Shown: positions 1 through 64,000, counted from the stretch's first letter. The stretch is 64,000 bases of DNA from a virus (IMGVR_UViG_3300028393_000022), one strand, 5' to 3'. Program-made: numbers and translations. Notes: a model not told the origin generated them from the letters alone.

Positions 1-3000
1 GTTTCATTAATTACATTAACTGCGAAATCATATCCCGGACGCAATTCTTTTCCATTTAGGTATACTTTGACATTGTCTAAACTATATGTGCTCGGACGAG
101 AGTTTTTAGGATCAATTGCAAATGTTGTAATTCCAGATCGAATTTTATAGTAAGTCGCCCACGGAGGAAGCATTCTGTATCTTCCTGTTGAAGTTATTTT
201 CTCAACAATTATTTCTTCACTTAGTGGTTCAATAATAGTTGGAGGCATCGCTAGTATCATACTAGTGATCGAAGAAGAAGAAGAAGAAACTGTATTAAAT
301 TGTTCATATACTCTGTTAAAAACAGGATATACCGCATCAAAGAACCATGCTTCGAATGTATAAGATCCTGAATTTAATCCATAAATTTTTACAGAAGCTC
401 GATTGTTAACTAGGCTAACTGGTTCCAAAGTATATCCATAATTATATCCTGGAAGGAGTAGAGGAACCGGATGTCCGTTTGCAAGAACATAAACACTCTT
501 GACATCGTCTATCATCAATAAACTAGATACCATTGCAGTGCCTGTACCTTCAATTGTAGAAATGTCAACTGCTATAAAACTACTATCCATTTTAACATCA
601 GATCCCACAGTGATGAAAGTATATCCAATTTTTGTTATAGCCAGTTGTGCAGGAACAATAATTTCATTTCCAAAAATAGCATACTGAGTAGATGAACTAA
701 ATGCACCTTCGTTGTCCACTCTGGTATAAGTTATTCCATTTGCATACACTAAAAATCCAGCAGGAGTTGCTGGAACATAAGTTAGTTTGGCTCTAGTAGG
801 AACATTAGTAATTGCAGTAAACACACCAGATTGTACCAACGGAGAAGAAGGAGTTCCCACAGTATAGACATTAATTCCTAGAGAGTCTCTTACATAGCCT
901 GGAACACATTCTTCTGGTGCGTGACTATCTATTTCATTTAAGAAATTATTACCATCAATTCTAATATCTTCTGCTTTGTATCCATTAAAATTATCTTGTA
1001 TATAGGAACCACTAATTAAAGAATCTAAATTACTATATTCAGTATTATAACTATAAAATTCTATTTCAGTAAAATCATATAATTTAACATCTACAGTCCC
1101 AGATAAAATTGCACCGGTTGCATTTTGTACAGATACAATTGATCTATTATAACCGTCAACTGAATTTGTTACACTATACCACACTGTATCAGTACTTGTT
1201 GACAATACTTCAGTAGAGTTTAGATACACAGAAGCACGGGCGGTCTGCTCAACAGTAGCAAGGATATTTACAACCAAATGTGTACTGCTATCAAAAGTAG
1301 TAACTGTGTGATCAATTAATTTATTTTTGCTATTAACATAGCTCACATTTTCACTTAATAGATCAAAATATGGAAAACGGCCACTGAGTGGCATGAGCGG
1401 GAGAACAGTTGCCGTGCTGCTTAAAGTAAATTGAGATTTAAATTGAATTTGATTAGTTGTAGCTGCTTCAACATATGCAAATTGATTATATCCAGGGTCC
1501 AAACTACCAGCAATGCTACCATACGACTTAAGGGGGCCGCTCAGGTACATATTAGGAGGAATACTATATCCCATTCCCGGGTTGGTAACTTGTATAATTG
1601 TGGCAGTATTTCCATCAAATAGCGGAACAGCAGTAGCTTGAATGCCGCCAGGAAAATCTGGAGGGGCAATTATTACTGAAACTGAAGGAATATCTGTGTA
1701 GGTATTAACTACAGGTCTGCTTCCTCTAACAAAGTATATAGTTTCAATTCCATATCCGGCAAGACTGTTTACGCCGTAAATTTTAACTCGATCTCCTTTT
1801 GAAATTGCAGTACGGAAAGGATCTTTAGTTTCTATAGTTATAGTAGAACCTTTGGCGGTACCAGTAGACCAAGCATAAAAAATTTGTGTATCGACTCGAT
1901 CTAATGTACTTATATACACGATACCATCTTTGCGTTCTGGAAGTGGACGGTTCACACCTGTAACTACAGTTCCAGGTTTAAAAATTTGATTATATGTTGA
2001 GGTACCAGCAAATCCAATTGATTGTCCTGGAAAAATTCCGTCAATAGATGCTACAGAAAAAGCCTGGGTGGGGAAATATAAATCTTGGAGTAATTGTGTT
2101 TTAGTATAAGAACTAAGAGTATCTCCCCAGGGCGCAGAGTCAAACCCTGTGCCAGTGCTATCCCAGTTAGGTGTTTGTTCAAACTTTAATCCTTGGATTT
2201 GTGTTCCGGAATATTCAATGCCGTCCATTAGCAACGGTAATTCTTTACCTGGCATCAAATCTGTGGGATTATACATTTTGTTAATTCTATCTACAGCATT
2301 ATATAGGTCAATATTTTTGTTATAGGTAATTTTAAAAACTTGTTCAAAATTAGGAATCTGATTTAAAAATACAAATTTGGCATAATGTCTAATATTATCG
2401 GGCAAGTTATTAGGCGTAATAGTATTAAAGTATTTGTATCGGTGATCGATCATTCTTTCACCTTCCCAGGAATTTCTAGGGAATGCTGCGGGAATATTGA
2501 TACCATCTTTTTCAACTTTTATCTGATAATATTCAATTGTATAATCAGCACTATATACCAATTTTCCATCTACTAAAGGTGTAATTGTTTTTTTATCCGG
2601 GCTAGCAAGCCAAGTTAATGTAAATTTGTTGGTTGTTCCGTCGCATAAAAATTCATCAGTCACTGTTAGATCGATTAAGTCACCCGATGAAGAAGTTCTA
2701 TCAAACTTAATACCAATAAGATTTTTTCTTGTATTAATGTTATCCATTATTACAGATACCCTTGCTACATCAATGACAGAACCACCGCCTACAATAGTTG
2801 CAAGAGGAGTAGCAGTGTACCCGCTTCCTGGGTTGGTTACAATTACTTTATAAACTTTTCCATTTCTAATGTACGCTTCAGCTTCGGCACCTGATCCAGA
2901 ATCTCCAGGAGCCGTGGTAATTACGACCGTGGGTCTTTCACTATATCCCGATCCGGTGTATCCTACTTCAATTGAACCAACAAATAATTTATAATTATCG

Positions 3001-6000
3001 TTCCAATTTTTCCATGGATAATTCATTAATATAGGATCGCCAACATTGACAGTTGTTAAAGAATTAGTCAAAGTATTAACATATGCAGGTAAATCAAAAT
3101 CTGTAATGTTAAGGTTAAAGCCTTCAGATGTTTGACCGTCAACATGACTATATATTGAAGTATAACTACGTATCTTGGTATGATAAGGTTTTACTTCTTT
3201 TATATATTCTTCAAAGTAAGATTCATTGTTTAATTTATAAACAGACGGCTGATCCAGTGATCCTATATTATTTGACACATTAATAAAAGAAGTTTTAAAT
3301 GCCCAGTCTAATAATTTTTGTTCCGTTAGTGCAAATTTAACCGCAGCAAAAAAGAATAAGTTCCAATTAACTTTTAAATCATTAATAAAAATATTATTTT
3401 TTAATGCTAAAAGAATATAGTACAGTTCTTGATCAGGAATTTGATTATACGGAGTTTCTTCAATTGATGCTGCATCATATAGATATTTTCCCTTTGTATA
3501 ATCCCACAACGTGTCAAGCAGTTGAATTGTTCCTAGTTCTCTATATATTATGTCGTATAATGGAATATAATTTCCTAATCCATTAACTTTCTTTAATATA
3601 GCATACCGACCATCGCCTATATTTTTAACTTTGACATACTCGCCGTCGGTAATTGACGTTAACGAACCCAATTCAGATAGATTAGAAATAGTATAGGTCA
3701 AACTTTTATACGAATCAAATTCAGAACTTACCCAATCAACTGCTGTCCAAAATTTTGTAGTGTCGTATTTTTGTGTTTGAGTTTTTATCCAAGTACGAAA
3801 CACATAATCAAAAGTGTGTTTAGACCACTTACCGTTAATATCAGAATTAGTTTGAACAATAACAGTATGAGGCCGTACTGTTGTTTGAACATTAATATCA
3901 GTATATCCACTACCTGGATTAATGATTGTTACAGAAATAACTCGACCTTGCGTATCAATAGTTGTTGTTATCTCAGCAGGCGTTAAAGATGAAGAAATAA
4001 TATTAATTTTAGGAGCAATACTATAACCAAAACCAGGATTTGTTATGATTACATTTTTTACTTTTCCATTTTCTGCATAACATTCTAATTCTGCTTGAAC
4101 ATATCTAACTGTATAGATTTCGTTTAATGCATCTAAGTCTTCGACTATTTGATCATATTCGTATGAATATAGTGCAGGAAGTTCTTCTTTTTTATTAAGA
4201 TTTTCAAAAGAATAATTTCCCACTATTCTATTTTTTACAAATACTGAATTTATAAAAGAAATTAAATTTCGTAATGCAGCAAGTCTGTCTTTAAAGAATG
4301 TTTGCTGAGGACGGATTCCGATTCCGTATCTATTTCTATATGTAAGATTTGTACTAGGAACAACATTACCCAAAGAATCATGTCCTAATAAACTGTCAAA
4401 TAATTTTTTCTCAAGTAATGTATTAGGAACATTCGTGTGATCTCCTTCGTTTAATAATAACCATTCAGTATGTTTGGGAATTATTGAATTTGCATCAGTC
4501 GAAATACTGGCATTGATTCTATTCCCAACTAACATAGATTGCACATTGGCAAATGCAACAGCATTAGGCGATATTATTTCTATAAACTTTAATCCATTAG
4601 CTGTTGGATCTGCAATATAGCTAGCAACTTGATAACTGCTTAATCTTCTATTATTGTTAGGTAATGTTAATTTATTCTTTACCCAGAAATAATAAACATT
4701 CTCAAAGGAACCAGTGACATTGTTAAACACTTGTTTAACAGAAATAATACTATTATCGGGATACTTAGGTTGACCGCTGATACCTTTTGTTAGTCCGTTA
4801 TTTGTGTCAGCTACTGCGGCCCACTCACTAGGTAACATATCAGATTTTACCCATTCATAGACATCAATAGTAGCTCCTGGGAACATACGTCCCCAATTAT
4901 TTTTTCTAAATATTTCGTTGCCTTGCTCGTACCACATATATTTGGCAGTACTTAAATCCCACCACAGGTCTCCAATATGTTCATCTAACCAGTTTGTCTC
5001 ATTATTAACAATAGTGCTGGCTAAACCGATAGAGTAGGTAGCAGGATCAAATGCTGCTTTATATTTTAATTCTTGTTCAGCAATGCCGGCAATCTTGCCT
5101 TTTACAGGATCAACAACATCGAGGTAATTGACAATTTCTTCTTTTAAAGTATCAATTAGTGCAACACGGTTAATTGATGAAACATCGACTGTATCTTCTT
5201 GTTCTCTTAATATTTTCCAACTACCGCTAGTAATATCAATCTTATTGAAGATATATAATTTAGATTCGTCAGATATCAAAGGCGATGCCGAGTATTGTTG
5301 ACTAGTCGGAGCTCCAATAATAACTTCATGATTAGTTGCTACAACAGAATTTCCATATCTGCTGCCTTTTAAAATAACGGTATCATTTAATTCATCTGCC
5401 TGGATAAAATAATTTCCTATTTTATTATAAACATAAACTGTTCCTGCATCTTCAACAGATTCAAAAAACTTGGTAGAATCGCCGTCAAATGTTGTTTGTC
5501 CAACATTGATAGATGCATCATAAACTTGTTTTTTACTTCTATTTTTACCCAATGCACTAATTGCAATAGTAAGTTCGTCTTTACTGATAGAAATAGAATG
5601 ACCAAATTTTAAATCATTGGTAGGTAAGGGGTTGCTAATAATTTGATTTAAGACATACATTCCGTTAGTCAATGTGTAAATTACAACTTTTCCGTACGGG
5701 TCATTAGTAGACTTTGTTTCAGGGGCTGATATTAGTAAATATTTTTTTGACTCTGAAAAAGCAATATCGTATCCAAATTTAGAATTAACACCGAACGGTG
5801 AGTTAATTGTTTGCGTATGTGTTAAATTAATATCAAATAATTGAACAACGCCTGTTGATGTAAAATACCCAGGCGCACTAATTGCAATAGTTGTGCCGTT
5901 GAGTGTTCCTGCAACTTTATATCCCCATTGGTTTCCAGCAGACAATGAAATAGATGAAGTTGATACAACCAGAGGTACTGTATTGGTTAAAGTAAATCCC

Positions 6001-9000
6001 TTGACAGTTGCAGTAGTCACATTAGTAATTGTATTTGTTATAGCAGTGATTTTATAAGCATACACTGATCCAGGGCCATTAAAGGATGCGGTACCAGGGG
6101 CACTAACTAGCATTGTAGTGGAGCCGGTGGATACTTGATTAATATATATAGAATGGCCAAATCTAGAATTAGCAGCAGTATCGGCAGTCGTACCGTAAGG
6201 ATTTACCAATACTAAATCAACATTAATTACACCAAATTCTTCGTCTCTACTGTTTATCTTAACTAAACCTTCCTTGACAAAAGATTTAATTTCTCCAGAT
6301 CCCGTACTTAAAATTACGGTACCAGTTCCGATTGTTGTAGACCTAACAAAAGTAGCGTCCGGCGCACCGGCAATATATAATTTTTTATTAATGTCGTACT
6401 GTAATGAATATCCAAATTGTGTAGAGCTAGTACTACTACAATATTGTTTACTGCTGCTATTTAAAATGTAATCGTATTGTCGAGACCACACATTATTAAT
6501 TTTATTGTAGACTTTAATTCGGCCCCAATTAAATGCATTCTCAAGTCTCCATCCCGGAGCTGATACCAACATAACATCACTGTTATCATTGGCATATATA
6601 GAAGAACCAAATTGTTGTCCTAGGGAGGCGGTAGACGCTGCATTAACGGTAGGTGAATAATTTTTAATTTTTTCATAAACTTGCCATTTACCATCAATAC
6701 CAGTATCAATCCAGACTTTGTCTCCCGAGTTTAATTTCAACAAATCTGTAATAGTGCTCAGTTCATCGAGATTGTTGTACCTGGCGCTGCTAAATGTGAA
6801 TAAAGAACCATAGTTTAATAGTTCTGCATTTTCAATAGTAGTTAGAGTAGAAGATACTGTAAATTGATTTAATTCAGATATTGAAGTAACAACATATACT
6901 CCATTAACTTGTTGATTAAATCTGACTATAGAAACAATATCTCCTGCTGTTAGATTATGATAACTGTCTGTAACAAATGTAATTTCGCTACCAGGGGCGC
7001 TAACATAAACACCTGTTATCTCTGCTAATTGTTTTACGTATCTATAAACTGTCCAATCACCATTTTCTAAAAAGCCTAACCATATGGTATCGCCTTCTTT
7101 TAAGATATGGTTATTTGCAATATCTAATAAACTATTTTTATTATAAGCCGTTGATGTAATGTCATCTAATCGAACATATCCTGCGGTTGTTAATTTTAAA
7201 TTATTATCTTCCCATGTTCCTTTATAGGAATCAAATGTATTTGAAGGAACATAATTATTAGGTGTTAGTAGCAAAGAAGCCGATGTTACATAGTTAACCA
7301 AAGGAGCAGTAACAGTCGGAATGCTGTCAGTAAATTTAACGATATAGGGATTTTCTAGAGCAGTGCCCTCTGTTAAAGGAAATTCAATTTCATTAAATGA
7401 GTTGTAGCTCCCATACTGACCTACTCTAAATGCCCATTCTTCTTTAAAGGTAATATTCCCTTTATTTGTATTTTGAGCAGCCTTTGATAACTTATCAAGT
7501 GCGTTTTTTGTTCCTTTATCTTTAATAAATCCTTGATAGAATTTATACTGACTTATAGAATTAGTAAAAATATTATCCAGGTATGTCCTAGGAGTATATC
7601 CTGTAAGATGTTGTGCCAACCGCTGCTGACCAAAATCAAAGTTATCAATATCTAAACTGTAAAAGTCTTCAAATTGATTAATTTTATAATCAAAGTTAGG
7701 CAGCAATTGGGGGATTGGCTTGCTCGCCAATTGATCCCACTCTGTAAAATTAAATGTAGGGCTTGCAGATACTTTGGCCAACGCTTCGTAATATCTGCCA
7801 TTATATCGAACAACTGTGCCGGGTAAGTAAGTTCCAGAAGCGGACCAATCTATGATTTTAACATTATCAAAAACAAATCCCGGACTAAACAAATCACCAT
7901 TCCAATTTTTAGTCCTAAATCCTGATAATTTAATTCTTTGCTGTTTATATCCAGTCTCTACATCATATATAATGTCGTTAAACATTGTATAATTTTTAAA
8001 GACCATGGCATGCTCTTTTTGTACAGAATTAATAGTAGCAAAGAAAAGACCTTCATTGGGATCAGTAGTTTTAATTATGCAAACTGTATCTTCCCTAGAC
8101 ATAGTAAAGCTATTAATAGGATATGGTTTTCCATCTGCTTTTAAAAGACTGTATTCGTACTTGCTGGAATTAATATCATCTGCTACTGAATTAGGGAAAC
8201 TATATTTGATATAATTTGCAAAAGGACTTAATGTAATTAAATTGTTTTCGGCCCAATTTTGAGTTGTCCAATACAAAAATTCTTTACCTGTAAATTTCCA
8301 ATTTAACATTTCGTTTAAATCGGTACTGAACTCATCAAATATAAATCCTTCAGCTTCAAGGTACGCACCGTATCCAACAATTATATTATATACTTCTTGT
8401 ACTGTGGATAATTCAGTGCCGTAAGGGATTTGTGTTATAGTTTTCTCAAAAGAAGATGCTAGTTTTGCTTCGGCGCCTCCTACAATAGGTAATCCGGGCA
8501 AAGGAACATACAATGTAGGATCAAATGTGGATTCAGCAACATGTCCTACTTTAACTCTGTAAAACTTATTGCCGTATCTAATAAGTTGACCTTGCTTATA
8601 ATATCTAGTAGTGGGTCCAGATGCACTTGTTAAATCAACAGAACTTAATCCAGAATTTCCATTGTTAACAACATTTGACCAATCTGAAAATTCTTCTGAT
8701 ACGCCGCCCACTTTTACTGCACCTGTTGCGGCATTTGAGATAGGGTTAAAAATTTTAAAATATGGATTAGCTACATCATATCCTTTAATTACAAAATTAC
8801 CGTTAGATCTTTGAACAATGATACCAGAAATTCTAGCAGTTTTAATAGGATTGCTTACATTTAATATTAAAGAATAATCTTCAGGAGGCAAAACTACACC
8901 AGGACTAGTTGATGCAGGATCAATAGAATCAATTGTAATTTGTAATTTTTCCTTGCTAGCAAACCCGCCTAGCTTGTGGAAAAGATTAGATTCTAAGTAA

Positions 9001-12000
9001 GTAAGATCTTGTTTTAATACATTGATATAGTTTTGATCTTTCTGATTACCTTTCTCAATAACATAAGATCCATAACCTGCAATCATAGAATCTGCATCGC
9101 CTTCAATGACCAGCTTTCTAGGATCTAAATAAAGACCAGTGGTAGTGTAAGTTACCTGGCCCAATGGGTTAATGGTTGTTCTACTGGTGTCATATAACGT
9201 AGAACAAAAATTTGTAGGGTCTAATAAGGCGGCAGTAGATATCAATGCAAACGGCCAAGCACTACTATTTCTCCATGCATTTTCAGCCGGACCCATATCA
9301 CCAAATTTCCAACTGGCAAGTTTGTCTTGATAGTTACTTGCCGATACTAAAAACAACTCTGGGCTCTTTAAATTCCCCAATGCATCTACAGGAATAATAT
9401 TACTTAACCCTTGACGAACATAATTTGTATCAAAAGTGCCAGTACTTGCGTTATAACCAAGTTCAATATCTGACCACATGACCGTATTGGCAGAGGTATA
9501 TGGAGCCGGTCCATATATATTCTCCCACCAAATTGGTTTGGTTGTTAAACCTAACATTTCCCACGGTCTAATATCAGGACGCTGGGTATCATAAAAATAT
9601 CTAAATAAATTCTTAGAGGTACCAGTCACTTCGCTATTAAACCATTTGTCGATACTACCTTTAAAATTCCAGGTCTTTGAATTACCAGAATCAAATGTAG
9701 AATTGGTCTTTACATCAACGTTGTTTATACCTGCCCATCTAGAAAAATCACTAATAAGGATGCTGTTTAAATCTTCAACAGAATATTTTGTATTTCTAAA
9801 TGCGCCAGGTTGTATTGCAATAATATCAAATAATTTACTGTTGTATTGAACTTTAATATTATTAAAAATTCGTTGTTCAAATTCAAGAATAATAGCATCT
9901 CTATAATCGCCGTAGGCTTTTATGATACTACCGTCATGCCCTTTAATACATAATGTAGGAACAACATAAGAGGTATCTGTATAAATTTCAGGTACTGTTG
10001 CAGGATATAGTCCCAATTTACTAGGGGTAGGAGGTACATAACTTCCCAGTGTATTTGGATAACAATTAATAGATATAACGTCATTAACTAATAAATCTGT
10101 TAAGAAAATAACCGATCCATTAATATAACTAAATGTATAATCTACTCCATATGATTGCTGGACATTGTTCAAATAAACATTAACTGCTTTAAAACTTAAT
10201 CTAGTCAGATCAAATTCAAATCCTATAGGATATTCAACATTGTTAATATCTCGAACAGTAAATGTTCTAACTGTTTTGTTTTGACCATAACCTAACATAT
10301 CAGAACGCTGATACATTGATTTAATATCTTTGGCTCGATTTAAATTAGTTAAAATAGAATCCACTGCATCAATGGGAGATGCTTGGTTGTCAATTGCAAT
10401 TAATGATCTTAAAAAATTCATTTTAAACTGACTATAATGATCGCCAGCTTGTCTAATTGCATCAACTAAATTATGTTCTTTCTTGCCAAGAAATATTTGT
10501 GCAAACGAAATAGGATTTGCATTAACTATTAATCGAGTCCCGTTCTTAGTATAGTTAACTAAATCTCTTAAATTTGAACCAGTATATGCAGGAATCTTAC
10601 TTACCATTGATGACAAATGATCACCTAGTTCACTAAGTGTCATACTAGAAAATGTGCCATTCAATGGGTTATTAGTTAAACCAATAGGCGTTTCATAATA
10701 ACCATTTAGATTAGGTTGTTGTGTTGTAAAAACTTTTATTACTATGACATCATTAATATATAATGTATCAGTAGTAATTGTAATTTCAGCCGAAGTTGCA
10801 CTAATAATAGATGACAGTTTTTTACCGTTTTTATAAACTTCCACGGTCAGATCAGTAGTAACAATGGGTTTATCTAAACAAGTTAAAGTCAGTGTATTTG
10901 TTTGTTCAGCAATTGTCTGAATCTCAATAATAGGAATCTGATAGTCAGATGCCTCTACCCATACATTAATTAATTCATTATCTAATTTTAAATAGGTAAC
11001 TGCTGCGGATATAGTAGTGCTTGCATTATTAGAAATAACAGAGATAGTGTCTGTCATAAAATAATTTTTAAATAGATAACTTCCTAATCCAATGCTATTT
11101 TGGTATTTTAAAGAAAATTTCAAAACTTTATCATATACAGTACCCAATTCATAACCAAATAATTTAGTACCCGTAAAGTTATTAATTTCTAAAGATTTAG
11201 TAAAACTTGTTCCGTCAGCCGTGAATAAATCAAATAACGGAGGCTGATTTACTTTGTCGTGTTGTTGTGCGTATATCCATTTAATATTAGTAGCATCAAA
11301 GTACCAGCTTGTCCCATAAAATTCGTTTCCAGAATTGATACTAATTGAATTATGATCAGAAGGAATCGCATCTGCTGCAGGAATAAGACGTAATAATGGG
11401 ATTTCTCCTGCGGAGTTTATATCTATCTCAAAAATTCTACCCCTTACAGCATCATTTAGATCGGCATTAAAAATTACCCTATTTCCTTTTTGCAACAATG
11501 TACCGTCAACATAGAATCCAGGACTGCCGTCAACTTCAACAAATGCATCTCTAACAGAATTATCAATAACATCTATATTTTGATTACCAACTTTTCCAAA
11601 ATTATATAATTGTAAATTTGGTCTAAATTCAACAATAGGACGTTTTGCTCGAGCCCCCAATGGATATAATGCAGGAACATTATTAATATTAGCAGTAGCT
11701 TCGATAATATCTCTATGGAACCATCGATTGTATCGAGACCATGGATTTAGATCTTTACTAGCTCGATTAATAGTAATATAATCGGGTTCAACGGGCAATC
11801 GCTTGTCTCCACCTGCATCAAATGGATAATTATCAAAATTAATACTATCAAATGTTTCGTCAAAACCTGTTGCTATTCTTGCCGACGAAGTTAATAATGA
11901 AAAATCAATTAGTTTAATAGATTGTCCGACTCCCTCTACAATATATTCTACATTTGATATAGAAATTTTCATACCGTTGCTTAAAGGATAACCGTTGCTC

Positions 12001-12485
12001 ATAATATAAGACGGAGATCCAATAATATCATTTATATTGTCAGACTTTAAAAAAATAACGGTAGGGCCGACAGGAAGCCAATAATAGCTAGTATAGTTGA
12101 CTAGTTTATCCCAGTCAATTAACGGATCATAAGAATAAAATTTAGATTTTAATAAGGTGTCGAGATTATTTGTTTTGCTACCTTGTATTCCCAATTCATT
12201 AATTAAATCATTATATGCAACAGCATCAGTAATATTTCCTAATTGATCTTTAAAAACTATTGCTGGCTCTAAACTATAATTTTTTCTCAAAGGGGATGAA
12301 TCTTCGAGATAAGAATCCACCGCTGGACGATAATTGGGGGTAATTTTTGAACCAATATATCCATCAACCCGCTCAACTTGAGGCGTTTGAATAAGTTGAT
12401 CGATAGTGCTAGATAAAAACTTAGAGTTTTTATCTGTCCTTATATACTCTGGTAATAAATTAACTGATTTCTTAATATCCGCCAT
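1..12485 (-). CDS. Giant baseplate/virion structural protein (>4160 aa, gp7-position), 3'-truncated by window edge; contains a seven-repeat FG-GAP-like beta-propeller
   Basis: ATG at 12485, 1 nt after the gp6 stop, reads MADIKKSVNLLPEYIRTDKNSKFLSSTIDQL. The same frame gives protein-like sequence at ~6415 (QFGYSLQYD) and at the window edge (DNVKVYLNGKELRPGYDFAVNVINE). The ORF track lists no long closed minus-strand ORF here, which fits one ORF with no stop inside the window. Lies directly downstream of gp6. Confidence 0.88.
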   Translation of the reverse strand, partial: MADIKKSVNLLPEYIRTDKNSKFLSSTIDQLIQTPQVERVDGYIGSKITPNYRPAVDSYLEDSSPLRKNYSLEPAIVFKDQLGNITDAVAYNDLINELGIQGSKTNNLDTLLKSKFYSYDPLIDWDKLVNYTSYYWLPVGPTVIFLKSDNINDIIGSPSYIMSNGYPLSNGMKISISNVEYIVEGVGQSIKLIDFSLLTSSARIATGFDETFDSINFDNYPFDAGGDKRLPVEPDYITINRASKDLNPWSRYNRWFHRDIIEATANINNVPALYPLGARAKRPIVEFRPNLQLYNFGKVGNQNIDVIDNSVRDAFVEVDGSPGFYVDGTLLQKGNRVIFNADLNDAVRGRIFEIDINSAGEIPLLRLIPAADAIPSDHNSISINSGNEFYGTSWYFDATNIKWIYAQQHDKVNQPPLFDLFTADGTSFTKSLEINNFTGTKLFGYELGTVYDKVLKFSLKYQNSIGLGSYLFKNYFMTDTISVISNNASTTISAAVTYLKLDNELINVWVEASDYQIPIIEIQTIAEQTNTLTLTCLDKPIVTTDLTVEVYKNGKKLSSIISATSAEITITTDTLYINDVIVIKVFTTQQPNLNGYYETPIGLTNNPLNGTFSSMTLSELGDHLSSMVSKIPAYTGSNLRDLVNYTKNGTRLIVNANPISFAQIFLGKKEHNLVDAIRQAGDHYSQFKMNFLRSLIAIDNQASPIDAVDSILTNLNRAKDIKSMYQRSDMLGYGQNKTVRTFTVRDINNVEYPIGFEFDLTRLSFKAVNVYLNNVQQSYGVDYTFSYINGSVIFLTDLLVNDVISINCYPNTLGSYVPPTPSKLGLYPATVPEIYTDTSYVVPTLCIKGHDGSIIKAYGDYRDAIILEFEQRIFNNIKVQYNSKLFDIIAIQPGAFRNTKYSVEDLNSILISDFSRWAGINNVDVKTNSTFDSGNSKTWNFKGSIDKWFNSEVTGTSKNLFRYFYDTQRPDIRPWEMLGLTTKPIWWENIYGPAPYTSANTVMWSDIELGYNASTGTFDTNYVRQGLSNIIPVDALGNLKSPELFLVSASNYQDKLASWKFGDMGPAENAWRNSSAWPFALISTAALLDPTNFCSTLYDTSRTTINPLGQVTYTTTGLYLDPRKLVIEGDADSMIAGYGSYVIEKGNQKDQNYINVLKQDLTYLESNLFHKLGGFASKEKLQITIDSIDPASTSPGVVLPPEDYSLILNVSNPIKTARISGIIVQRSNGNFVIKGYDVANPYFKIFNPISNAATGAVKVGGVSEEFSDWSNVVNNGNSGLSSVDLTSASGPTTRYYKQGQLIRYGNKFYRVKVGHVAESTFDPTLYVPLPGLPIVGGAEAKLASSFEKTITQIPYGTELSTVQEVYNIIVGYGAYLEAEGFIFDEFSTDLNEMLNWKFTGKEFLYWTTQNWAENNLITLSPFANYIKYSFPNSVADDINSSKYEYSLLKADGKPYPINSFTMSREDTVCIIKTTDPNEGLFFATINSVQKEHAMVFKNYTMFNDIIYDVETGYKQQRIKLSGFRTKNWNGDLFSPGFVFDNVKIIDWSASGTYLPGTVVRYNGRYYEALAKVSASPTFNFTEWDQLASKPIPQLLPNFDYKINQFEDFYSLDIDNFDFGQQRLAQHLTGYTPRTYLDNIFTNSISQYKFYQGFIKDKGTKNALDKLSKAAQNTNKGNITFKEEWAFRVGQYGSYNSFNEIEFPLTEGTALENPYIVKFTDSIPTVTAPLVNYVTSASLLLTPNNYVPSNTFDSYKGTWEDNNLKLTTAGYVRLDDITSTAYNKNSLLDIANNHILKEGDTIWLGFLENGDWTVYRYVKQLAEITGVYVSAPGSEITFVTDSYHNLTAGDIVSIVRFNQQVNGVYVVTSISELNQFTVSSTLTTIENAELLNYGSLFTFSSARYNNLDELSTITDLLKLNSGDKVWIDTGIDGKWQVYEKIKNYSPTVNAASTASLGQQFGSSIYANDNSDVMLVSAPGWRLENAFNWGRIKVYNKINNVWSRQYDYILNSSSKQYCSSTSSTQFGYSLQYDINKKLYIAGAPDATFVRSTTIGTGTVILSTGSGEIKSFVKEGLVKINSRDEEFGVINVDLVLVNPYGTTADTAANSRFGHSIYINQVSTGSTTMLVSAPGTASFNGPGSVYAYKITAITNTITNVTTATVKGFTLTNTVPLVVSTSSISLSAGNQWGYKVAGTLNGTTIAISAPGYFTSTGVVQLFDINLTHTQTINSPFGVNSKFGYDIAFSESKKYLLISAPETKSTNDPYGKVVIYTLTNGMYVLNQIISNPLPTNDLKFGHSISISKDELTIAISALGKNRSKKQVYDASINVGQTTFDGDSTKFFESVEDAGTVYVYNKIGNYFIQADELNDTVILKGSRYGNSVVATNHEVIIGAPTSQQYSASPLISDESKLYIFNKIDITSGSWKILREQEDTVDVSSINRVALIDTLKEEIVNYLDVVDPVKGKIAGIAEQELKYKAAFDPATYSIGLASTIVNNETNWLDEHIGDLWWDLSTAKYMWYEQGNEIFRKNNWGRMFPGATIDVYEWVKSDMLPSEWAAVADTNNGLTKGISGQPKYPDNSIISVKQVFNNVTGSFENVYYFWVKNKLTLPNNNRRLSSYQVASYIADPTANGLKFIEIISPNAVAFANVQSMLVGNRINASISTDANSIIPKHTEWLLLNEGDHTNVPNTLLEKKLFDSLLGHDSLGNVVPSTNLTYRNRYGIGIRPQQTFFKDRLAALRNLISFINSVFVKNRIVGNYSFENLNKKEELPALYSYEYDQIVEDLDALNEIYTVRYVQAELECYAENGKVKNVIITNPGFGYSIAPKINIISSSLTPAEITTTIDTQGRVISVTIINPGSGYTDINVQTTVRPHTVIVQTNSDINGKWSKHTFDYVFRTWIKTQTQKYDTTKFWTAVDWVSSEFDSYKSLTYTISNLSELGSLTSITDGEYVKVKNIGDGRYAILKKVNGLGNYIPLYDIIYRELGTIQLLDTLWDYTKGKYLYDAASIEETPYNQIPDQELYYILLALKNNIFINDLKVNWNLFFFAAVKFALTEQKLLDWAFKTSFINVSNNIGSLDQPSVYKLNNESYFEEYIKEVKPYHTKIRSYTSIYSHVDGQTSEGFNLNITDFDLPAYVNTLTNSLTTVNVGDPILMNYPWKNWNDNYKLFVGSIEVGYTGSGYSERPTVVITTAPGDSGSGAEAEAYIRNGKVYKVIVTNPGSGYTATPLATIVGGGSVIDVARVSVIMDNINTRKNLIGIKFDRTSSSGDLIDLTVTDEFLCDGTTNKFTLTWLASPDKKTITPLVDGKLVYSADYTIEYYQIKVEKDGINIPAAFPRNSWEGERMIDHRYKYFNTITPNNLPDNIRHYAKFVFLNQIPNFEQVFKITYNKNIDLYNAVDRINKMYNPTDLMPGKELPLLMDGIEYSGTQIQGLKFEQTPNWDSTGTGFDSAPWGDTLSSYTKTQLLQDLYFPTQAFSVASIDGIFPGQSIGFAGTSTYNQIFKPGTVVTGVNRPLPERKDGIVYISTLDRVDTQIFYAWSTGTAKGSTITIETKDPFRTAISKGDRVKIYGVNSLAGYGIETIYFVRGSRPVVNTYTDIPSVSVIIAPPDFPGGIQATAVPLFDGNTATIIQVTNPGMGYSIPPNMYLSGPLKSYGSIAGSLDPGYNQFAYVEAATTNQIQFKSQFTLSSTATVLPLMPLSGRFPYFDLLSENVSYVNSKNKLIDHTVTTFDSSTHLVVNILATVEQTARASVYLNSTEVLSTSTDTVWYSVTNSVDGYNRSIVSVQNATGAILSGTVDVKLYDFTEIEFYSYNTEYSNLDSLISGSYIQDNFNGYKAEDIRIDGNNFLNEIDSHAPEECVPGYVRDSLGINVYTVGTPSSPLVQSGVFTAITNVPTRAKLTYVPATPAGFLVYANGITYTRVDNEGAFSSSTQYAIFGNEIIVPAQLAITKIGYTFITVGSDVKMDSSFIAVDISTIEGTGTAMVSSLLMIDDVKSVYVLANGHPVPLLLPGYNYGYTLEPVSLVNNRASVKIYGLNSGSYTFEAWFFDAVYPVFNRVYEQFNTVSSSSSSITSMILAMPPTIIEPLSEEIIVEKITSTGRYRMLPPWATYYKIRSGITTFAIDPKNSRPSTYSLDNVKVYLNGKELRPGYDFAVNVINE

Positions 12486-12486
12486 G

Positions 12487-15400
12487 TTAGGTTCCGCTAG
12501 TAGTTACGATTGTTGATGTTGCTTTTAATTGAGATGCTGTGATAGCATCAATGATTTCTATATCTGCAATTTCGGCACCACTAATAAAAATTTCGTTAGA
12601 TTGAGCAGCTACTTCATATAGACTGCCAAAACTACCAATGCTTTTAGGAGTGATAACAAAATTAGTTATGTCCGGAGATAATTGATTCATTACATAAGTT
12701 GATAATTCGCTAAAGTAGAAAGATTGGCCAAATTCCCAATTTTCTAATGCAAAGAATTCATTAATAGCTGATAAAATTCTAGTCTTTAAGTCATTGCTAG
12801 TAGTAGGCCTATCAGAATTTCTTACAGCCTTGAATTTTGCCTGCAGACTCGATGATGCTTGTCTGCCAAATAATACTTTGTATTTTACTGAATGAAAAAT
12901 AATCTCATCACTAATGGCTTTAATTGGTTCTAAGTAATTAGAATAATTTTGTTCTAAACTATAGCTTGTAGGCGCAAGAGGTTCTGTAGGAAGATTTCCT
13001 GCTAACCAACTTCTAATCTCAGTGTCATATCCTGTAGTCAAAACATATATATCTATAATGTTTGACTTACTGGGATCAATTCGCCTTTCATAACCGCTAT
13101 TATGAACATATTGAAATTTTAAATTAGAGCGGCCAGGTCTTGCAAAATACTGATCAGTATATATCAATGTTGCAGTAGTCTTGGACCAGTACTTAACTAT
13201 ATTAAGTGACGGATTGTAAAAATAAAATAAATCACCATCATTTACATCTGCAGTATTATATGTAGAGAAAAAATTGTTTTCAGTATCAAGAGGTACAATA
13301 CCAGTCGTTAAATCGTAACGTAGTCCATCGCTTCTACGTTTAAAATATACAAAGTTTTTTTTAAATCCTGTAGCAGGATCAATAAAATTAGGATTAACAA
13401 TGGTATTAAAAGAATCAGGATCTTCTATTTGTCCTGTATTATTATAATCGTAAAAACTAACTTTAATTTTCTTAGGGTTAACATACCCATCAGCTTCGAT
13501 TACAGGGTTGTCTATTTGCCACGAATAGTCAGATACTAGTTTACTTGAATAGTTATTTCCTGCTAACCAGTTATTTGATACTTTTCTAAAAACAATTTTT
13601 GTGTTTGTATTAATATAATAATCACCATTGCTACCAATGATAGAAGTTGGATTTGTTGTATCTGAAAACCAAGATTTAGTCGATTCAGGTTCGGTGTTAA
13701 TAGATAATACACTGATTTTATCTTTAATAACTTTGTTAGTAACAAAATCATAATTTACAGATGTGTTGTCAACATAAAAAGCTGTTTCAGCATTACTTTC
13801 AAATATAAAATTTAAATTCCTGTATCTTACTTTGTAATTTTTTCCTGTCCATACAAATGCAATAATCCAACTGGCGTCTGTGCCAGCATCGTCTACATTG
13901 CCCTGATTGATTAAATTAAAGGAACTAATTAAATCTAAGTTAGAATTTAAAATTATTTCCCACGATCTTGATTGCGCAGATATTGTTAAACCAAAATTTC
14001 TTTGACTCATACAAAGATTTGCAATTTCATTTTCTATAGAATAATTTAATACATGGGCATATGTGGGAATGACTTCTACAGGAATTGCTCCCTGGGGAAC
14101 ACGACTTGCAAAAATAACAGGACCAGTTCCGTCATCGAGTGCTCCTGCACCGCTATTACTACCATCACCTATAACTTGATACACCATAGACCAAATATAG
14201 TCTCGACCACCTGTTGGAATAATACCAGACGACGGAATTGTTATAAGCGCATTGTCTGCATCAAAATATTTTCCGGTAGTGGGATTAAATTTAACCAATG
14301 CTCCAGGGGTTAAGTATCTTAAATTTTGTTCTGAATAGGCTCCCACTGCCAATGCACCGTATGCATTAGTAAAATAACCTCTACTCTGTCCAGGAGTTTT
14401 ATTAACTTCATTCCAAGTTAACAATAAAGAAGAAAGTTCAGGATTTGTAAAATTTGCTATATAAAAAGATTTTATGCTGTTAGATAAGACTACCGGAGCA
14501 AGTTGATTTTTAATAACTGCTAATACTTGATTTCTACTAGTAAATTCAAATTCAAAATATTCTTCTGATGATTCTTGATATAAGATACCGTCTGTTGCAA
14601 AAATATTAGTGCTACTATATCCGCCTGTTACATCAGAAAGATCAAAATATTTGCTCAGGCCGCTGCTAACTCTATTAACACTTTTAATTTTTAAAATGTC
14701 TGTGCCAGCTTTTAATGGAGCAATATTATAATCTTCCCCCGTAATCATTCTATTTTGTAGATAGTAAGATTGAGGAGCATTAGTTTGAATACTGGCGTTT
14801 GTTTCAGGTCCTGAACTATTACCAACAGTATATTGCAAGCTAAGTGTCATACTCAATGTATGAGGTTGATTTGCTGCATTTACATACGGTACTTGGATAA
14901 GAATACCGCTCATCTGTTCTGGCTTAATTACATATGTCTTTCCGTTACTCTGGCGATAAAATAATCGAAAATTACCTTTAGGTAGGTCGCCAAATACACC
15001 GTCGGCAAAGTTTAAATCTATTTGATCATTTTCTCTAGGAGTGACTGCATAGATGGTTCTTAGATCATTACTAAGACTGTTATAAATGACATTGTTAGTT
15101 CCGGATATTGTAGGAATATTGGTCCATAATGTAGAAAAGTTTCCATTCTTATCTAGTTGCCATAACCATACATCAGTATCATTGATGTCCGGGGTATTGA
15201 TTCCTACAATTTCATTTGGTACAGGATGATCTAAACTAAACTGGGCCATACTAATAGAGCCCTGTTTGAACATTGTAAAGAATCCTGTATCTGCACTGCC
15301 AGATCCCTGATTATCATTTTTGTAAATTATGCTAAATTTACCTGCAGGCTTAGGTGCAGATTCATAAACGTATGTTTTGCCTGCAAAGGTACACGAAGGT

Positions 15401-16032
15401 ACTTCAAAACTCATGTTGATACCGTTAACAGCTTTATTATAACTGAATAACGGTACATCAATCGTCGAGCTGTTAAGGTCATATTGTTCAGTTAATATGC
15501 CATCAATAGTAGTCCTGTCAGAAGGGACACCGAAATTAGAACTCATAGCAGAGTTCATAATGTTAATAAATTGCTGATACCAGTTTGAGTTAGTAGGATC
15601 GTTCCACCCTATTGTGGTATTAGCTAAGTTAGTACCGTTAGAATCAATCACACTATCAGTGGTAGAAACAGCAGTTACTTTTAAGAACCCATGTGCAGGG
15701 GTATTCCTTTTAGGGTGATAACTGATCAATTGTGCTAGACGTAGAATACTATCGCGGCGCTGGGCAGTTTCTAAGAAGTTTTCTCGGGCGTTTAGATCAA
15801 TACGGAAACTTAGGTTCTGTCCCAAATATGCAATTAGATCAATAAGGGCAACATATTCGCTGCTGTCAATAAAGTCGTTGAAATCTTCAGGATAATTTTC
15901 CTGAAGATATTGAATCATTGTTCTTCTTAATGTCTCAAAATCATAGCTTTTGAAGTCAGCATTGCGGAAAGATTGATAAATCTTTTTCCAATCTTCGCCG
16001 ACTAGTAATTGGGTGTTAGTTGAAGGAATCAT
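12487..16032 (-). CDS. gp6: Baseplate wedge subunit, T4 gp6-like
   Basis: 1181 aa. N-terminal DFKSYDFETLR...DFNDFIDSS...LIDLIAYLGQNLSFRIDLNARENFLETAQRRDS and internal NRMITGEDY are gp6-family hallmarks; adjacent to gp25. Confidence 0.9.
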   Translation of the reverse strand: MIPSTNTQLLVGEDWKKIYQSFRNADFKSYDFETLRRTMIQYLQENYPEDFNDFIDSSEYVALIDLIAYLGQNLSFRIDLNARENFLETAQRRDSILRLAQLISYHPKRNTPAHGFLKVTAVSTTDSVIDSNGTNLANTTIGWNDPTNSNWYQQFINIMNSAMSSNFGVPSDRTTIDGILTEQYDLNSSTIDVPLFSYNKAVNGINMSFEVPSCTFAGKTYVYESAPKPAGKFSIIYKNDNQGSGSADTGFFTMFKQGSISMAQFSLDHPVPNEIVGINTPDINDTDVWLWQLDKNGNFSTLWTNIPTISGTNNVIYNSLSNDLRTIYAVTPRENDQIDLNFADGVFGDLPKGNFRLFYRQSNGKTYVIKPEQMSGILIQVPYVNAANQPHTLSMTLSLQYTVGNSSGPETNASIQTNAPQSYYLQNRMITGEDYNIAPLKAGTDILKIKSVNRVSSGLSKYFDLSDVTGGYSSTNIFATDGILYQESSEEYFEFEFTSRNQVLAVIKNQLAPVVLSNSIKSFYIANFTNPELSSLLLTWNEVNKTPGQSRGYFTNAYGALAVGAYSEQNLRYLTPGALVKFNPTTGKYFDADNALITIPSSGIIPTGGRDYIWSMVYQVIGDGSNSGAGALDDGTGPVIFASRVPQGAIPVEVIPTYAHVLNYSIENEIANLCMSQRNFGLTISAQSRSWEIILNSNLDLISSFNLINQGNVDDAGTDASWIIAFVWTGKNYKVRYRNLNFIFESNAETAFYVDNTSVNYDFVTNKVIKDKISVLSINTEPESTKSWFSDTTNPTSIIGSNGDYYINTNTKIVFRKVSNNWLAGNNYSSKLVSDYSWQIDNPVIEADGYVNPKKIKVSFYDYNNTGQIEDPDSFNTIVNPNFIDPATGFKKNFVYFKRRSDGLRYDLTTGIVPLDTENNFFSTYNTADVNDGDLFYFYNPSLNIVKYWSKTTATLIYTDQYFARPGRSNLKFQYVHNSGYERRIDPSKSNIIDIYVLTTGYDTEIRSWLAGNLPTEPLAPTSYSLEQNYSNYLEPIKAISDEIIFHSVKYKVLFGRQASSSLQAKFKAVRNSDRPTTSNDLKTRILSAINEFFALENWEFGQSFYFSELSTYVMNQLSPDITNFVITPKSIGSFGSLYEVAAQSNEIFISGAEIADIEIIDAITASQLKATSTIVTTSGT

Positions 16033-16077
16033 AATTCTGCTCTATACCATATTTATTAAAAAAATTAACCGCATATA

Positions 16078-16515
16078 TTATTGTAGTACTAGGCCAATTT
16101 TCTGGTCAAAGGCCATTCGTAATGTTGAGGATTGGTCTGTATTTTTCATCGACAATGCAACTTCAATAAGGTATCCTTGTGGATATTCTGTAATTTGAAT
16201 TTGTGTGGGATATACTCTAGGATCTAGATTACATATATCTTCAACATCCTTAGTTAATGCCATCTTAATCTGAGGAGTAAGAGGTTCCATTAATACATCC
16301 CAAACAATACTACCAAAGCTAGGGTTCATTACACGCTGACCTTTACGTGTATTAAAATGGTTAAGGATGTTTTGTTTAATTAAGTCAAAGTCATATAACT
16401 TAGAGGATCTATTGTCAGGATCGACGGTACTGAACCCTTTGTAATAATGAGTTAATACGTCAGTATGCTGGCTGCTGTAGTTCTGAACATTAATTTCTAA
16501 ATTCTTGTATGGCAT
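16078..16515 (-). CDS. gp25: Baseplate wedge subunit gp25-like (sheath initiator)
   Basis: 145 aa. IKQNILNHFNTRKGQRVMNPSFGS...LMEP...DPRV matches the GPW/gp25 family pattern. Confidence 0.9.
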   Translation of the reverse strand: MPYKNLEINVQNYSSQHTDVLTHYYKGFSTVDPDNRSSKLYDFDLIKQNILNHFNTRKGQRVMNPSFGSIVWDVLMEPLTPQIKMALTKDVEDICNLDPRVYPTQIQITEYPQGYLIEVALSMKNTDQSSTLRMAFDQKIGLVLQ

Positions 16516-16522
16516 GGTATAT

Positions 16523-18847
16523 TTATTTTCCTGCAGAACCAGTTTTTACAGGGTTGCCGCTGCCATCAGAGACAATGCCACCTGAGCCTGAACTTACAAC
16601 ATTTCCTTTTAATTGTCCCAAGAAACATTCATAATAGCCTTGCTTCTTAGCATGAATATCTGGAGTACAGAATCCTACTGCTTTATAACCTTCTTCAAAA
16701 TAATCAGGTCCAGGATTTGTATTCAATGTTTTTAATCTAGGATGTGTTAAGAAATAGATAACAACAATCTGTCCAGCTAGAGCCGGATCATTGACTAGTT
16801 CTGGGTTATCAACCAATGCCGTTGGGCTACTTACTAGACCTTTTTCATATAACAACTTGCTAAACTTAGTGTAGTTAGCGCGGCCGGTTAGACCAATATA
16901 TCCGCGACCGATATACTTTAAGCCGTCGCCTGGCTGTGTATTGCCAAGTCCTTTACCCTTAGCTGTATTGTATCCATATAGGAATTCAGGTAAGCTATTG
17001 CCAGGGTTACCTGCATATTTCTGAGCTAATTCTTTGTCACCTTTAAACACACTAGGGAATACTTGTAGCAATCTATCTGCTTGGTAGTTAAAGTTTTCTA
17101 CAACCAACTTCCATAAACTTTCTCCTCCGGCAACACCCAACATTGTAGCAATTTGATAAGGATTAGTTATTCCTAATTTTGCACAAGCATCTTTGATTGC
17201 TTTAATACCTGCTTGACATTGAGGTAAGTTAATCTCTTTTGACCTAGTCGGATCGCAAGTACCTGGTTGTATTTCAGGTTGGTTAGCAGGTTCTTGAGTT
17301 CCGCTTGCCGGATTTGGAGGAACACCCTGAGCACTTCTATCAGCTAATGTTACATCAGTTGCAGCAGAACTAAATTTTGTAGGATTAACGTTTTCATGTT
17401 GTGGCCAAGGTTCGTGTGTTGGAACACGTTGCATAATTGTTTTAATAGTTCCGGTATTGTAAAACTTGCCATCGCTCCATCCATACGGAACTTGTTTATC
17501 AGGTAAACTATTGATTGTTAAATGTGCAGGGGTAGAGGCTGCAGAAGCAGTTGCAGGAGCTGCTGCACTAGGACCGTTTAGATGAATATTTGAACCCGAT
17601 ACTAATATATTACCGTTAGCTCCTAGATTCATTACGCCGCCAGTGCCTATGTTAATATTGCTGTTACTTGCCAAATTAATAGTAGCGGCCGCGGATAGTT
17701 TTATATCACTAGCCACATCAAGATCAAAGCTGCCACCTGTAGTCAATTTAATTGAATCTCCTACAGTTTCGTCTTTCGTTCCTCTAATTGCAACCTTTTG
17801 GTCAGCATCTACAATAAGATATTGATAACCTCCAACGTTAGTTTCCATATTCTTGCCAGCACGCATATGAATATTCCTACCAGCTTCAATATTAACATCA
17901 CGATCTGCTCTAAAGTTAAAATCTGCCTCAGTATGAATGCTAACGCTATCGGCTGCATAGATATCAATCTTGCCGGCACTAGTCATTTCAATCCACGACG
18001 TACCTTTGCTATTACCTATATAGATTAAGTCATGACTATTATGTAAAAGAATTTGATGACCTGTTCTAGTTCTTAATCTAACCAACTCATTCTGTCCGTT
18101 TACATCGCCGTCATCCATTACAAAACTACTGCCGCCCAGTCTACTAACTGGTGCTCTAGAATTTTCTTCATAACCTAACTTACCACGTTTTGCACCTGGA
18201 CTGTCGTCAAGAGGGCCAGGTGTGCTAATACCAAATACTCCGCTAGGTACTTCTCGACGAGCACTACTAGACGTAACACCTCGAACAGTATCTAACAATA
18301 ATCCCTGTTGTACTAATCTATCAGCAAAAGGATGTACAGGTTTAGCAAATCTCTCAACATTAGGGTTATCTAACTTTTTAGATCCTTTGTGAAACTCTGC
18401 AACTGGCAAATAATCTGTACCATATTTTCTTCGTTGTTCTTCTGTGACAGCAACTTGTTTGCTAGCAGCAATACCGGGTACCATATGATTCTGAAATACA
18501 TCATGTACACATCCCATGAAGAATCCCTGATTAGGATCTCCATCAATAAAGATAACCATTACTGTTGTACCAATGTCTGGGGGAATAGCCCAAAAACCAT
18601 AACTCTTTTGTACATCGTTAAAGTCGCTACTATTAGTGCCTTCGTGTCTAATAGAAGTATTTCCAGCAAAGGGACTTAGATATCGAACAACATAAGTTTC
18701 ACCCTGCGATTGTGTAGAACTCGGCATCCCTTTTATCAATGCAACTTCTATACTGCCCATGTAGGTAGGGTCAAGGTGGTTTGTTACTTCCGCTAGAAAC
18801 GGTCCAGGTGAAGGTAACTTAGCCGTTTGTCTTTTTTCAAAACCCAT
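16523..18847 (-). CDS. gp5: Baseplate central spike gp5-like with C-terminal glycoside hydrolase family 19 lysin domain
   Basis: OB-fold (DPTYMGSIEV...PPDIGTTVMVIFIDGDPNQGF), RTRTGHQI...SWIEM, beta-helix repeats, RVPTHEPWPQHEN tip motif, then GH19 signature GNTQPGDGLKYIGRGYIGLTGRANY. Confidence 0.88.
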   Translation of the reverse strand: MGFEKRQTAKLPSPGPFLAEVTNHLDPTYMGSIEVALIKGMPSSTQSQGETYVVRYLSPFAGNTSIRHEGTNSSDFNDVQKSYGFWAIPPDIGTTVMVIFIDGDPNQGFFMGCVHDVFQNHMVPGIAASKQVAVTEEQRRKYGTDYLPVAEFHKGSKKLDNPNVERFAKPVHPFADRLVQQGLLLDTVRGVTSSSARREVPSGVFGISTPGPLDDSPGAKRGKLGYEENSRAPVSRLGGSSFVMDDGDVNGQNELVRLRTRTGHQILLHNSHDLIYIGNSKGTSWIEMTSAGKIDIYAADSVSIHTEADFNFRADRDVNIEAGRNIHMRAGKNMETNVGGYQYLIVDADQKVAIRGTKDETVGDSIKLTTGGSFDLDVASDIKLSAAATINLASNSNINIGTGGVMNLGANGNILVSGSNIHLNGPSAAAPATASAASTPAHLTINSLPDKQVPYGWSDGKFYNTGTIKTIMQRVPTHEPWPQHENVNPTKFSSAATDVTLADRSAQGVPPNPASGTQEPANQPEIQPGTCDPTRSKEINLPQCQAGIKAIKDACAKLGITNPYQIATMLGVAGGESLWKLVVENFNYQADRLLQVFPSVFKGDKELAQKYAGNPGNSLPEFLYGYNTAKGKGLGNTQPGDGLKYIGRGYIGLTGRANYTKFSKLLYEKGLVSSPTALVDNPELVNDPALAGQIVVIYFLTHPRLKTLNTNPGPDYFEEGYKAVGFCTPDIHAKKQGYYECFLGQLKGNVVSSGSGGIVSDGSGNPVKTGSAGK

Positions 18848-18850
18848 ATT

Positions 18851-21800
18851 TTATCCTAAATTAAATTTTCCATTAACTAATTTGTCTAAGGGACTATTAC
18901 CCAAAGAATTACTGCCAAATTTAGCAGTTACAGATCCTATTACGTTTTGATCTATCACCGGTAGTTTACCAGTTAATTGTGCTATTTGAGCGTTAGCAGT
19001 TCCTAATTTATCTTTTATAGAATTTACATCAATCGAATTAAACTGCCCTGGTATGTTTGAGAAAGGATTTATCTGCGATGTTGGAATATTATTCAATGCC
19101 GCAGTTAATGATTCTGTAGGAATTAAATTAGAAGACAATTCTTTAACGCTACTAACTCCATACAAGTTAGCAAGGCCTGTGACACCTCTCTTGGCCGCTA
19201 CTTCTTTAACATAGGCATTATCGACTATAGGAGCAGGTGCTGTTGTATAAGGTGTTGTTGGAGGTAAGTTTTTAATTTTGCTAGGTGGCAAGTAATCAAC
19301 AACTACTCCTGCTGCTGCCGCTTGATTTAAATTAACACCTTCTGGTAGATTAGATCCAAAGCTGCCAATTTGATCAAGAGATTTACTTTGGAAGACATTA
19401 CCTAAGCCTGATAGCTTAGACGGGTCGAGCCCTACTTGAGCAGCAATGGCTTTAGGATCAGCAGGAGTACCTGCAAAAGAAGATATTTTACTACCAATAT
19501 CTTTAATTAAGTTTCCTGCTCCGGCACCTATACCGTTAACAATGCCAACGGCTGATGTTCCTAGTTCTTTTCCTGCACCTATAACACTGCTAACTGTATC
19601 TGATGCAAGTTTTGAGGGATCAATATTGGCACCAAATTTAATTCCTAATGCTGTGGGATCACTAACTGCTTTATCTAATTTAAGAGTAGCTCCTTCTCCT
19701 ATACCAGAACCTTTATTTGACTTATTAAGTGCTGTCGCAATCGAGCCACCTAATATAGTAGCTGCTATCGCACCAACTGCACTCTTTGCAGGAATAGTTT
19801 TAGATAATACCCCTGTTGCCGCAGCAATAAGAGCAACTGATCCAAGACCAGTTTGATTAATATTGCCTAATCCGGAAGAACTTAATCTAATGTTAGAGGC
19901 AATATCAGAGGGCAATGCTTGGCCTATTACAGAAGAACCTGATAGTAATTCGCCAGTCTTAGAAACTCGGCCGGGATTTTGCATTAGTAATGCACCGACT
20001 GTGCCGCCTAGGCCGCCGCTTGCTGCCGTAAAATTACTCAACTGCCCAGGTAGGCCAGGGCTAGGCAATCCTCGATCAAGCTGTTCCATTGCAGTGCTTG
20101 AATCTAAACGTTGGCTAGGATTAAATGCTCGAGTAGTATCAGGTACTACTCTGTTCAAATTGTTTGGTAAAGTTATTATTACATCTGCAGGATCGCTTGG
20201 CTGAATATTTAAATCTAATATCTGTCCAGGTTTTCTTATAATTTCTAAACGTTGTTTAAAGACTCCGTCTTTAAACATGTTAGTAGCTTTGATAATTTGA
20301 TACACTCCGCTGAAGGGGATTAATTTAGGATCAAATTGCATTATTCCTGTTTCAGGATCTATATCAACTGGGTTTCTAAAATTAATTCTAATTAATACTT
20401 CACCCTGTAAGTGGTCAACTTCACCTTCTTTGGTGTTGCCTCGGCCATCGGGTGTTGTATTAAAATTTCCGGTGCCGCCTGTTGCTATATAAAACGGATC
20501 TCCAAGAATTTCCATTTCACCAGTAATCATGCTGGCTTTAGAATTAGTAATTGCCTCGTGCATTTTTTTAGCAAGAGTTCCGTAAGGATCATTTAACGGT
20601 TGACCTGCTTGGCCGCCCTGTGACTGAACCGGAGTTGGTTCTACTTTACTGGGAGGTGTGGGAACTTGTTGCTGTTTTTGAGTATCAGTGGGCGTTCCAC
20701 TTGATTGTTTAGTTACAACATTATCACTTGGGCCGGCACCAGTTTTAGATGACGGAGTATCTTTATTACCAAACGATGCAGGAACTGCTTCAAAGAATAA
20801 TGTATTAAAATTTAATTTAAAATTTATTATATCAACATTTTTGCCAGTGTATATATAGTTGTATTCTCTATTACAAAGTTTAGTTAATTTCTTATCGTCA
20901 ATTTGTTCTTGACCATAAGTCGGAATCCTGGTGTAATGTAGCTTATACTCGGTGACTACATAGGTAAAATTCTGAAATGGTTTTTTACTTGTTTCATCAA
21001 TTGCATCTAGATTAGTTACCTCAATCCTAATCATAAAGTACTTAACCATTCCAAACTCGTCGATGTTTTTCTTTACATCTTTTAAAATATTTCTAACATA
21101 TTCACTATCTCTGATCACAGAAGTAATAGCTTCATGAATATTCATACCTTCTGCAAATTGTACTACTGTTTTACCGGGGGTGTATTTTATTGCTTCGGGT
21201 TCTTTGGCTTGTTTTTCAGCACTAGGTTGAGTACTACCTTCTTTTTTATACGCAGTTGCTTTCTCAGTAGTTCCTGGGTCAGCCATTTTGTATAAGGCGT
21301 TGTCTTTTAAAATTTCTAATAATTTTGATTCGCCAATTTTATTTTCAGGAGTATCTTTCCATCCTTCTTTTTCATCTCGGCTAGGAAACTTAATAGCATA
21401 TATATTGTGTTTATTACCTAAAGAAACTTCTTTGCCGTCTTTATCTGACTTAGAAACTTGTTCGTTGACATTTTTAATCATGTCGTTAAGGATTTCTTTA
21501 ACTGTAGTTCCCGACATCTTAATGGGTTTCTTAACGACATTAGGTTCTCCGAAAGCACGCTCATTAAACGGAACCGCACTACACTTATATCTAGTTCCCT
21601 TTTCAGTAATATCAACTTCGAGATTAGTCAAACCAATAGGAAAATATCGTTCTGTCTTTTCAATTTTTTCTGGATCACCAAACTCTGATAAGTCATCATC
21701 CGGGTATCCCCAGAATTCCATTTTTAAAACAAAGCTGGCTTGTAGATAAGAAGGATATCCAGCCGCAACTGAAGCAAAATGCAATGCTTCTATAAATCCA

Positions 21801-22393
21801 TTAACACTGTAAGGTTCGATGACATCAAATTTAATCTGAGTAGGCAGCGTAGCACCACCATTTTCGCTAAAAGCCATCAATGTTTCTATTTCAACGTTTT
21901 CAATAAACATATCAAAGCGGCCGGGGCTTTCAGAATTAAATCCGTTTAATAATTCACTACCGTAATTTTTTAACGGAACACTCTTTTGTTCATCAGTTAA
22001 ATCAATACGGCGAGGGTCTCTAGCAGCATAATCAGACCTTGATTTTTGTGTTATTTCATCTGGAGTTGCTAAAGTAGCAGCATCACTACGCATAATTGCA
22101 TCACCTTTGCCTCCAGATTTTAAAATAACCAAATCTAATTCACTTGTTCTATAGGCTTTAGGATCTTTTAAATAATTCTTTTTTAATCCAGCAAGAGTAA
22201 AACTATAAGTTACTGACCTATAAGAATTTAACGCATTGGATTGACCGGAGGCAGCAACTTTAATCTTGCCATCCATATCAGCAGCAGAATCACCGTTGGG
22301 ATTCTTTTTAGGATCGTCTGTTTTTCTTTCTAACTCGTCGGAGTACCAGTTGTCATCATACCCGCCTTGATCGCCCATTGCTGTAACAGCCAT
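18851..22393 (-). CDS. Baseplate hub protein (gp27/gpD-like) with long low-complexity C-terminal extension
   Basis: 1180 aa. Motifs REYNYIYTGKNVDI, MEILGDPFYI and FSGVYQII...FKDGVFKQRL are typical of hub proteins; lies between gp53 and gp5. Confidence 0.65.
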   Translation of the reverse strand: MAVTAMGDQGGYDDNWYSDELERKTDDPKKNPNGDSAADMDGKIKVAASGQSNALNSYRSVTYSFTLAGLKKNYLKDPKAYRTSELDLVILKSGGKGDAIMRSDAATLATPDEITQKSRSDYAARDPRRIDLTDEQKSVPLKNYGSELLNGFNSESPGRFDMFIENVEIETLMAFSENGGATLPTQIKFDVIEPYSVNGFIEALHFASVAAGYPSYLQASFVLKMEFWGYPDDDLSEFGDPEKIEKTERYFPIGLTNLEVDITEKGTRYKCSAVPFNERAFGEPNVVKKPIKMSGTTVKEILNDMIKNVNEQVSKSDKDGKEVSLGNKHNIYAIKFPSRDEKEGWKDTPENKIGESKLLEILKDNALYKMADPGTTEKATAYKKEGSTQPSAEKQAKEPEAIKYTPGKTVVQFAEGMNIHEAITSVIRDSEYVRNILKDVKKNIDEFGMVKYFMIRIEVTNLDAIDETSKKPFQNFTYVVTEYKLHYTRIPTYGQEQIDDKKLTKLCNREYNYIYTGKNVDIINFKLNFNTLFFEAVPASFGNKDTPSSKTGAGPSDNVVTKQSSGTPTDTQKQQQVPTPPSKVEPTPVQSQGGQAGQPLNDPYGTLAKKMHEAITNSKASMITGEMEILGDPFYIATGGTGNFNTTPDGRGNTKEGEVDHLQGEVLIRINFRNPVDIDPETGIMQFDPKLIPFSGVYQIIKATNMFKDGVFKQRLEIIRKPGQILDLNIQPSDPADVIITLPNNLNRVVPDTTRAFNPSQRLDSSTAMEQLDRGLPSPGLPGQLSNFTAASGGLGGTVGALLMQNPGRVSKTGELLSGSSVIGQALPSDIASNIRLSSSGLGNINQTGLGSVALIAAATGVLSKTIPAKSAVGAIAATILGGSIATALNKSNKGSGIGEGATLKLDKAVSDPTALGIKFGANIDPSKLASDTVSSVIGAGKELGTSAVGIVNGIGAGAGNLIKDIGSKISSFAGTPADPKAIAAQVGLDPSKLSGLGNVFQSKSLDQIGSFGSNLPEGVNLNQAAAAGVVVDYLPPSKIKNLPPTTPYTTAPAPIVDNAYVKEVAAKRGVTGLANLYGVSSVKELSSNLIPTESLTAALNNIPTSQINPFSNIPGQFNSIDVNSIKDKLGTANAQIAQLTGKLPVIDQNVIGSVTAKFGSNSLGNSPLDKLVNGKFNLG

Positions 22394-22394
22394 A

Positions 22395-22697
22395 TTACAC
22401 TACTCCTAGCACTCGTTGCAATGTTGTTTCTTTAGGTAGGTAAATTTTAACACCTGCTACCAGATCAAATACAGGATCTTTAATTACAGATCTGTTTCTA
22501 ACTGCAAACACCCACCATAACTTATGGTCTTTATATAAATCATAAGCTAACAAATCAGGACGATGTTCGTAAGTAGCAGTCACTTGAAATAAAATGTCGT
22601 CACGTTCTTTAGGAATATCTCTAAAATTAATAACATCAAGATAGTTGTTTACAATCGAAGTGTTATAATACGGACTTGTTTTTGTATATATTGTCAT
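22395..22697 (-). CDS. gp53: Baseplate wedge protein gp53-like (LysM-like fold)
   Basis: 100 aa. YEHRPDLLAYDLYKDHKLWWVF is the gp53-family signature. Confidence 0.85.
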   Translation of the reverse strand: MTIYTKTSPYYNTSIVNNYLDVINFRDIPKERDDILFQVTATYEHRPDLLAYDLYKDHKLWWVFAVRNRSVIKDPVFDLVAGVKIYLPKETTLQRVLGVV

Positions 22698-23587
22698 TAT
22701 AGATATCCTCGATTTCTAAACGAGCCTTCATTATATTCTGATACTGAAAATTGTTGCATTTCGTTTCTGCTGTACATAGGTATGCAGGTTAAATTAAACG
22801 TAGACATTGCAGGAACAGCAGTAGTTTCATATAATGGAGTTTGATCAGATCCTCCAAGGGCTGCTCCTGGATTAATTGTAAAATAATCAACAGTATTAGG
22901 TAATTCAACTCTAAAACTAGATATAGCAACTGGTATATTATGAAACATCATATCCCCGTGAGCATATAATCTACAAACAGGAGGAGGGGCACCTGCGTCG
23001 GGGTCGGTACCAAATCGCATCCTTGTAAGAGATTTTAATAAATGCATTGTACAGATATACATATCTGCATCGTCTGCATTTTCTACAGAGAATTGACCAG
23101 CAATTGATATTGATCCAATACTACTTTTTTGATAAAAGTTAATTGCAAAGTTAGAATGCAGAGGTTGTTGTCCAGAATAATCTGCTTTGGCTTCATAACT
23201 AATAGTAGGAGTATAAGGAAATATAATTCCTCCAGCATTAAAAATTGCGTTATTTGGACCAGCTAGCATCGGAGTAATATATTTTGGAGGAACTAGGATT
23301 CTTGCTCGTAAATCTTTACTTTTATCGCCGGGGCCCATGCCTTTAAAATTAACTCGGGCGCGAGGTGGAACTTTTAATTTAGCACCAGCTGGTACACCAG
23401 GTACTGTTCTCTCGCCCAATGGATTATCAATTCGTCGAGGATCTGTTGCTGCAAATGCAGCAGAACTTTGGCCGGCTCCGGCATTACTAACAATATTTCC
23501 AGGGTTAGCATATTTGGCAGCAGTAGCTATTTCAGATGCAGGAATATTAGCTATAACATTTCCTTGTTCATCATATTGGATGGGCAT
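22697..23587 (-). CDS. Baseplate/tail-tube initiator (gp48/gp54-like)
   Basis: GIIFPYTPTI, GAPPPVCRL and VAISSFRVELP motifs resemble tube-initiator proteins; synteny with gp53; RBS GAGGA upstream. Confidence 0.65.
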   Translation of the reverse strand: MPIQYDEQGNVIANIPASEIATAAKYANPGNIVSNAGAGQSSAAFAATDPRRIDNPLGERTVPGVPAGAKLKVPPRARVNFKGMGPGDKSKDLRARILVPPKYITPMLAGPNNAIFNAGGIIFPYTPTISYEAKADYSGQQPLHSNFAINFYQKSSIGSISIAGQFSVENADDADMYICTMHLLKSLTRMRFGTDPDAGAPPPVCRLYAHGDMMFHNIPVAISSFRVELPNTVDYFTINPGAALGGSDQTPLYETTAVPAMSTFNLTCIPMYSRNEMQQFSVSEYNEGSFRNRGYL

Positions 23588-23608
23588 TCTATAATTCCTC
23601 GTATAGTA

Positions 23609-23614
23609 TATTTA
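23609..23614 (-). promoter_or_regulatory. Late promoter (TAAATA core) for the leftward baseplate operon
   Basis: TAAATA on the minus strand ~20 nt upstream of the 23587 ATG; the same motif recurs before most structural units. Confidence 0.6.
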
Positions 23615-23642
23615 ACCAATAAATAAAACGCTCTTATAATGG

Positions 23643-23672
23643 TTGACATTGCCATTCCTACAATGCTATAAT
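23643..23672 (+). promoter_or_regulatory. Consensus sigma70 (early/middle) promoter with extended -10
   Basis: TTGACA (23643-48), 18-nt spacer, TGcTATAAT (23664-72), upstream of RBS AAGGA and ATG 23697. Confidence 0.85.
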
Positions 23673-23696
23673 GTCTTAACAAGGATAATAATAACA

Positions 23697-24608
23697 ATGA
23701 CCGTAAGTTTAATTCCCACAGGAAGAAAAGTAAAATACCTAAACAATAGAGATTTATTAGCAGAAATTCATAGGAGCAAGTGTTCTTTTTCAAGTTTTCT
23801 AAAACCAGAATACAGCCAACATGACATAATTCTAACCAATTTGGATAAAATTAACATTAGAACTATTGCAGATGCCAAAAGAGCACAGGCCAAAAGGATA
23901 GGCATTGCAGCATTTGCAGCCGCAAGGGCAACAGGTGATAAAAAAGTTAGATTAATTGAGTGTACACCTGATTACACTACAGTTGCTAAAACAGATATTG
24001 TCATTCGAATTATGACATTCGATCATATTCCGCTAGCACCGGGTCGTAAAAAGACTGTCAAAAGTACAGCAGACGGGCACGATAAAGTAAACTTTCCTCC
24101 ATTCCAGCATTGGAAATTTGATGATGCTGGAGAATTAACGTGCGTAGGTAAGAGTCATTGGAAAGGTCCTTTAGACACGGGACATTTTTCTAAAGATCAC
24201 GGTCGAATCACTGAAAATTTAGGTAAGATGTATATCAAACTAAGCGAACGATATGCACAACGTAGCAACTGGCGTGGTTATACCTATGTGGAGGAAATGC
24301 GGGGGCAAGCAATTTTACAGTTATCACAAATTGGTCTACAGTTTGATGAATCTAAATCTGAAAATCCTTTTGCCTATTACACAGCCGCAGTGACCAATAG
24401 CTTTACTCGTGTACTGAATATTGAAAAGAAAAATCAAAATATTCGTGATGACATGCTTGAAACACACGGACTAACTCCAAGTCTTACAAGACAAAACCAA
24501 CAAGAGTATGCAGAGGAGAATGCTCGCCAAGCTGAATTGTATAAAAACTTCCGTATGCCTAAGAGTGAGGAAGATGCAATTGATGATTCTGAAGAAACTA
24601 ATCTTTGA
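23697..24608 (+). CDS. gp55: Late-transcription sigma factor, T4 gp55-like
   Basis: KYLNNRDLLAEI, LGKMYIKLSERYAQRSNWRGYTYVEEMRGQA and FDESKSENPFAYYT are gp55 motifs; precedes gp47/gp46 as in T4. Start moved to ATG 23697 because the track's TTG lies in the -35 box. Confidence 0.88.
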   Translation: MTVSLIPTGRKVKYLNNRDLLAEIHRSKCSFSSFLKPEYSQHDIILTNLDKINIRTIADAKRAQAKRIGIAAFAAARATGDKKVRLIECTPDYTTVAKTDIVIRIMTFDHIPLAPGRKKTVKSTADGHDKVNFPPFQHWKFDDAGELTCVGKSHWKGPLDTGHFSKDHGRITENLGKMYIKLSERYAQRSNWRGYTYVEEMRGQAILQLSQIGLQFDESKSENPFAYYTAAVTNSFTRVLNIEKKNQNIRDDMLETHGLTPSLTRQNQQEYAEENARQAELYKNFRMPKSEEDAIDDSEETNL

Positions 24609-24633
24609 CTTTGCTCAATCTAGAATGTAAACT
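24605..24633 (+). promoter_or_regulatory. Putative sigma70 promoter for the gp47-gp46 operon
   Basis: TTGACT-N17-TAAACT followed by RBS AGGAGA and ATG 24653. Confidence 0.6.
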
Positions 24634-24652
24634 GTTAGTAGGAGAATAACTT

Positions 24653-25666
24653 ATGAACCTTTTTAAGAAGGTAGCAGTCTTTACAGATCTGCACGTCGGC
24701 CTTAAATCAAATTCAACGACCCATTTAAGAGACTGTGAAGAATTTGTAGATTGGTTTATCGAACAAGCAAAAGAAAATAACTGCGAGACTTGCATTTTTA
24801 TGGGTGATTGGAGTCACAATAGGAATAGTCTCAATCTTGTCACTCTCAATACATCACTGACTTTATTAGAAAAGTTAGGTCAAGGGTTTGAAAAGTTCTA
24901 TTGGTTTCCAGGTAATCACGATTTGTTCTATAAAGACAAGCGTGATATCCATAGCAGTGCGTTCGGACGTCATGTCCCCGGTGTGACTGTTGTCGAGGGT
25001 GTAACAACTATTGACGGAGTCACGCTTGTTCCGTGGCTAGTAGGAGATGAGTGGAAATCGATGAAGACACTTGACAGCAAATATGTGTTTGGGCATTTTG
25101 AATTGCCCTTATTCTACATGAACGCCATGGTACAAATGCCCGACCACGGTGAGCTTAAAGCTGCTGACTTTGGAAAACCAGAGTACGTATTCAGCGGACA
25201 CTTTCATAAACGACAAAGCAAAGGCAACGTACATTACATTGGTAATGCATTTCCACATAACTTTGCCGATACATGGGATGATGATCGCGGCATGATGACA
25301 CTCGAGTGGGGTGGTAAGCCAGAATATATCAATTGGGATAATGCTCCTAAGTACAGAACTATTAAACTTAGCGAATTAATTGATAAAAAAGATGAAATTA
25401 TGAAGTCAAAGATGCACTTTAAAGTGAATCTAGACATTGATATTAGCTATGAAGAAGCAAACTTTATTAAAGAAACGTTTGTTGCTGACTATGACATCCG
25501 TGAAATTAGTCTCATTCAGGATAAAACTAACCTGGACGGAACTATTGATGATAACCCAGATGCTACATTTGAAAGTGTTGATCAGATTGTATCCGAACAA
25601 TTGATCAACATTGAATCTGAACAGTTTGATAAAAACGTGCTACTTACCATCTATAATAATCTATGA
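24653..25666 (+). CDS. gp47: Recombination nuclease subunit (Mre11/SbcD-like), T4 gp47
   Basis: Metallophosphoesterase motifs DLH, GDWSHN, GNHD, GHFE, GHFH. Confidence 0.95.
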   Translation: MNLFKKVAVFTDLHVGLKSNSTTHLRDCEEFVDWFIEQAKENNCETCIFMGDWSHNRNSLNLVTLNTSLTLLEKLGQGFEKFYWFPGNHDLFYKDKRDIHSSAFGRHVPGVTVVEGVTTIDGVTLVPWLVGDEWKSMKTLDSKYVFGHFELPLFYMNAMVQMPDHGELKAADFGKPEYVFSGHFHKRQSKGNVHYIGNAFPHNFADTWDDDRGMMTLEWGGKPEYINWDNAPKYRTIKLSELIDKKDEIMKSKMHFKVNLDIDISYEEANFIKETFVADYDIREISLIQDKTNLDGTIDDNPDATFESVDQIVSEQLINIESEQFDKNVLLTIYNNL

Positions 25667-27447
25667 GCTTTAACATCAAGACAATCACAGTTAAGAACTT
25701 TCTTAGCGTGGGAAATCAGACACAGGCTGTTGATTTTGACAAGCAACATCTAACATTGGTACTGGGATCTAACTTAGATCTAGGCGGTGACGACACAGGA
25801 TCGCGCAATGGTACCGGCAAAACTACAATGATCAATGCATTGAGTTATGCATTGTACGGGCAAGCCCTTACTAATATTAAAAAAGAAAATTTAATTAACA
25901 AGACCAATGGCAAATCCATGTTGGTCACAGTTGAGTTTGAGAAGAATGGCGTCATTTATCGTATCGAGCGGGGTCGCAAACCTAATGTTCTTAAATTATA
26001 TGTCAACGATCAGGAGTTAAAATCTAAAGATTCAGAGGATGATAGCCAAGGCGATAGCCGTGAAACACAGAAAGCAATCGAGCAGATGCTGGAAATGAGT
26101 CACACTATGTTCAAGCACTTGGTTGCACTGAACACTTACACTGAGCCGTTCCTATCTATGAAGGCTGCGGAGCAGCGTGAAGTTATTGAACAACTATTGG
26201 GTATTACTTTACTAAGTGAAAAAGCAGAAGCACTTAAAACATTAATCAAAGAAAGCAAAGATTCTATACAGATTGAGACAGTTAGAATTGATGCTGTTAA
26301 AGGTGCAAATGAAAATGTGCAAAAAAGTATCGATAGTTTGCACTTAAAAAGTTCAGCATGGGAAAATAAGCACGACAGCGAACTAGAAAATCTAGGTCGT
26401 GCCATTGTTAATCTTGAAGCTGTTGATATTGAAGCAGAGTTATCAGCACATATTGCATTGCAACAGTGGACAGAGAACAATAATAAGCTACGCGACCTAA
26501 CTAGACAACGTGCAACATTGGAATCTGCTGTAGGGCAAGCTGAAAAGACTCTTAAGAAATATAAAACAGAGTTAGAAAGCCTTGGAAATAAAAAGTGTCA
26601 TGCTTGCGAGCAAGAACTTCACGACCACAAGCACGAAGAAATGACTGCTACTGCTACGCAGCATTACGACGAAGCCTATGAATACTGGCAGAAGATGCGG
26701 GCACAACTTAAACAGATAACAGAAGAAATTGCTGCTGTTGGTGAGTTGCCACACAAACCTTCTACTTACTATGATACAGAAGCAGAAGCGTTGGGTCATA
26801 AAAATAATCTTGCCAGTTTAGAAAGATCATTAGACGCAAAGGTTGTAGAAGCCAATCCTTATAATGAGCAGATCGAAGAATTGAAAAAGACTGCGATCCA
26901 AGAAATCAACTGGGGCACTGTTAATTCACTAACTAAGCTAAAAGATCATCAGGAATTCTTGCACAAACTGCTGACAAACAAAGATAGTTTTATCCGTAAA
27001 AAGATTATCGATCAAAACTTGAGCTACTTGAACAAGAGATTGAGCTACTATATTGATAAACTGGGTTTGCCGCATCGTGTTATTTTTCAAAATGATCTAA
27101 GTGTTGAGATTACGCAGTTAGGACAAGATTTAGATTTTGATAATTTAAGTCGTGGTGAGAGAAACAGATTAATTTTATCTATGAGTTTTGCTTTCCGAGA
27201 TGTTTGGGAAGGATTATATCAAAGCATGAACTTATTGTTCATCGATGAGCTTGTAGATGCTGGCATGGATACAGCGGGGGTGGAATCTGCACTGGCTGTA
27301 TTGAAAAAAATGGCCAGAGAGAGAAATAAGAATATATACTTAATATCGCATAAAGACGAATTAGTGGGCAGAGTTAATAATGTACTTAGAGTTATTAAAG
27401 AAAACGGTTTTACCAGTTACTCAAACGATGTAGACTATGTCGAATGA
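25663..27447 (+). CDS. gp46: Recombination ATPase subunit (Rad50/SbcC-like), T4 gp46
   Basis: KNFLSVG, Walker A NGTGKTT, coiled coil with CHAC zinc hook, signature LSRGE, Walker B LLFIDE, H-loop ISH. Confidence 0.95.
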   Translation: MSFNIKTITVKNFLSVGNQTQAVDFDKQHLTLVLGSNLDLGGDDTGSRNGTGKTTMINALSYALYGQALTNIKKENLINKTNGKSMLVTVEFEKNGVIYRIERGRKPNVLKLYVNDQELKSKDSEDDSQGDSRETQKAIEQMLEMSHTMFKHLVALNTYTEPFLSMKAAEQREVIEQLLGITLLSEKAEALKTLIKESKDSIQIETVRIDAVKGANENVQKSIDSLHLKSSAWENKHDSELENLGRAIVNLEAVDIEAELSAHIALQQWTENNNKLRDLTRQRATLESAVGQAEKTLKKYKTELESLGNKKCHACEQELHDHKHEEMTATATQHYDEAYEYWQKMRAQLKQITEEIAAVGELPHKPSTYYDTEAEALGHKNNLASLERSLDAKVVEANPYNEQIEELKKTAIQEINWGTVNSLTKLKDHQEFLHKLLTNKDSFIRKKIIDQNLSYLNKRLSYYIDKLGLPHRVIFQNDLSVEITQLGQDLDFDNLSRGERNRLILSMSFAFRDVWEGLYQSMNLLFIDELVDAGMDTAGVESALAVLKKMARERNKNIYLISHKDELVGRVNNVLRVIKENGFTSYSNDVDYVE

Positions 27448-27742
27448 AGAGATAAACAAGTATAAGGAACTGTATAGTCAACTGATTAGTGAATTAGTTG
27501 GCTTGCATAATACCCATGCTTCGTTTGTTAGGAATGTTGGTAGAGATACCGGCAATGCTTGTAGGAGACATCTGAGAGCAATATCAAATATTGCCACTGA
27601 ATTAAAAAGACAGGGGCAAAAAGTTGGAAAAGAAAGCACAGCTAATAGAAGAGCTGAGAAGAAAGCTGCAATAGCAGAACAAGCAAGGCTTAACGCTATA
27701 CCAAAAAAACGAGGCCGTAAGCCAAAAGGAACTATAAAATGA
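27437..27742 (+). CDS. Small basic protein, probable Hc1/histone-H1-like paralogue with C-terminal AT-hook-like motif
   Basis: 101 aa helical protein. GNACRRHLRAI aligns by eye with GTRSRKALAEL of the next ORF; ends PKKRGRKPK. Confidence 0.5.
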   Translation: MSNEEINKYKELYSQLISELVGLHNTHASFVRNVGRDTGNACRRHLRAISNIATELKRQGQKVGKESTANRRAEKKAAIAEQARLNAIPKKRGRKPKGTIK

Positions 27743-27936
27743 ATGATACTAATACACAATTACAAGCAACCTTTGCAGAATTCTTAGCTGAAGATGCAAA
27801 ATTTACAGGTGGTAACTCTGCCGCTGGCACACGCTCACGCAAGGCTCTAGCAGAGTTAAGCAAGTTAGTTAAAGCCCGCCGTAACGAAATCACTGCCGAG
27901 AAGAATGCTCGCAAGGAAGCCAAGGCAACAAAATAA
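27739..27936 (+). CDS. Histone H1-like (Hc1-family) DNA-binding protein
   Basis: 65 aa. KFTGGNSAAGTRSRKALAELSKLVKARRNEI matches the Hc1 N-terminal family pattern (GNkaAgtRaRK.l.el.kl.k..R). Confidence 0.75.
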   Translation: MNDTNTQLQATFAEFLAEDAKFTGGNSAAGTRSRKALAELSKLVKARRNEITAEKNARKEAKATK

Positions 27937-27939
27937 TCA

Positions 27940-28368
27940 ATGACTTGGACCTACAAAGGCTCTATAGTTAACGAACTTCCTGAAGATTGTATCGGTTATG
28001 TTTACTGCATAACCAATATAACCTCAGGACGCCAATACATTGGCAAAAAATTAGCAAAATTCTCTAAAACGACCTACAAGACGATCACGTTGAAGAACGG
28101 CACAAAAAAGAAAAAGAAGATTCGAAGCAAAATCGACAGCGACTGGCAGGAATATTACGGGTCCAGTCCTAATTTAACAGCAGATATCAACACCCTAGGC
28201 AAAGACAACTTCTCTCGCGAAATACTATACTATTGTAAATCCAAAGCAGAAACATCTTACATTGAGGCCCGCGAACAATTCGACCGCAAAGTATTAGAAT
28301 CCGACGATTACTATAACGGACATATCCAAGTCCGTGTCCATGGCTCTCACATAAAATCTAAAATTTAA
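27940..28368 (+). CDS. Compact GIY-YIG endonuclease
   Basis: GYVYCITN...RQYIGKK, SDWQEYYGSS, FSREIL, conserved E (YIEAREQ) and YYN; basic insertion KNGTKKKKKIRSK; no C-terminal DNA-binding repeats. Confidence 0.85.
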   Translation: MTWTYKGSIVNELPEDCIGYVYCITNITSGRQYIGKKLAKFSKTTYKTITLKNGTKKKKKIRSKIDSDWQEYYGSSPNLTADINTLGKDNFSREILYYCKSKAETSYIEAREQFDRKVLESDDYYNGHIQVRVHGSHIKSKI

Positions 28369-28379
28369 TCTAACACCAA

Positions 28380-28741
28380 AGGTTGGCGGGCCAGTTTGTA
28401 ATACCGCTGTGGAAAAACTGGGGAATAACCAGACACGTAACATGATGATGCACTCCCGTGGGTATATCCCACCAGCCTGAAAAATTGGTCGCGAGTCTAA
28501 GAGCACGAACCCTACGCTCAACGCATTGTCATAGTATGAATGTTAGCATACGAAAAACCGTGCTATAAACACTTAGACACTAGGAACGAGGTCTAAGACG
28601 CATTATGCGAGTCGATGTAGGTTGGGAAAGATCAGAGCCCATTAGCATTACGGTAAAAACACCTATTTCCAATGTCTCGGCCTGTGATAACTCACATGAA
28701 GACAAAAAGCGGAACCGCTCAAAACGGTTCCGTCTGACCAA
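28380..28741 (+). ncRNA. Candidate large structured non-coding RNA (unassigned family)
   Basis: Intergenic and dense in stems. AGGUUG(28380-85)/CAGCCU(28473-78) closes domain 1; UUGGUCG(28485-91)/UGACCAA(28735-41) closes domain 2; internal hairpins include GUGGG/CCCAC, UAGCA/UGCUA, CUUAGAC/GUCUAAG, UGUGA/UCACA and GCGGAACCG/CGGUUCCGU. Several G-U pairs favour the + strand. Confidence 0.6.
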
Positions 28742-28764
28742 AATAATCTACATGAATTTAAAAA

Positions 28765-28835
28765 GCTTCGCTGAAACAATTGCTTCAAGTAAGAGCGTAA
28801 GCGATTACGAAGAAGCAAATGAGCGTCAGCTCATT
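28765..28835. other. Cluster of GC-GN(N)A-GC mini-hairpin motifs and inverted repeats
   Basis: GCTTCGC (=GCGAAGC on minus) at 28765-71; GAGCGTAAGCGA at 28793-804 inside a TTGCTTC/GAAGCAA stem; perfect AATGAGC-GTCA-GCTCATT at 28818-35. Confidence 0.5.
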
Positions 28836-28842
28836 ATAAATA
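28835..28842 (+). promoter_or_regulatory. T4-type late promoter TATAAATA
   Basis: Exact T4 late consensus, 29 nt upstream of ATG 28872, with RBS TAGGA in between. Confidence 0.75.
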
Positions 28843-28871
28843 AAAGAAACAACTTCTTAGGAAATCCCTTT

Positions 28872-29489
28872 ATGCGTATCACTGAATTAATAATTGAAAA
28901 CAATCAAATAGATGAAATATCTCTTAAAGGTATCGGTCAAGGTCTAAGCAAGGCTGCTGATGCAGTTGGAGGTGCTGTTGGTGGCGTGCAAGGACAATGG
29001 GCTGGAATGCAAAATGTATATAATCAAAAAAGAGATAGAGTGGCGGCTGTAGCTCAAAGAAATGCAGAACAAGCAGGTGGTTATAAAAAGCCCGCCGCAC
29101 CAGTTGTAGCACCTACTCCAATAGCCGCTGTTCCTCCTACTGCACCAGCAGCTAATGCGGTGCCTAACAGTGGAACAATGTCAATTAATGGCAACAAATT
29201 AGATCCTAAGAATCCAGCTGATGCTAAAATAATTGCTCAGATACAGGCACAAGATGCACATAATGCTACCCAACAGGCTGCTCCACAACCAAGTGCAACT
29301 GCGGCACCGAGTGCCCCTCCTCGTCGTCTTGTAGGTCCAAAGGGAGTAGCCGCTGTTGAAAAAGCATACAAATCTTTACCAGATCCGCAACGTAGTCAAG
29401 CAAGACAAAGCATTGCAGCGATTGACGCAGGAGTTAAAGAAAGTTTGACTGTTGGTTATAAAAGTAATTTTCTAGGTCTAGTAATTTAA
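28872..29489 (+). CDS. Ala/Pro/Gln-rich late protein, probable internal head protein
   Basis: Start reassigned to ATG 28872 (late promoter + RBS). N-terminus MRITELIIENNQIDEI carries I/L-x-E motifs of the type cut by gp21-family proteases. Confidence 0.6.
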   Translation: MRITELIIENNQIDEISLKGIGQGLSKAADAVGGAVGGVQGQWAGMQNVYNQKRDRVAAVAQRNAEQAGGYKKPAAPVVAPTPIAAVPPTAPAANAVPNSGTMSINGNKLDPKNPADAKIIAQIQAQDAHNATQQAAPQPSATAAPSAPPRRLVGPKGVAAVEKAYKSLPDPQRSQARQSIAAIDAGVKESLTVGYKSNFLGLVI

Positions 29490-29704
29490 AAGAACGGCAT
29501 CTGCGTTTCTTTGGTCATTTCTAAATTACCTTCAATAATCTTAGTAAGCAGTTCTCTATCTTCAGGCGATAATAAAAATGCCTCTGAGAAACTTAGACCA
29601 CCTCTCATATACCAAGCGAATCTAAAAAGTTCTTCTTTTAAGGCTTTTGTATCAGTCTCGTATTCTTTTATGAGCTTATTGATACCATTAGTATCAAGAT
29701 ACAA
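29486..29704 (-). CDS. gp51: Small gp51-like baseplate/tail assembly chaperone; probably expressed as a -1 frameshift extension of gp26
   Basis: LKEELFRFAWYMRGGLSFSEAFLLSPEDRELL resembles short gp51 family; only a TTG start with no clear RBS; frame is open back to the T-TTT-TTC site. Confidence 0.7.
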   Translation of the reverse strand: MYLDTNGINKLIKEYETDTKALKEELFRFAWYMRGGLSFSEAFLLSPEDRELLTKIIEGNLEMTKETQMPFF

Positions 29705-29709
29705 AAGCC

Positions 29710-30582
29710 TTATACGAAAAAAGTTGCAGGATCAAATACTAATGGAACGTCAATTGTTTCACCAGTGATGCCATTTGCCCTCATTTCGTCAGTAACTTGA
29801 ACAGTAATTGGTTTTAAAGAATTTATTTCTCGCAATTGTTCAATGTGATTTTGAACAATATTAAAAATATCTTTGTCGGCATTGTCAATAAATTCTTTAA
29901 TGTGCCTTGGATCTTCAGTGCCGCCGTTAGTTGAATCTATTTTGTAAATGCTTTTCTCAACTATACCAATGGTAACATCTGATAGCTTGCTAAAACTTTC
30001 TTTAAATGCAGCAATTTTGTCAGCTTCACTCATTGCAGCATCGTTGGCAATTTGCAAAATCTTTTGAGTTTCAAATGTTTTTACAGCACTTTCACTGATC
30101 TGCTTGTAGTTCAAAGGACGAACATACACAGTTAGATCTTGACTTACCTGTACAGCACTTTCCCAGGTAATGTTTTGCATTAACGAATCCATTATGGTAC
30201 GTAGATCCGTTGTGTATTCCATTTCAATATCTTCTCCAAACGTAATAGGAGTTGTCATCTTTTCACCATAGGTTGCCAATCGAATTGCAATTAACAACAC
30301 ATCTAAATCGATACTGGGCACCATCCATGCATTTTTAATATTTGGAATACAATGTTGGATAACATCTACAACGGCCTGCCCGCTCATTACAGCATCTGGA
30401 ACTTTAAGCATTAGTTCGTCTTTGGCAGTCATGGAAAACACGGGTAGTTCTCCATTTTCAGACATTTCTAAACTGCCTGCTGGCCAAAATTGTCCATTGC
30501 TGGGCAAACGAATGTAGATTTTTGGTTGCCTCATGAAAGAAGCAAGCGGGTTTGGTTGTATGTTGGTTAGGTTAGCTACCAT
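29710..30582 (-). CDS. gp26: Baseplate hub assembly chaperone, gp26-like
   Basis: RQPKIYIRLPSNG, MTAKDELMLK.PDA..SG, SIDLDVLLIAIRLATYGE and C-terminal FF are typical of the T4_baseplate (gp26) family. Confidence 0.82.
   Translation of the reverse strand: MVANLTNIQPNPLASFMRQPKIYIRLPSNGQFWPAGSLEMSENGELPVFSMTAKDELMLKVPDAVMSGQAVVDVIQHCIPNIKNAWMVPSIDLDVLLIAIRLATYGEKMTTPITFGEDIEMEYTTDLRTIMDSLMQNITWESAVQVSQDLTVYVRPLNYKQISESAVKTFETQKILQIANDAAMSEADKIAAFKESFSKLSDVTIGIVEKSIYKIDSTNGGTEDPRHIKEFIDNADKDIFNIVQNHIEQLREINSLKPITVQVTDEMRANGITGETIDVPLVFDPATFFV
29716..29722 (-). other. Candidate programmed -1 ribosomal frameshift heptamer T-TTT-TTC
   Basis: gp26 frame reads ACT TTT TTC GTA TAA; the -1 frame reads TGA TCC TGC AAC TTT TTT CGT ATA AGG CTT TTG TAT..., continuous with the gp51-like ORF. 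Confidence 0.65.
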
Positions 30583-30594
30583 AATTTTATCTCC

Positions 30595-30630
30595 GATAAA
30601 TAAACAATGCGATTAGACCATATATTTATC
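30595..30630. promoter_or_regulatory. Pair of opposed late promoters (GATAAATA ... TATTTATC) between gp26 and tape measure
   Basis: GATAAATA at 30595-602 (+) and its reverse complement at 30623-630 (-) in the 72-nt divergent gap. Confidence 0.65.
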
Positions 30631-30654
30631 TACGCAGATAACCACTAAAAAACA

Positions 30655-32826
30655 ATGGCAGAAGTCACCGGATCAATAGGCAGCGAAGAAGTAGTACTGA
30701 ATAATGCGGCTACTGAAGCTACGCTACGGCTGATACTTCAAGCATCTCTTGCAACTACCAAAGCACAAAAAGAAGCTATTAAAGAGCTGGCAACTAAATC
30801 AGGACTAGATCCTAAGATAGTTGAGCAGATGAATACCAATGCTAAACAGTCTTCGGGAATGTTTAGCAACTTATCCACAGTAGGTTGGCAAACTGCTGAT
30901 AAGATTCGAACATTGGACAGAAGCATTTCTCCGTTGGTTGATAATTTAACCAAAGGTACTGCTACTCTAGGAAATGTGTTTGGTGCGTTTGAAGCAATGC
31001 CCGGAATACTGGGTGTATTTGCCACAGCACTAAAACGTGTTTCTGATTTTCAAGACGAAAATATGAAGATGTACCAGCAGGTAAGTACATCTGGTGTTAA
31101 TTTTGGTGGTAGTTTGACGCAATTGCGTCAAGCTGCTCTCAGCACTTATATGACATTAGATCAGTTTTCTAGCATGATGAAAAACAACGGTGAAGTGTTT
31201 GCCAAGATGGGCGGCACCGTTAATCAAGGTGCTAAATCGTTTGTTAAGGCCAGCAACACTTTGTTAAGCAGTGACGCAGGTAATAATTTAAGAGCATTGG
31301 GCTACACTACTGAAGAAGTTAATCAAGGAATGTTAAATTACATTTCATTGACAGGTGGTCGTAATAGACAAGAGATGCAGGACACTGCTGCTCTTACCAA
31401 AGGTACTACACTGTATCTAGAAGAATTAGATCAGCTGGCTCAAATTACAGGCAAGAGCAGAGAAGAGCAGCAAAAGAAATTAAAAGAAGAAATGGAAGAA
31501 GCAGAATTCCAACTGTTCCTTGCAAGCAAATCAAAAGAAGAACGTGAATTAATTGAACAGAACGTTAAGCGAGCTACATCATTATATGGAAAAGGCGGTG
31601 CAGATATTGCCAAAGCCAGTGCAATGGGTGTTGCAGTACAGGGAGAAGCAGGTAAAAAATTAACTGCACTTAGCGGACAAACAGCCGATTCTATAAAAAG
31701 AGATCTAGATCTAAGACGTACCTACGGTGCAAAGAGTCAAGAAGTTCAAGATAACGAAATTAAAGGCAGACAATCTAATGCTAGAGATCTAGGCAGACTC
31801 GCTGGAGCAGTGGGCTCGTACAGTGGTGTGCTAAAAGGCAACGAAGATGCAGTTAAACTGGCTGCAAAAGATAGAATTGCAGGCGAGCAAGCAATTAAAG
31901 AACAATATTCTGAAGCTGCTAAAGAAACAGCAGAAAGAAAAGAATCTGAAGCAAAAGATGCGGCAAAATCTCAACAAGCTATTCAAGAGTTTGGCCAAGC
32001 AATAATGAAATTAATTGCACCAATTGTACAAGTATTAACTCCGGTAGTTAATGCACTAGCCACAATTATTACCAAAGTTGTAAAAGGGTTTGACATTATT
32101 ACATTTGGCTTTGGGGGATTTGTTATTGCATTGGGTGCTGCTGTGCTTGCTATTAACAATTTTACTGCTGCTAAAACAGCAGAAGCTGCAAAAGATGCTG
32201 CTAGTGGCGGATTAGGTGACTTACTTGATAAAACAGGTAAGGGCGATAAACCTCCTAAGGGCGGTGGAGGTGCAGGAGGAACCGTAAAAAGATTTCTTAA
32301 AAGCCCTAGTGTGATTGGTACTGTACTCAGTGGATTAATGCTAGCTAGTGATCTTAGCGATATTAAAAAGCAAGAAAAAGAAGGAACAATATCTAAAGAA
32401 GAAGCAAATAAAGCCAAAGGTGGAGCCTGGGGCGAAGCAGCTGGCAGCGCGGTGGGTACGGCCTTAGGTGCATCTATTGGATCATTGTTTTTCGGCATTG
32501 GTGCAGCACCTGGCGCTATTATTGGCAGTATTCTTGGCTCTATGGTCGTAGGATCTCTTGGTAAAACTGCTGGAGAACGATTAGGAAGTGACTCAAAGAA
32601 AGCTGCTGATGGTGCTATAGTTTCCAAAGCAACCAATATAACCGCAGGTGAAGCAGGACCAGAAATTATATCTCCTATCAAGTACTTTAATAATTTACAA
32701 TCAGAGCTAGAGACGTTAAATAAGCAAACAATGGAAATGATTAGGTACATGAAAGAAACGGCAGAATACACTAGACGTACTCACGATGCTACTAAATCTT
32801 TAGGTGGTGATCTTTTCAAATTTTAA
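30655..32826 (+). CDS. Tail tape measure protein
   Basis: 723 aa, helical Ala/Gln/Lys-rich, hydrophobic and glycine-zipper segments, C-terminal ADGAIV...AGEAGPEII motif; next to tail chaperones. Confidence 0.75.
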   Translation: MAEVTGSIGSEEVVLNNAATEATLRLILQASLATTKAQKEAIKELATKSGLDPKIVEQMNTNAKQSSGMFSNLSTVGWQTADKIRTLDRSISPLVDNLTKGTATLGNVFGAFEAMPGILGVFATALKRVSDFQDENMKMYQQVSTSGVNFGGSLTQLRQAALSTYMTLDQFSSMMKNNGEVFAKMGGTVNQGAKSFVKASNTLLSSDAGNNLRALGYTTEEVNQGMLNYISLTGGRNRQEMQDTAALTKGTTLYLEELDQLAQITGKSREEQQKKLKEEMEEAEFQLFLASKSKEERELIEQNVKRATSLYGKGGADIAKASAMGVAVQGEAGKKLTALSGQTADSIKRDLDLRRTYGAKSQEVQDNEIKGRQSNARDLGRLAGAVGSYSGVLKGNEDAVKLAAKDRIAGEQAIKEQYSEAAKETAERKESEAKDAAKSQQAIQEFGQAIMKLIAPIVQVLTPVVNALATIITKVVKGFDIITFGFGGFVIALGAAVLAINNFTAAKTAEAAKDAASGGLGDLLDKTGKGDKPPKGGGGAGGTVKRFLKSPSVIGTVLSGLMLASDLSDIKKQEKEGTISKEEANKAKGGAWGEAAGSAVGTALGASIGSLFFGIGAAPGAIIGSILGSMVVGSLGKTAGERLGSDSKKAADGAIVSKATNITAGEAGPEIISPIKYFNNLQSELETLNKQTMEMIRYMKETAEYTRRTHDATKSLGGDLFKF

Positions 32827-32846
32827 AATGATAGAGGCAACGTAAT

Positions 32847-34580
32847 ATGGCGGGTTGGAGAAAATATTTTACTTTAGTTGATACATCTGGTGCAATGAGC
32901 CCTATAAACGGGTCTGTCAATGCAGATAGTCGCGCCAACCCTACACACAGAAACTACTCTAGCTATTTGCCAGATGTATATTCTGGACACCCAAATCGTT
33001 TAGAGCGTTATGGTCAATACGATACAATGGATGCTGACAGTGAAGTTAATGCTGCCTTGGACATTTTAGCTGAATTTTGCAGCCAAATGAATGAAGAAAC
33101 TGGAACACCTTTCCGTGTATTCTACAAAGATCAAGCTACTCCAACTGAAGTAACTGTCATTAAAAAGTACATGCAACAGTGGACTAAACTTAATAAATTT
33201 GACAAACGAATTTTTAAAATAGTCCGAAATACTTTCAAATACGGTGATGTATTTTTTGTTCGCGATCCTGAAACACAGGCTTGGATGTTTGTCGATTCAC
33301 AAAAAGTTGATCGTATTATTGTTAATGAAAGTGAAGGCAAGAAACCTGAACAATATGTTATCCGTGATTTTAATCCTAATTTAGAAACACTGGCTACAAC
33401 TGCCATTAGTCCTAGCAATGTAACAGGTGGCGGCAGTCAATACGCCAGTAGCTATGCCGCAGGGCAAGGTGGCGCTGGCGGCTCACGAGGAATGACAGGT
33501 GCGTTCCCTACAAATCTTAACGGTAATCGATTTAGTCGAAATGAAAATCAATATAATATTGATGCAAGACATGTGCTACACATCAGTTTAAGCGAAGGTT
33601 TAGACAACAATTACCCATTTGGAACTAGTCTTTTAGAAAGCATTTTTAAAGTTTACAAGCAAAAAGAATTGCTAGAAGATGCTATTATCATCTATCGTAT
33701 ACAACGTGCTCCAGAGCGTAGAGTTTTCTACATTGACGTTGGTAATATGCCAAGCCACTTGGCAATGGGCTTTGTAGAACGTGTCAAAAACGAAGTAAAT
33801 CAACGCAGAATTCCCAGTGCTACAGGTGGTGGCCAGACAATGATTGATGCTGGTTATAACCCATTAAGTATCAACGAAGATTACTTTTTCCCACAAACCG
33901 CTGAAGGCCGCGGAAGTAAAGTTGAAGTACTACCTGGTGGTACTAATCTAGGTGAGATTGATGATCTTAAGTATTTTACTAATAAACTGTTTCGTGCTTT
34001 GCGCATACCTAGCAGTTATCTACCTACTGGCAGCGACGATGGCGGAAGTAGTTTTAATGATGGTCGAGTTGGGACAGCCTACATCCAAGAATTGCGATTT
34101 AACAAATATTGCGAGCGTCTCCAAAGTCTAATGAATGACGTGTTTGATACAGAATTTAAACTGTATTTGCACAACAAAGGTATTAATATTGACAGTAATA
34201 TTTTTGATGTTAAGTTTAGTCCACCGCAAAACTTTGCCAGCTACCGTCAAACTGAAATGGATACAGCCCGTGTATCAACATATACCAGTTTAGCCGAAGT
34301 TCCTTACCTAAGTAAGCGTTTTTCTTTAAAGAGATTCTTAGGTCTAAGCCAAGAAGAAATTACAGAAAACGAAAAAATGTGGCAAGAAGAGAATGTTGAT
34401 GCAGATACAACACTGCCAGCTAATGCTGAATTACGTGGTGTAGGCATTACTGCAAACGCCATGGGAGCTGATATGAGCGCATTGAATGGCGCAACTACCC
34501 AACCTTTACCTGGTGAAGAAGGCGGCGGCGAAGCTGCACCAGCAGGCGGTGCAGGTGCTACAACTGCTCCTCCAGCATAA
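32847..34580 (+). CDS. gp20: Portal vertex protein
   Basis: LLEDAIIIYRIQRAPERRVFYIDVGNMP, EDYFFP, LPGGTNLGEIDDLKYF..KLFRALRIP: T4 gp20 signatures. Confidence 0.97.
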   Translation: MAGWRKYFTLVDTSGAMSPINGSVNADSRANPTHRNYSSYLPDVYSGHPNRLERYGQYDTMDADSEVNAALDILAEFCSQMNEETGTPFRVFYKDQATPTEVTVIKKYMQQWTKLNKFDKRIFKIVRNTFKYGDVFFVRDPETQAWMFVDSQKVDRIIVNESEGKKPEQYVIRDFNPNLETLATTAISPSNVTGGGSQYASSYAAGQGGAGGSRGMTGAFPTNLNGNRFSRNENQYNIDARHVLHISLSEGLDNNYPFGTSLLESIFKVYKQKELLEDAIIIYRIQRAPERRVFYIDVGNMPSHLAMGFVERVKNEVNQRRIPSATGGGQTMIDAGYNPLSINEDYFFPQTAEGRGSKVEVLPGGTNLGEIDDLKYFTNKLFRALRIPSSYLPTGSDDGGSSFNDGRVGTAYIQELRFNKYCERLQSLMNDVFDTEFKLYLHNKGINIDSNIFDVKFSPPQNFASYRQTEMDTARVSTYTSLAEVPYLSKRFSLKRFLGLSQEEITENEKMWQEENVDADTTLPANAELRGVGITANAMGADMSALNGATTQPLPGEEGGGEAAPAGGAGATTAPPA

Positions 34581-34583
34581 ATA
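34578..34583 (+). promoter_or_regulatory. Late promoter TAAATA overlapping the portal stop codon
   Basis: caTAAATAttgttATG: motif 5 nt before ATG 34589, no SD sequence. Confidence 0.6.
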
Positions 34584-34588
34584 TTGTT

Positions 34589-34834
34589 ATGTTTTTAAGA
34601 GAATTTATTTATTTTGACAAAGATCAGGCAGATATGTCCGATGACAATCGTTACGATTCTGATAATGATACGAGTGTATTGAAGTCTAAAGATCTTCGTA
34701 AAACTAGATTAACCTTAAAAATGTTAAACGATTTACGCAAAGCAGGCGATGCTCATGCAGCAGAGCAAAAAGAAGAACTAGTATTGGTTAGAAAGATGTA
34801 CGCAGCTCCTCCTCCGGAAGCTGCACCTGCATAA
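34589..34834 (+). CDS. Small prohead-associated protein (gp67/gp68 position)
   Basis: 81 aa between portal and core protein; RKTRLTLKMLNDLRK...VRKMY. Confidence 0.6.
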   Translation: MFLREFIYFDKDQADMSDDNRYDSDNDTSVLKSKDLRKTRLTLKMLNDLRKAGDAHAAEQKEELVLVRKMYAAPPPEAAPA

Positions 34835-34911
34835 ACTGATAGTTTAAATATTTTTAGTGAAAACTTAAATATTTTAACAAGAAATTGCAAAAATTCTTCA
34901 CGCTTTTATCT

Positions 34912-34937
34912 GAAATAGGCCGTTTTTGGCCTATTTC
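34912..34937. promoter_or_regulatory. Perfect 10-bp inverted repeat upstream of the head-core operon
   Basis: GAAATAGGCC-GTTTTT-GGCCTATTTC, ~23 nt upstream of TAAATA at 34961-66. Confidence 0.55.
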
Positions 34938-35009
34938 CCATACCTTTATACAATCCCACTTAAATAACAACACAGCCTTGCCGCGAAACTAACATAGGAG
35001 ATAACCGCA

Positions 35010-35987
35010 ATGTCTACAAAGTTTGAACAACTATTAGACTTAATTGTCAATGAAGAAATGGATAAAGCCAATGAGCTATTCCATGAAATCGTTGTTGAAA
35101 AGTCAAGAGATATATATGAGAATTTAATTGCTGAAGAAGCAGAAGAAGACGAAGAAATGGATGAGTCTGCTGAAGAAGACGACGAAGAAATGGATGAGTC
35201 TGCTGAAGAAGACGACGAAGAAATGGATGAAAACATTGATCTAGAAGACAGCTACAGCATGGAAGCCGACGACGAAGAAGATGAAATGGGCGGCGACGCT
35301 ACTGACGACTTCGGTGCTGACATCGGTGATGATGACATGGACGGAGAAGAAGGTCCAGAAGCTGGTGAAGACAAAGCTATTTTTGACATCAAGAATGCTA
35401 TTGCTGAACTAGAAGCAGCATTTGCTGAACTAGAGCAAGCCCAAGGTTCTGAAATGCCACATGATGAATTTGGCGATGAAGAAATGGATGGCGAAGATGA
35501 AGATGAAGGTATGATGATGGGTATGCACGAAGGTCGTCGTATGACACGTGAGTACACAGAAAAAGTTGGAAACGACTGGGATAAGAACAGCATGAAAACA
35601 CAAGGACAGTACGTAGGTGCAGGTTCCGGTGATAAAGAAGGTGCCCCAGTTGAAGGTAAGAGCCCAATCAGCAGCGGTTCTGGTAAGCCAACAAGCGGTG
35701 CAAATGCCAAGAATTTAGTTCAAGGTGGTACAGAAGGTTCTAGTAACACTGGTACAAGCCCAGCTAAAGGCAGCAAAGGTATTAATCCAGTTTCTGGCGA
35801 AAAGTTTGCTAAAGGTATCCACAACGTGGACGGTATGAAGTCTGGCGTTAAGACACTAGCAGGTGTTAAAGGTGGACACGGGGCAGAGAAGAAGGGCGCA
35901 GGTCCTGGACCAGTTGGATCCGGTACAGGTGACAAGGCTGGACAAACTAGCGTTGGCAAAATCCCTACTTTCCTTAAGAAACTATAA
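35010..35987 (+). CDS. Acidic prohead core/scaffold protein
   Basis: 325 aa; N-terminal helix (ANELFHEIVVEKSRDIYENL), very Asp/Glu-rich middle, Gly/Lys-rich tail; immediately upstream of gp21; RBS AGGAG. Confidence 0.7.
   Translation: MSTKFEQLLDLIVNEEMDKANELFHEIVVEKSRDIYENLIAEEAEEDEEMDESAEEDDEEMDESAEEDDEEMDENIDLEDSYSMEADDEEDEMGGDATDDFGADIGDDDMDGEEGPEAGEDKAIFDIKNAIAELEAAFAELEQAQGSEMPHDEFGDEEMDGEDEDEGMMMGMHEGRRMTREYTEKVGNDWDKNSMKTQGQYVGAGSGDKEGAPVEGKSPISSGSGKPTSGANAKNLVQGGTEGSSNTGTSPAKGSKGINPVSGEKFAKGIHNVDGMKSGVKTLAGVKGGHGAEKKGAGPGPVGSGTGDKAGQTSVGKIPTFLKKL
35148..35230 (+). repeat. 33-bp exact tandem repeat (2.5 copies) encoding DEEMDESAEED
   Basis: GACGAAGAAATGGATGAGTCTGCTGAAGAAGAC at 35148 and 35181, partial copy at 35214. 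Confidence 0.9.
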
Positions 35988-36000
35988 TTAGAGAATCTGG

Positions 36001-36630
36001 ATGAAACCCACTTATCTAAGAGAACACCTAAGTTTCGATCAGTCCGGCATCGTAATGGAGTCGGACGATAAAGATGGCAAAAATCTTCACTTGAAGGGCA
36101 TTGCCATTCAAGGTGGTATTCGCAATGCGAATCAACGAGTCTATCCTGTAGATGAAATTGAACGTGCTGTGAAGACACTAAATGATCAGATTCAAAATGG
36201 TTATTCTGTATTAGGTGAAGTTGATCACCCAGATGATTTAAAAGTAAATTTGGACCGTGTATCCCATATGATCACTCAAATGTGGATGGAAGGTCCTAAC
36301 GGTTATGGCAAGTTTAAAATCTTGCCTACACCAATGGGTAACTTGATTCGCACTATGCTCGAAGCTGGTGTAAAACTTGGAGTCAGTAGTAGAGGCAGCG
36401 GCAACGTTGACGATATGTCTGGCAAAGTTTCTGACTTCGAAATTATCACTGTCGATATAGTTGCACAACCTAGCGCACCTGGCGCTTATCCTACACCTGT
36501 TTATGAGCATTTGATGAACAATCGTGGCGGGTATAGAGCACTACAGGTAGCAAAAGAAGTAAAAGAAGATCCAAAGGCCCAGAAATATTTGCAAGAGTCT
36601 CTCATGCAAATTATTAAAGGTCTAAAATAA
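36001..36630 (+). CDS. gp21: Prohead maturation protease
   Basis: NANQRVYP, GEVDHP (catalytic His), LGVSSRGSG (catalytic Ser), DIVAQPSAPGA. Confidence 0.96.
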   Translation: MKPTYLREHLSFDQSGIVMESDDKDGKNLHLKGIAIQGGIRNANQRVYPVDEIERAVKTLNDQIQNGYSVLGEVDHPDDLKVNLDRVSHMITQMWMEGPNGYGKFKILPTPMGNLIRTMLEAGVKLGVSSRGSGNVDDMSGKVSDFEIITVDIVAQPSAPGAYPTPVYEHLMNNRGGYRALQVAKEVKEDPKAQKYLQESLMQIIKGLK

Positions 36631-36647
36631 AGCCCGAGGAGAAAAAA

Positions 36648-37736
36648 ATGTTGGACGCATTCAAACAATTAGTAGAGTCTGGAGTAATGTCAGAAGAAGT
36701 TAAAACTTCTATTGAAGCTGCCTTCACTCAAAAGATTCAAGAGAATCGCGACCATGTTACCGCTGAACTTCGTGAAGAATTCGCACAAAAATACAATCAT
36801 GATAAAACTGTGATGGTAGAAGCGATCGACAAGATGTTAAGCGAGCGATTGGCCGCAGAAATGGCCGAATTGTATAATGACAAGAAGTCTCTAGCAGAAG
36901 CAAAAGTAGCGTACCAACAACGTATTGCTGAAGATGCTAAAAAACTAGAAGGTTTTGTTATTAATCAATTAGGCAGAGAGTTAGTCGAGTTCCAAGGAGA
37001 CCGTAAGAAAGTTTCTGAGAACTTTGGTAAGTTAGAGCAGTTTGTTGTACATGCTCTAGCAAAAGAAATTGGTGAATTCGCTGTAGACAAGCGTGATCTA
37101 GCTGAAACGAAAGTTAAGTTGGTACGTGAAGCAAAGAGCAAGTTTGATCAAATCCGTCAAGCCTTTATTACACAAAGCGCAAGAGTAGTTGAAAGTACAG
37201 TCACTAAAAAGTTAACATCTGAAATTAAGCAATTGAAAGAAGATATTGACAGTGCCCGTAACAATGACTTTGGTCGTAGATTGTATGAAGCGTTTGCACA
37301 AGAGTATTCTGGTTCCTTCCTAAATGAAAAGTCCGAGACAAGTAAATTGTTAAAGATCATCGCTAAGAAAGATCAAGAACTAGCAGAAGCAAAACAAGTG
37401 GTATCGGAAAAAGCAAATCTAGTAGAATCTGCGCAACGTGAAATTCGCGTTACAAAAGATCTAATAGAGCGTAAAACCGTTATGGCAGAATTGCTATCAC
37501 CACTAGCTGGTGAAAAGAGAGTGGTTATGCAAGACCTTTTAGAGTCAGTTCAGACTGTAAAATTGCACGCCGCATTTGAGAAATACCTACCCGCAGTAAT
37601 GGAAGGCGCCCAAAAGCAAGCACCTAAAAAGATGTTAGCCGAAGGCACTGAAGTAACTGGTAATCGTGAAAGCAAGCCAGCGGTAGGCTTAGATAATATT
37701 GTTGATATCCGCAAGTTAGCGGGTTTAACAAAATAA
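36648..37736 (+). CDS. gp22: Prohead core scaffolding protein
   Basis: 362-aa coiled-coil protein between gp21 and gp23; FGRRLYEAF; C-terminal IRKLAGL. Confidence 0.85.
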   Translation: MLDAFKQLVESGVMSEEVKTSIEAAFTQKIQENRDHVTAELREEFAQKYNHDKTVMVEAIDKMLSERLAAEMAELYNDKKSLAEAKVAYQQRIAEDAKKLEGFVINQLGRELVEFQGDRKKVSENFGKLEQFVVHALAKEIGEFAVDKRDLAETKVKLVREAKSKFDQIRQAFITQSARVVESTVTKKLTSEIKQLKEDIDSARNNDFGRRLYEAFAQEYSGSFLNEKSETSKLLKIIAKKDQELAEAKQVVSEKANLVESAQREIRVTKDLIERKTVMAELLSPLAGEKRVVMQDLLESVQTVKLHAAFEKYLPAVMEGAQKQAPKKMLAEGTEVTGNRESKPAVGLDNIVDIRKLAGLTK

Positions 37737-37754
37737 TAATTCAAGGAGACGTAA

Positions 37755-38936
37755 ATGTCACAACTATTAAATGAAAGATGGTCAGAGACCAAAGAAGCTC
37801 TGCTTGAAGGCCTATCCGGTACCCGTAAGTCTTCTATGGCAGTTTGCCTAGAAAATACACGCCGTCATTTGGCTGAAAGCGCAACCGCTGGTGCTACAAG
37901 TGCCGGCAACATCGCAACACTTAACCGTGTTATTCTTCCAGTAATTCGTCGTGTTATGCCGACAGTTATTGCTAACGAAATCATCGGCGTTCAGCCAATG
38001 ACAGGACCTGTTGCACAGATCCACACACTACGTGTTCGTTATGCTGATGGTGTTAACTCTGGTGATGTAGTAACAGCCGGTGAAGAAGCACTAAGCCCAT
38101 TCAAGATCGCTGCTGCTTACTCCGGTAACAACAGTGCCACTGCTGGTGGTGCTACAACTGCTAACCTAGAAGGTTCTCCAGGTAAGCGTATGAGCATCCA
38201 GATCTTGAAGACACCGGTTGAAGCAAAAAGCCGCAAGCTATCTGCTCGTTGGACCTTTGAAGCTGCTCAAGATGCACAAGCCCAACAAGGCATTGACATC
38301 GAAGCAGAAATCATGGCTGCACTAGCACAAGAAATCACAGCTGAAATTGATCAAGAGATCCTAGCTTCTTTACGTAGCTTGGCTTCTGTTGAAGAAACAT
38401 ACGACCAGTCGTTAGTTTCTGGTACAGCTACATTCGTTGGTGACGAACATGCTGCTCTAGCGATCCAGATCAACCGCGTAAGCAATTTGATTGCTCAGCG
38501 TACACGTCGTGGTTCTGCTAACTGGGCTGTTGTTTCTAACCAAGCATTGACAATTCTACAATCTGCTACTACAAGCGCATTTGCTCGTACAACAGAAGGT
38601 ACATTTGAAGCTCCTACAAACACTAAGTTTGTTGGTACATTAAATGGCGCAATGAGAATTTATGTTGACGCATATAAGTCTGATACAGACGATAATAACC
38701 AGATCCTAGTTGGATATAAAGGTTCTAGCGAAGCAGATGCTGCTGCGTTCTACTGCCCTTATATTCCGTTGATGAGTTCTGGTGTTGTTCTAGATCCAGC
38801 AACATTTGAGCCAGTAGTTGGCTTCCTAACACGTTACGGTTATGTAGAGTTGAGCAACACTGCTTCTTCTCTAGGTAATGCTGCTGACTACTTAGGAAAA
38901 GTTGCTATCACTAGCGCAAACGTAAGCTTCAAGTAA
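37755..38936 (+). CDS. gp23: Major capsid protein
   Basis: VIRRVMPTVIANEIIGVQPMTGP, VEAKSRKLSARWTFEAAQD, AFYCPYIPL, FLTRYG. Confidence 0.97.
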   Translation: MSQLLNERWSETKEALLEGLSGTRKSSMAVCLENTRRHLAESATAGATSAGNIATLNRVILPVIRRVMPTVIANEIIGVQPMTGPVAQIHTLRVRYADGVNSGDVVTAGEEALSPFKIAAAYSGNNSATAGGATTANLEGSPGKRMSIQILKTPVEAKSRKLSARWTFEAAQDAQAQQGIDIEAEIMAALAQEITAEIDQEILASLRSLASVEETYDQSLVSGTATFVGDEHAALAIQINRVSNLIAQRTRRGSANWAVVSNQALTILQSATTSAFARTTEGTFEAPTNTKFVGTLNGAMRIYVDAYKSDTDDNNQILVGYKGSSEADAAAFYCPYIPLMSSGVVLDPATFEPVVGFLTRYGYVELSNTASSLGNAADYLGKVAITSANVSFK

Positions 38937-38964
38937 TCCGTTACTTGTTTTTACACAAACAATC

Positions 38965-38986
38965 AACCCGCTTCGGCGGGTTTTTT
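38965..38986 (+). terminator. Rho-independent terminator with cUUCGg tetraloop
   Basis: AACCCGC-TTCG-GCGGGTT followed by a T run, just after gp23. Confidence 0.9.
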
Positions 38987-38999
38987 GTTGACTATCCAA

Positions 39000-39065
39000 T
39001 AAATAGCTTTGTTCGCCCTTTAAGGGTTTTATGCGGTACCATCCGCGTAGATCATAGAACGATCT
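39000..39065 (+). promoter_or_regulatory. Late promoter plus structured 5' leader (three hairpins, possible pseudoknot)
   Basis: TAAATA 39000-05; hairpins GCCCT/AGGGT, TATGCGG/CCGCGTA and GATC/GATC; the loop GAAC (39057-60) complements the 5' GTTC (39011-14). Confidence 0.55.
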
Positions 39066-39085
39066 TAACACAAGGAGAAAATAAA

Positions 39086-39997
39086 ATGGGACGTCCAATT
39101 AAAGACAAATTTTTCGGTAGTTCAACTACCCCTTATCAAAACGCCAACGTTGGCGGCCGTACTGGTGTCGGCGGCGAAAGCGTAACATCAGTAATTGCTG
39201 TTGCTAGTTCAGGAACATTGTATTCCGCAGGTGCAACACTAGTAGTAAGCGCACCAAACATTGCAGGTGGTATCAGAGCCACTGCCACACCTACAATTAG
39301 TCTTCCTGGTATCGGCGGTATTACTGCTGTTACATTAGGTACAGCTGGAACTGGTTATACTGCAACTGCTACCATAACAGTTACTACTGCTAGTTCTGTT
39401 ACTAAAACAACAACTGGTACAATTTCAACAAATATCATTTATCCTGCAGATACAACTGGAGTTCAAGTAGGTATGAAAGTTGTTGGTACAGGTATTAACG
39501 CAGGTGCAACATACGTTACTGCTGTCTACTCAACAGGTACTGTTGTATCGGCTGCAAACGCAGGAGCAGTTAGTGGCGCAGTGGTCTTCCTTGACGCAGG
39601 TTCTGGATTTGCCGCAGTCACAGCGTTAACAACTACTACATTTAACGCTATACAAATCATCTCTTATGTTCCAAATGGTTCAAGTGGTATCAGTGGTGGC
39701 GACATCATGAAGCAAGAAGGAAGCCGCCGTTACCTAGTTCAAAATGCACAAGGTCAAGGAATCTGCAAATTGTCTACTGGTACATTAGTTGCTGGTGGCA
39801 TGCACATTATTGCTACAGATTCTGCAGGTGACACATATTGGGTTACTAAGTTAACAAGTCGCAAAGCAAACTTGTATCCAAGATCAAATACAGGTACATC
39901 TATCTATAGTACTATCAAAGTAGCACCATGGACAATTGGCAGTGCATCTGGTACTACTACTGGAACTGCTATTGTTTCTCTAAGCCACACAGTTTAA
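39086..39997 (+). CDS. Thr/Gly-rich virion protein (possible head decoration)
   Basis: Start moved to ATG 39086 after AAGGAG; MGRPIKDKFFG N-terminus, IMKQEGSRRYLV C-terminal domain; follows gp23. Confidence 0.6.
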   Translation: MGRPIKDKFFGSSTTPYQNANVGGRTGVGGESVTSVIAVASSGTLYSAGATLVVSAPNIAGGIRATATPTISLPGIGGITAVTLGTAGTGYTATATITVTTASSVTKTTTGTISTNIIYPADTTGVQVGMKVVGTGINAGATYVTAVYSTGTVVSAANAGAVSGAVVFLDAGSGFAAVTALTTTTFNAIQIISYVPNGSSGISGGDIMKQEGSRRYLVQNAQGQGICKLSTGTLVAGGMHIIATDSAGDTYWVTKLTSRKANLYPRSNTGTSIYSTIKVAPWTIGSASGTTTGTAIVSLSHTV

Positions 39998-40014
39998 TAT
40001 TTTGTAAAAATATT

Positions 40015-40040
40015 ATGGGGGGCTTGTCCCCCCATTCTCT
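40015..40040 (+). terminator. Probable intrinsic terminator
   Basis: ATGGGGGG-CTTGT-CCCCCCAT hairpin followed by pyrimidines, after stop 39997. Confidence 0.65.
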
Positions 40041-40059
40041 TATCTAGGTAAATAATGGT

Positions 40060-40584
40060 ATGACCACTAATTGGACCTTACCAACAAATGTAATTCAGTA
40101 CGCAGAAGAAGGCGGAGAAGATGCTCATGTTTCTTGGTTAGAAACAGATAACTTCCATGGTCTAAAAGATATCGACGGTAAGTCGGTGCGGACAACTAGA
40201 GATTTATTTCACATTGCTAGAGATCCTAGACATGATATATTACAAAAAACATATTATTTAAAATTAACAGGATTTAATTTTGTAAATTTACCAGAAACAT
40301 TATCTGGTATTGGAATGCAATTAACTATTAATAGGTATGGTAGAATCACTGATGAAACTATACAATTATGTTCTTATGGTAATATAGTAGGTGAAAATCA
40401 AGCGTCTTTAAATTTAGACACTAAAAAAATATACGGAAATGCTAATTCTATTTGGGGTAGCAATTTAAATATGGCACAAATTCAAGATTCGTCATTTGGA
40501 GTTATAGTAAGGTTCCAAAGCCACCCAAGTTGGCCTCATAGAAGTAGTCCTTTGATTGATGCGGTTGAGCTTAGGATATATTAA
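40060..40584 (+). CDS. Hypothetical late (structural) protein
   Basis: 174-aa ORF; TAAATA at 40049-54, 5 nt before the ATG. Confidence 0.6.
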   Translation: MTTNWTLPTNVIQYAEEGGEDAHVSWLETDNFHGLKDIDGKSVRTTRDLFHIARDPRHDILQKTYYLKLTGFNFVNLPETLSGIGMQLTINRYGRITDETIQLCSYGNIVGENQASLNLDTKKIYGNANSIWGSNLNMAQIQDSSFGVIVRFQSHPSWPHRSSPLIDAVELRIY

Positions 40585-40611
40585 AAAAAATAAATACAGT
40601 GAGGATCAAAA

Positions 40612-43600
40612 ATGGCAACTACTTACTTTTCTAATACACCGCCTGGTGCAGCATCATCAACAACGAATATTACTGTTGAAAACATTCCTAACGATTATTT
40701 TTTAAACGCTAAAGCAAAAATAAATCTCAAGTCCGGTGCTGATACTAGTATCACAGCCGGCGGAAAAGCAGAAATTGACGCAAACAGTGATGTAAAAATA
40801 ATTTCTGAAGGCGGTATTGTTGCAATTGAATCGAGTGCCGACAAAATAACTATAAAAGCAGCAACTGATGTTACAGTTACTGCTAGAGGCAAGGCTATTG
40901 TAGATGCTCCCGAAACTGATATTTTACATGATTCTGTATTAGGATCCGATGTTGGGACTGATACAACTGAATTTAAATCAAAAATTAAAAGTAATATTCT
41001 GCCTAAAGGAACTAATTATAACATAGGCGATGCTAGTAATATTTGGAAAAAATCTTTTTTTGATGAGGGAGAATATTTTAGCGAAAATAACGTAGGCAAT
41101 CAATACTTAGAATACGGCGTTAATGGCCGACCTTATAACCCAGCTGACATATATGATACTGCTGAACACAGAAAAACTGGTGCAGTATACGTACACGGTG
41201 GTGTAGGTATTGAGAAAGATTTAAACGTTGGTGGTAGAATTTATGGTCGTATTGAAATTGCCAACACATCTTTCCAAATTGTTGTTACCGCAACAAATGC
41301 GGACATTGTATTTCATCCGTTATTTGCAAGAAGTACCGGCGAACAATTTTTATTTGTAGATATCCAAGGTATTGACCAAGGAGGCTCAGCAGGACTGACA
41401 TACAATCCCTATACTGGTAAGTTGGGAACAGAATTATTAAAAGTTGTATCCACTTCTGCTGCAAATTCAACCGATGGTGCTGTAAGAGTTGAGGGTGGTA
41501 TTAGTGTTGGTAAGAACATTGTTACTAAAGAAATTACACCCCCTGATGATGCAGATGTTGCAACAGAAATTTACTCGGTTGGTGTTAATTCTAGCCAATG
41601 GGCAGACGCATACGTACATAATTTATATACTAGGGTAATTGGTTCTACTACTGGTACAATTGAAATGCGTCCAGATGCTGGCGTTGTTGACATGTTTAGC
41701 GATATTAGAGTAAGAGGACAGAATCCAATCGGTACTGCTCCTGTTGTTACAAACATCTTATATGTCACTATGGACGGCGCCGATACTAATGATGGTCGCG
41801 CAATGGATCCAAGCCGGGCTTGTCGTACAATTGGGGCAGCATTGAAGAGTCCTTATTATCAGTCTGGCACACAAATACGTGTTGCACCGGGACATTACTT
41901 AGAAGACAATCCTCTACAATTGAAACCATATACAAGTATTATGGGTTCGGACTTAAGGACATGTAGTATTGAACCAATTAATAAAACACAAGATTTATTC
42001 CATGTTAATAGCGGATGCTATCTTGCATTCATGCAATTCTTGAACGGACGTAGTGGATTGTTAGAAGGCCCATATGATCCTCAATATAATCGAGGAGCAT
42101 ATTGCACATCATTTCCTCCTCTAGAAGGTGATGCACGTATTGATCTGTTCCATTCGCCATACATTCAAAACTGTACTAATCAAAATGGTCCATGGTTAAC
42201 AGATGGTACTATGTTTGTTCCAAATCAAACTGTGCAAATTCCTAGAGTTGTTGGCACAGGTACATGGATCGCTAACACAACTACTTTGGTTATTCATGCA
42301 ACTACTGGCACAATTGCTCAAGGCGATTATATTAATGCTGGACAACAAAATCCAGGATTTTTTGAAGCCCGCACATTGATGCTAGCCAATAAACCTTTCT
42401 TGCAAGAACAAGTTGTTGCTTATGTTGATGTTACATTTAACACGAGCTCTTTTAGTTATAATGTAACAAAATGTCGTCGAGATATTGGGTTAATTTTAGA
42501 CAGCATTTCTACCGACATGCTATACAACGATACTAGTGATAGCACATTTGCTGGCTTACAATATTGGAATCAAACTAGTTCTGCTATTGCAGGAGAACAA
42601 ACTACTACTACAAATGCAATTAATTATCTAAAAGGGTTAGCTGCAACTGTTGCATTAAACGCAGGTAGTTCATCTGCACAAACAAGAGTAAACACGCTGT
42701 TTACAGTTATTACTGATATTATAACCAATGGTACTGTTGGAGTAAGTGATTCGATTATTGCAAACGGATTACCTAGTACTGATCCTCAGTACACTAATGC
42801 ATATACTGCTTTATTGGCAAATAAAGAAACATTTAAGACACAAGTTCTATCATGGATTGGGTCTAACTATCCAACATTTGTTTATAATACATCTACATGT
42901 GCAAGAGACGTTGGATACATTATCGATAGCGTAGCATTTGATGTTCTGCACTCCGGCAATAGACAGAGTATTAAATCTGGAGTTTATTATTACAATTACA
43001 GTACAACTAGTACAACAATTGCAAATCAAATTCCACAGACTACATTAGCATATAATTTTATTAAATCAATTATTACTAATATTGTAACTGGTATTCCGTT
43101 ACCTACAGTATACCAAACAGCTACTACTCAAGTTATTATTGGCCAGCCTATAGCCAGTAGTTACGAAGCAATTTCTTTACAAAATAAAATTGATATTATA
43201 ACTGATATTATTAGGCATGGTCCTAGTGTTGCAGTTAATCAAACACCCGAGTATGTTACTCTTTCGATCAATGAAGAAAAAGTAAACGCATTTAATATGT
43301 TGTTAACTAATAAAGATTTTATTAAAGCAGAAGTAATAGCTTACTTAAATAAAAACGCAAACACATTTAATTATAGTAAAGAACTTTGCTATAGAGACAC
43401 TGGAATATTAATTGAAAACGTTGCATATGATGCTGCTTTTGGTGGTAATGAAAAATCCATCCAAAGTGGTTTAGCATATTACGACGGAGTTATTAGTAGG
43501 ATATCTGGACAAGAAACCCAAACTTCTGCTGCCATTGACTATCTAAGTAAAATGGTCCAGTCCATCATTGTTAATAACACATGGACTAATATTTTAACGG

Positions 43601-46600
43601 TGCCGGCAGTTATTGCACCTTATGGCACACATAACCAAGTTAGAAACACTGTGATGACACGGGGTGCTGTTGCCTCAAGCGCAATAGATCAGTGTTTCAA
43701 CACAATTACCGTTATCATTAATAACGGTCCAACAGCAGCACCTGCTATGTATAAGTCAGGCTGCCCCGATGCGGCATTTGTCAGTGCTGAAATTTTAATG
43801 CAGGCAAATCGTAGATTTATTCAAGAAGATACAATCAACTGGATCAACAACACTGTTAAGGCATTCCCTTACAGCAGAATAAAGTGCAAGAGAGATATTA
43901 ATATTATTGTTGATTCTATAGCTTACGACTTATTGTATCCTACTGCTAAGAGAAGTCAAAGTACTTTCTCAGCATTACAATATTGGTCTCAAGGAAATTA
44001 CACAGGCATTATTGAAGCTCAACTTGGCCCAACAATTGATGCAATTAAATATCTAAAAGAATTATCAGTTAAAGTTGTACAAAATATTAAACCTACTGAC
44101 GACCTAGTTAATAGATATCAGTTTGTTGTTTCTCAAAATACGTCATTAGAATCTGCTAGCTCAGTAGAGGCCGCATTAATTGCTGCAAATTTTGATATTA
44201 TACTTTCCATTGTTAAAGGAAATAGCAAAGGATGGACTGACAAAATAGTTCCTAACGGACCAGAAACTAATTTATTAGGTATTAAAAATGCTTTTAATTT
44301 ATTAGAAGCTAACAAAGCATATATGGCAGCTGAAGTAATTGCATATATCACAGCAGTTCATCCTAATTTTACCGCATATAGTACATCTACCTGTGCTCGT
44401 GATGTTGGGTTAATTACTGATTCGATTGCATTTGATTTAAAACATGGCGGTAATAGACAAGCAATTCAAGCAGGCCTAAGTTATTATTCAGTGTCTGGCT
44501 CTACAAATACTATACACGGTCAGGAAACACAAACAATTGTTGCCTTTAATAGGATTAAAGATATTGTTGATGGAATTATGACTGGCAACTTAGTTGCAGC
44601 AAGTACTGGAACTATTGCTTCACAAGTAATATTACCTAATGTTGCTACTTTGAGTGAAGTAAGATATGTTCAACAATCTATCTCTACTATTACAGATATC
44701 ATAATTTATGGTCCTAGCATATCAAGTGGATTAACCAGTATTGCCTTAACTGCAAGTACTGTAACTTCTGTAATAAATGGTTTTAATTTACTACAGGCCA
44801 ACAAGAAATTCATAGTTGATGATGTAATACATTTTATCGATTGGAACTATAATAGGTCTAGTTTTGATTATAATGAGGAACTATGCTATCGTGATACGGG
44901 ACTTATTGTCGATGCAGTGAGCCAAGATATTTTATTAGGCGGAAATTACAAATCAGTAGAAGCTGGTTTAGCTTATTGGAATTTTGGTTACAACCAAGTA
45001 GCTGGTCAAGAAACCACAACTACTATGGCGTTAAATTATGCTAGAGATATAGCATTACAAATCATTGCCAATACACCCGTTACTCCTCAAACACAAACTA
45101 GTATAACACAAGTTATTAATCCATTCTTTGAATACGGTGGCGACTATATGCCACAAGAAGCAATAAAACGCAATTTTAAAATTATTACTGATATTATTCA
45201 GAAGGGTCCAATGTATGCTCCACCCCGTTATATGGGGGGAGGATTATTTGCTCTAGTTGGTATCAATGGAGCCGATGTTAAAATTTCTCCTAGAGTAACG
45301 TCAGTTACCACAGTGACAACTGGCACATACATTGTAGGTTTAGATACTTCAACAGTCGGCTTTGGCAACAACGCAACATTATACTTTGGTGATACATTAG
45401 TTTATCCTAAACAAAATGCAGAAGTAGAAGCACTAAGTTTAGAATACACAGGCGATGCAACCACATGGAATCGACGTAAGGTTGATCCTATCGGTGGCAT
45501 GGGCGGTAGTTTAGTTGATGGTGCAGTTATCAGCTCACGTAGTCCTATTAACAGTTTTGTATATGATGCATTTACGCAGGTTAATCAAGGAGGCCGCGGC
45601 ATTAGAATCACTAATGATGGATATGCACAATTAGTTTCTGTGTTTACAATTTTCTGTTCTACCGGAGTGCAAGTTGACAACGGCGGAATTGCATCTATTG
45701 TTAACAGTAACGCCAACTTTGGCGATCTTTGTTTAGTTGCTAAAGGTTATGGACAACGCAAATTCAGCGGCACTGTTTATAATCCTGTAAACAAGTCATA
45801 CCCAGATGATCCAGAATTTAACAATTATTACCCGGCAGGATATTGGCCAAATAATGCTCGTGCAAGAGTCTTTATCCCTGACCTAGCAGATCGTCCACAT
45901 ATTTCTCTAGTAATGGAAGTTGTACCTCCCGATACAATGGTAGATTATACAGGATTGGTCGTACCTCAGGCAAACGAACAAGGATTTTCAGGATTCTTAA
46001 ATGCTGTTCCTAATTTGGGAATCTTAACTACGGGAACTATTACATTAACTGGTATTGATACTACTGGCATTGCTGTAGGTAATGCATTATACATAAGAGA
46101 TCAAAATGGTAGCCAAACTGGTACAAATGGCATATTATATGCTGCTAAGGATACTATTGTTACCGATGTAGGATATCAAAGTGTTACATTAAACAAAGCA
46201 TTAACTAGTGGCGGATTCGATCCTACAAATACAACATCAACAGTTAATTCTAACTATTTTAATTTGTATTTCTGTGGTAATGCATACTATACAGTATTGA
46301 GTAGCGAAATTGGTGATAATCCTGTGCCAGTTGGAACAAATGTGATACGTGATGTAATTACAGGAGATCAGCGTCCTGCACATATTTCTTCATTACAGAG
46401 ATTAAATTCTATTGTTATCCAAGCTATTAAGAATCAGGCTATTACTACTTCTACTACCTATGTAGTAGCAAAACAATCGTTTGAACCATTATTAACCGAT
46501 GGTGGTTTTGCCGAAACATTTATCAATCAAAGATTTGAAAACTTAATTCAAATTATTAATCCAACGCTGGCATCCCCTCCGTTATCAGATGACCTTACCG

Positions 46601-47238
46601 GGGCCGAATCAGTTGTTAAACCAGCATTAAGGACAAAAACAGGGCCAGCAGTGCAGGGCGCCGGTTCAGCAATTTCCTTAATTGAACAGAATATGGAATT
46701 CTTTGCTGAAGAAATATATGCTTATGTACAGGCAACCTTTACATTAACATATAACAAAGCAAAATGTCAGAGAGATGTTAAGTTGATATTACAACGTTTG
46801 ATATACGATATTGAAACTGGCGGAAGATATAATACTGTTATGAGTGGATTAAGTTACTGGCAGAGAGAAGGGACACACCACATAATTCAATTAGGTGAAA
46901 ATATTACTAGAACAGACTTACTACCTGACGGTGCTAGTGTTAATTTTTATCAACGTAGTTACATTAGTGCATCTGGTTATGTATTTGAATATGTTGGTGC
47001 AGGAACTAACTACGGAGCATTACCACAAGTAGGCCGTGCTGATCCTGTACAAACTAAAGAAACTGTACAGTTAGATAGTGGTAAGGTATTCTTTACAAGT
47101 ACTGACCAAAACGGTGACTTCCGTATTGGTCCTGGACTAGTTATCAGTCAAGCAACAGGTGTTCTAAGTGGTAGAACATTTACTAAATCATTATTTGCTA
47201 ATATGACACCGTTCATCTTAGCTATTGAAGCAGGTTAA
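40612..47238 (+). CDS. Large virion structural protein with split beta-helix and seven helical C-x-R-D repeats
   Basis: 2208 aa. LYVTMDGADTNDG...CRTI..A, SPYIQNCT and YAQLVSVFTIFC are beta-helix elements; seven Y-x4-C-x-R-D repeats; TAAATA at 40591. Confidence 0.7.
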   Translation: MATTYFSNTPPGAASSTTNITVENIPNDYFLNAKAKINLKSGADTSITAGGKAEIDANSDVKIISEGGIVAIESSADKITIKAATDVTVTARGKAIVDAPETDILHDSVLGSDVGTDTTEFKSKIKSNILPKGTNYNIGDASNIWKKSFFDEGEYFSENNVGNQYLEYGVNGRPYNPADIYDTAEHRKTGAVYVHGGVGIEKDLNVGGRIYGRIEIANTSFQIVVTATNADIVFHPLFARSTGEQFLFVDIQGIDQGGSAGLTYNPYTGKLGTELLKVVSTSAANSTDGAVRVEGGISVGKNIVTKEITPPDDADVATEIYSVGVNSSQWADAYVHNLYTRVIGSTTGTIEMRPDAGVVDMFSDIRVRGQNPIGTAPVVTNILYVTMDGADTNDGRAMDPSRACRTIGAALKSPYYQSGTQIRVAPGHYLEDNPLQLKPYTSIMGSDLRTCSIEPINKTQDLFHVNSGCYLAFMQFLNGRSGLLEGPYDPQYNRGAYCTSFPPLEGDARIDLFHSPYIQNCTNQNGPWLTDGTMFVPNQTVQIPRVVGTGTWIANTTTLVIHATTGTIAQGDYINAGQQNPGFFEARTLMLANKPFLQEQVVAYVDVTFNTSSFSYNVTKCRRDIGLILDSISTDMLYNDTSDSTFAGLQYWNQTSSAIAGEQTTTTNAINYLKGLAATVALNAGSSSAQTRVNTLFTVITDIITNGTVGVSDSIIANGLPSTDPQYTNAYTALLANKETFKTQVLSWIGSNYPTFVYNTSTCARDVGYIIDSVAFDVLHSGNRQSIKSGVYYYNYSTTSTTIANQIPQTTLAYNFIKSIITNIVTGIPLPTVYQTATTQVIIGQPIASSYEAISLQNKIDIITDIIRHGPSVAVNQTPEYVTLSINEEKVNAFNMLLTNKDFIKAEVIAYLNKNANTFNYSKELCYRDTGILIENVAYDAAFGGNEKSIQSGLAYYDGVISRISGQETQTSAAIDYLSKMVQSIIVNNTWTNILTVPAVIAPYGTHNQVRNTVMTRGAVASSAIDQCFNTITVIINNGPTAAPAMYKSGCPDAAFVSAEILMQANRRFIQEDTINWINNTVKAFPYSRIKCKRDINIIVDSIAYDLLYPTAKRSQSTFSALQYWSQGNYTGIIEAQLGPTIDAIKYLKELSVKVVQNIKPTDDLVNRYQFVVSQNTSLESASSVEAALIAANFDIILSIVKGNSKGWTDKIVPNGPETNLLGIKNAFNLLEANKAYMAAEVIAYITAVHPNFTAYSTSTCARDVGLITDSIAFDLKHGGNRQAIQAGLSYYSVSGSTNTIHGQETQTIVAFNRIKDIVDGIMTGNLVAASTGTIASQVILPNVATLSEVRYVQQSISTITDIIIYGPSISSGLTSIALTASTVTSVINGFNLLQANKKFIVDDVIHFIDWNYNRSSFDYNEELCYRDTGLIVDAVSQDILLGGNYKSVEAGLAYWNFGYNQVAGQETTTTMALNYARDIALQIIANTPVTPQTQTSITQVINPFFEYGGDYMPQEAIKRNFKIITDIIQKGPMYAPPRYMGGGLFALVGINGADVKISPRVTSVTTVTTGTYIVGLDTSTVGFGNNATLYFGDTLVYPKQNAEVEALSLEYTGDATTWNRRKVDPIGGMGGSLVDGAVISSRSPINSFVYDAFTQVNQGGRGIRITNDGYAQLVSVFTIFCSTGVQVDNGGIASIVNSNANFGDLCLVAKGYGQRKFSGTVYNPVNKSYPDDPEFNNYYPAGYWPNNARARVFIPDLADRPHISLVMEVVPPDTMVDYTGLVVPQANEQGFSGFLNAVPNLGILTTGTITLTGIDTTGIAVGNALYIRDQNGSQTGTNGILYAAKDTIVTDVGYQSVTLNKALTSGGFDPTNTTSTVNSNYFNLYFCGNAYYTVLSSEIGDNPVPVGTNVIRDVITGDQRPAHISSLQRLNSIVIQAIKNQAITTSTTYVVAKQSFEPLLTDGGFAETFINQRFENLIQIINPTLASPPLSDDLTGAESVVKPALRTKTGPAVQGAGSAISLIEQNMEFFAEEIYAYVQATFTLTYNKAKCQRDVKLILQRLIYDIETGGRYNTVMSGLSYWQREGTHHIIQLGENITRTDLLPDGASVNFYQRSYISASGYVFEYVGAGTNYGALPQVGRADPVQTKETVQLDSGKVFFTSTDQNGDFRIGPGLVISQATGVLSGRTFTKSLFANMTPFILAIEAG

Positions 47239-47250
47239 AAAGGAAATATT

Positions 47251-47646
47251 ATGGCGTTAATTCCATTAAACACATTTAAAACAAAGACTAAACTGTTGCC
47301 AGGTTATTCATTAACTACAGCAACTGTAACCGCATATGTTGCACCAATTGGGGTAACATCAATTGTACTTATGGCACAGATTGCTAACATAAGTACTCAA
47401 ACACAAACTGTAAGTTTTATTCATTATAGAAAACGTCCAGTACTACGAGATGCTCAAGGCAACGGATTTCAAGATGCAGAAACACCCAGCTATCTCGTAA
47501 AAGACTTTACTATTCCCGCAGGGGATGCAGGTAGTGCATTATCTGGAAAATTAATTGTTGAAAGTTTAGATAGTGTTCAAGCATATGCTTCGACTACTGG
47601 AACTTGTCAATTAACTTTAAGTATTTTAGAGACTGCAAATGCTTAA
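47251..47646 (+). CDS. Small virion structural protein
   Basis: 131 aa beta-rich (YVAPIGVTSIVLMAQIAN...GKLIVESLDS...LSILET); RBS AAGGA. Confidence 0.6.
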   Translation: MALIPLNTFKTKTKLLPGYSLTTATVTAYVAPIGVTSIVLMAQIANISTQTQTVSFIHYRKRPVLRDAQGNGFQDAETPSYLVKDFTIPAGDAGSALSGKLIVESLDSVQAYASTTGTCQLTLSILETANA

Positions 47647-48775
47647 TCTACTAAGCGGATCATTACTACGTAGTGGGGGAAGTGGAGACTTCATTAAATT
47701 AGCTAATGCGCAACCTCAGCTACCGCCTACTCTTACGACTTCTACAGGCTACACACTAATTACTGATAGTTTATTAAGAACTAGTTATAGGTCAAGTTTA
47801 GGTAATATTGAATTTAACAATGCTGCTATGTGGAGTAACTTAGCAACTTCTGGCACAATAATTATCCTTGCTACCGGTACTAATATAACATCTACTGGAA
47901 CCAATACCGGCTTATTGGTAGTTCAGGGAGATATTGGTGTCGGCGGCACAATGAATATTCAGAAAGATATTACAGTCAACGGTATTACCATTGGTAAAGG
48001 GTTTGAAGGTCTTAATAACATCATCATTAGGGGAACTGCATCCCCTCAAGTGGACACTTTTGAAAACGGCCAAGAAACTATTGCAATTGGTTATAACACA
48101 TTAGAAGGCATTTCTAGTTCTTATAGAAACATTGGTATTGGACGGTTTGTACTACAAAGCGGCACAAATATATCTAACAACATTGGTATTGGTGACGGAG
48201 CATTACGATTAGTAGGTACAACTTCTACAATTAATGACAGCAATATTGGTATTGGTGTTGGAGCTGGAAAGAGTTTAATAGCAGGCCAATACAATATTTT
48301 TATGGGCCATGAAACAGCAAATACATGGAATACTGGATCGTACAACATTATTTTAGGTCAGCTCTCATTAACATCTATCAATAGCGGATCTGGTATTATT
48401 AGCATCGGCGGAGACAATATTGTTGATGGATTAGACAATCAGGTTAATATTGGATCAGTATTCTACTACGACGGTAGAGGGTATGCCTATATTGCTGCTG
48501 ATACTTCAGTAGGATTAGGAACTGACTCAACGAGCACTAATTCAGGTGCATTGATTGTCTCTGGCGGAGTTGGTATTGCAGGAAAAGTATATAGTGGTGA
48601 GACTGGCAACCCACAAGAAGATTATCTGTTGTACACCCCACAAGTTTTCACTACGTCGACTAAACCCCCGGTATCGAGGATTGGAGACATATGGATTGAT
48701 CCTACTATTCCAGCGTACCTACAGTATATAAAAGATGGTACTAGCACTTTCTGGATTCAGGTAGGTGCGGTATAA
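47639..48775 (+). CDS. Fibre-like protein with N-x-G-I-G (YadA-head-like) repeats
   Basis: Repeats TIAIGYNTL, NIGIGRFVL, NIGIGDGAL, NIGIGVGAG, NIFMGHETA; GALIVSGGVGI motif; C-terminal GDIWID module. Confidence 0.65.
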   Translation: MLNLLSGSLLRSGGSGDFIKLANAQPQLPPTLTTSTGYTLITDSLLRTSYRSSLGNIEFNNAAMWSNLATSGTIIILATGTNITSTGTNTGLLVVQGDIGVGGTMNIQKDITVNGITIGKGFEGLNNIIIRGTASPQVDTFENGQETIAIGYNTLEGISSSYRNIGIGRFVLQSGTNISNNIGIGDGALRLVGTTSTINDSNIGIGVGAGKSLIAGQYNIFMGHETANTWNTGSYNIILGQLSLTSINSGSGIISIGGDNIVDGLDNQVNIGSVFYYDGRGYAYIAADTSVGLGTDSTSTNSGALIVSGGVGIAGKVYSGETGNPQEDYLLYTPQVFTTSTKPPVSRIGDIWIDPTIPAYLQYIKDGTSTFWIQVGAV

Positions 48776-48794
48776 TTATAAAGAGTAAAAAAAC

Positions 48795-49676
48795 ATGGCA
48801 TCATTAAATTTTCCAGCAAATCCTAACTCCGGCGATACATGGACTCTAGGGTCAAAAACATATCAATGGAACGGATCAGCTTGGCTAGTCCAGAGTCAAA
48901 ATAATCTTGCATCAGGCATGGTTGTTATTACCAGTACAACAAATGCAACTAGCACCACTACAGGAGCATTAGTAGTGGCGGGCGGTATAGGAATGGGCGG
49001 AGATCTATGGATTGGTGGAACTATCTATTCAAATAGTATTCCAGTCCTTACTACATCTAGCCTCGGCGGACAAGTATTTGGCGGTACTGATATTACTGTT
49101 ACAAGCACGGGTACTAGTTCTACATCATATCTAAGATTTGATAACACTAGCACATTACAAACAGTCACAGGTAGGGGACACACTACTACTAACTTAATGG
49201 TATTTTCTAATGCCACTGAATCAGTATCAACCAATACAGGCGCATTGGTAGTAGCAGGCGGCATTGGTGTAGGTAAACGAATAAATTGTGAAAGCCTAAG
49301 AATACAAGACTCGGTATTTGATTCTAGTTTAGTACGGGTAAATACAACTGCTAGTACAGTTATAGACAGTTATTTGTTGGCAGATTTTAGATCGGCAAAA
49401 TATTTTGTTCAAATTGCATCAGGCGGTGGAGGAGACCATACATTAAATACAGCTACGTTTCAATCGGTTGAATTGATATTAGTAGCAGATAACACTGGTG
49501 CGGTATACGCAACTGAATATGGTTTAGTAGTTACTGGCGGTATAAGCGGAGGAGCTAGTTTAGGAACCTTCCAGGCAGATTTGAGTTTAATAGATAGCAC
49601 AGTTAGATTATATTTTAATCCTACATTGGCAACAAATAAAACAATTAAAGTTCTTAGAACCGGTATGGCATCGTAA
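48795..49676 (+). CDS. Fibre-like virion protein
   Basis: N-terminal FPANPNSGDTW...YQWNGSAW; two TGALVVAGGIG repeats; C-terminal FRSAKYFVQI...EYG domain. Confidence 0.65.
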   Translation: MASLNFPANPNSGDTWTLGSKTYQWNGSAWLVQSQNNLASGMVVITSTTNATSTTTGALVVAGGIGMGGDLWIGGTIYSNSIPVLTTSSLGGQVFGGTDITVTSTGTSSTSYLRFDNTSTLQTVTGRGHTTTNLMVFSNATESVSTNTGALVVAGGIGVGKRINCESLRIQDSVFDSSLVRVNTTASTVIDSYLLADFRSAKYFVQIASGGGGDHTLNTATFQSVELILVADNTGAVYATEYGLVVTGGISGGASLGTFQADLSLIDSTVRLYFNPTLATNKTIKVLRTGMAS

Positions 49677-49691
49677 AGGAAGATCACTACT

Positions 49692-52600
49692 ATGGCATTT
49701 TCATCTCCGACACAAGACTTTGTTGTAACATCTGGTTTAAATGTCCAAGGCACCTCTACAGTAACAAGCTCAACCGGTAATACATCTACTCTACAGGTAG
49801 CAGGCGGAGCGGCTGTTGCAAAAAATCTTATAGTAGGTACTACATCTCAACTATACGGAGATGTTACAGCATTTAGTAATTTAGAAGTTAAAGGCACAAT
49901 ACCTTACTTAAATATTACTGGTACTTCTAATTTAACCGTTGTAAGTGCAGGTGTTGTTACAGCTACACAATTAGATGTTGTCACTAGGCTGGCAGTAGGC
50001 GGATTAAGTCAACTTAATAATGCAACAATAGCCAATGGTACAAATTCAACGTCTTCTACTACTGGTGCATTACAGGTAACAGGCGGAGTTGGGATACAAA
50101 AAGATTTGTGGGTAGGCGGCCAAGCATTTGTAAACGGATATCAAGTATTAACTACTGCAAACATTATTGCCAGCACGCTACAAGCAGTTACATTACAAGG
50201 CTCATCCACAACTGTTGCAATATCAATATTAAACACTACAAGTTCTACGTCAACTAATACTGGCGCTTTACAAATTACTGGTGGTGCAGGAATTGGCGGA
50301 GCATTATGGGCCGGGTTAACTAGTTATGTAGCCGATGCACAAATTATTACCACTGCCACATTGTCACAATTTGGTGTAACATCGATTACTGCTGGGACAG
50401 ATACTGCAATCAATACCAGTACCGGTGCAATTACTATTTGGAATACCAGTACTTTACAAACTATAACTAGTAGAGGCAATACTACAGATAGATTAATTAG
50501 TATTACAAACACTGCCTCTAGCACATTAACCAATACTAATAATGCATTATATGTAAACGGCGGCGCATGGATTACCAAAGACTTAACAGTTGGCGGAAGT
50601 ATTGCAGGTGTTACTGCTACTATCACACAGGTGTACGGCACCAGTGCGCAATTTTTTGGTGATACTAACGGATTTGGTGCATTGTATGCAGGTATTCCTG
50701 TGGGTTTTACAGTACTACCAAGCACAGTATTACAACTAACTGCTAATATTGCTGACTATGCACAGAGTAATTTTCAAAATATCAACAACAGCCCTAAGGC
50801 CAGCACTGATTGGGTACTGACTAGTGCAGATGGCGAAAACTTTGCTAATTTTATTGACATGGCTATTGCCAGTGGTACATGGGACGGCTCACAAGATGGC
50901 AGTATTGGAACAGCAGTTGGCCCCAATGATGGATATTTATATGTGCAGGGAAATACAACTAATCCAGGACAAGGCAATTTAGTTATTGGTGCAAGTTCTA
51001 CAGGCAGTGTTGTTCGATTTTTTGCAGGCGGTATAGGTTCACAGTCTATTGTTGCAACCATTAACGCACCTAATACTACATCAACTTCTACTGGAACTGG
51101 TGCTTTTATATTAAAAGGTGGAGCCGGCATTAGCGGCAATATCAATGTTGGTGGCACAATTACTATATCAAGTACAGCATCAAATACGTCTACCCTTATA
51201 TCTAATGCTTTATATGTTGCAGGCGGAGTCGGCATTGCAAAATCATTATTGGTTACAGGACCAGCGATATTTCAAAATAATGTTACATTTAGTGGTGCTA
51301 CTACCTATGTATACAGCACCAACACTGTTTACACTGATAACATTATTGAACTACATAGTCCGGGGATATCATCTAGTACATGGTTAGTTGACGACGGCAC
51401 GGATATTGGTTTTAAAATCCATTACTATAACAACGGCGACCAAAATGCTGCACTAATTTTATCTAACAATTCAAAATATTTAGAATGGTTTTCAACTGGC
51501 GTGGAAAGCACCGGAACAAGCACTGTATTTTCAGCCGGTAATTATGGTATATTTAAAACTGGTGGAATAATATTAACAAACACCACGGTATCTAATAGTA
51601 CAACAACAGGCGCATTAATTGTAGCAGGAGGTGTAGGTGTTGGCGGAACAATCAATGCTACAAATATGTACAGTGGCGGAAGCCTAGTACTTACTACCAG
51701 TAATGTCAATAGCTATGTAACAGCCGGTGTTAGTAGTATTATTGCGGGCACTGATACTGCAATTAGTAGCTCAACAGGTGCGGTAACAATTTGGAATACT
51801 GGCACATTACAGAGTGTGACTGCTCGTGGTGCAACAACTAATAAAGCAATCAGTATTACGAATACTACTAGTTCAACATCGACAACCACTGGTGCGTTCA
51901 CTGTAACAGGGGGTGCAGGCGTCGGCGGAGCATTGTATGCAGGATCTTTATATGATTCCGGTAACAGAGTATTAACATCTGTAACTGGTTACGGTTCTAC
52001 TTATATCAGTGTAACTAATTCTTCAACTGGGGTAACCGCAGTCTTTACAGTGACCAACTTAGGTGTAACGAACTTAACTGGTACTACATACCTATCTGTT
52101 AGCTCAAGTACTGGAAGTGTGACGTTGACCAACTTAGGTGTAACGAACTTAACTGGTACTACATACCTATCTGTTAGCTCAAGTACTGGAAGTGTGACGT
52201 TGACCAACTTAGGTGTTCAAACATTAACGGCTGGCACTGATACATCAGTAAGCTCGAGTACAGGAACTGTAACTGTTTGGAATACGAGCACATTACAAAC
52301 AATAACAAGTAGAGGTTCTTCTTCGTCTAATGCAATCAGTATTACAAATTCGACCAGTGCTACTTCGACTGCTACCGGCGCACTACAAGTTTATGGCGGT
52401 GTTGGTATTGGCGGCAATTTATATGTTGGCGGAACATTGTATGCAACTATAGCAGGTAATATTACCACTGCTACCAATTTAACTGGTGGTACTGCCGGAC
52501 AAGTTCCTTATCAAACAGCACCGGGTGTAACAAGTTTCTACGGACCAGGTACTGCTGGCAATGTACTAGTCAGCAATGGAACAAATGCTCCTACATACAA

Positions 52601-53510
52601 TAATACACTAACGTTGGCCAGTATTGTTACAAGTACGTCAACTAGTACAGGTGCGTTAGTAGTAACAGGAGGTGTTGGCATTGGCGGCGCATTGTATGTA
52701 GGAACATCGTCGTATATTAATGGCTCACTAATAATAACAACTGCTACAATAAATCAGTACGCTAGTCAAACAACAATAACTGCTGGTACTGATACTGCGG
52801 TTAATACAAGTACTGGTGCTGTTACAATTTGGAATACTGGTACATTACAGTCAGTTACTGGTAGAGGTTCTACAACCACTAATGCAATTAGCATTACAAA
52901 TACTGCAAGTTCAACTTCAACTACGACTGGTGCGTTAGTAGTAACAGGAGGTGTTGGCATTGGCGGTAATTTAAATGTGGGCGGTACGGTTATTGGCGGC
53001 GGCATTAGAAGTACATCTAGCCCTACAGCACCAACCAGTCCAGCGCCCGTAGTGGGAGACATTTGGTATAATACATCAACCGATGATGTTTATCGATTTA
53101 CAAGTGACGGAACTAGCACTTATTGGTTAGATATGTCTGGACCAACTGTATCGGGGACTGTTAGAATTAGCCAATATGTACCTTTTGTGTATACCACTTC
53201 TAGTATTGCTGCTGCTGTCATCAATGTAAATATTACAGACCAATATAATATCACATCATTATCGACTGCTACTACTTTTAGTACCACATCTACTACTAAC
53301 CCCAACGACGGTCAAAAATTAATGATAAGAGTATTAGACAACGGAACATCACAAACATTAACATGGACAACAGGTACTACAAACTCTTTTAGAATAATTG
53401 GAGTGACGCTACCTACTAACACTGTTGCTTCAAAACTTGTTTACGTTGGATGTGTATACAATGCTTCTAGCAGCCGCTGGGATGTCGTTGCAGTTGGTCA
53501 GGAAGTTTAA
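49692..53510 (+). CDS. Long Thr/Ser/Gly-rich tail fibre protein
   Basis: 1272 aa with many STxTGALxVxGGxGIGG and AGTDTAxxxSTGAVTIWNTxTLQxxTxRG repeats; C-terminal YN.....WDVVAV domain. Confidence 0.75.
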   Translation: MAFSSPTQDFVVTSGLNVQGTSTVTSSTGNTSTLQVAGGAAVAKNLIVGTTSQLYGDVTAFSNLEVKGTIPYLNITGTSNLTVVSAGVVTATQLDVVTRLAVGGLSQLNNATIANGTNSTSSTTGALQVTGGVGIQKDLWVGGQAFVNGYQVLTTANIIASTLQAVTLQGSSTTVAISILNTTSSTSTNTGALQITGGAGIGGALWAGLTSYVADAQIITTATLSQFGVTSITAGTDTAINTSTGAITIWNTSTLQTITSRGNTTDRLISITNTASSTLTNTNNALYVNGGAWITKDLTVGGSIAGVTATITQVYGTSAQFFGDTNGFGALYAGIPVGFTVLPSTVLQLTANIADYAQSNFQNINNSPKASTDWVLTSADGENFANFIDMAIASGTWDGSQDGSIGTAVGPNDGYLYVQGNTTNPGQGNLVIGASSTGSVVRFFAGGIGSQSIVATINAPNTTSTSTGTGAFILKGGAGISGNINVGGTITISSTASNTSTLISNALYVAGGVGIAKSLLVTGPAIFQNNVTFSGATTYVYSTNTVYTDNIIELHSPGISSSTWLVDDGTDIGFKIHYYNNGDQNAALILSNNSKYLEWFSTGVESTGTSTVFSAGNYGIFKTGGIILTNTTVSNSTTTGALIVAGGVGVGGTINATNMYSGGSLVLTTSNVNSYVTAGVSSIIAGTDTAISSSTGAVTIWNTGTLQSVTARGATTNKAISITNTTSSTSTTTGAFTVTGGAGVGGALYAGSLYDSGNRVLTSVTGYGSTYISVTNSSTGVTAVFTVTNLGVTNLTGTTYLSVSSSTGSVTLTNLGVTNLTGTTYLSVSSSTGSVTLTNLGVQTLTAGTDTSVSSSTGTVTVWNTSTLQTITSRGSSSSNAISITNSTSATSTATGALQVYGGVGIGGNLYVGGTLYATIAGNITTATNLTGGTAGQVPYQTAPGVTSFYGPGTAGNVLVSNGTNAPTYNNTLTLASIVTSTSTSTGALVVTGGVGIGGALYVGTSSYINGSLIITTATINQYASQTTITAGTDTAVNTSTGAVTIWNTGTLQSVTGRGSTTTNAISITNTASSTSTTTGALVVTGGVGIGGNLNVGGTVIGGGIRSTSSPTAPTSPAPVVGDIWYNTSTDDVYRFTSDGTSTYWLDMSGPTVSGTVRISQYVPFVYTTSSIAAAVINVNITDQYNITSLSTATTFSTTSTTNPNDGQKLMIRVLDNGTSQTLTWTTGTTNSFRIIGVTLPTNTVASKLVYVGCVYNASSSRWDVVAVGQEV
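52051..52216 (+). repeat. 75-bp exact tandem repeat (2.2 copies) encoding TNLGVTNLTGTTYLSVSSSTGSVTL
   Basis: Unit TGACCAACTTAGGTGTAACG...GTGTGACGT starts at 52051 and 52126, with a partial copy at 52201. Confidence 0.92.
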
Positions 53511-54323
53511 ATGATTGTATATTCAAGAGTAATAAATGGCATGATAAATACCACGGCACTAGAACCTTATACAAGTGATACTAGCAGTGATTTTTGGTTT
53601 GAACATAGCAGCGATATAAAGTATGCACCCGGTGATATATATATCTCACCAGACACAAATGCTCCTAGACCACCATCTGCTTGGGGTGCAACAAGTATGG
53701 ATGCTGAACCACTAACCTTTATAGCAAACACATGGTCTAATATGCGTGATAAGGTAACCATTATACCTAATTTTATTACACCAGACGAATGTGATATATT
53801 AAATCGATGGACTAAAAAAGCTGTTGATTTAAAATGGCTTGATTTTGGTATCACAAACAATCAAGTTGTTTATCAATCTAGATTAACTACTAGAATGTAT
53901 GGGCATAGATTTGATAAGTATCCAGACTTAGCCTATACCATCCGTGATCAAATTCGTGCCGCATTAAATATATTTGATTTACCTATCAGCACGAATGGAG
54001 GCGGTAGAGAAGGAATTGTAGTCAGTAGTACACTACCGGGCGGTGATGTATATCAGCATGTAGATGGTAAAGAAGGTGACTTAGAATTACTTCGTTGTAA
54101 TATTATATCACAAGCTGCCGAATCGGGTGCAGAATTAACAGTAGCCGACAAATTTTATGATGTACAATGTGGAGATTTACATTGTTATTTGGCAAGTAAA
54201 CATCTGCATAAAGTTAGTATGGTTAGTGGTAGTCGCCCACGTACATTGTGGATGTTTGGGTTTCAAATAAACGAAAGTGATTGGGAAAATAATGCTAAAC
54301 GAAGATATTATATTAGTAAGTAA
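53511..54323 (+). CDS. 2OG-Fe(II) oxygenase (prolyl-hydroxylase-like)
   Basis: IPNFITPDECD start of fold, HxD (HVD), distal H and R (LHKVSMVSGSRPRTLW). Confidence 0.75.
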   Translation: MIVYSRVINGMINTTALEPYTSDTSSDFWFEHSSDIKYAPGDIYISPDTNAPRPPSAWGATSMDAEPLTFIANTWSNMRDKVTIIPNFITPDECDILNRWTKKAVDLKWLDFGITNNQVVYQSRLTTRMYGHRFDKYPDLAYTIRDQIRAALNIFDLPISTNGGGREGIVVSSTLPGGDVYQHVDGKEGDLELLRCNIISQAAESGAELTVADKFYDVQCGDLHCYLASKHLHKVSMVSGSRPRTLWMFGFQINESDWENNAKRRYYISK

Positions 54324-54669
54324 TTTATGGGTCAAACAAATGCATTTTGAAGATACAGGTGATACCATGCAGGGTCACTCGCACAAATTTGATCATCCCA
54401 CCCTAGTGGCATATGGCAGTGTGCGTGTAACCGTGGAGGGTGTTGATACAGTTTTTAAAGCACCACATATTATTTTTATTTCAAAAGATAAACTTCACGA
54501 AATTACTGCTTTAGAGCCTGGCACAGTGGCCTACTGTATTCATCCAATTCGCGGTGAACGCCAAGAAGATATTTTTGCACACAATCAAATACCGGCTGGC
54601 ATCGAGCACCCTATAAATATTTTGAATGATAGTGATCAACTGCTTTTAAATTCTACAATACAGGATTAA
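54292..54669 (+). CDS. Cupin-fold protein
   Basis: GHSHKFDHPTLVAYGSV...FKAPHIIFI.....HEITALE...YCIH; ATG 54292 preferred over the track's GTG 54277. Confidence 0.75.
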   Translation: MLNEDIILVSNLWVKQMHFEDTGDTMQGHSHKFDHPTLVAYGSVRVTVEGVDTVFKAPHIIFISKDKLHEITALEPGTVAYCIHPIRGERQEDIFAHNQIPAGIEHPINILNDSDQLLLNSTIQD

Positions 54670-54672
54670 TTG

Positions 54673-56433
54673 ATGGCAACTGTTGTAATAGCCTTAACCG
54701 CTGCCACTATTGGTAACACTGGTATCTGGTATGCTCCTGTGGATTGCAACGGCAGTATTACGGTGGAACTCATTGGCCCCGGGGGTCGCGGCGGCGGAGC
54801 CTATACTAAAAATACACTTGGTGCAGGTCCGGGCAAAAAATTCTATGTTAATTTTTTAGAAAATACCTGGATAAATACCACAAATGCTGTGCCCACAAAT
54901 GCCTTGCTTGGTGCCAAAGCTGCTGGCGCATCTACTAGCACTGGTGCCGGTGGCCTAGCAAGTGCCTGCATACCAAATATCTTAGGTGTAACATTTAGTG
55001 GCGGCAACGGTCCGACCCCAGACTTCGGGAACAACTCGCCCGCCTCTAGCTCTGGGCAAGGTTGTGGAGGCGCTGCCGGGCCAAGTGGCCCTGGCGGCAA
55101 TGGTGTAGCTTCACCGTCATTGGGGACACCCGGAGACGGCGGCAGTAGCAACGGTCATGCTGTTGGCTATAATGGCGGTACTGTTAGTTCCCCGTTGGGT
55201 AAAAAAGAAGTCATATATACAGATTTTGCAGGTAATGGATATGGACCAGCCAGCGGCGCCAATGGCGGCAACTACGTAACCAGCAAATCCGGCAACTATT
55301 ATGCTCTTCAGGGTTTTGGTACTGCCTCTGGCGGCGGCGGCTACAATCCTACGCCTAATAATGGACTCATTATTATTACCTACACTCCCACGCAAATTCC
55401 AGGTACATATACAGAGGTATTTGTTAATCCCGGAACGGCACCTTGGCGCACTCCGGCGGGTGTGATATCTATAAAAGCTGAAGCAATTGGTGGTGGCGGC
55501 AGTGGCATTGGCGGTGGCGGTTATGGCGGCGGCCCCAGCGGCGCAGGTGGTGGTGGTGGTGGCGCGTATGCGGCCACCACCGCAATAACAGTGTCAACTG
55601 GAACTATTGCGTATATTACAGTTGCTTCTAGTATGGTACCGGGGGTCGGCGGCGGTGGAGATTCTTGGTTTAATCTCTCAAACAGCCCACCAACTACATC
55701 AACAACAGGCGTCCTCGCCAGTGGCGCAAGAAGTGGCGCTAGCAATGCCGCTACCAATCAGGGGACTGCTGCTAACAGCATCGGTGATACAAAATTTAGC
55801 GGCGGCAGCGGCGGCGTTAACGTTAGGCCAGATGTATACCCTAGTTCGGCAGGGGGCGGCGGCAGTGGTGGACCCGGCGGTGCAGGCGGCCGAGGCGGTA
55901 ACGACTTTGGCTCATACGGCGATTTTTCAGGCGGTGGAGGTGGTGGCGGCGCGGGTGGAGCAGCTGGTAACACTGACGGAGCTTCTGCATCCGGCTTTGG
56001 CTTTGGCAGCACTGCTGCTACCGGTGGCGCAGGAGGTAAAGGATCGGCGGCTGGAACAGCAGCCGCCGGAGGAACCCTAACTTCACCAGCCGCACCTGGT
56101 AGTGCTGGAGGCGGCGGCGGAGGAGGAGGCTCAAATTATACAACCGGAGCTTCGGGTAGTGTATATCCGTATTGGACTAATCCGATAGGCGAAATCTTTG
56201 GCCCAAGCGGCGGCGGTGGCGGCTCTGGCAGGACCTATTCAACTACTCGAACAATTCCAGGAGCAGGCGGAACATACGGCGGAGGCGGCGGCGGTGGCGG
56301 CGCAACAGGTAGCGGATCTACGTATAACACTACTCCCGGCGCCAGCGGCGGACAAGGCTTGGTTGTACTTACATACACTGTGTCATCTGATGGTGCCGCT
56401 GCTTCCAATAACATCTTTATGATGTTCTTTTAA
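54673..56433 (+). CDS. Glycine-rich virion/fibre-tip protein
   Basis: Two modules of the W..P.G...I..E.IGGGG...G..G.V.ITY type, long poly-Gly tracts, visibly higher GC than flanks; TATAAATA at 54612-19. Confidence 0.65.
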   Translation: MATVVIALTAATIGNTGIWYAPVDCNGSITVELIGPGGRGGGAYTKNTLGAGPGKKFYVNFLENTWINTTNAVPTNALLGAKAAGASTSTGAGGLASACIPNILGVTFSGGNGPTPDFGNNSPASSSGQGCGGAAGPSGPGGNGVASPSLGTPGDGGSSNGHAVGYNGGTVSSPLGKKEVIYTDFAGNGYGPASGANGGNYVTSKSGNYYALQGFGTASGGGGYNPTPNNGLIIITYTPTQIPGTYTEVFVNPGTAPWRTPAGVISIKAEAIGGGGSGIGGGGYGGGPSGAGGGGGGAYAATTAITVSTGTIAYITVASSMVPGVGGGGDSWFNLSNSPPTTSTTGVLASGARSGASNAATNQGTAANSIGDTKFSGGSGGVNVRPDVYPSSAGGGGSGGPGGAGGRGGNDFGSYGDFSGGGGGGGAGGAAGNTDGASASGFGFGSTAATGGAGGKGSAAGTAAAGGTLTSPAAPGSAGGGGGGGGSNYTTGASGSVYPYWTNPIGEIFGPSGGGGGSGRTYSTTRTIPGAGGTYGGGGGGGGATGSGSTYNTTPGASGGQGLVVLTYTVSSDGAAASNNIFMMFF

Positions 56434-56505
56434 AACTCATTCATGCTTAATATTACAAAGAAATTACCGATAAATAGAACTATATTGTAAAATAGGATAA
56501 TATAA

Positions 56506-59400
56506 ATGAGTTTTCCACTATCCCCGTCAAATAATCAAACTGCCGTATTGAATGGACAAACATACATCTATAGCAGTTCTAACTTGTCGTGGACTCGTAT
56601 TGTTCAATATGTTACAGCCACTACTAGTTTGTTAGTAACTGGAAATACTCAGGCAACTGCAACTAATACAGGTGCTCTACAGGTCATTGGTGGCACAGGC
56701 ATCGGCGGCAATTTATGGGTTGGCGGAACAATTTACGGGTCAATAGCAGGCCCAGTCTTGGGAACTATTACATCGGCTACAAATATCAGTGGTGGTACCG
56801 CCGGGCAATTACTTTATCAATCGGCCACAAATATTACAGCATTTGTCAGCACAGGTACTTTGGGCAACGTTTTGGTTAGTAACGGAACAAATGCTCCTAC
56901 ATATAATAACACACTGACATTGACTGGTACAACTGCATCTGTATCAACTAACACAGGTGCGTTACAAGTAGTAGGTGGTGTTGGTGTAGGAGGCGATTTA
57001 TATCTAAGTGGAACCATTACTCAAGTTGGCGGTACGCACGCTACTTTAGCAACTACTTATAATTTAATTAATACAACTGCAACCACTGTTAACTTTGCTG
57101 GTGCGGCCACTACAATTATTATGGGTGCTAGTAACAACGGCACTACTACTGTAAGAAACAATTTAGTTGTATCGGGCAACTTGACTATCCAAGGTACCAC
57201 GACTATCGTTGATAGTACAGTTACCAATATCGCAGATCCTATTATTACGCTAGGTGGTGGTGCTGGTAATGCTGCACCCACTGCGGACGATAACAAAGAT
57301 CGTGGTGTTGCATTTAAATGGGTCAACAATAGTGGTTCTACTAGTACAGGTTTCTTTGGTTATAAAGATACTACTGGTTATTTTACCTATATTACCACGG
57401 CCACAATCACAGGTGAGGTAGTCAGCGGAACCAAAGGGGCAATGGATGTAAACCTAGCAGGCGGAACAGCTATGTCTATTGTTTACCAAAGCTCACCAGA
57501 TAACACAGCTTTCTTAGCAGCTAGCACCAGCGGATATATATTACAAACTAACGGAACCGGTAGTCCGCCTACTTGGGTATCAGCTAGTGGTGTCAGTGCA
57601 GGTAGTGCAACCTATGCTGACAACGTTAGAACAGTTCAACAAACAGGTAATGCAAGTTATTATCCAACTTTTGTAAGTGCTAACAATGCTAGTAACGCAT
57701 ATATGCCAGTGTATACTACTGCTAGTTTTGTTATTAATCCGATGACCGGCAACGTGGGTATTAGTACTACTACTCCAAATTCTAGACTAGATATTAGATT
57801 TGCAGCCTTAACAACATCAACTCAACTTAATCACATTTTATTGCAGTCTCTTGCAGACGGTGCCAGTAATGCTCTTGGTGCTCGTACTGGTATTACTTTT
57901 AATAATAGAACAGTTGATTATACTAGTTCTGGAGGATTAAGTACATCTGGTATATACGGTATCAATGCCGATCCTGCTACTTATGTTTACGGCAGAGCAA
58001 TGGGGCTGGTGTTTTATACTTCAGCAATGGATGCAGCCGCCACAGAAAAGTTACGCATTACCAGCAACGGCGGCGTGAGTTTTGGAACTAGCGGTACTGC
58101 ATACGGCACAGCTGGGCAAATACTACAAAGCAATGGCGATGCCGCACCAACTTGGGTTCCAGTAAGCAGTGCAACAGTAGGTACAAGTACTCAAGTACAA
58201 ACGGTGGCAACAATTACCAATGCCAGTCATTATCTAACATTTGTTGATAGTAATAATGCTAGTGCTACTGCCGAAACAGTCTATACTACTAGCAGTTTTG
58301 TAGTTAATCCATCAACAAGATTTGTTGGTATTGGCACATCTGTACCTAGTAGTAAATTCCATGTATTAGGTGCAGGAACAACATCTTTACCTTCTAAACG
58401 TGGTGGTGGATTTACATCAGTATACATAGAAAACAACACAGCCGCAACAGATGCATATTTAGAAATAGCTAACACAGCAACTAACAGCATGGGATTGTTG
58501 TTTAGTAAAGGCTCTGCATCTGGACCTTATGGGTTAATTAACTATAATAACAGTACTGATGTAATGTCATTATATACGTCTGCTACAATTGCTATGTATA
58601 TAGACGGTAGTCAAAATATATTAATAGGTACTGCTTCACAGTTAAACACTGGTTTTACTAACAGATTAAACGTTAGCGGAAGTATTGTAGCTGGAAATGC
58701 TTCCAGTACCAACGGTTCTATTTTAATGCAGGGACAATACGGAACTGGGGCAATCACTGTATTAGGCACAGAATATAGTAGTGGCGGACCAGTATTAAGT
58801 TACGGAGTATACCCAAGCACTGCGGGCACAGGAGCATTTTTTAGCTCATCAGGATTAGCATTAACTAGAGCCGCATACACACAAGCTGGAAACTCGCACC
58901 AATGGTATGTAGGTGCTAGTCAAACTGTTGCAATAGGCAGTGCTGTCACAATGACTAATCCAATGATATTAAATGCTAGTGGGTTACAGGCCGTTAGCTT
59001 AGGAATTGGTACAGCACCGAGTGGTACGACTGGTGAAATACGTGCTACTAACGAAATCACAGCCTACTACAGTTCAGACCGTAGACTTAAAGAAAATATC
59101 CATGTTATCAGCAATCCTATAAGTATAGTAGAACAGATTAGGGGTGTTAGATTTGACTGGACTGATGAGCACATGCAAAGCCGTGGCGGTGAGGACGGCT
59201 ATTTTGTACGTAAACACGATATCGGAGTTATAGCACAAGAAGTTGAAGCAGTATTACCAGAAATTGTTGCCACAAGAGAAGATGGAACCAAAGTGGTTAA
59301 ATATGAGAAGCTTGTAGCCTTGTTAATTGAAGCTGTTAAAGATCAGCAACAACAAATTAATCAGATCTCGCAGGCCCTACAAAACCTAGCCAATAAATAG
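56506..59400 (+). CDS. Tail fibre with C-terminal intramolecular chaperone (peptidase S74)
   Basis: AYYSSDRRLKENI autocleavage motif, GVRFDW, GVIAQEVEAVLPEIV, VKYEKLVALLIEAVK; TAAATA at 56471. Confidence 0.88.
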   Translation: MSFPLSPSNNQTAVLNGQTYIYSSSNLSWTRIVQYVTATTSLLVTGNTQATATNTGALQVIGGTGIGGNLWVGGTIYGSIAGPVLGTITSATNISGGTAGQLLYQSATNITAFVSTGTLGNVLVSNGTNAPTYNNTLTLTGTTASVSTNTGALQVVGGVGVGGDLYLSGTITQVGGTHATLATTYNLINTTATTVNFAGAATTIIMGASNNGTTTVRNNLVVSGNLTIQGTTTIVDSTVTNIADPIITLGGGAGNAAPTADDNKDRGVAFKWVNNSGSTSTGFFGYKDTTGYFTYITTATITGEVVSGTKGAMDVNLAGGTAMSIVYQSSPDNTAFLAASTSGYILQTNGTGSPPTWVSASGVSAGSATYADNVRTVQQTGNASYYPTFVSANNASNAYMPVYTTASFVINPMTGNVGISTTTPNSRLDIRFAALTTSTQLNHILLQSLADGASNALGARTGITFNNRTVDYTSSGGLSTSGIYGINADPATYVYGRAMGLVFYTSAMDAAATEKLRITSNGGVSFGTSGTAYGTAGQILQSNGDAAPTWVPVSSATVGTSTQVQTVATITNASHYLTFVDSNNASATAETVYTTSSFVVNPSTRFVGIGTSVPSSKFHVLGAGTTSLPSKRGGGFTSVYIENNTAATDAYLEIANTATNSMGLLFSKGSASGPYGLINYNNSTDVMSLYTSATIAMYIDGSQNILIGTASQLNTGFTNRLNVSGSIVAGNASSTNGSILMQGQYGTGAITVLGTEYSSGGPVLSYGVYPSTAGTGAFFSSSGLALTRAAYTQAGNSHQWYVGASQTVAIGSAVTMTNPMILNASGLQAVSLGIGTAPSGTTGEIRATNEITAYYSSDRRLKENIHVISNPISIVEQIRGVRFDWTDEHMQSRGGEDGYFVRKHDIGVIAQEVEAVLPEIVATREDGTKVVKYEKLVALLIEAVKDQQQQINQISQALQNLANK

Positions 59401-59420
59401 GAGGCCGCTAGAGAAAACTT

Positions 59421-59645
59421 ATGGCAACATTACCCGCAACAGGATCGCAGATATCATTTGGACAAGTTAACCGAGTCTTTACTAACCAAACTCCGGGTGC
59501 GGCTGGTAACGCTCCGGCCGGTGGTCAAAACATTAAACTAAGTGCAGTATTGGGTAATAATGCCACTTACGGTATTGGACAGACAGCTGGTACGCAAATT
59601 AAATTCTCAGCAACATTCGGCGGCAAAACCGGACCTTACGCATAA
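59421..59645 (+). CDS. Small fibre-associated protein
   Basis: 74 aa, MATLPATGSQISFGQVN; TAAATA at 59394-99 and GGAGG upstream. Confidence 0.6.
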   Translation: MATLPATGSQISFGQVNRVFTNQTPGAAGNAPAGGQNIKLSAVLGNNATYGIGQTAGTQIKFSATFGGKTGPYA

Positions 59646-59646
59646 C

Positions 59647-60114
59647 ATGAAAACTGAACAAATAACAGACCTATTATCAAAAATCAACACAAGCCCTAGC
59701 AAATGGGAATTAGACACTGTTGTATATTATGACAGAACGACTAATCCCGCTACACTTGCAGCATTCTTAACAAGAATACAAACACTCCAATCAATTGAGG
59801 GCACTGTCAGTGAACAGCAGGAACTAGTGCATCTTTTAGAATTATTGGAAGAACTTGATGAGGAAGAATGTTTTGAACTTATTGAACGACCTGATGAAGA
59901 CTCTAAAAATCAATTTATTGAAGATTTGGCCAGAACCAGTGCTATTGAAATCCTAACTGGCGGAAAAATAAACTTCGAAACAATGAATACCGCTTGCAAA
60001 TTGTCACCTAATGACTTTATACTATGTGCTAAACGTACCCAAGATTTAATCAATGCCGTGCAGGGATTGGTTGTTAAAGGTGAAACACTTAGTATGGATG
60101 TCGCAGGCACATGA
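59647..60114 (+). CDS. Hypothetical protein
   Basis: Start moved to ATG 59647, 1 nt after the previous stop; 155-aa acidic helical protein coupled to the downstream gene. Confidence 0.6.
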   Translation: MKTEQITDLLSKINTSPSKWELDTVVYYDRTTNPATLAAFLTRIQTLQSIEGTVSEQQELVHLLELLEELDEEECFELIERPDEDSKNQFIEDLARTSAIEILTGGKINFETMNTACKLSPNDFILCAKRTQDLINAVQGLVVKGETLSMDVAGT

Positions 60115-60767
60115 AAAAACAATCAGTATTTGCATCAAGCAGCTGGTCGAGTAAAAAAGGTAAATTAGCAGTTCTTATTCCTTGCAGGGATACTCTGCAT
60201 TCTGCCCATGCGCTTGCACTGGCCGAGCTGGTTAAATTTAATACAATGAACGACATCGACACTCATGTGTTTATGGATGCCAGCACAGTATTACTCACCC
60301 AACGAGAAAGACTTGCTACCTCAGCAGTTGAACTAGGTGCAGACTATGCGCTATGGTTAGACAGCGATATGGTGTTTCCCGCAACCACCGCAGTTAGATT
60401 GCTAAAACATAATGAACCTGTTGTTGCTGCAAACTATGTTCGCAGACAGAAACCCTACAAAGGGGTTGCCTATGAAACTATAGGTGATTGGGAAAATCCG
60501 TTGGCCTTTGATGTGCAAGATGACCTAGTACCTATTGAAGGTATCGGTATGGGGTGCATATTAACCAAAGTCAGTATCTTTGAAGAACTTAGCAAGCCTT
60601 GGTTTGATTTCCAGTGGAGCCCAGAATCTAATGACTTCTTGGGTGAAGATATGTATCTATGCCAAAAAATCAATGCCGCAGGATATACTATTAAAGTTGA
60701 TACAGCATTGAGTCAAGAGTTGCATCATCTTGGAACTTATGCATTTAATCCCAGTTTGTTAGATTAA
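60111..60767 (+). CDS. GT-A fold (GT2-like) glycosyltransferase
   Basis: LAVLIPCRD, ADYALWLDSDMVFP (DxD), GIGMGCILTK, GEDMYLC...AG..I.VD, HLG. Confidence 0.8.
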   Translation: MKKQSVFASSSWSSKKGKLAVLIPCRDTLHSAHALALAELVKFNTMNDIDTHVFMDASTVLLTQRERLATSAVELGADYALWLDSDMVFPATTAVRLLKHNEPVVAANYVRRQKPYKGVAYETIGDWENPLAFDVQDDLVPIEGIGMGCILTKVSIFEELSKPWFDFQWSPESNDFLGEDMYLCQKINAAGYTIKVDTALSQELHHLGTYAFNPSLLD

Positions 60768-61199
60768 ATCTAGCAACAGCTCAATTTTAGCTTTAATAAT
60801 TTTATTTGAGAACGAGTTCTTAACACCCCGATGTAAGGGCTTGGGAAAGTTATCGTAATCACACCAAGCATAACCGGCATGTTCCTCATTTAGTGTAGGG
60901 ATAAATTCTCGATCAACTAACAGCACATAGGTGTTATATTGAAAGTGTTGATCGTTGCTGACAAATAATTCGAGAGGAATAGTTTTTCTTATTGTAGGAA
61001 TCTTGCCTACTTCTTCTTGTATTTCTCTAGTTAATGCATCATATGCAGTAATGTCAGTGGGCTCTTTGCGACCGCCTACTAATCCCCAAGATCCCGCAGT
61101 TTTACCCTGGGTTCTTAGCAAAAACAAGAACCTTTTGGTGTCTTTTGCAAGGAAAATACCACCGCTGCAAATGATTTGATTTAGAGAATTAGACGCCAT
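60759..61199 (-). CDS. Nudix hydrolase
   Basis: WGLVGGRKEPTDITAYDALTREIQEEVG Nudix box; LNEEHAGYAW. Confidence 0.9.
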   Translation of the reverse strand: MASNSLNQIICSGGIFLAKDTKRFLFLLRTQGKTAGSWGLVGGRKEPTDITAYDALTREIQEEVGKIPTIRKTIPLELFVSNDQHFQYNTYVLLVDREFIPTLNEEHAGYAWCDYDNFPKPLHRGVKNSFSNKIIKAKIELLLDLI

Positions 61200-62545
61200 A
61201 ACCTTGCATCATAGATGCCTTCATAACTTTTACTCCAGGAACCGTCGCTCCATTTGTATTGAGTACCTGTATATGAATTAGTTATGTAATTAACATCTGT
61301 AGCTACAGTGGAATTGAATACAATATCCCACTGTGTTCCTGACCATTCGATAATATCGTTGGCATTGGCACTAAATCCATCACCGTTCTGTTGTTGCCAT
61401 GCAATAGGTCCATCTTCGGTAGTGCTGTGAATATCTTCTAAAATTAAGTAGCGTGTGCCTATTACTATATTTTTAGGATTATATGTTTCAGGATTAATTA
61501 CAGCATCAACTGTTCCTCTACCTGCAATGACTGTATTTCCCGGAACAGTGTCGGGGTCAATGTTCAACGCCATTGAAAATTCATCGCTAGGGTTTAAACT
61601 AATATAGGCAATGATGTCATTACCTGCAGGTTGAGTAAATCTTAATTGGCTCAATCCTGCCCTGAATTTTCCAGGATGTAAATCTAACAATCTAGTCCAT
61701 GCTGTGCTATTTGTTCCGTTGGTGTCATGTTGAGAATTAATTAATCTTGCCGTATTATTTAGGACAAGCAAATCATAATTACCTGGTGTAATTGTAATAG
61801 TAGCATCCGGACTGATGTTTTCAAACATTTCAGCAGTACCTACGGTGCTATATTCTGATTGAATTGTTCCTTGGGCACCACTGGCAAATATATTAGAAAT
61901 GATTTTAGTAATGATTCCTAATTTCTTAACCTTTGCTGGCGGTGTAATCCATACAGGTGTGTTAAATGTCATTGAACAAATATCAATATCTTCAGTTACA
62001 CCTTGTGGAACTGTTCGACTACTCCATGTGACATTGTCTAATGTGACAACAGACAAACTGGTCCAATCGATATAGTTGTCAGTTGTTTGTATTTCAAAAC
62101 TAGGATTGAAAAATATTACCAATTGCTCAATAATTTGCAATTTCATTTCTGTATTTGTTGTCCATATGTCACAGGCAAATGCCAGTTTAAACGGGCTAGG
62201 CATAATTCTTTCAATGGTATAATTATTACCTTGTGTGTTTAAGTATTGATTATTAACTTCATCAAAGTCACGTTCTCTTACATTTACCTTGCTGACAAAT
62301 GTAGGGTCCTGCAATCTAGTTAAGTCATATTGAAAATCTTTAATATAGCAGGAAATAAACGGAGCACTGGGAATAGCGTTTTCACTATTCTTTTTAAGTA
62401 TCTGACTGACTTGTCTGCTCATGTCTCCATAGCGAACTGGTACACGTACTAACTGACCTTTAGCATCTTTATAGGCAAAGTTGCTCATGATTTGCATGAA
62501 TTGTGTTAGGTACTTCCTAATTTGCGAATCGTAAAAATAATCCAT
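61181..62545 (-). CDS. gp15: Tail completion/sheath stabiliser, gp15-like, with C-terminal extension
   Basis: YFYDSQIRKYLTQF, VPVRYG, MPSPFKL...IW, QIIEQLVIFFNPSF. Confidence 0.8.
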   Translation of the reverse strand: MDYFYDSQIRKYLTQFMQIMSNFAYKDAKGQLVRVPVRYGDMSRQVSQILKKNSENAIPSAPFISCYIKDFQYDLTRLQDPTFVSKVNVRERDFDEVNNQYLNTQGNNYTIERIMPSPFKLAFACDIWTTNTEMKLQIIEQLVIFFNPSFEIQTTDNYIDWTSLSVVTLDNVTWSSRTVPQGVTEDIDICSMTFNTPVWITPPAKVKKLGIITKIISNIFASGAQGTIQSEYSTVGTAEMFENISPDATITITPGNYDLLVLNNTARLINSQHDTNGTNSTAWTRLLDLHPGKFRAGLSQLRFTQPAGNDIIAYISLNPSDEFSMALNIDPDTVPGNTVIAGRGTVDAVINPETYNPKNIVIGTRYLILEDIHSTTEDGPIAWQQQNGDGFSANANDIIEWSGTQWDIVFNSTVATDVNYITNSYTGTQYKWSDGSWSKSYEGIYDARLWRLIL

Positions 62546-62546
62546 T

Positions 62547-63740
62547 TTAGTTGTCTGCCTTTGCTTTCAATACTTGACTTAATGCCTGACGTTCTTGAAT
62601 AACTTGTCCAGCAATTGTTGCAGTATTTGTATTATTAACAAAACTTGCTTTTTGTGTTCTTCTAACTTTAGTAGGATCAGTAGTTTGACCATCACCTAAT
62701 GTATTAGTGGTCATTCTAACATTGTCTTCATATTTTATCCAATGTTTTCCGTCGTGTCTAAACAATCTATTAGGCAAATAATCTGTTCTAAGATAAAATT
62801 GACCTTTGGTAGGATTTGACGGAAAACTTATTCCATGACCAAACGGAGCACCATTGGGTGGCATACCGTCGCCTGTTAAGTAGCCCACATACAGATCCCT
62901 GTCCGGACTCCTTAACACGATACTGGCATCTAGTGAATGATCTGTAATGCTAACATCATCGTTAGTTGAACTAACATCTGCAACATCAACACTTCCATCT
63001 TCTCTAGTAGGTATAACAAAAAACTGATTAGTTGTATATCCACTCTTACCCACATCTTCTTGTGCTTGGGCAATGATTTGATCATTGATTTCAATACTCT
63101 TTTTGTATGTTGACATTAGATCACGTAGGGTACTACCGTCTCCTGCACCGCTATCTTGGTCGAGTATCTCTTTAAATTCTTGTGTATCGACTAGTGGAGC
63201 ACATTTGGCCCTAACCAAATGTGGATACCATGTGACACTATATCCGCTTGCTGGACGACTAACTTCACTTACTACATAAAATCTTTTTAATGCTACTAGT
63301 GCATCGTCTAGCGCATATTCATCTTTCTGATGAGGCAATTCAATTACATCACCTGCCATGATTTTTCGTCCCAGTGCATCCACAGAACCACGTAAGTGGA
63401 AGTTGATCATAATATTGTCGTTCTGTAAAAACAATCCAAATTGACTTAAATTAAAATCAATATCTTGTAAAGTATAGATACCACGAATAGTATAGACATC
63501 GGGCTCATAATGACGATCTCTGTTCTCCATGAACAAGACATCCTGTATTCCCAACTCGCCTTTTTCACTTACATTGGCAGGTTTGGTAGGGCTACTCTCA
63601 CCCTCTAATGGATCTACTGCTCCCAGGTACTTGTGCAGATAGACATCTGTTCCGCCTACTTGGAATTGTTCAAAGATTGCACGATCTATAAATCTAAAAT
63701 CGGCACCTTTTTCTGGTTTGTATAATGAGAGTTTCGGCAT
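62547..63740 (-). CDS. gp14: Neck/head-closure protein gp14-like with C-terminal extension
   Basis: GGTDVYLHKY, LFMENRDRHY, LSQFGLFL, GDVIELPH, FYVVSEV. Confidence 0.8.
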   Translation of the reverse strand: MPKLSLYKPEKGADFRFIDRAIFEQFQVGGTDVYLHKYLGAVDPLEGESSPTKPANVSEKGELGIQDVLFMENRDRHYEPDVYTIRGIYTLQDIDFNLSQFGLFLQNDNIMINFHLRGSVDALGRKIMAGDVIELPHQKDEYALDDALVALKRFYVVSEVSRPASGYSVTWYPHLVRAKCAPLVDTQEFKEILDQDSGAGDGSTLRDLMSTYKKSIEINDQIIAQAQEDVGKSGYTTNQFFVIPTREDGSVDVADVSSTNDDVSITDHSLDASIVLRSPDRDLYVGYLTGDGMPPNGAPFGHGISFPSNPTKGQFYLRTDYLPNRLFRHDGKHWIKYEDNVRMTTNTLGDGQTTDPTKVRRTQKASFVNNTNTATIAGQVIQERQALSQVLKAKADN

Positions 63741-63747
63741 AGTATTC

Positions 63748-63763
63748 TATTTATCGCTAAATA
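63748..63763. promoter_or_regulatory. Back-to-back late promoters for gp14 (-) and gp13 (+)
   Basis: TATTTA (63748-53) and TAAATA (63758-63) in a 28-nt gap, 7 and 5 nt from the respective ATGs. Confidence 0.7.
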
Positions 63764-63768
63764 TTGAT

Positions 63769-64000
63769 ATGACCGAGAACGAAAACGAACGCCAAAAAGT
63801 AATCGATTACTGCAAGCTCATGCTGGGCGATGGTATGATCGATATAGAATTAGATCCTGCACATTACAATACTGCTATTGATAGAGCCCTAAACAAGTTC
63901 CGTCAAAGAAGTAGCAATGCTGTAGAAGAAAGTTTTGGATTTTTAATGGTAGAGGTTGACAAAAACGACTATGTTTTACCATCAGAAGTTATGGCCGTTC
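63769..64000 (+). CDS. gp13: Neck protein gp13-like (3'-truncated; absent from ORF track)
   Basis: MTENENERQKVIDYCKLMLGDGMIDIELDPAHYNTAIDRALNKFRQRSSNAVEE...YVLPSEVMAV matches the gp13 N-terminus (DY....LG...I..E....). Confidence 0.85.
   Translation, partial: MTENENERQKVIDYCKLMLGDGMIDIELDPAHYNTAIDRALNKFRQRSSNAVEESFGFLMVEVDKNDYVLPSEVMAV

What the first reader, a model, noticed from the sequence alone, without database searches (positions are those of the whole stretch)
27940..28760. Compact GIY-YIG nuclease followed immediately by a ~360-nt multi-domain structured RNA: candidate phage ribonucleoprotein system
Seen: 11 nt after the GIY-YIG stop begins the only long non-coding stretch in a very tightly packed 64 kb. 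It folds by eye into two closed domains. Domain 1 is AGGUUG 28380-85/CAGCCU 28473-78, enclosing GCGG/CCGC, (U)GUG-CUGG/CCAG-CAC(G) and GUGGG/CCCAC. Domain 2 is UUGGUCG 28485-91/UGACCAA 28735-41, enclosing about eight hairpins (GAGC/GCUC, UAGCA/UGCUA, CUUAGAC/GUCUAAG, CGCA/UGCG, UGGG/CCCA, GUCU-UGUGA/UCACA-AGAC, GCGGAACCG/CGGUUCCGU) plus a possible pseudoknot CCUAC 28511-15/GUAGG 28617-21. Several G-U pairs indicate RNA on the + strand. The 142-aa nuclease lacks the C-terminal DNA-recognition repeats of Seg/I-TevI homing enzymes but has a very basic insertion (KNGTKKKKKIRSK). Established: nuclease ORF + adjacent structured RNA is the architecture of HEARO/OMEGA (HNH/RuvC) systems. Inference: this may be an undescribed GIY-YIG-associated RNA (guide, scaffold or primer). 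I cannot assign it to tmRNA, RNase P, SRP, 6S or group I/II introns.
Basis: partly seen in the sequence, partly recalled or inferred. Interest (0 to 1): 0.85.

Follow-up and report, generated by a model that had tools for sequence, protein, structure and literature searches.

The report
Twin-box structured RNA beside phage nuclease
The gene-free stretch behind a small DNA-cutting enzyme gene of this uncultured freshwater T4-like giant phage encodes a real, knotted non-coding RNA of about 470 bases. It belongs to a barely catalogued family that also sits on bacterial islands, it does not depend on the enzyme, and it shows one 7-letter word twice for a reader that is still unknown.

Summary
Window 28370 to about 28840 (+) is non-coding, conserved in over 100 IMG/VR phage contigs, and folds into helices that keep pairing through compensatory changes (92% of cells paired against 33-48% for slid controls).

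It matches no Rfam family. However, its 3' module is shared with a sister RNA at the same locus, whose first third is Rfam RF01718 (Polynucleobacter-1). The module consists of two identical 7-nt boxes behind CUC and UCU, a hairpin between them, and a downstream hairpin with a GAGCGNNAGCGA loop.

The same full-length RNA lies in bacterial chromosomes without any GIY-YIG gene. There it sits next to DUF6641 and a small tyrosine recombinase.

The ribonucleoprotein reading is not supported:
- GIY-YIG relatives exist without the RNA.
- A 96%-identical GIY-YIG precedes a different RNA body.
- Inserted genes can separate the two.
- The whole gp47-gp46-GIY-YIG-RNA block is syntenic.

The boxes differ between relatives yet were identical in every distinct copy that the exact-repeat search recovered (90-133 by pattern). 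No complement was found in cis.

The best reading is a stand-alone trans-acting RNA that offers twin seeds to one partner. The function is unknown.

Earlier follow-ups of this scan reached the same verdict on other genomes ("twin-box RNA").

The parts
27940..28368 (+). GIY-YIG nuclease gene (142 aa, SegE-like). It is a syntenic neighbour of the RNA, not shown to be a partner.
   Evidence: Pfam PF19835 at 1.3e-32 and phrog_447. Catalytic residues are invariant.
28370..28840 (+). Full twin-box structured RNA: body, 3' module and three tail hairpins. The ends are inferred from conservation, not mapped.
   Evidence: Conservation starts at CUAACAC and continues through the tail hairpins. Bacterial copies end in a terminator after the GAGCG-loop hairpin.
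28380..28478 (+). Domain 1: outer helix AGGUUG/CAGCCU enclosing GCGG/CCGC, GUG/CAC, CUGG/CCAG and GUGGG/CCCAC.
   Evidence: helices 4 and 5 carry 3 and 4 compensatory pairs and are 97-100% paired. The outer helix is 84% paired.
28491..28551 (+). GCG/CGC enclosing GAGC/GCUC, then the hairpin GUAUG/CAUAC.
   Evidence: helices 7-9 are 98-100% paired, and GAGC/GCUC has 2 compensatory pairs.
28557..28654 (+). Long-range helix ACCGU-GCUA (28557-65) with UAGC...ACGGU (28643-54).
   Evidence: The variant CACCG/CGGUG is compensatory. Helix 11 is 100% paired with one compensatory pair.
28572..28597 (+). Hairpin CUUAGAC/GUCUAAG with an invariant loop (ACUAGGAACGA).
   Evidence: Five of 7 pairs have compensatory changes. 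The loop is invariant in 50 sequences.
28599..28609 (+). Variable-length hairpin (CGC/GCG in the window).
   Evidence: All 3 pairs are compensatory.
28617..28666 (+). Pseudoknot helix GUAGGU/ACCUAY, enclosing the hairpin UGGG/CCCA (28623-41) with its conserved 11-nt loop.
   Evidence: 100% paired but nearly invariant. It crosses the helix 28557-65/28643-54. RNAalifold offers AUCUAC 28746-51 as an alternative partner.
28673..28704 (+). Helix UGUCU/AGACA, whose loop displays CUC plus box 1.
   Evidence: The helix covaries as (A/G)UCUCGG with CGAGAU in other clades.
28694..28700 (+). Box 1 (ACAUGAA), preceded by CUC 28691-93.
   Evidence: Identical to box 2 in every distinct RNA recovered by the exact-repeat searches (90-133 by pattern), across 12 or more box variants.
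28709..28733 (+). GC-rich hairpin between the boxes, followed by GUCUGAC 28732-38.
   Evidence: 92-95% paired. Type B and bacterial copies have an equivalent hairpin plus GUGUGAC.
28750..28756 (+). Box 2 (ACAUGAA), preceded by UCU 28747-49.
28764..28772 (+). Short UUCG-loop hairpin after box 2. It is a longer, terminator-like hairpin in relatives.
28780..28818 (+). Hairpin with the conserved loop GAGCGUAAGCGA (28793-28804).
   Evidence: The loop motif is found within 160 nt after box 2 in 79 of 126 distinct phage copies and in all bacterial copies read. The stem covaries.
28818..28835 (+). A 7-bp hairpin, the probable 3' end, just before the late-promoter box TATAAATA 28835-42 of the next gene.
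   Evidence: the stem is detected; late boxes in relatives.

Best explanation
This is the gene for a stand-alone, roughly 470-nt, pseudoknotted non-coding RNA. It is a member, with a new body type, of a family whose sister form begins with the Rfam Polynucleobacter-1 motif.

It lies behind the GIY-YIG gene because that whole block of the phage genome is syntenic, not because the nuclease needs it. It is probably transcribed with, or just after, the early gp47-gp46-GIY-YIG unit, and it ends before the late promoter of the next gene.

Inferred mechanism: the ornate body is a scaffold. It presents two single-stranded, identical segments of about 11-16 nt: box 1 in a hairpin loop and box 2 in a linker. 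The segments follow the pattern NN-[CUC or UCU]-N7-[G or A]-NN. They would act as twin base-pairing seeds for two copies, or a tandem, of one complementary nucleic acid in trans.

The four fixed differences between the two units are all transitions. One partner carrying GGG and U opposite them could therefore pair with both units through G-U wobble.

Because bacterial islands carry the same RNA, the phage copy may imitate or replace the island's RNA during infection.

Shown: the RNA structure, the family relations, independence from GIY-YIG, and the twin-box rule. Inferred: that it acts in trans, the seed function, and the biological role.
For: Structure:
- (covariation and controls).
- (alignments).

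Family:
- The core pattern hits more than 117 viral contigs.
- The sister type B at the same locus scores 114 bits on RF01718 and shares the CUC-box, hairpin, GUSUGAC, UCU-box and GAGCG-loop hairpin.
- Bacterial copies have the same layout.

Independence from GIY-YIG.

Not a leader of the next gene: a late-promoter box lies after the RNA, and terminator-like hairpins with U tracts follow box 2 in several clades.

Twin boxes:
- Identical in every RNA-bearing copy recovered, with 12 or more variants.
- The repeat extends to the flanking NN on both sides, with fixed CUC/UCU and G/A differences.
- No conserved ORF ends at the boxes.
Against: - No partner has been found. There is no cis complement, no conserved complementary site in up to about 14 kb of flanks, none in the 119-kb phage record, and none above control level in three bacterial genomes.
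- Predicted accessibility of the boxes is only slightly above background (0.47 and 0.52 against 0.43).
- Three coordinated changes (two boxes plus a partner) per box switch are demanding.
- Expression is not shown. Metatranscriptome contigs cover parts of the RNA at low depth, no higher than the GIY-YIG gene, and could be DNA carry-over.
- The ends of the RNA are not mapped.
Confidence: 0.5

Rival explanations
1. GIY-YIG ribonucleoprotein: the RNA guides, scaffolds or primes the adjacent nuclease, in the manner of OMEGA or HEARO systems.
For: In phage contigs the RNA is almost always downstream of a GIY-YIG homolog on the same strand. This holds for every type-A hit with enough upstream DNA and for 80 of 82 type-B hits with twin boxes. 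The nuclease has a basic loop. The boxes are short, variable, guide-like segments.
Against: - Bacterial copies have no GIY-YIG.
- GIY-YIG homologs occur without the RNA.
- 96%-identical nucleases precede unrelated RNA bodies.
- Genes can be inserted between nuclease and RNA.
- RNA-less relatives share the basic loop and catalytic residues.
- Synteny of the whole block explains the linkage.
Confidence: 0.06
2. The feature works at DNA level. Either the two boxes are crossover or overlap-type cores for a recombinase, which must be identical to each other but may have any sequence. Or the region is an RNA-primed replication origin, where the transcript pairs back onto its own DNA.
For: 'Identical but arbitrary 7 bp' is the established rule for overlap regions of tyrosine recombinases. 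In bacteria a small tyrosine recombinase (about 190-235 aa) follows the RNA, directly in G066 and after one ORF in G052 and G094. An earlier follow-up of this scan proposed an origin.
Against: - Two phage genomes at least 95% complete that carry the RNA, and three partial ones, have no tyrosine recombinase.
- Two direct sites 56 bp apart are too close for excision.
- No inverted arms flank the boxes consistently.
- Heavy RNA-type covariation, including G-U pairs, argues for function as RNA.
- Bacterial chromosomal copies are unlikely to be origins.
- DUF6641-integrase modules also occur without the RNA.
Confidence: 0.12
3. Self-processing RNA: the body is a ribozyme, and the two units are the two reaction sites (cleavage, ligation, splicing or circularisation of the 56-nt hairpin segment). 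The joined product would therefore recreate the same local sequence.
For: Invariant loops and junctions (the 11-nt hairpin loop, the UGGG/CCCA loop, UUCC, GUCUGAC) and a pseudoknotted core resemble catalytic RNAs. Direct repeats flanking a removable segment give one product wherever the join falls.
Against: - No Rfam ribozyme or intron model matches, even at E up to 10.
- The flanking genes are intact, so no host gene is interrupted.
- No contig lacks the inter-box segment, and no joint across it was seen in the RNA contigs (weak).
- The topology differs from group I (and my own reading).
Confidence: 0.12
4. Cis-acting element of the early operon: a 3' UTR stabiliser, terminator or attenuator with no function in trans.
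For: It starts 2 nt after the GIY-YIG stop codon (first helix 11 nt after it), and hairpins lie at its 3' end. Rfam's authors listed Polynucleobacter-1 as possibly cis-regulatory.
Against: About 470 nt with pseudoknots and invariant loops is far more than termination needs. In bacteria the RNA has its own intergenic promoter region, divergent from DUF6641, and its own terminator. In some phages another ORF precedes it. The next gene has its own late promoter.
Confidence: 0.08

Closest known systems
Polynucleobacter-1 RNA motif (Rfam RF01718; Weinberg et al. 2010, PMC2864571)
   Same: Sister RNAs at the identical phage locus (L018, L002) and bacterial copies start with this 141-nt motif. They continue into the same 3' module as the window's RNA: twin boxes, inter-box hairpin, and the GAGCG-loop hairpin. 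The habitat is the same (fresh water, Burkholderiales-like bacteria).
   Different: The window's RNA and 14 other type-A loci do not score on RF01718, even at permissive thresholds. Rfam models only the first third, lists it as a possible cis-regulator, and describes neither the twin boxes nor the phage context.
Large ornate RNAs of unknown function found in phages and bacteria (GOLLD RF01998, ROOL RF03087, HEARO)
   Same: It is several hundred nucleotides long, multi-domain and pseudoknotted. It occurs in phages and in bacterial mobile regions, and no function is known (established knowledge).
   Different: No Rfam model matches. No tRNA genes are nearby. The twin-box rule is not described for those RNAs, as far as I know.
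OMEGA systems (IscB or TnpB with omega/reRNA)
   Same: A nuclease ORF next to a structured RNA, with the RNA on the 3' side as in TnpB.
   Different: The nuclease is GIY-YIG, not RuvC/HNH. There is no transposon context. The RNA exists without the nuclease and the nuclease without the RNA. No long guide matching flanking DNA was found.
Free-standing GIY-YIG homing endonucleases of T4-like phages (Seg proteins, PF19835)
   Same: The protein family and catalytic motifs match. It sits between conserved genes.
   Different: It has only 142 aa and no DNA-binding tail. It is fixed at one syntenic position over 52-96% identity, like a core gene, and is not patchy like a homing gene. Homing was not tested.
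Spacer or overlap identity rule of tyrosine recombinase sites (lambda att, lox, FRT), and the two programmable loops of IS110 bridge RNAs
   Same: Short segments whose sequence is free but must match a second copy. In bacteria a small tyrosine recombinase gene follows the RNA.
   Different: The phages carry no such recombinase. The boxes are 56 nt apart in direct order and lack consistent inverted arms. No donor/target pair was identified.

Membership tests
Rfam RF01718 Polynucleobacter-1 | Covariance-model score at or above the gathering score (37 bits) | tested here: not met
   There is no RF01718 match in window 28200-28950 at E up to 10, nor in 14 diverse type-A loci at E up to 1. The sister loci L018 and L002 score 114.5 and 86 bits.
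Twin-box RNA family (informal: RNAs that continue RF01718 in phages and bacteria) | Two identical 7-nt boxes, the first behind CUC and the second behind UCU or YCU, 45-60 nt apart | tested here: met
   Window boxes lie at 28694-28700 and 28750-28756. The same rule holds in type B and in bacterial copies.
Twin-box RNA family (informal) | A GC-rich hairpin between the boxes, followed by GUSUGAC | tested here: met
   Window 28709-28738.
Twin-box RNA family (informal) | A downstream hairpin with a GAGCGNNAGCGA loop | tested here: met
   Window 28780-28818. Present in 79 of 126 distinct phage copies and in the bacterial copies.
OMEGA / HEARO RNA-guided nuclease systems | The nuclease is IscB or TnpB (RuvC with or without HNH), and the RNA matches the HEARO or omega models | tested here: not met
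   The protein is GIY-YIG. There is no Rfam match.
OMEGA / HEARO RNA-guided nuclease systems | Obligate coupling of nuclease and RNA | tested here: not met
   The RNA occurs without GIY-YIG in bacteria. GIY-YIG occurs without the RNA.
Group I / group II intron | A match to intron models, and interruption of a host gene | tested here: not met
   No RF00028 or group II match at E up to 10. The Hc1-like gene upstream is complete (Pfam positions 1-56 of 57), and the downstream gene has its own start and promoter.
tmRNA, RNase P RNA, SRP RNA, 6S RNA | Detection by ARAGORN or Rfam | tested here: not met
GIY-YIG nuclease superfamily (the protein) | Pfam score above the cut-off, and conserved GIY, YIG, Arg, Glu and Asn | tested here: met
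   PF19835 at 113 bits against a cut-off of 25. G19, V21, Y22, Y33, I34, G35, R62, E109 and N126 are invariant. Nuclease activity was not tested.

The most novel reading that the evidence does not exclude
The twin-box RNA is a programmable specificity RNA. Its two identical boxes would select, by base pairing, a nucleic-acid site for an enzyme that varies with the host element: a small tyrosine recombinase on bacterial islands, and perhaps the GIY-YIG nuclease or a host enzyme in phages. That would make it a new class of RNA-directed DNA or RNA targeting, shared and fought over by phages and bacterial islands.
Probability: 0.08. Interest if true: 0.9.

Novelty: new variant of a known kind. Interest (0 to 1): 0.6.

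Why it matters
Large, intricately folded RNAs with no known job are rare, and they have repeatedly led to new biochemistry. This family is abundant in uncultured freshwater and marine T4-like giant phages, and it also sits on bacterial mobile or defence islands. Only a third of one of its forms is catalogued.

The twin-box rule holds in every copy recovered: two short words that drift freely yet stay identical, with four fixed transition differences beside them. This is a sharp, testable constraint that points to a templated or base-pairing mechanism.

Showing that the RNA does not depend on the neighbouring nuclease also stops a tempting but wrong 'RNA-guided GIY-YIG' annotation from spreading.

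Tried and rejected
- **Known RNA families.** Rfam at gathering and permissive thresholds, and ARAGORN, found nothing for the element.
- **Cultured phages.** blastn of the RNA against 50,697 phage records found no match.
- **Decayed C-terminal domain or coding stretch.** Rejected, because indels break the frame and no conserved ORF ends at the boxes.
- **'Sense codon plus stop codon' reading of the boxes** (bypass-like or tmRNA-like). Rejected, because bacterial boxes contain no stop codon and the upstream open frames are 2-57 codons long and not conserved.
- **Repeat flanking the whole cassette.** The upstream region of the GIY-YIG gene is unrelated across clades.
- **Cis complement of the boxes.** None found.
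- **Trans complement.** None in the locus flanks, the 119-kb phage record or three bacterial genomes; only the boxes' own antisense strand matched, and the rest was at control level.
- **Link between box sequence and the NN of the GAGCG loop.** None found.
- **All-against-all mutual information.** Clade structure dominated it, so it was not informative.
- **Loose Polynucleobacter-1 pattern scanned over genome contigs.** All 120 hits were chance matches, so the scan was wasted.
- **DUF6641 as an obligate bacterial partner.** Rejected, because most DUF6641 loci lack the RNA.
- **DUF6641 or a tyrosine recombinase in the phages.** Not found.
- **PADLOC.** No hit for DUF6641 or the neighbouring small proteins.
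- **Metatranscriptome contigs.** Low, patchy cover of both the nuclease gene and the RNA. Ends and strand cannot be read, so this is no evidence either way.
- **Predicted accessibility of the boxes.** Only slightly above background.
- **Minimum free energy of the single sequence.** Not significant on either strand.

Full report
**Context.** The window is part of a 119-kb IMG/VR record of an uncultured freshwater T4-like giant phage. The gene order around the finding is:
- gp47-like and gp46-like genes;
- two small Hc1-like histone proteins;
- a 142-aa GIY-YIG nuclease (27940-28368);
- a gene-free stretch;
- a late gene starting at ATG 28872;
- convergent baseplate-hub genes.

- The nuclease is a full SegE-type GIY-YIG domain (PF19835, 113 bits) with invariant catalytic positions.
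- The stretch behind it is not coding. Relatives differ by 1-, 3- and 4-nt indels, the ATG at 28752 runs into stops in relatives, and the conserved protein starts at 28872 behind a TATAAATA box.
- The minimum free energy of the single sequence is unremarkable (z -1.76 on the plus strand and -1.50 on the minus strand). The case therefore rests on comparison.

- On 50 non-redundant cores, my helix set is 92.6% paired against 36-48% when partners are slid. It has 131 double-change cells against 55 in shuffles, and 0 of 500 shuffles reach that.
- On 30 full-length relatives the figures are 92.4% against 33-38%, and 109 against 33.

For example GUGGG/CCCAC becomes GUGAG/CUCAC, GUCAG/CUGAC, GUAGG/CCUAC or CUGGA/UCCAG.

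- the domain-2 closing helix (61% paired);
- the CCUAC/GUAGG pseudoknot, because the CCUAC side is not conserved.

Instead, the invariant GUAGGU (28617-22) pairs with ACCUAY (28661-66). That helix crosses a covarying long-range helix (28557-65 with 28643-54), which makes a true pseudoknot. The element also runs further than reported. Three more conserved hairpins reach about 28840.

**The twin boxes.** This is the oddest feature. ACAUGAA occurs at 28694-28700 behind CUC and again at 28750-28756 behind UCU, with a GC-rich hairpin and GUCUGAC between the two copies.
- In relatives the word changes, for instance to ACGUGAA, GUAUGAA, GCAUGAA, ACAUAAA, GGAUAAU, AGAUAAU, GGAUGAU or AGAUGAG. Both copies change together.
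- The two copies were identical in every distinct copy that the exact-repeat searches recovered (90-133 by pattern), and no near-identical pair was seen.
- The repeat extends to two bases on each side.
- The units differ only at fixed positions, CUC against UCU and G against A. All of these are transitions.
- Box 1 lies in the loop of a covarying helix, and box 2 lies in a linker.

- no complement in cis;
- none in the flanks;
- none in the phage record;
- none above control level in three bacterial genomes;
- no conserved ORF ends at the boxes.

**Family relations.** Sixty loci with very close GIY-YIG genes lack the window's core motif. However, they carry another non-coding RNA of similar size at the same place, which I call type B.
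- Its first third is Rfam RF01718, Polynucleobacter-1 (114 bits).
- Its 3' end has the same CUC-box, hairpin, GUGUGAC and UCU-box module, plus the same hairpin with a GAGCGNNAGCGA loop.
- The literature lists RF01718 only as a candidate, possibly cis-regulatory motif from Burkholderiales and fresh water.

A covariance-model search of 151 genomes from one bacterial order found the motif in four small genomes. Reading on from those hits shows the whole RNA, including twin boxes, GAGCG-loop hairpin and terminator.
- The bacterial boxes are AGCGAAA, GGCGAAA and AGCGAUG.
- There is no GIY-YIG gene there.
- A DUF6641 gene is transcribed divergently upstream.
- A small tyrosine recombinase follows the RNA, directly or after one ORF.
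- In one genome a Zorya ZorD gene lies nearby.
- DUF6641-recombinase modules also exist without the RNA.

The window's RNA (type A) does not score on RF01718. It is therefore an uncatalogued body type of this family.

**Is it a GIY-YIG ribonucleoprotein?** The evidence says no.
- In phages the two features are nearly always on one strand in order. But so is the whole block from gp47 onward, even where the nuclease is only 52-58% identical.
- The nuclease occurs without the RNA in cultured relatives (Melnitz, P-SSM2) and in other contigs.
- The RNA occurs without the nuclease in bacteria.
- A 96%-identical nuclease (L018) precedes the other RNA body. L002 combines that body with the window's type of tail hairpin and downstream gene, so the RNA is exchanged as its own module.
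- A 106-aa ORF, or a radical-SAM gene plus another gene, can lie between nuclease and RNA.

**What does it do?** This is unknown. I commit to a stand-alone, trans-acting scaffold RNA that offers twin seeds to one complementary partner. The transition-only differences would let one partner pair with both units through wobble. The phage copy possibly mimics the island RNA. I hold the mechanistic part at roughly one in three. The rivals, given above with odds, are:
- a DNA-level recombination or origin element;
- a self-processing ribozyme;
- a purely cis-acting UTR;
- the RNP reading.

Metatranscriptome contigs from two studies cover parts of the RNA at low depth. They cannot show ends, strand or level.

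**Prior notes of this scan.** After my own analysis I looked up earlier findings. Several follow-ups on other genomes describe the same 'twin-box' RNA and reach the same verdicts. One proposes a replication origin. My additions are:
- the extended unit with fixed transition differences;
- the covariation counts for this body type;
- the recurrent small-recombinase and DUF6641 context in bacteria;
- the absence of such a recombinase in near-complete phage genomes.

Noticed in passing
window 3-12485 (-): A giant open reading frame of more than 4161 aa runs off the start of the window. It is followed by genes of 1181, 774 and 1180 aa on the same strand.
   Followed up: no
window 39015-39088 (+): This is the only Rfam match in the window at gathering score: the freshwater-2 RNA motif (RF02980, 57.8 bits), in front of a late gene.
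   Followed up: no
window 27437-27742 and 27739-27936 (+): Two small basic proteins lie upstream of the nuclease. The second is a complete Hc1-type histone-like protein (PF07432, 4e-13). Both are syntenic with the RNA across distant clades.
   Followed up: partly
L041 3389-3709; L429 4678-6488: Extra genes are inserted between the GIY-YIG gene and the RNA in some phages: a 106-aa ORF with no family, and a radical-SAM/B12-binding protein plus a 151-aa ORF.
   Followed up: partly
G094:C1 about 402k, 989k and 1307k; G052:C4 about 70.7-73.3k: Small bacterial genomes carry several copies of a module made of DUF6641, a variable ORF and a 190-235-aa tyrosine recombinase that starts MAQAK. Only some copies hold the twin-box RNA, and the copy at 1307k looks decayed because its boxes are no longer identical.
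   Followed up: partly
L369 about 1503-1516 (G052:C1:387101-387114): A 13-nt stretch identical to unit 1 (flank plus CUC plus box) of that genome's own twin-box RNA lies inside an AbiEii toxin gene, next to another integrase. About 0.1 such matches are expected by chance, so it may mean nothing.
   Followed up: partly
window 28707-28732 (-): Read on the minus strand, the inter-box hairpin followed by a T-run looks like an intrinsic terminator. This holds for type A only, not for type B.
   Followed up: no
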